Below are positions 1 through 20,000 of a stretch of DNA of 20,000 nucleotides, one piece after another. The notes beneath the pieces are model-generated. The model searched no databases and was not told where the DNA came from. It was given only the letters and a program-made list of their open reading frames with translations. The position numbers were made by a program, and so were the translations under genes. This DNA is from an uncultured virus (IMG/VR IMGVR_UViG_3300026057_000005) (taxonomy: Duplodnaviria; Heunggongvirae; Uroviricota; Caudoviricetes). The DNA lies in IMG/VR virus record IMGVR_UViG_3300026057_000005; one strand, written 5' to 3'. Position 1 is the stretch's first letter, and every line of letters begins with the position of its first letter.

Positions 1-296
1 TCGAACCATCGATTCTTGGCGCGATGCCGGGCGTCGTGGGATGCGGGATCGATCTGATTCACATCGACGGCAATCACACCGAGCAAGCGCACCGCGACGC
101 GAAGCGCTACCTGCCGCACGTTCGCGTCGGCGGCATCGTCGTGTTCGACGACGTCGGATGGGGCGGCGGCGGCGTCGCGCGCGGCGTCGAGTGGGCGCGC
201 GAGCATGGCTTCGTCGACTTGTACGCGCTCGGCACCGGGCTCGTCATGCAGCGCGTCGCCGACGCGTTGCATGACTTCGAGGAGGCGCTCACGTGA
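1..296 (+). CDS. Class I SAM-dependent methyltransferase (Methyltransf_24-like), probably 5'-truncated by window edge
   Basis: IDLIHIDGNH...LPHVRVGGIVVFDD matches the C-terminal half of this family; frame is open back to the window start. Confidence 0.85.
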   Translation, partial: EPSILGAMPGVVGCGIDLIHIDGNHTEQAHRDAKRYLPHVRVGGIVVFDDVGWGGGGVARGVEWAREHGFVDLYALGTGLVMQRVADALHDFEEALT

Positions 297-697
297 GCAA
301 CTCGAAGAAGACGAAGGCGACGAAGACGAAGCCAAAACGCACGCACTACCCGCGCGCGAGACGTCAGTACGATCCAGACGACGCGCCGCTGCGCATGCCG
401 CCGCGACGTCGCGACTGGATCAAGGGCACGTATCAGGTCGGCGTGTTCGTTCGCACGCCGACCGGATCGACGCTGATGATGGTCACGATGAAGCCCGCGC
501 TCGAGATCACGGTCGAGCTCGCGATGCTTGCGATGGCCGCTTCTTCGGGCGAGACGCGCGAGGCGCGGCGGTCGCGCGTCAAGGCGGCGCTCGACGAGCA
601 CGGCAAGCACGTCGACGGCGTCCCGCAGGGCGGATGGATCGACGACGACGGCATCGACGCGATCATCGCGGCGGTGCTCGGCACGAGGAAGCCGTGA
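293..697 (+). CDS. Hypothetical protein, 134 aa
   Basis: GTG start overlaps previous TGA (GTGA), GGAGG upstream, protein-like composition. Confidence 0.75.
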   Translation: MSNSKKTKATKTKPKRTHYPRARRQYDPDDAPLRMPPRRRDWIKGTYQVGVFVRTPTGSTLMMVTMKPALEITVELAMLAMAASSGETREARRSRVKAALDEHGKHVDGVPQGGWIDDDGIDAIIAAVLGTRKP

Positions 698-855
698 CCG
701 CGACGGACTTCGTACGCGAGTTGTGCAAGCTCGCCCTCAGGCACGGCCGACCCGTCATCGCGATCGACTTCGAGCCGGCGACCGACGGGAAAAGTCTTCA
801 GTTGCGCTTCCATCTCAAAAACGATCACAAAAACGATCAAGGCAACGAAGGATGA
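694..855 (+). CDS. Hypothetical protein, 53 aa (MTATDFVRELCKLAL...)
   Basis: GTGA overlap upstream and ATGA overlap downstream; 3' part of ORF 205..855. Confidence 0.65.
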   Translation: MTATDFVRELCKLALRHGRPVIAIDFEPATDGKSLQLRFHLKNDHKNDQGNEG

Positions 856-1031
856 AGCCCAACGTGTCCGAGGCCGCGCAGTCGCCGATGAACGCGCGCC
901 GCTGGAAATGCGTCCTCGCGTGCGGCCACACGCAGTGGCACACCGCGAACAAGCGACCGAAGCACGTGCACTGCGTCGCGTGCGGCATCGAGAAGGGGCG
1001 CAACGCGCCCAGAAAGCCCGGGTCTCCGTGA
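852..1031 (+). CDS. Small putative zinc-ribbon protein, 59 aa
   Basis: ATGA and GTGA overlaps at both ends; LACGH...CVAC metal-ligand pattern. Confidence 0.65.
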   Translation: MKPNVSEAAQSPMNARRWKCVLACGHTQWHTANKRPKHVHCVACGIEKGRNAPRKPGSP

Positions 1032-1678
1032 AGTTGTTCCCCTACTTCGGCGAGGGCGGTGTGTCGCGCCCGCTCGGCCTCGAGATGAGTCAGAACCGTC
1101 TCGCCGTCCCGACGTGGAGCTACGCGATGGAGATCGCTCCACCGGCGCGGATCGTCGAGATCGGGCACGCGGGCGGAGGCTTCACGACCGCGCTCGCGCT
1201 CCATGCTCACCTGATCGGTGCGGAGGTGTGGTCGTTCGACCTGTGTGCCGTCAACCAGCGCTACGCGCCGATCGCTCACCAGTTCGGCGTTCACTTCGTG
1301 CAGATCGACGTGTGGGGTCAGGCAGCGCAGGAGCATCTCGAGCGCTTGATCGCGCGCCCGGGGCCGACGTTCGTCCTGTGCGACGGCGGCGACAAGCACC
1401 GCGAGCTCGCGCTGTTCGCGCCGTTCTGCAAACCGGGCGACGTACTCGCCGCGCACGACTACGACGCGATGCACGAGCGCGATCCGTCGAGTGACCAGCT
1501 TGCGCGGCCGTGGCCCTGGTGCGAGACCCGCAAGGCGGTCGGCGACGAGGTCGCGCAAAAGCACAACCTCGAGCCCTGGCTTCAGGAGCATTTCGATCTC
1601 GCCGGGTGGCTCGCGTACCGCAAGCGCGACGTGTCGCAGACGAGAGCGCGAGAAGTCTCGCGTCCGGAAGGCGCCTGA
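1028..1678 (+). CDS. Class I SAM-dependent methyltransferase (CmcI/Methyltransf_24-like), 216 aa
   Basis: RIVEIGHAGGG (motif I), VWSFD, FVLCDGG, KPGDVLAAHDY; GTG start overlaps previous stop. Confidence 0.8.
   Translation: MKLFPYFGEGGVSRPLGLEMSQNRLAVPTWSYAMEIAPPARIVEIGHAGGGFTTALALHAHLIGAEVWSFDLCAVNQRYAPIAHQFGVHFVQIDVWGQAAQEHLERLIARPGPTFVLCDGGDKHRELALFAPFCKPGDVLAAHDYDAMHERDPSSDQLARPWPWCETRKAVGDEVAQKHNLEPWLQEHFDLAGWLAYRKRDVSQTRAREVSRPEGA
1634..1670. repeat. Hairpin element copy 1 (degenerate)
   Basis: TCGCAGACGAGAGCGCGAGAAGTCTCGCGTCCGGAAG; arms CGCGAGA/TCTCGCG at 1647-1662. Confidence 0.75.
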
Positions 1679-1974
1679 TGGAGATCGACATCCCAAGCCC
1701 AGCGTTCGAGGTTAAGTCACACGAGTTGACCGACGAAGAGGACGAAGCATTGCTCACCGCATGGCTTGCATGGTCCTCATTGAAATCTCCTGGCAACCTC
1801 GTGAATCTTCGCTGCGTTGTCGAACGCGTTCGATTCGAGGTAACGATCAGGCGCAGGACCGAAAAGATCAGCAGACTCGTCGACACTGGACGCAGACACA
1901 ACGATCGTTACATCACGAACCGCGCCATCAAGATGATCGCCAACCTCGGAGCACACGACGAGGAGGACATATGA
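1678..1974 (+). CDS. Hypothetical protein, 98 aa, lower GC
   Basis: TGATG coupling upstream, ATGA overlap downstream; hand count of 1681-1860 gives about 55% GC. Confidence 0.7.
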   Translation: MEIDIPSPAFEVKSHELTDEEDEALLTAWLAWSSLKSPGNLVNLRCVVERVRFEVTIRRRTEKISRLVDTGRRHNDRYITNRAIKMIANLGAHDEEDI

Positions 1975-2906
1975 AGCTCGCCCTGACGATCATGACCGGC
2001 CGCGCCGACCCGAAGATCGAGTGGATCACGCAGTCGCTCGACCAGCAAGCGCGGACAGGCGACGAGATCCACCTGATCGTCGTTAACGCGCTCCTCGCGC
2101 ACGACGCCTCGCGCACGATCGACGTGGGTCCGGGGCGCTCGCCGAGCCATCCCTGGCTCGCGGGCGTCACGCACACCGCGCCCAAGCCGAACGTCTGGCA
2201 GGGCGCGCAGCGCGTGACGAGCTCAGACTGGTGGGCGACGTCGAACGCACGCAACACCGCGCTCGTCGTGTGCCCCGAAGGCTACGACTACCTCGCGTTC
2301 CTCGACGATCGTTGCCGACTCGGGCCGCACTGGCTCGACGCGGTCCGCGACGCGTACACGAAGCGGGCCTCCGTCATCGCGGGCGCGTACGTGAAGACGG
2401 AGGGGCCGGCCGACGATCCGCTCCAGCAGGTCACCGCGAAGGATCATCGCGCCGGGCTTCACCCGAGCGGAAAGATCAACTGCGGTGGCGGTTGGCTCTA
2501 CGGATGTTCGTTCGCGCTGCCGCTGGCGTGGGCGCTCGAGGTCAACGGCTTCGAGGAGGCGTGTGACGGGCTCACCGGCGAGGACTACATCTTCGGCCTC
2601 ATGCTCGGCAACCGGGGGCGGCGCATCGACTACCGCACCGACATGCTCGTCATGCAGGACCGGACGCGCGGCAACGAGTCGTGCAAGGGGAGCTATCGCT
2701 GCACCGACAAGGGCGTGTCGCCGAACGATAAGTCGCACGCCGCGCTCGCGAGGTTCGGCAAGCGCGATCGCACCGACGCGCGGTTCACGCCCGACCTGAC
2801 CGCGCTCCGCGCGCGCTACCAGCGCGGCGAAGGCTTCCCCGATGTCGATCGATCGATCGAGCATCGCGACTGGTATGACGGACAACCCATTCGAGAGATG
2901 ACCTGA
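1971..2906 (+). CDS. GT-A fold (family 2-like) glycosyltransferase, 311 aa
   Basis: AGGAGG RBS at 1961-1966; SNARNTAL, YLAFLDD (DxD-like), VNGFEE...GEDY motifs. Confidence 0.85.
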   Translation: MKLALTIMTGRADPKIEWITQSLDQQARTGDEIHLIVVNALLAHDASRTIDVGPGRSPSHPWLAGVTHTAPKPNVWQGAQRVTSSDWWATSNARNTALVVCPEGYDYLAFLDDRCRLGPHWLDAVRDAYTKRASVIAGAYVKTEGPADDPLQQVTAKDHRAGLHPSGKINCGGGWLYGCSFALPLAWALEVNGFEEACDGLTGEDYIFGLMLGNRGRRIDYRTDMLVMQDRTRGNESCKGSYRCTDKGVSPNDKSHAALARFGKRDRTDARFTPDLTALRARYQRGEGFPDVDRSIEHRDWYDGQPIREMT

Positions 2907-2953
2907 TCGCAGACGAGGACGCGATAGGATCGCGTCCGGAAAGATGACCTGAT
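2896..2953. repeat. Hairpin element copy 2, bracketed by 12-bp direct repeat AGATGACCTGAT
   Basis: Direct repeats at 2896-2907 and 2942-2953; GGACGCGAT-AGG-ATCGCGTCC at 2917-2937. Confidence 0.9.
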
Positions 2954-3523
2954 ATGCGCAAGACCACCGTGACCTGCGATCGCTGTAGCCGAGACGTCGA
3001 TACCGGCTACCTCGAGCTCTCGATCGACGGCTATCGAAAACTACACACGTGCTCCATCTGCACGCCACTGCTCGTCGAATTCTTCGAGGCCGCCGGACGA
3101 AGCTACGCTGACGGTCTCGGATCGCTCACTCGCCATCAGCACGTCGAACGACTCGAAATCGCGAAGGACAACGACACCATCGCCGAACGGAACGGCGGAT
3201 TACAGATCTCCAGCGACGGAGGTCGGCTGCCGCGGGTGATCCAGTCCATCGACGTGATCGGAGACCTCGACGGGTGGGAGATTTGCGACGTGTCCGTCGG
3301 CAATCGTAGGCAGTTCTCGCCCGATGGGCCGCGCTCTAATGCGGAGTGGATGGCGCAGTTCTCCAACATGAGCAAGGCGGACGCCGTCATGCCTCGCATG
3401 AAAGTAGCCATCGTCTTGATTCGTGTTGGTGATCCGATTCAGGTCTCGAAAGCGCCCGCGTTCGAGATCACGTTCCTGCGCTCCGGCTTCGCCGATCTCG
3501 CCGACGCCGAGGACAAGTTGTGA
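2954..3523 (+). CDS. Hypothetical protein, 189 aa, with N-terminal CxxC...CxxC zinc finger
   Basis: TCDRC...TCSIC; beta-rich C-terminal half; more A/T-ending codons than neighbours; GTGA overlap downstream. Confidence 0.75.
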   Translation: MRKTTVTCDRCSRDVDTGYLELSIDGYRKLHTCSICTPLLVEFFEAAGRSYADGLGSLTRHQHVERLEIAKDNDTIAERNGGLQISSDGGRLPRVIQSIDVIGDLDGWEICDVSVGNRRQFSPDGPRSNAEWMAQFSNMSKADAVMPRMKVAIVLIRVGDPIQVSKAPAFEITFLRSGFADLADAEDKL

Positions 3524-3741
3524 CCAAGCTCGAGGCGGCCGAAGGCGAGCTCAAGCACGCCGCGAAGGCGTACGGCAAGGCCGTCGGCGACGACGCCGTC
3601 GCATGGCGCGAGCTCGCGCGCGCGGCCCTGCGCTACGCCGCGGCGTGGACCGAAGACAGCGCACGCAAGGCAGGGTCGGGGCTGCGCCAGGCGGGCGACT
3701 TCATCGCGGGGTTGCGCGGACGCGCACGGCGCACCGAGTAG
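3520..3741 (+). CDS. Hypothetical helical protein, 73 aa
   Basis: GTGA overlap; Ala-rich amphipathic sequence; GC-rich third positions. Confidence 0.7.
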   Translation: MTKLEAAEGELKHAAKAYGKAVGDDAVAWRELARAALRYAAAWTEDSARKAGSGLRQAGDFIAGLRGRARRTE

Positions 3742-3754
3742 CCTCATAGGCGAT

Positions 3755-3825
3755 GACGCGAATTTTCGCGTCCGGAAGATTGCTAAGATTCGCAGACGAG
3801 GACGCGAAATTTTCGCGTCCGCAAG
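3755..3825. repeat. Hairpin element copies 3 and 4 in tandem (46-nt offset)
   Basis: GACGCGAA-TT-TTCGCGTC at 3755-3772 and GGACGCGAAA-T-TTTCGCGTCC at 3800-3820, intergenic. Confidence 0.9.
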
Positions 3826-3836
3826 AGGAAGTGACC

Positions 3837-4001
3837 ATGCCGAACCCCGTCAAGACGACCATGAACCTTCGCGTGCTGCCGAGTGTCAAGCAGCGCGCGA
3901 AGGACGCCGCGAAGAAGGCGCATCAATCGCTGACCGCGTGGCTCACGACGATCATCGAAGCGAACACGCCCGACACCGACGAGAAGCGGACTCGGCGATG
4001 A
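3837..4001 (+). CDS. Ribbon-helix-helix DNA-binding protein (Arc/CopG/HicB-like), 54 aa
   Basis: TMNLRV strand followed by two helices (SVKQRAKDAAKK; SLTAWLTTII); GAGGA RBS. Confidence 0.8.
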   Translation: MPNPVKTTMNLRVLPSVKQRAKDAAKKAHQSLTAWLTTIIEANTPDTDEKRTRR

Positions 4002-4192
4002 GCTCGCGCGCAAGGATGCTCGCTGTCGCCGCTGCGTCTATCGGGCTGCCGACCTGGATGGACGACAACTTCGAGCCACGCATCATCGTGCCGCCGTCGA
4101 TCCCCAAACCGAAGACGCCGCGCGACGCCGCCCGAGACGACCGGCCGGTGCATGTCTCGAACCGGCGCGCGAAGAAGCGCCGCGGCTGGTAG
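3998..4192 (+). CDS. Hypothetical basic protein, 64 aa
   Basis: ATGA overlap with RHH gene; ends NRRAKKRRGW. Confidence 0.65.
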   Translation: MSSRARMLAVAAASIGLPTWMDDNFEPRIIVPPSIPKPKTPRDAARDDRPVHVSNRRAKKRRGW

Positions 4193-4228
4193 GGGTGCCC
4201 GAACGAGGGCGCGATTCGACCGCTCGAA

Positions 4229-4237
4229 TGGTACGAT
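4229..4237 (+). promoter_or_regulatory. Putative extended -10 (TGG-TACGAT), leaderless transcript
   Basis: TGnTAnnnT ends 6 nt before ATG 4244; no Shine-Dalgarno sequence. Confidence 0.5.
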
Positions 4238-4243
4238 GCCCCC

Positions 4244-7234
4244 ATGTCGGACTTCCAGATCGCGCCGCCGGGCGCGCCCGTCGACCTCGGCTCGGCGGAT
4301 ACACTCATCAACCAGAACGGCGGGCCGCCCGTCCCCGCACTGGCGCTCGTCGGAACCGACCAGAAGACGATCCTCGGCAGCGGATCGCAGTACGACCCGC
4401 TCCGCACGAACCCCGACGGGATCCCCGTCACCACCGACAAGACGACGATCGGTGGCGACGGCACGATCGCGAGCCCGCTCGCCGTCATCCCACTCGGGCT
4501 CTCCGAGCGCGTCCCGGTCCTGACCGATGGCCTGACCGCGGTCGGTGACGGCACCGTCGGATCGCCGATCACCGTCATCACGGGCGGCGGCGGCGGCGCC
4601 GTCGTCGCCGACAACGTCACGCTGACCGGGTTTGGCACGCCGCTTGTCCCGCTCACGATCAAGCAGGTCGAGCATGACGGCACGATCGCTGGCGCGGGCA
4701 CCGTTGCGTCGCCGCTGACGATCCCCGCCGGCGTTGTCCATGTCGCCACGGACGGCACGACCCTCGAGGGCAACGGGACCTCGGGGACGCCGCTCAAAAT
4801 CAAGCAGGTCGAACACGACGGCACGCTTGCCGGCGCGGGCACCGTCGACTCGCTGCTCGCCGTCGTTCCGGCGGCGCTCGCTGGCGACGTCGCGGTCGCC
4901 GTCGACGCGAGCTCGATCGCTGGCGACGGCACGTCGGGCACCCCGCTTCATACGGTCGCCGGCGGTACCGCCGTCGCGACCGATGCGACGATGACGGGTA
5001 ACGGCACGACTGGATCACCGCTCTCGGTGAGCGGCATCCCGTCGACGGTCAAGACCGACAACACGATGTCGGGCACGGGCTCGATCGGCTCGCCGCTCTC
5101 CGTCGTCGCGGTCGGCGCACCAGCGGGCTTCCTCACGCCCGAGCAGTTCGGCGCCGTCGGGAACGGCGTCACCGACGATCGCGCCGCGATCCAGGCGATG
5201 CTGAACGCCGCCGGCGCGCTCAACGGGCTCGCGAATATTCGGTTCGGTCCCAAGGTGTACATCGTCGGGCGCTCGAGCACGAACGCGTTCTGTCTCGACC
5301 TGCCCAACGGTAACCTGACGATCGAGGGCGTCCCCGGGCGCTCCACGCTCAAGCAGCCGGCAGGGCTCCCCAGCACGACGGTCGTGATTCTGCGCATCGA
5401 TCAGAAGGCGAACGTGATCGTTCGCGGGATGACGTTCGACGGCAATTGGGGCAATCGCGCGACCTACGTCGCCGCGGCGTCCAGCGGGCTAACGCTCCCC
5501 CAGGCGACGATCAACGTCGCAACCACCGAAGGCTTCGCCACGTCGGGCACGATGACCGTCCAGAGCAGCACGGGCCCCCAGGTGGTGACGTACACGGGCG
5601 TCACGGCGACGAGCTTCACCGGGTGCACCGGAGGGGTCGGAGACATCTTCGGTCCTACCACGACGGGGTTCCAGGGCTCGCTCGTGGGATACGTCGACGC
5701 GCAGACCGGCATCAACCAGGGCAACCAGACCGGCAATCCCACGAACCACGGGATCATGCTGCGCGGATCGACCAACGTCACGATCGAGAGTTGCCTGTTC
5801 ACGAACAACTACGGCGACGGAATCTGGGTGGGCGCGAGCTCGACCGATGCGACGGTGGGGTGCAAGAACACGAAGATCCTCGGCTGCAACATCGACATGT
5901 CGGGACGCAACAGCATCTCGATCGCGCAGCTCGCACAGGACACGTACGTCGAAAAAACGAACTGCACGTACATGTTTCAGAACGCGCTCGACATCGAGCC
6001 CGGCGGGCAGCCCGTCAAGAACACGATCGTCGAGGACTGTCACCTGGGAATCTGGTGGAACCCGAGCAACGCCGGGCGTACCGCGAACATCGCGCTCAAC
6101 ATCAAGGGCGGCGAAGATCTCCAGCCGTCGCCGCAGTTCCAGACGCAGAAGGTGCGAATCCGGGACTGCACGATCACGGGATCGATCAACATCGCCGACG
6201 CGACGGACATCATCATCGAGCGCTGCCGGATCGTAATGGACTGGCCGGGCCCGGGCACCGGCGACGTCCCGATCGGGATCAACTTCAACGTCGATGACGT
6301 TCAGATCCTCGAGAACTACGTCTACGACTCCGTGCACGATCCGGTTGTCCATACGGTCTCGATCGCGGTCTACGATCGGGGGAGCTCGTCGGGCGTACTC
6401 CAGCCGCAAGGCGTTCGGATCGTCGGCAATCGCGTTCACAGCCGAAACGGCAACGGCGGCATCGCCACCGCCGGCGTCGGCGGCAACGCCGGCGCGACCG
6501 GAACCGCGACGGGGATCACCTCGACGACGCTGACCGACAGCGGCGCGACCTGGATCGTCGGGCAGTTCGTCGGCCATCAGGTGCTCGTCGGCGGCGTGCT
6601 CTCGACGATCTCGGCGAACACCGCAACCACGCTTAGCCTCCCCTTCGCCTGGTACACGCAGACGGGCGGCCCCGCGAATACGCCAGCCCTGGGCACGTAC
6701 TCGATCCTGCCGACGGGGCGCTACATCGAGATCGCCAGCAACGAGATCGATCTCACCGACGACGGAAAGGGGCAGGGCCTCTACGGCATCAGCCTTCAAT
6801 CGTCCGCGGCCGGCGGTCGCCTCCACGTCCACGACAACCAGATCCAGAACGCGAACGGCGACGCTGTCCGCGTGAGCTTCGGGGCCGTCGCCATCGCGCT
6901 GGTGCTCGTGAACAATATCGCGTTCGATAATCAGGTCGTCCCGACCTGCGTCAACACGATTCACTTCACCTCGAACCCGGCAGCCAGCGTGACCCGGCTC
7001 GTGCTGCGCGAGAACAACGCGGGCGATGGCGTGACAACCGACGTCGCGGGGATCACGTCGGGCACCTGGATCACGGCGGACGGCTATCCTCCTCAGTTCG
7101 CCGGCTTCGGATCCCCGGAGGGTGTCGTGACCGCGATCGTGGGATCGACCTACAATCGCCTGAACGGCGGGGCGGCAACCACGCTATACGTGAAGGAAAG
7201 CGGATCCGGGAACACTGGATGGATCGGCAAGTAG
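4244..7234 (+). CDS. Tailspike/receptor-binding protein with right-handed beta-helix (pectate lyase-3-like), 996 aa
   Basis: PEQFGAVGNGVTDDRAAIQAMLNAA helix-start motif; repeated NVTIESC/NTIVEDC/DIIIERC rungs; C-terminal GSPEGVVTA..GSTY.R..GG..TTLYVKESG.GNTGW motif typical of tailspikes. Confidence 0.88.
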   Translation: MSDFQIAPPGAPVDLGSADTLINQNGGPPVPALALVGTDQKTILGSGSQYDPLRTNPDGIPVTTDKTTIGGDGTIASPLAVIPLGLSERVPVLTDGLTAVGDGTVGSPITVITGGGGGAVVADNVTLTGFGTPLVPLTIKQVEHDGTIAGAGTVASPLTIPAGVVHVATDGTTLEGNGTSGTPLKIKQVEHDGTLAGAGTVDSLLAVVPAALAGDVAVAVDASSIAGDGTSGTPLHTVAGGTAVATDATMTGNGTTGSPLSVSGIPSTVKTDNTMSGTGSIGSPLSVVAVGAPAGFLTPEQFGAVGNGVTDDRAAIQAMLNAAGALNGLANIRFGPKVYIVGRSSTNAFCLDLPNGNLTIEGVPGRSTLKQPAGLPSTTVVILRIDQKANVIVRGMTFDGNWGNRATYVAAASSGLTLPQATINVATTEGFATSGTMTVQSSTGPQVVTYTGVTATSFTGCTGGVGDIFGPTTTGFQGSLVGYVDAQTGINQGNQTGNPTNHGIMLRGSTNVTIESCLFTNNYGDGIWVGASSTDATVGCKNTKILGCNIDMSGRNSISIAQLAQDTYVEKTNCTYMFQNALDIEPGGQPVKNTIVEDCHLGIWWNPSNAGRTANIALNIKGGEDLQPSPQFQTQKVRIRDCTITGSINIADATDIIIERCRIVMDWPGPGTGDVPIGINFNVDDVQILENYVYDSVHDPVVHTVSIAVYDRGSSSGVLQPQGVRIVGNRVHSRNGNGGIATAGVGGNAGATGTATGITSTTLTDSGATWIVGQFVGHQVLVGGVLSTISANTATTLSLPFAWYTQTGGPANTPALGTYSILPTGRYIEIASNEIDLTDDGKGQGLYGISLQSSAAGGRLHVHDNQIQNANGDAVRVSFGAVAIALVLVNNIAFDNQVVPTCVNTIHFTSNPAASVTRLVLRENNAGDGVTTDVAGITSGTWITADGYPPQFAGFGSPEGVVTAIVGSTYNRLNGGAATTLYVKESGSGNTGWIGK
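4370..5105 (+). repeat. About 10 intragenic copies of G-x-G-T-x-x-[ST]-P-L (~24-aa period)
   Basis: GDGTIASPL, GDGTVGSPI, GAGTVASPL, GNGTSGTPL, GDGTSGTPL, GNGTTGSPL, GTGSIGSPL and variants; IKQVEHDGT(I/L)AGAGTV occurs twice. Confidence 0.85.
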
Positions 7235-7242
7235 GAAACACC

Positions 7243-9555
7243 ATGAGCAAAAAGTCAGTACTCGTCACGTCGCTCATCGCGATCGCGCTGGTCGCCACCA
7301 TCGTCGAGGCGGCGACCGTAGGGCCCTATCCGTCGGTCGGGCTCTACTGGTTCGACAACGTCGATCCAACGACGGGCGCCGGGATGTCGGCGCCCGCGAA
7401 TCAACTCCTGGTTCGCACCGACACGCCGAGCATCTACTACAAGAGCGGCCCCGCGGATACCGCATGGACGAAGATCGGCAACGGTGCTGGCGGCGGCGGG
7501 ACCGGCACGGTCACGAGCGTCGCGTGCGGCACGGGTATGTCCTGCTCGCCGAGCCCGATCACGACGACCGGCACGGTCAACGTCAACCTCACGCCGACGA
7601 CGTGCGCCGCGGGGACCGCCGAGATCACGACAGCCGCGAACGGCACGAGCACGTGCTCGACGTTCGTCAACGCGGTCGGGACCGGGCTCTCGCTCTCGGG
7701 GTCGACCGCATCCGTCAACCTCACGCCGACGACATGCGCCGCGGGCATGGCCGAAATCTCGACCGCGGCGGACGGTACCAGCGCGTGCGCGTCGTTCGTC
7801 ACCTCGAGCTCGCTGACCGCCAACACGATCCCGAAGGGAACGGGCGCGGGCGCGCTCGCGAACTCCTCCTCGACGGATGACGGCACGACCGTCACGATCG
7901 GCGGCCAGGTCACCGTCGTCGAGGCAAGCGGCAACACCACGATCCCGGGCTTCCTCGCCGCCGCAGGGCAGTTCGTGCTGTCCGGCACGATCAGCCCGAC
8001 GGCGTTCGCGGGCACGCGCGTCGACAACTACAACCCGACCGGACTCTCGACGACCTACACGATCCAGCAGAACGTCACCTCCGCGACGACGATCACGGGG
8101 CTGACGGCGCAGCCCGCCGGCACGGAGATCAACTTCCGCAACACGGGCGCGTCCGCCGCGCTCACGTTCTCGAACGCCGACACGAACTCGCTCGCTGCAA
8201 ATCGATTCTCGCTGCCCGGCGGCGTCAACTGGATCCTCCCTGCCGGATCGTCGCTGCTCTTGCGCTACAGCAGCGCGGGCGTCTGGCGCCTGGTCGCCAG
8301 CTCGACGACGGACTTGCCGACGCTCAACGTCGACAGCGGCTTCTCGGTCGCCGGTGGCAGCACGCTCCTTCACAGCGCGACGTCGGTCACGAGCTCGTTC
8401 ACCGCGTCCGCCGGTTCGACATTCACGTCGGGCACCGGAGGCATCCCGATCACCGCCGGCAACAACCATAGCCCGATCACGACGGGCTCGGAGGTCATTC
8501 AGGTCAACGAGACCGGCGTCTATGACACGACGTCGGGCGCGATCACGGCGTACGGCATCCAGGCGCAAGCGACCGGAAATCGCACGTCCGGCGCGAACCC
8601 GCTGACCAACGTCGCGCTGTACGCGACCGCGACCACCGCGCAGACCAACCAAGCACTCGTCTGCGATGCCGGCGACGTCATCCTTAACAACACGAGCGGC
8701 ACGACGACGGTCAAGGGCGCTGCGAGCTTCACGTCGACGACATCGACGACGTTCTCGAACGGCCCGACCGGGTTCAACACGTACGGCGGCACGCACCTCG
8801 AGTGGGTCGATGACTGGCTCGTCGGTGTTCTTCAGCCGACCTCGGCGCTGAACTGGCCGCTCGGCACGACCTGGATCGCGTCCGCGAATGCGTCGAACTT
8901 GTTCACCGTCGGCGCGGGCACGACGTCGCGTCCTGGCATCCTCGAGATGACCACCTCGACGAGCACGACGGGTCAGGCCGAGATCGTTACGTCGACCAAG
9001 TTGGTCGACTTCGGATCGGGCAACTGGTCGTTCGAATGGGCCGGCGGGTGGCCGACGCTCTCGGTGTCCGGCAACTTCTACGCGTCCGTGATCGGCTTCG
9101 GGAACACGACCGACGTGAACCCGACGAACGGCTGTTACTTCCTCTACGATCAAGGCAACGTCGCCTCCGGCGGGCAGAACGGATCGAACACGAACGACCT
9201 TGAGGCCGTCTGCGCCAACGGCGGCACGCGCACGATCTACCTGCTGAACGGATCCGGAAACTGCGACAACTCGTTCGCCAAGGGCACGGTCCTCGTCTCC
9301 GCGCTGACCCTGCCGAACACGAACATCGTGCACTTGCTTGTCAAGATGACCGCGGCGACCAAGGCCGAGTTTTACACCGTCTCCGGGACCGTGCAGACCA
9401 AGGTATGTGAGATCGCCACGAACATCCCTTCCGGCGCGTCGAACCTGACCGGAGTCGTATTCGACATGATCAAGTCGACGGGCGGCACGGCGAGGACGTT
9501 TGACACGGACTACACGCGCATCGCCGTCGATCTCACGAGCGCGCGCTCTCCCTGA
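7243..9555 (+). CDS. Thr/Ser/Gly-rich mosaic fibre/adhesin-like protein with N-terminal signal peptide or anchor, 770 aa
   Basis: AGGA RBS; MSKKSVLVTSLIAIALVATIVEA-A leader; GTGTVTSVA linker; NYNP..TITGL..AANRF..RY...WR fibre module; beta-rich C-terminus. Confidence 0.75.
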   Translation: MSKKSVLVTSLIAIALVATIVEAATVGPYPSVGLYWFDNVDPTTGAGMSAPANQLLVRTDTPSIYYKSGPADTAWTKIGNGAGGGGTGTVTSVACGTGMSCSPSPITTTGTVNVNLTPTTCAAGTAEITTAANGTSTCSTFVNAVGTGLSLSGSTASVNLTPTTCAAGMAEISTAADGTSACASFVTSSSLTANTIPKGTGAGALANSSSTDDGTTVTIGGQVTVVEASGNTTIPGFLAAAGQFVLSGTISPTAFAGTRVDNYNPTGLSTTYTIQQNVTSATTITGLTAQPAGTEINFRNTGASAALTFSNADTNSLAANRFSLPGGVNWILPAGSSLLLRYSSAGVWRLVASSTTDLPTLNVDSGFSVAGGSTLLHSATSVTSSFTASAGSTFTSGTGGIPITAGNNHSPITTGSEVIQVNETGVYDTTSGAITAYGIQAQATGNRTSGANPLTNVALYATATTAQTNQALVCDAGDVILNNTSGTTTVKGAASFTSTTSTTFSNGPTGFNTYGGTHLEWVDDWLVGVLQPTSALNWPLGTTWIASANASNLFTVGAGTTSRPGILEMTTSTSTTGQAEIVTSTKLVDFGSGNWSFEWAGGWPTLSVSGNFYASVIGFGNTTDVNPTNGCYFLYDQGNVASGGQNGSNTNDLEAVCANGGTRTIYLLNGSGNCDNSFAKGTVLVSALTLPNTNIVHLLVKMTAATKAEFYTVSGTVQTKVCEIATNIPSGASNLTGVVFDMIKSTGGTARTFDTDYTRIAVDLTSARSP
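7582..7800 (+). repeat. Intragenic duplication of a 29-aa two-Cys unit
   Basis: VNLTPTTCAAGTAEITTAANGTSTCSTFV (7582-7668) and VNLTPTTCAAGMAEISTAADGTSACASFV (7714-7800). Confidence 0.9.
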
Positions 9556-9581
9556 TTCGGGCTATTCCGTTCCAGCAAACG

Positions 9582-9623
9582 TCAAGCCGATTCGGGCTTG
9601 AAACCAACCGAATCGTGTACAAT
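9582..9623 (+). promoter_or_regulatory. Intergenic inverted repeats plus -10 TACAAT (leaderless)
   Basis: TCAAGCC-N6-GGCTTGA at 9582-9601; CGATTCGG/CCGAATCG at 9588/9608; TACAAT 9618-9623 is 5 nt before ATG 9629. Confidence 0.55.
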
Positions 9624-9628
9624 GGGCC

Positions 9629-10363
9629 ATGACCGACATCGCCGCTTCCGTGCCCGATCCGACCTTGACCCCGATTCCGGTTCCGAGCTCGGCCACCGCG
9701 CCGACGCCCGGCTACAAGACGTCGGAGGCGTGGCTCACGTTCCTGACGCTCGTCGTCGGCGCGATCCCGAACTCGGGCCTCGTCGCCGATGCGCCGGTCG
9801 CGGCCAAGATCGTCGGCATGGCGATCGCGGCGCTCTCGGTGCTCAACTACACGGCGAACCGTACGTCGCTCAAGCGTGCGCACCTGGCGAGCGACGCGAC
9901 GTCGACGGCCTCGTCGAGCTCGTCGAAGCTTCAGGCGATCGCCGGCAGCGTCGCCGCGGTCGGCGTCCTCGTGCTGGCGATCCTGTACTCGGGATCGCCG
10001 GCGAGCGCGTCGCCCTCGAAGGCGAGCTCGGGCGCAGGCCCGAGCGCAGGCGTGATGTCGCATGGGCTCCTGACCGGGGCCTTGGCGACCCCGACGAGCG
10101 AGCTCTGCGCCGGGCGCGATCTGAATCGCCTGGTCGACGGCAAGTCGCTCCTCGTGACCGTCGCCGATGATCTCGTCGCGACGGACTACGAAGCGTCGAT
10201 CAGCGCCCTGATCGTGAAGCTCGGCGATCGCGACGTCGCGTGCGCGACGCTCGTCGTCGCGAAGATCGCCAGCGCCGGCATGACGAGCGGAGCCGCAGCG
10301 CTCTCGCCGCTCGACGCACGCGCGCGCTCGACGATCGAGCGGAACCACTGGGGGTCGCTGTGA
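9629..10363 (+). CDS. Holin-like membrane protein with extra C-terminal helical two-Cys domain, 244 aa
   Basis: PGYKTSEAW followed by two hydrophobic helices and Y...R..LK, resembling small phage membrane/holin-like proteins; third TM (IAGSVAAVGVLVLAILYS); located after tail genes. Confidence 0.6.
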   Translation: MTDIAASVPDPTLTPIPVPSSATAPTPGYKTSEAWLTFLTLVVGAIPNSGLVADAPVAAKIVGMAIAALSVLNYTANRTSLKRAHLASDATSTASSSSSKLQAIAGSVAAVGVLVLAILYSGSPASASPSKASSGAGPSAGVMSHGLLTGALATPTSELCAGRDLNRLVDGKSLLVTVADDLVATDYEASISALIVKLGDRDVACATLVVAKIASAGMTSGAAALSPLDARARSTIERNHWGSL

Positions 10364-10812
10364 GCACCCGAGCGTTCAGCATCCTCGTCTCGATCATCTT
10401 CGCGATCGGCGGCACGCTCTGCGTTGGCGTGCAGGTCTACGGATGCACGGGGACCGGGAAGGGCGCCATCATGACGGGCGCGTTCGAGGCGTGCGCCGAG
10501 GCCGATCTCGGACGCGCGGTCGGCTCGACGAACTTACTCGGCGCGGTCGCCGCGATCGTCAACGAGAACACCACCGGCCTCGAGTCGGATCTGACCGCGC
10601 TCGCGGTGCGCGTCGGCATCGCCAGCGTGCAGTGCGCGATCGTCGCCGTCGAGGCCGTCCTCGCATCGACGGCGAGCGCGCCGGGGTCGGGCGGGTCGAC
10701 GACACCGACGCCGACGCCGACGCCGTCGACAGCGTTTCATCCGCCGTCCGGGCTAACGCGCGCGCTCGCGTGGAGCGCGTCCGCGACGGCGCCCGCCCGC
10801 GCGAAGCCGTAA
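10360..10812 (+). CDS. Putative lipoprotein/membrane-anchored protein, 150 aa, paralogous to C-terminus of upstream gene
   Basis: GTGA overlap; hydrophobic leader ending in lipobox-like VYGC; shared CA..DL.R.V...LL..VA...CA pattern; PT-repeat linker. Confidence 0.65.
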   Translation: MSTRAFSILVSIIFAIGGTLCVGVQVYGCTGTGKGAIMTGAFEACAEADLGRAVGSTNLLGAVAAIVNENTTGLESDLTALAVRVGIASVQCAIVAVEAVLASTASAPGSGGSTTPTPTPTPSTAFHPPSGLTRALAWSASATAPARAKP

Positions 10813-10920
10813 CGCGATCGTGCTCGGGGTGGGCTCGAAATCCACCTCGCTGTGCCCAACTAAGACGTGGGCAAGCGCAACCCGTTTGCGGGGAGCACGC
10901 GAGGCGAGATAGCCTGAGCC

Positions 10921-11937
10921 ATGTACAACATCGCACGCCGTCAAGGGATCCACTCCATGAGCGAAGTCCACATCTCGAAGAAGCGGCACGTCGAGCGACC
11001 GCAGCACGGCGGCGCACCGTCCAAGCATCCAACGACGCCGCCGCGGAACAAGCCCCGGCAGCCGAAGCCGCCGGCAAAGCCGACAAAGCCGACCAAGCCG
11101 ACCAAGCCAGCGCCACGCCCGCCGCGCGCTCCGGCGCCAACGACGCCGGCGATGACCTGTCCGGCACCGTCGCCGACCCCGGCGCCCGTGCCGCCCGCCC
11201 TGGCGACCATCCCGCGCATGCGCTTCGGCGTCGTCGACCTCTCGGGTTCGCTGCCCGCGGCCGAGCTCGCCGCGTACGCCGCCGCACAGCAACGTCAGTT
11301 GCGCGAACACTACGCGTCGGTGTTCGACGGCGACGGCGCGAACGACGAGGTGCGCGTGACGACGACGACTGCGCCGCTCGTCGCCGGCGAGATCGCGATC
11401 ATCCTGCACCCGAGCTCGGCCGGCGCCGACGAGGGGGCCCTCGGCGAGCACGGGCTCGCCGCCAATGGCAGCGGCGTGCCCTCGATGAACATCTACCTCG
11501 ATCTCGCCGACAAGTACGGCGAGACGTGGACATCGATCGCGTCGCACGAGGTGCTCGAGACGCGCGCCGACCCGCGGCTCCACGCGTGCGTCGAGCTCGA
11601 CAACGGCGAGATCTGGGATCGCGAGATCTGCGATCGCGTACAAGCCGAAATCGTCATCGTCGACGGTGTGCCGCTGTCCAACTTCAACACGCCGGCGTGC
11701 TTCGAGCCGACCGGCGCACCCGGGGAGTTCTACGACTGGCTGAAGCTGTCGACGAAACCGAACGAAGTACGCCCCGGCGGCTACGCGCAGCAGTACACCT
11801 CGGGCAAGGGCTGGACGCAGGTCAGCGAGGCGCGCGGCTACCGCGGCGAGCTCGCTGCCCTCGGGCTCTCGCGTGGCACGCGCCGGCGCGTGCGATCCCG
11901 TGTCGCCGCCTACCGCAACGCGGCCGGCCTCGCGTAG
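10921..11937 (+). CDS. Pro/Lys-rich N-terminus plus putative metal-dependent hydrolase domain (HExxE...DP), 338 aa; alternative start 10957
   Basis: GALGEH, IASHEVLETRADP, EICDRVQ, LSNFNTP motifs; KPT repeats at N-terminus. Confidence 0.65.
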   Translation: MYNIARRQGIHSMSEVHISKKRHVERPQHGGAPSKHPTTPPRNKPRQPKPPAKPTKPTKPTKPAPRPPRAPAPTTPAMTCPAPSPTPAPVPPALATIPRMRFGVVDLSGSLPAAELAAYAAAQQRQLREHYASVFDGDGANDEVRVTTTTAPLVAGEIAIILHPSSAGADEGALGEHGLAANGSGVPSMNIYLDLADKYGETWTSIASHEVLETRADPRLHACVELDNGEIWDREICDRVQAEIVIVDGVPLSNFNTPACFEPTGAPGEFYDWLKLSTKPNEVRPGGYAQQYTSGKGWTQVSEARGYRGELAALGLSRGTRRRVRSRVAAYRNAAGLA

Positions 11938-12059
11938 CGCCGGCGGCACGCGGCGTGGCGTTCAAGATCTTCCCTCCGTCGCGCGCGCCGGGCTCGGCTC
12001 GACCGGCACCCGCGACGGACACGCGCGCCGCGGCGACGCCGCCGGTGATCGGTCCGTCA

Positions 12060-12599
12060 ATGGGGGATCCAGGCACGCACAAGCGCAAGCCGTCGAGCAC
12101 TCGGCCGCCGGACGACGTCGAAGTGTCGCGACGAACCGAGACGTCGCGCGTCGACATCGGGCGCGGGCTGCAACGCATCGAAGGCAACAGCAAGAGCAGC
12201 AACAGCGCGTATATCGTCATCGCGCCCAAGGAAGAGGCGCCGGCGAAGGCGACGACATCGGCGAAGCGAATGACCAAGGTGGAGAGCACCGAGGAATCGC
12301 GCAAGCGCGTCGTCGATGATCTCGGGACCGAGCGCGAGGAGATTCGCGGCCACGGGCACGGCGCCGTCAAGTACATCGTGCGCTCGCCGGTGACGGATCC
12401 GGTTGTCGTGCAGCACGTCGGCGTGCTCGAGTCGGGCGCCGACGTCGACGTCGACGATGATCACGCCGAGGCGACGAACACCCCGAACGTACCCGACGAC
12501 GAGACCGAGACGCTGTACGGAAGATGGACCGACGACGAAGATGCCGACGAGAGCGCCGACGACGTCGACGACACCACCACGAGGAACCGAACACGATGA
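12060..12599 (+). CDS. Hypothetical, likely disordered protein with acidic C-terminus, 179 aa
   Basis: 3' part of ORF 10443..12599 with coding-like codons; Asp/Glu-rich tail; ATGA overlap with next gene. Start uncertain. Confidence 0.65.
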   Translation: MGDPGTHKRKPSSTRPPDDVEVSRRTETSRVDIGRGLQRIEGNSKSSNSAYIVIAPKEEAPAKATTSAKRMTKVESTEESRKRVVDDLGTEREEIRGHGHGAVKYIVRSPVTDPVVVQHVGVLESGADVDVDDDHAEATNTPNVPDDETETLYGRWTDDEDADESADDVDDTTTRNRTR

Positions 12600-12988
12600 A
12601 GCTCTACTGGCACGACATCGGCACGAGCGGCGATCGGTATCCGTTCGCGATTCGCGAGCTCACGCACGCGCGCGGCGTGTACGTCATCCGCGACAAGAGC
12701 ACCAAGAAGGTGTTGTACGTCGGCTCGAGCGCGAACCGCTTGTACTCGACGGCGACGCGACACTTTCAGGACTGGCGCCGCAACAAGAAGTGGTGGAGCG
12801 GCGCGTACGGTGCGCAGCATGATCCGGGCACCGTGTACCAGCGCGCGAAGTGCGAGCTCGCGGTCGAGGTGATGGAGAAGAAGGCCGATCACCTGAAGCG
12901 CGAGGCCGAACTCATCGAAAGGCTCGAGCCGCGGGACAACCTCGTGCAACGGCCCGATGGCGGCAACGACGGCGAGGTTCCGTTTTGA
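12596..12988 (+). CDS. GIY-YIG nuclease superfamily protein, 130 aa
   Basis: GVYVI...VLYVGSS, RHF, EAELI...PRDN; GAGGA RBS; ATGA overlap. Confidence 0.85.
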   Translation: MKLYWHDIGTSGDRYPFAIRELTHARGVYVIRDKSTKKVLYVGSSANRLYSTATRHFQDWRRNKKWWSGAYGAQHDPGTVYQRAKCELAVEVMEKKADHLKREAELIERLEPRDNLVQRPDGGNDGEVPF

Positions 12989-13175
12989 AACGGCACCTCG
13001 TGCTGTCGAAGCCGACCGGCGCCGGGCTCGAAGCCCTCGGCAAGGCCGCGCACCTCGCCCGCCTGCGTCGCTGCGCGCGAAGCTCCCCGCGCTGCGCACG
13101 CTCGACGTGTCCACGCGTCAGGCCGCGGTGCGCGCCGCGCTCCGACAGGCCTTCCCGAAAGCGAAGGTCGGCTGA
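12985..13175 (+). pseudogene. Possible frameshifted small gene
   Basis: TTG overlapping the GIY-YIG stop gives MKRHLVLSKPTGAGLEALGKAAHLA; protein-like sequence continues in another frame (SLRAKLPALRTLDVSTRQAAVRAALRQAFPKAKVG*) after about 13060. Confidence 0.35.
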
Positions 13176-13184
13176 GTCCGACCG

Positions 13185-15515
13185 TCAGTTCGCTTCGCCG
13201 GTCAGGAACTTCGCGAACACCGTCTTACGACCCGAGATCGTGAAGTCGACGATCGCCTTGGTCTCGCGGCCGTTGCCCGACACCGCGATCACCTTGCCGA
13301 GGCCGTGGATCTCGTGGCTGACCTGGTCGCCCGAGCGAAACACCTCGGCCGCGGGCACGTCGGCGTCGACCCGATAGACCGGCTCGTCGTCGTCGTTGCC
13401 GCGCTGATCGAACTCGTCGCGGCGCCGCCGCGGGGTGCCCGCGGTCGCGCCCGAGCCGCGCGCCCAGTTCGCGCGCGGCGGCGTGGTCTGTCCCGAGCGC
13501 CGCGACTGCACGACGCTGTCGGGTGGCAGGTCGAACAGAAACCGCGAGGGATCCTGCATGCGGATCTCGCCCCACACGCGGCGGGTGCGCGCGTGCGACA
13601 GGAACAGGCGCTGGCGTGCCCGCGTGATCGCGACGTACGCGAGCCGCCGCTCCTCCTCGAGCTGCGCGTCCTCGCTCGTCCCTTCGCGCTCGCGCAGCGA
13701 CGGGAACAGCCCGTCCTCGAGGCCGGTGATGAACACGACCGGCCACTCGAGGCCCTTCGCGATGTGGATCGTCATCAGCACGACCGACTCGCCGCTCGCC
13801 GGGGCCGTCTCGTCGGACGGCGCCGCCAGCGCGATGCGCTCGAGGAACCCCTCGATGCCTCCGAAAACGACCGGCGGATCGTCGGCATTCGACGCCGTGG
13901 ACGGGGTTCCCGCCGCGTCGTCACCAGCCTCCGCGCTCGTCGCCTCGTCCGCGGCCGCGTCGTCGTAGTCCGACGCGATCGTCACGAGCTCGGCGAGGTT
14001 GTCCAGACGATCGCGCGACTCGCTCGAGCTGTCGGCCTCGAGCTTCGCGCGGAGCCCGCTGCGCTCGATGATCTGGATGATCGTCTCCGCCACCGACGCG
14101 CCCTGCTGGATGACATCGACGAGACCGTCGACCAACTCGACGAAGCCGTGCAGCTTGCGGCGCGGCGCGGTCCCGATGCCCGCGACCTCGGCGCGCACCG
14201 CGCCGCGCGCGGCGTCGAGCAGGCCGGCGCCCGTCGCGCGCTCCGCCATCCGCAGGCGCTCGACCGTCGCGTCGCCGACCCCGCGCGCGGGCACGTTGAC
14301 GACGCGCTCGAACGCGGAGTCCGCGCTCGGGTTCGCGAGCAGGCGCAGGTACGCGACGACGTCCTTGACCTCCTTGCGCTCGAAGAACGACATCGCGCCG
14401 ACGACCTTCGCCGGGATCCGCGCGGCGCGCAGGTGCTCCTCGAGCACGCGCGACTGCGCGTTGGTCCGGTAGAGGATCGCGATCTCGCCCGGCGAGTACG
14501 ACGTCTCGTCGAGGATGCGCCGGATCGCGTACGCGACGTGATACGCCTCGCCGCGCTCGTCGCCGGCCTGGTACTGCTCGATGAGGTCACCGCCGCCGAG
14601 CTCGGTCCACAGGGACTTCTCGTGGCGATCGCGGTTCTTGCGGATGATGCCGTTCGCGGCGTCGAGGATCGTCTGGGTCGAGCGGTAGTTCTGCTCGAGC
14701 TTGATCACGCGCGCATCCGGGAAGTCGCGATCGAAGTCGAGCAGGTTGCGCGGCTCGGCGCCGCGCCACGCGTAGATCGACTGGTCGTCGTCGCCGACGA
14801 CCGTCAGGTTGCGCGTGGCCTCGGCGAACCGGCGCACGAGGTCGTACTGCACGAGGTTGGTGTCCTGGAACTCGTCCACGAGCACGTGGCGGAACCGCAC
14901 GCGCAGCACCTTGGCGATCTTCTCGTCGTCGAACAGCGCGCGGACCTTGAGCAGCAGATCGTTGAAGTCGACCGCGTTCTCCTTCGCGAGCTGCGCCTGA
15001 TAGAGCGGATAGATCTTCTCGATCACGTCGTCGAACGGGCCCTCGCCGGCTCCGCCGTGCGCGCGCGGATCCTCGCCGCGATTCTTCGCGCGATCGAAGC
15101 GGGACAGCACCGTGCGGGCGGAGACCGCGTCGTCGAGGCCGGTCTCCTTGAGCAGCCGCTCGACCAGCTTCACCTGGTCGTCACCATCGAAGATCACGAA
15201 GCTGCGCGTCAGCCCGACCGCCTCGGCGTGCCGGCGCAACAGGCGCGCGCACGTCGAGTGAAACGTGCCGATCCACATCGCATCCGCACCCGCACCGAGC
15301 ATCGCCCGCAAGCGCGCGCGCATCTCGCCGGCCGCCTTGTTCGTGAACGTGACGGCCAGGATGTTCCACGGCTCGGTCCCGGTCTCGACCAGCCGCGCGA
15401 TGCGCTGTACGAGCACGCGCGTCTTGCCCGTGCCAGCTCCCGCGAGGACCATGAGCGGCCCATCGCTGTGCTCGACGGCGTTGCGCTGCTCCTGGTTGAG
15501 CGGGATCCGATCCAC
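13185..15515 (-). CDS. pcrA: ATP-dependent SF1A DNA helicase PcrA/UvrD, ~776 aa (GTG 15515; alternative 15527)
   Basis: LNQEQ Q-motif, AGAGTGKT, VTFTNKAA, TFHS, DEFQDTN, VGDDDQSIYAWRGA, LEQNYRS, LYRTNAQSR, MTIHIAKGLEW, EEERRLAYVAITRA; C-terminal Tudor-like domain (FRSGDQVSH..HGLGKV). Confidence 0.96.
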   Translation of the reverse strand: MDRIPLNQEQRNAVEHSDGPLMVLAGAGTGKTRVLVQRIARLVETGTEPWNILAVTFTNKAAGEMRARLRAMLGAGADAMWIGTFHSTCARLLRRHAEAVGLTRSFVIFDGDDQVKLVERLLKETGLDDAVSARTVLSRFDRAKNRGEDPRAHGGAGEGPFDDVIEKIYPLYQAQLAKENAVDFNDLLLKVRALFDDEKIAKVLRVRFRHVLVDEFQDTNLVQYDLVRRFAEATRNLTVVGDDDQSIYAWRGAEPRNLLDFDRDFPDARVIKLEQNYRSTQTILDAANGIIRKNRDRHEKSLWTELGGGDLIEQYQAGDERGEAYHVAYAIRRILDETSYSPGEIAILYRTNAQSRVLEEHLRAARIPAKVVGAMSFFERKEVKDVVAYLRLLANPSADSAFERVVNVPARGVGDATVERLRMAERATGAGLLDAARGAVRAEVAGIGTAPRRKLHGFVELVDGLVDVIQQGASVAETIIQIIERSGLRAKLEADSSSESRDRLDNLAELVTIASDYDDAAADEATSAEAGDDAAGTPSTASNADDPPVVFGGIEGFLERIALAAPSDETAPASGESVVLMTIHIAKGLEWPVVFITGLEDGLFPSLREREGTSEDAQLEEERRLAYVAITRARQRLFLSHARTRRVWGEIRMQDPSRFLFDLPPDSVVQSRRSGQTTPPRANWARGSGATAGTPRRRRDEFDQRGNDDDEPVYRVDADVPAAEVFRSGDQVSHEIHGLGKVIAVSGNGRETKAIVDFTISGRKTVFAKFLTGEAN

Positions 15516-15532
15516 GGAAAGAACCACCGGAG

Positions 15533-15964
15533 CTAACGCGCCGACGTCAGGTTGATCGCGAGTGTCGAACCGCACGTGCAGTTGCGTAGCTCGAGGTGAA
15601 TCTCCGGGCCATGCTGATCGGCCGCGAGCCGTTGCTCGCCAACGACCTGGAGAGCGCTCCACGCCGCGGCATCGTGCTTGAGCGCCTCGTGACGCGCCGC
15701 GGTACAGCGCTCGGCCGACGCCGTCATGGCCGCCGTCGACCGGCAGAACGCGACGTAACTACCCGGCGACAGCCGCGACCCGTCCGCCATGGTCACGAAA
15801 TGGCACTCGCGGCACGCCTGGCCGGAGCCGCGCGCGGCGCGCCTGCACGAGCCCCGGCACGGCGCGGAAGGCGAACCCCAGGGGTCGGTCGCCGGATCCG
15901 CGGAAAGTCGCGTGGCGGGCACGCTGGACACGTCTGGGTTCGACTGGCTCATCGGGCTCGCCAT
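15533..15964 (-). CDS. Cys-rich hypothetical protein ending LELRNCTCGSTL (alternative starts 15790, 15727)
   Basis: ATG 2 nt after the stop of the upstream gene; CxxxC, CxxC and CxC patterns. Confidence 0.6.
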   Translation of the reverse strand: MASPMSQSNPDVSSVPATRLSADPATDPWGSPSAPCRGSCRRAARGSGQACRECHFVTMADGSRLSPGSYVAFCRSTAAMTASAERCTAARHEALKHDAAAWSALQVVGEQRLAADQHGPEIHLELRNCTCGSTLAINLTSAR

Positions 15965-15966
15965 GA

Positions 15967-16152
15967 CTAGAACCCCGCTCCGCCGAACCACGCGCTGGGG
16001 CCGGTGTACGTGTCGACGAGGACGTCGCCGACGCGAACCGCGCGATCGAACGGCGCCTTGCGCTCCTGCGCGTTGTACGCGGCGATCTCGAGCTCGGTCG
16101 CGTCGCGCAGGTGGATTCCGGTCTTGGGGTCGATGGCCACGAAAGTCTTCAT
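15967..16152 (-). CDS. Hypothetical protein, 61 aa (MKTFVAIDPKTG...)
   Basis: Strong GC3 codon bias, protein-like composition, promoter-like motif directly upstream. Confidence 0.75.
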   Translation of the reverse strand: MKTFVAIDPKTGIHLRDATELEIAAYNAQERKAPFDRAVRVGDVLVDTYTGPSAWFGGAGF

Positions 16153-16165
16153 GGGGTGCAGATGA

Positions 16166-16181
16166 AGCATGCCGCGTGCCG
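16166..16181 (-). promoter_or_regulatory. Sigma54-type -24/-12 promoter
   Basis: Minus strand CGGCACG-CGGC-ATGCT versus consensus TGGCACG-N4-TTGCW, exact GG-N10-GC spacing; 14 nt separate the GC from ATG 16152. Confidence 0.6.
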
Positions 16182-16189
16182 CGCGCGAT

Positions 16190-16209
16190 GTAACGCAAAA
16201 ACGCGTTAC
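16190..16209. promoter_or_regulatory. Palindromic operator-like site GTAACGC-N6-GCGTTAC
   Basis: Perfect 7-bp arms in an intergenic gap; same half-site repeated at 17273 and 17286. Confidence 0.6.
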
Positions 16210-16274
16210 GCGCGGACGATCGATCGGCGTTGTAGTGCGGCTGACGATCTGCTTTCACGCGGTGTGCGTTAGAT

Positions 16275-17261
16275 TCACAGGGTCACAGTTTCGGCTTCGT
16301 CGGTGGCCTCGAGGTCCGCGATCGCGTCCCACGCGGCGCCGGCGAACGTCGCCGCAAGCTCTGCAACGACTGCGTTACCGTAGCCCCGCAAGAGGCCCAC
16401 GCGGCCGGGTAGGACATCAGCCAGCGGGAAAGTTCCGGGTTCAACCGGACGCGCCTTCCCGTCGGTGCAGGCGATCCAGTCAGCGGGGGACCAGAAGTCA
16501 CGGCCTGCGACGATAAATCGAGCCCGCCCTCGCGTATGATCATCGGACCCTTGCCATCTCTCGCTGCCGGCGTTGCCCAGGCTCCGCTCCGCAGCGGCCC
16601 CACCGAGTCGCCCGCGTCCGACGAGAGATCCCGTCCACCCTTCGTCGACCAGTTGTCGATCGGTATCGCCAGTTCCGCCGCGCCGGGAAGTTTCAGGTCC
16701 CTGCGGCTGACCGTTGGCGTAGGCCACGAAGTAGAAGCGCTGGCGCTTGTGCGGTGCGCCGACGCCAGCAGCTGGCAGATCTGCCGCCCCGCAGGCGTAG
16801 CCAATTCCTTCCAGGTCAGCGAAAACAGCGTCGAGCCACGCCCGTCCGTCGCCGCTCGCAACCTGCTCGCCAAGGATGATTGAAGGGCGGCACTCGCCGA
16901 TGAGCCGAAACCAGTCGGGCCAGAGGTGGCGCTCGTCGGCCGCGCCCTGGCGCTTACCGGCGCCCGAGAACGGCTGACACGGACACGATCCGGTCCAGAC
17001 GTCGGCGTCGTCGGGGATGCCGGCGAGGCGGAGGGCACGGCTCCAGCCGGCGATGCCGGCGAAGAAGTGGCGCTGTCCAGGTCCGGCGACGTCAGCGGCG
17101 GCGAGCTCGCGGATGGAGCGGGACTCGACGCGGCCGGGGGCGATGTGTCCAGCGCGAGCAAGCTCTGCGATCCAGGCGCACGCGAACGGGTCGATCTCGT
17201 TGTAGATGGCTTGCGGGTAGGCGAGGTCGGATCGGATTTCGGTTTCGGTTTCTGCATTCAC
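16275..17261 (-). CDS. Phage-type C5 cytosine DNA methyltransferase, catalytic (alpha) chain, permuted, no motif IX
   Basis: YNEIDP, FFAGIAGW (I), GSCPCQPFSGAGKR (IV), GEQV (VI), HKRQRFYFVA (VIII), LRGYGNAVV (X). Confidence 0.92.
   Translation of the reverse strand: MNAETETEIRSDLAYPQAIYNEIDPFACAWIAELARAGHIAPGRVESRSIRELAAADVAGPGQRHFFAGIAGWSRALRLAGIPDDADVWTGSCPCQPFSGAGKRQGAADERHLWPDWFRLIGECRPSIILGEQVASGDGRAWLDAVFADLEGIGYACGAADLPAAGVGAPHKRQRFYFVAYANGQPQGPETSRRGGTGDTDRQLVDEGWTGSLVGRGRLGGAAAERSLGNAGSERWQGSDDHTRGRARFIVAGRDFWSPADWIACTDGKARPVEPGTFPLADVLPGRVGLLRGYGNAVVAELAATFAGAAWDAIADLEATDEAETVTL
16283..17257 (-). CDS. Nested alternative-frame ORF: putative beta chain with TRD-like repeats and motif IX
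   Basis: 324 open codons inside the MTase gene; WPTPT and WATPAARDGKG repeats; RLNPELSRWLMSYPAAW matches motif IX. True start uncertain. Confidence 0.7.
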   Translation of the reverse strand: MQKPKPKSDPTSPTRKPSTTRSTRSRAPGSQSLLALDTSPPAASSPAPSASSPPLTSPDLDSATSSPASPAGAVPSASPASPTTPTSGPDRVRVSRSRAPVSARARPTSATSGPTGFGSSASAALQSSLASRLRAATDGRGSTLFSLTWKELATPAGRQICQLLASAHRTSASASTSWPTPTVSRRDLKLPGAAELAIPIDNWSTKGGRDLSSDAGDSVGPLRSGAWATPAARDGKGPMIIREGGLDLSSQAVTSGPPLTGSPAPTGRRVRLNPELSRWLMSYPAAWASCGATVTQSLQSLRRRSPAPRGTRSRTSRPPTKPKL

Positions 17262-17292
17262 TCGCGGCGAGTGTAACGCATCGGCGTAACGC
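17259..17292 (-). promoter_or_regulatory. MTase control region: -10 TACACT, palindrome and GTAACGC direct repeat
   Basis: TACACT (minus) at 17270-17275; CACTCGC-G-GCGAGTG at 17259-17273; GTAACGC-N6-GTAACGC at 17273-17292. Confidence 0.5.
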
Positions 17293-17294
17293 GA

Positions 17295-17897
17295 TCAGGT
17301 AGCGGCGGGCGTCTTGCTGACGCTGTCGACGGCGCGCTCGAGCGCGGCGAGCCTCTGCACGTGCTTCGTCGTCTCGCGCTCGCGCGCCGCGGCCTCACCT
17401 TGCGGCGTGACGCCCGGGTAGCCTGACGGCCGGTACTGCCAGGCGAGCTCCTTCTCGAGCTTGCGCACGAGATCGTCGCCGACGACCTTGCGCCCCTCTG
17501 CCGTGAGCCGGAGTTGCCCCTTGCCGTACGGCACGACCAGGCTAGGAATGCAGCGCTTCAGGTGCGGCGCGTCGCCGACCGGAACGCGCGCAGACATCGT
17601 CGCGCCGCCCTGCGCGATGACGTACTCGACGAGCGCGAACAGGTTCAGGTGCGTCACCTCCGGCGCCGTCTTCTCGGGCGCCTCCTTGGCAACGCGCAAG
17701 CCCTCCGGCGAGACGTGGATCTTGTTGCCGTCGAGCACGCCGTATCCAGCCTTCAACGCGCGCTTGATGCTCGCCATGCTGATCGTGCTCGGCACCGTCG
17801 CCGGCATCGTCTCGGTGTTGCCGTGAAAGGCGACGAGCAACGCCCACTCGATGCGATCTTTCTTGGCGAGTTTCTCGCTGCCAGGCTTCGTGCTCAT
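17295..17897 (-). CDS. Hypothetical protein, 200 aa, possibly tandem winged-helix
   Basis: Two wHTH-like ends (KIHVSPEGLRVAK; QLRLTAEGRKVV); TAGGCT 6 nt before the ATG. Confidence 0.7.
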   Translation of the reverse strand: MSTKPGSEKLAKKDRIEWALLVAFHGNTETMPATVPSTISMASIKRALKAGYGVLDGNKIHVSPEGLRVAKEAPEKTAPEVTHLNLFALVEYVIAQGGATMSARVPVGDAPHLKRCIPSLVVPYGKGQLRLTAEGRKVVGDDLVRKLEKELAWQYRPSGYPGVTPQGEAAARERETTKHVQRLAALERAVDSVSKTPAAT

Positions 17898-17906
17898 GGG
17901 GCGAGC

Positions 17907-18266
17907 CTACCGCGAAACGGCGTCGGCTTGCTCGAGAACGTAGAAGGCCGTTTCGGTCAAGCGAAATTCCCAACCGCCATCCGTGACGCGGCGAGCTCCG
18001 CGACCGACGCCGCGAAGGAGCGGATGCGGCTCTGTCGTTCGACGAAGATCGATGAGCCCGCGCATGCTGCGAAAGAAGGCAACCCCATTCGTCGGATCGA
18101 TCATTCCATCGGTACCGAGGATCCCCATCGCGCTGGTCTTGTCGATCGCAGCGAGCGCGTACCAGCCAGGACCACCAACGATGCCAAAGAGATCGCGCAG
18201 GATGCGAAGGCCGGTGATGTCGAGATCGGGCGGGTGATACGCAACGTCGCCGAAGGCGCGCGCCAT
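17907..18266 (-). CDS. Hypothetical protein, 119 aa
   Basis: ATG 5 nt after the upstream stop; protein-like composition from MARAFG. Confidence 0.65.
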   Translation of the reverse strand: MARAFGDVAYHPPDLDITGLRILRDLFGIVGGPGWYALAAIDKTSAMGILGTDGMIDPTNGVAFFRSMRGLIDLRRTTEPHPLLRGVGRGARRVTDGGWEFRLTETAFYVLEQADAVSR

Positions 18267-18271
18267 CGGGA

Positions 18272-18814
18272 TCAGCCCACCTTGCCGGCACGAGCGAACG
18301 CGAACACGTGCAGCAACGCGGCGACGACGAAGAACCCGGCGGCCAACGGCTGATCGAGGAACGCAAGGGCGACCGACGCCGCGGCGTTGAGCGCGACCGC
18401 GACGCCGTGCGTGCGCCGACGATAGCAAACAAGCGCGGCGTGCGTGAGGCGCGGCGGAACCATCGAGACGTTACCGATCCTGATGTCGTTGATCACCCAA
18501 TCACTCGGCAAGGATCCGCCAGGCGGCAACGACACGCGCGCGGGACGAAACGGAATCCTGGACGGACGCGCGGTGACGGGTCGCGCGTCCGAGAGCGTGA
18601 ATCCCGGAACGTTCGACAGATCGAGACGGCACCGGCCGCACAGCGGAGGGCCGAGCGGTTCGCCGGTCGTGCGAGTCACGCCGTAGCTCGGATCGTGACT
18701 ACATGACGCCTGCAAGCGCTCGCGCTCCGCCCGAGCGACGGCGCGACAGCCGAGCGCGTGCGCGTCGGCGAGGTTGCCGCACGAGCCACAACGGTTGATG
18801 CGTACGTTCGTCAT
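18272..18814 (-). CDS. Mosaic hypothetical protein, 180 aa: Cys/His fingers, beta-strand segment, two C-terminal TM helices
   Basis: GGGAG RBS, ATGA overlap; CGSC..H..C, CSH..CGRC; DWVINDIRIGN; hydrophobic C-terminus. Confidence 0.65.
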   Translation of the reverse strand: MTNVRINRCGSCGNLADAHALGCRAVARAERERLQASCSHDPSYGVTRTTGEPLGPPLCGRCRLDLSNVPGFTLSDARPVTARPSRIPFRPARVSLPPGGSLPSDWVINDIRIGNVSMVPPRLTHAALVCYRRRTHGVAVALNAAASVALAFLDQPLAAGFFVVAALLHVFAFARAGKVG

Positions 18815-19230
18815 AGCGCTCCCACCTCGCCGGTACGAATCATCGCCTCGGCCAGCGCGTAGATCTCCCACGACGGCCACTGCGGGTGCGCTGCGTCGGC
18901 GGCGATAAAGGCGCGGCGCGCGAGCTCGAGCGCGGACGGAAGATCGGGATGGTCGTCCAGGTCACGATCGCCCGCGAACAGCTCGTCGGCGGCGTCGCGG
19001 TACGACGCGCCGAAGCCATGCGAGCCGCGAAGGCTCCAGTGATCCGACGCCGCGGCGAACAGGAACGCACACGCCATCGAGGCGACGTCCGGCCACTCCG
19101 CGGATGCCTCGATCACGCCGGGCGAGCTCACGAACGACGCGCAGTCGCACGCGCATTCACCGTTCGGGCCGTCGTGGTCGCGTCGTTCATGGCCGCACCA
19201 GTCACAGGCATCGGAGTAGGCGCCGATCAC
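18811..19230 (-). CDS. Hypothetical protein with CxxCGH...H...CxCxC..F metal-binding motif, 139 aa
   Basis: GTGA overlap upstream, ATGA overlap downstream; CDWCGHERRDH...CACDCASF. Confidence 0.72.
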   Translation of the reverse strand: MIGAYSDACDWCGHERRDHDGPNGECACDCASFVSSPGVIEASAEWPDVASMACAFLFAAASDHWSLRGSHGFGASYRDAADELFAGDRDLDDHPDLPSALELARRAFIAADAAHPQWPSWEIYALAEAMIRTGEVGAL

Positions 19231-19931
19231 GACGACTCACCCGCCAGCGAAAGGATGAATTCGGAGATCTCGTGGCACTCGGACGCCGACACGTGCGACG
19301 CCTTCGGGCCAGGCGCGACGAGGCGACGTGCGAGATCGAGGATGCGGTCGGGCGGCGCCGTCGCGCACGTCGGCCTGCCATGCCGAGCGACTTCCTCCGC
19401 GATGCCGTCAGCTCGCTCGACGCTCGCCATGTCGCACTGCGCGTACGAGAGATCGCCGTAGCCGCTCACCGAGTAGCCGATCAGTTGCGCGAACTGGCGA
19501 GCGTCCTCGTCGTCGAAACCTTGGAGGGCGATGGTATTCATGTCGACGCGGCGACCCGCCGACGCTTCACCGAGGAGCCACTCGACGATCGCGTTGCGCT
19601 GGAAGCGAATCGTTCCGGCGAGCCCGTCGACGGGGCGGCACGACAGGATGATCGGTTGCATCGGGTGCGGGACAACGGGCGGCAAGCGATCGGCGACAGC
19701 CGCGTTCATCAACGCGCGATCGCGCTCGGCGTCCGCATGCCCGAGATCGGCCAGCGCGCGATCGCGCTCCGCCTCCGCGACCTCGAGCTTGCGCCTGAGA
19801 TCCTGGATCAGGTCGTCCTGCGTCTCGTTGCCCGTTATCCCGTGCGCCGCGTACTCGGCGTCGTACTCGGCCTCTGACGAGAAGCCCGGAGGAACACCAC
19901 GCGCACGAAGTTCGTCATCTTCTGTAGCCAT
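19227..19931 (-). CDS. Phage hypothetical protein, 234 aa, coiled coil plus conserved-looking domain
   Basis: AERDRAL heptad twice; HPMQP..IRF..NAIV.WLL..DMN..QFAQLIGYS.SGYGDLSY resembles an uncharacterised phage domain (recalled, not searched). Confidence 0.78.
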   Translation of the reverse strand: MATEDDELRARGVPPGFSSEAEYDAEYAAHGITGNETQDDLIQDLRRKLEVAEAERDRALADLGHADAERDRALMNAAVADRLPPVVPHPMQPIILSCRPVDGLAGTIRFQRNAIVEWLLGEASAGRRVDMNTIALQGFDDEDARQFAQLIGYSVSGYGDLSYAQCDMASVERADGIAEEVARHGRPTCATAPPDRILDLARRLVAPGPKASHVSASECHEISEFILSLAGESS

Positions 19932-20000
19932 GCCTTCACCATCCTCCCTTCCCCGCCGCTCGTCCAGACACCGAACGCTACGTACACCCCACCCGTACCC

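Follow-up and report, generated by a model that had tools for sequence, protein, structure and literature searches.

The window, by which we mean the whole 20-kb stretch of DNA analysed, contains four copies of a palindromic unit of about 36 nt, all on the + strand, and no copy elsewhere. These four copies are most likely selfish palindromic repeats, a known kind of element, that have landed at gene ends and even within genes. Together with the copies found outside the window they probably represent a new family of dispersed palindromic mini-insertions of the REP/RPE-like kind, hosted by a Kofleriaceae-like lineage of uncultured myxobacteria. An insertion consists of one unit or of a tandem pair and lies at a tight stop/start junction, occasionally within a gene.

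Results

Architecture of the repeat unit

The alignment of nine copies shows a conserved, unpaired 10-nt head (TC[G/A]CAGACGA), a GC stem of 8–10 bp, a centre of 1–4 nt and a short purine-rich tail (GGA[A/G]G). The stem consists of a constant GC-rich part of 8 bp (GGACGCGA/TCGCGTCC) and one or two variable complementary pairs, and the symmetry of the palindromes extends nearly to the centre. In copies 1 to 4, taken in genomic order, the gap between the constant arms measures 6, 5, 4, and 5 nt, and the bases flanking the arms are complementary. These loop-proximal pairs covary among the copies (G-C/A-T, T-A, A-T/A-T and, in the copy of the Haliangiales genome G072 described below, G-C/C-G). The initial annotation had described a centre of variable length that stays complementary next to the arms, which the alignment bears out, and had preferred a hairpin or palindrome to an operator of fixed spacing; the variable centre length and the compensatory loop-proximal pairs among the copies support this preference.

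The presence of four copies at the places first proposed was upheld by pattern, shuffle, and covariance-model tests. The hairpin pattern GACGCGA-N3-8-TCGCGTC was matched three times in the window, compared with a mean of 0.04 in shuffled sequences, and three or more matches were reached in none of 200 shuffles; copy 1 falls outside this exact pattern, its left arm being GAGCGCGA. An 18-mer comprising head and arm gave three matches when up to three mismatches were allowed (mean 0.26; three or more in one of 200 shuffles). The 13-mer of right arm and tail alone was not significant: it matched four times, the shuffled mean being 2.85, and 64 of the 200 shuffles had as many matches or more. The covariance model R1 was built from the nine copies and the window was scanned with filters off, a search that had already been suggested with the first description of the element. 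The window copies scored between 48.4 and 59.5 bits, whereas the next sense-strand match in the window scored 11.5 bits. The nine model-building copies lie at 42–63 bits, the independent G072 copy at 38.7 bits, and everything else at about 29 bits or less.

As RNA the units have folding energies of −10.7 to −17.9 kcal/mol. Single copies with their flanks fold no better than shuffled sequences (z −0.4 to −1.8), whereas the tandem pairs stand out (z −4.7 to −5.1) because the two units cross-pair. No Rfam family matched anywhere in the window on either strand at E values up to 1. The copies do not look like intrinsic terminators, since none of the seven terminator-like calls in positions 1–4400 falls on a copy and the tails read GGAAG instead of a T-run.

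Copies in the window and neighbouring genes

The positions of the copies and of the adjoining genes are compiled in Table 1.

Table 1. Repeat copies, flanking repeats, and neighbouring genes in the window
Feature	Position	Strand	R1 (bits)	Remarks
Methyltransferase gene	1028..1678	+		FtsJ-like Pfam match; C-terminal tail encoded by copy 1
Copy 1	1634..1670	+	53.7	Loop type GAGAAGTCTC
Small gene	1678..1974	+		No family assigned; 54.2% GC, GC3 0.68
311-aa gene	1971..2906	+		Weak glycosyltransferase-like PHROG match
Left 12-nt direct repeat AGATGACCTGAT	2896..2907	+		Flanks copy 2; overlaps the element by 1–2 nt
Copy 2	2907..2943	+	52.8	Loop type ATAGGAT
Right 12-nt direct repeat AGATGACCTGAT	2942..2953	+		Directly precedes ATG 2954
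189-aa gene	2954..3523	+		No family assigned; 60.5% GC
Copy 3	3744..3778	+	48.4	First unit of tandem pair; full length, diverged head TCATAGGCGA; model positions 1–36
Copy 4	3790..3825	+	59.5	Second unit of tandem pair
Ribbon-helix-helix (Arc/HicB-like) protein, 54 aa	3837..4001	+		Weak matches, E about 1e-3; downstream of tandem pair

Copy 1 lies within the final 15 codons of the methyltransferase open reading frame, whose start was inferred from a 216-aa call in the protein collection and whose end overlaps the next start codon as TGATG. At the 3' end of this frame the copy encodes SQTRAREVSRPE, in frame, and the ATG at 1678 follows 7 nt past its end. Copy 2 directly follows the TGA of the 311-aa gene, and 10 nt separate its end from the ATG at 2954. 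Copy 3 begins 3 nt past the TAG of gene 3520–3741, and copy 4 ends 11 nt before the ATG of the small ribbon-helix-helix (RHH) gene. The initial annotation placed the copies in front of genes, and the distances to the start codons hold; copy 1, however, is not intergenic. Copy 3, formerly taken as 5'-partial (3755–3778), turned out to be complete.

The genes at 1678 and 2954, the former with an earlier estimate of about 55% GC and the latter noted as AT-richer, indeed lie below the window value of 67.5% GC. Domain searches of the window open reading frames revealed no integrase, recombinase, transposase, RAYT, or Y1_Tnp domain. For the 311-aa gene a sole relative (41% identity) was found on the IMG/VR contig L099; no hairpin is present there, and the relative is too distant for any dating. 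A search of species genomes for further relatives of this gene found none.

Occurrence of the unit outside the window

True copies were very rare in the collections searched. Pattern scans of IMG/VR (5, 87, and 0 loci) and two scans of GTDB species genomes (93 and 43 stretches) yielded no true copy, and a megablast search of the phage database gave no match. In a third GTDB scan, only the G072 place was real among six stretches. The same copy was the only true one in about 185,000 species genomes and in the 138 Kofleriaceae genomes, 137 of which are without the unit. Four other R1 matches in genomes of this family (27.5–29.1 bits) showed no hairpin on inspection. A scan of JGI metagenomes returned four loci, and true copies were present only on two small contigs, L187 and L188; the other two loci, L189 (24.7 bits) and L190 (22.0 bits), were rejected as the head TCGC and the tail are missing.

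Some of the copies on these two short contigs are antisense. L187 carries three: a tandem pair ending 16 nt before the ATG of a Dam gene, with an RHH-like protein encoded about 200 nt upstream of the pair, and copy c, which lies antisense inside the Dam gene. The two copies of L188 form a tandem pair that is antisense to both adjoining genes, one outer-membrane-protein-like and the other for a Gfo/Idh/MocA-type oxidoreductase, and that takes up the space between them; it shares 74.7% identity over 83 nt with the pair of copies 3 and 4. The single copy of G072 lies at the 3' end of a gene for an acyl-CoA ligase; it stops about 15 nt short of a TGATG junction, and no RHH gene is in the vicinity. 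This genome has five weak Y1_Tnp matches, none of them flanked by an R1 match.

The source sequencing run contains at least four to five further contexts of the unit. Its contigs break at copy 2, within 2911–2939, and of the six X1 loose ends listed, five fall on copies 2 and 4, from where they continue into different sequence. One such end represents a further copy with the loop AAGA. Run X2 reaches the window at low depth and in fragments only.

When counted as independent insertion events, five of seven are in sense orientation and at most 16 nt before a start codon, and two are not. Six of the seven are located at gene junctions. Three copies are embedded in open reading frames, all in frame, adding 36, 39, and 42 nt, each a multiple of three.

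Empty sites and flanking duplications

Homologous sites without the unit were found for three insertions. All 12 methyltransferase homologs lack the 12 residues encoded by copy 1, and in 11 of the 12 the tail after the conserved YRKR motif comprises 0–5 aa, compared with 16 aa in the window. The closest homolog of the Dam protein, P0001 (80% identity in the alignment), is without exactly the 14 residues derived from the antisense copy. The flanking query for the ligase junction of G072 matched 134 of the 138 family genomes, and all 13 public orthologous junctions are without the unit.

Copy 2 is bracketed by an exact 12-nt duplication that encloses the element alone, and its removal rebuilds an older ...TGA-T-ATG junction. 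From its sequence this repeat looks like a target-site duplication; in Markov simulations close 12-mer repeats turned up at a rate of about one in 20 kb, but not at two boundaries specified in advance. The exact duplication implies that genes 1971–2906 and 2954–3523 adjoined each other before the insertion. Flanking duplications are irregular, with 12 nt at copy 2 and perhaps 4 nt (GCCG) in G072; none were found at the other five events, and nothing beyond copy 2 is convincing.

Discussion

If the units are REP/RPE-like insertions, the surviving copies would be those that do little harm: the unit brings no stop codon into the frames used, and the purine-rich tail could replace a displaced Shine-Dalgarno (SD) sequence. 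This would explain why most copies are in sense orientation 7–16 nt before a start codon. On this reading the hairpin and the SD-like tail would render insertions at tight junctions tolerable. By analogy to REPs, the transcribed hairpin may also, as a secondary effect, stabilise the polycistronic mRNA or punctuate it. The conserved asymmetric head beside a hairpin corresponds to the layout used by single-strand transposases of the HUH/Y1 (RAYT) type; the clear 12-nt duplication at copy 2, however, does not fit that mechanism. Against a REP-like nature stand the rarity of the unit in the searched collections, the lack of the published tags and A/T-first stems, the absence of RAYT or other transposase matches in the window, the irregular flanking duplications, and the arrangement in the window, where one operon has four copies in 2.2 kb, all sense and all just before starts, which is more order than random insertion predicts. 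It is conceivable, though we think it unlikely, that the unit is a self-compensating mobile hairpin which, with its own SD-like tail, specifically targets coupled stop/start junctions and does not merely survive there. Such an element would replace native coupling by a hairpin-plus-SD module and so rewire operon translation wherever it inserts, and it would be the counterpart in chromosomal and mobile DNA of the ESAS/SAS elements of phages.

These start-associated sequences of Cluster K mycobacteriophages (Pope et al. 2011, PMC3203893) suggest another explanation, namely that the unit is a module common to a mobile region and its host, selected just upstream of some genes for the control of translation initiation or coupling. 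ESAS are also inverted repeats with variable spacers of 4–13 bp directly upstream of an SD-containing motif (PMC3203893). The window copies resemble this layout: an inverted repeat whose spacer varies in length precedes an SD-like motif (GGAAG/GGAGG) a few nt before the ATG of non-structural genes, in one orientation. All three window loci end 7–11 nt before an ATG; with the tandem pair in front of the Dam gene on L187 and the G072 copy they make up the five of seven independent events that are sense and close to a start. The same source describes SAS/ESAS as orientation-locked, virtually always at gene starts (3–7 bp upstream), and absent from host genomes (PMC3203893), whereas copy c of L187 is antisense and intragenic, the pair on L188 runs antisense to the genes on either side, and one copy sits at a conserved chromosomal ligase junction. 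For one further copy of the source run, the 30 nt past the tail contain no ATG, GTG, or TTG, and copy 4 and the L187b copy have a better SD sequence downstream of the tail. Moreover, the ligase junctions of the public relatives work without the unit, and so do Dam and methyltransferase homologs exist without it. We consider a start module unlikely. A role as duplex-DNA operator for a dimeric regulator, e.g. the RHH protein of 3837–4001, with the palindromes marking the regulon of a mobile element, is very unlikely in our view. The near-complete symmetry of the palindromes would suit it, as would the tandem pair directly upstream of the RHH gene and the RHH-like protein encoded close to the pair on L187. 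Yet the constant arms are between 4 and 6 bp apart, depending on the copy, and the centre-to-centre spacing of the tandem pairs is unequal (about 46, 33–36, and 30 bp); copies occur in coding sequence and at the conserved ligase junction with no RHH gene near; no promoter-like site was called in positions 1–4400; and the conserved asymmetric head is left unexplained.

The initial annotation favoured a cassette-associated recombination or insertion site or a shared translational control element. Sites delimiting cassettes, integron-attC-like or similar, would account for the two AT-richer genes following copies 1 and 2 and could fold as single-stranded hairpins. This reading is largely refuted and has very little probability left: the 12-nt duplication brackets the element and not a gene, and the pre-existing junction is restored without it; no integrase, recombinase, or transposase domain was found in the window; and where the unit lies inside the Dam gene or at conserved chromosomal junctions, no genes were gained with it. 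attC sites comprise 57–141 bp and have a core of the GTTRRRY type; the 36-nt unit is shorter and this core is absent. Relatives carrying the genes without the element, or a genome-wide REP-like repeat of the host lacking a positional link to start codons, had been named beforehand as observations that would speak against the original proposal. To a large extent this is what we found: methyltransferase homologs are without the element-encoded tail, and copies are antisense, intragenic, and in unrelated chromosomal contexts.

REP/RPE-like insertions, the reading we prefer, can be compared with the published families. REPs are palindromes of 20–40 bp that have a short tail and a conserved end left unpaired; they adjoin the 3' ends of open reading frames, overlap stop codons, and sometimes lie in frame within genes; GTAG- and CGTC-tagged superfamilies are distinguished (Di Nocera et al. 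2013, PMC3733652). Compared with these, the unit agrees in size (20–40 nt), in its 8–9-bp stem, 4–5-nt loop, and unpaired tail, in its preference for gene junctions, in the occurrence of single or grouped copies, and in loop/stem subtypes within one family. In CGTC REPs the tag (CGTC, or TGTC/CCTC) goes together with a stem whose first two pairs are A/T and with a CCA tail (PMC3733652). Judged from the same text, the unit with its 10-nt head has no GTAG/CGTC in the published position; the GACG 5' of its stem is the mirror of a 5'-CGTC-stem. Its stem starts with GG/CC and not with A/T, its tail is GGAAG, and its arrays are head-to-tail tandems, in contrast to the head-to-head dimers that predominate among REPs as described there. 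The copy number appears low in the searched collections, whereas classical REPs reach more than 100 copies per genome, and a RAYT gene flanked by the repeats, as in the REP/REPIN-RAYT system, was seen neither in the window open reading frames nor in G072.

RPE-4 and RPE-6, two of the Rickettsia palindromic elements, have been classed as CGTC REPs in the same survey, whose text makes no mention of Myxococcota (PMC3733652). The unit resembles RPEs in its three in-frame copies within open reading frames; it differs from them in that no sequence relation exists, the host belongs to another phylum, and most copies are at junctions and not intragenic. RPE-1 elements are selfish palindromic units that lie in frame in protein-coding genes and are translated as extra peptide segments. 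A further likeness concerns the MIRUs of Mycobacterium tuberculosis, which are 46–100 bp long, are not simple hairpins, and are situated between operon genes with tight stop and start codons. Like these the unit is short, often in head-to-tail tandem, and at tight operon junctions, with no relation in sequence.

A literature search found no report of such units in Haliangiales/Kofleriaceae myxobacteria, to which small REP/RPE-like palindromic insertions, translated in-frame copies included, would now be extended. Three dated "empty sites" and one insertion with an exact duplication of 12 nt make the family a small, clean case in which it could be studied how elements of this sort get into tightly packed operon junctions and leave translation intact. 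On the practical side, the unit leads to assembly breaks and to spurious C-terminal extensions in gene calls.

Copies of the hairpin unit

The initial annotation had described four copies of a hairpin element, and all four are present on the + strand of the window (see table). The exact hairpin GACGCGA-N3-8-TCGCGTC occurs three times against a mean of 0.04 in 200 shuffles, and the 18-mer of head and arm is found three times with up to three mismatches (mean in shuffles 0.26). The right arm and tail alone are not significant in the window, the observed count of four being reached by 64 of the 200 shuffles. From an alignment of nine copies, the four of the window and five from two other contigs, the unit consensus was obtained as TCACAGACGA-GGACGCGA-(centre)-TCGCGTCC-GGAAG. 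The covariance model R1 built from these nine copies scores them at 42–63 bits, which is high by construction; the next-best sense-strand match in the window reaches 11.5 bits (filters off).

Two details had to be revised: the third copy, taken as 5'-partial, is complete with a diverged head, and copy 1 lies within the final codons of the upstream ORF. The genes 1678–1974 and 2954–3523 are indeed AT-richer (54.2% and 60.5% GC); the whole window has 67.5% GC.

Features of the window
Feature	Position	Strand	Remark
Methyltransf_24 fragment	3–296	+	
Unit copy 1	1634–1670	+	inside last codons of upstream methyltransferase ORF
Direct repeat	2093–2118		exact 12 nt, CCTCGCGCACGA, copies 14 nt apart, within gene 1971–2906
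Unit copy 2	2907–2943	+	
Unit copy 3	3744–3778	+	full length; diverged head TCATAGGCGA
Unit copy 4	3790–3825	+	
Large ORF	4244–7234	+	996 aa; right-handed beta-helix Pfam match
Internal DNA repeats	4344–4947		58–68-nt units
Large ORF	7219–9555	+	778 aa
Internal DNA repeats	7581–7806		94-nt pair
GIY-YIG domain ORF	12524–12988	+	weak match
UvrD/PcrA-type helicase	13185–15662	-	full
C5 cytosine DNA methylase	16275–17261	-	

Occurrence outside the window

Three pattern scans of IMG/VR gave chance matches only, and the first two pattern scans of the GTDB species genomes nothing beyond such matches. A single scan of JGI metagenomes returned four loci, two of which, the short contigs L187 and L188, are real. 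L187 (1351 bp) carries a head-to-tail sense pair at 599–665, ending 16 nt 5' of the ATG of a Dam methylase gene, and a third copy on the opposite strand within this gene (L187c, 1082–1117). Upstream of the Dam gene (142–682) are two ORFs, one ribbon-helix-helix-like, the other small and hydrophobic; the C-terminus of the latter translates both tandem units (SQT[K/R]TREVSR) in the same frame as the window methyltransferase tail. L188 (2115 bp) has two units arranged head to tail on the minus strand, antisense to both neighbours. They occupy all the space from the stop codon of an outer-membrane-protein-like ORF to the GTG start of a Gfo/Idh/MocA-type oxidoreductase ORF (names read from the translations), and the pair is 74.7% identical to the window pair over 83 nt.

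The bare hairpin is no commoner than expected by chance in 138 Kofleriaceae genomes (single sites in 11 genomes; 5 for the reversed control). In the same set R1 found one convincing copy, G072:C3:7061-7096 (38.7 bits), in a Haliangiales/Kofleriaceae genome. The final GTDB scan found this place again and no other real copy. The Logan contigs of the source run break exactly at copy 2 (pieces 1–2939 and 2911–11699). Among the six loose ends listed for this run, five sit on copies 2 and 4 and continue into unrelated sequence, one of these five extending as a further unit copy with a different loop.

Evidence for insertion

An exact 12-nt direct repeat, AGATGACCTGAT, flanks copy 2 on both sides. 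Since deletion of the copy and one repeat rebuilds ...ATGACC-TGA-T-ATG, the flanking genes were neighbours already before the insertion. G072 has perhaps a 4-nt duplication (GCCG), and a comparable duplication was found at none of the other five events. On L188 (850–930), RVA is encoded on both sides of the array, in the ...RVAM-stop end of the outer-membrane-protein-like ORF and in the VIRVA start of the oxidoreductase ORF; the two RVA codon triplets (CGC/CGG GTC GCG) lie 5–6 nt outside the array and may be the slightly decayed remains of an old flanking duplication.

The antisense unit in the L187 Dam gene is a 42-nt in-frame insertion that encodes GCCGTSGREDFASS; exactly these 14 residues are missing from the closest homolog (P0001, aligned at 80% identity). 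In G072 the unit forms an in-frame part of the 3' end of an acyl-CoA ligase gene and is followed, after about 15 nt, by a TGATG junction. None of the 13 public orthologous junctions fetched, a count that excludes a fourteenth locus from an unpublished genome, has the unit, and they read ...MYAD(2–4 aa)-stop; removing 39 nt (the unit and one GCCG) from G072 restores MYADDT-stop. The window methyltransferase ending at 1678 extends 16 residues past the conserved ...AGWLxYRKR motif, including 12 that copy 1 encodes, and this tail measures 0–5 residues in 11 of 12 homologs (54–62% identity) and 10 in one. The initial annotation had asked after relatives without the element; those found include these homologs of the methyltransferase upstream of 1678, which lack the copy 1-encoded residues.

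Position, folding and classification

With tandem arrays counted once, seven independent events result. Five, namely window copies 1, 2 and 3/4, the L187 pair and G072, are sense and end 7–16 nt 5' of a start codon. L187c and the L188 pair are antisense. All but one of the seven events are situated at tight gene junctions. The further source-run copy has no ATG, GTG or TTG in the 30 nt past its tail. The tail is purine-rich, and in copy 4 and L187b, a copy of the L187 pair, a better SD lies further downstream. That the preference for sites just before starts reflects targeting or function and not survival we consider rather unlikely.

The constant 8-bp arms are 4–6 nt apart, and the arm-proximal positions are complementary with varying identity: GA/TC in three copies, T/A in one, A/T or AA/TT in five, GC/GC in G072. 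This changing complementarity favours a single-strand structure and, together with the variable centre length, supports the proposed folded stem over a fixed-spacing operator. It is no proof of selection at the RNA level, because templated repair can also keep palindromes perfect. L188a, a copy of the L188 pair, has a G-T in the stem that would pair, as G-U, solely in sense-strand RNA, a single case. Elsewhere in the 8-bp stem, copy 1, copy 3 and L187a carry mismatches with no compensating change, as decaying copies would be expected to. Hairpin folding energies range from -10.7 to -17.9 kcal/mol as RNA and from -7.8 to -12.3 as DNA, and single copies with their flanks fold no better than shuffles. 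Rfam gave zero matches, and neither promoter-like sites nor terminator-like T-runs were found at unit copies.

The cassette-site idea of the initial annotation is contradicted by the duplication at copy 2 and by the lack of a recombinase in the window: Pfam and PHROG scans of every sizeable ORF gave no integrase, transposase or Y1 nuclease. The layout of the ESAS/SAS repeats of Cluster K phages, as presented in PMC3203893, is similar to that of the window copies only, and the defining features given there are broken by the antisense, intragenic and conserved-chromosomal copies. The features of the unit fit the REP class. Its members, which include the Rickettsia RPE-4/6 elements, are described as short palindromes whose conserved end is unpaired and which carry a short tail; they adjoin ORF 3' ends, overlap stop codons and are occasionally translated within genes (Di Nocera et al. 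2013, PMC3733652). We therefore class the unit as a new family within an already known type of element. Membership in the GTAG or CGTC superfamily, as far as characterized in that account, is ruled out by differences in head, first stem pairs and tail. A RAYT link is absent in G072.

Genomic context

From 1 to 12.6 kb the window is a + strand gene run with short or overlapping junctions. Pfam and PHROG domains comprise several methyltransferases, a weakly glycosyltransferase-like gene, a small ribbon-helix-helix gene, large beta-helix proteins, a GIY-YIG domain, a UvrD helicase and a C5 DNA methylase. The host was placed in the Kofleriaceae/Haliangiales because the UvrD is mostly 66–81% identical to theirs. 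Neither 3-kb flank of uvrD is syntenic with the uvrD loci of 64 relatives, and gene 1971–2906 has no relative among the species genomes; therefore, a large share of the window is probably accessory DNA. No window neighbour adjoins uvrD in the 64 loci, and the window uvrD may be either an additional copy carried by accessory DNA or part of a locus that was rearranged.

The two very large ORFs have no PHROG match and could encode tail-spike-like or surface adhesin-like proteins. Counting the one ending at 1678, methyltransferases are unusually dense within 20 kb. On the IMG/VR contig L099 (56.5 kb; 5777–6900) a Methyltransf_24-like gene lies directly 5' of a relative of gene 1971–2906 (41% identical); about 1.7 kb of other genes separate the window counterparts. 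A low-depth contig variant in the source run has an extra G after window position 2100.
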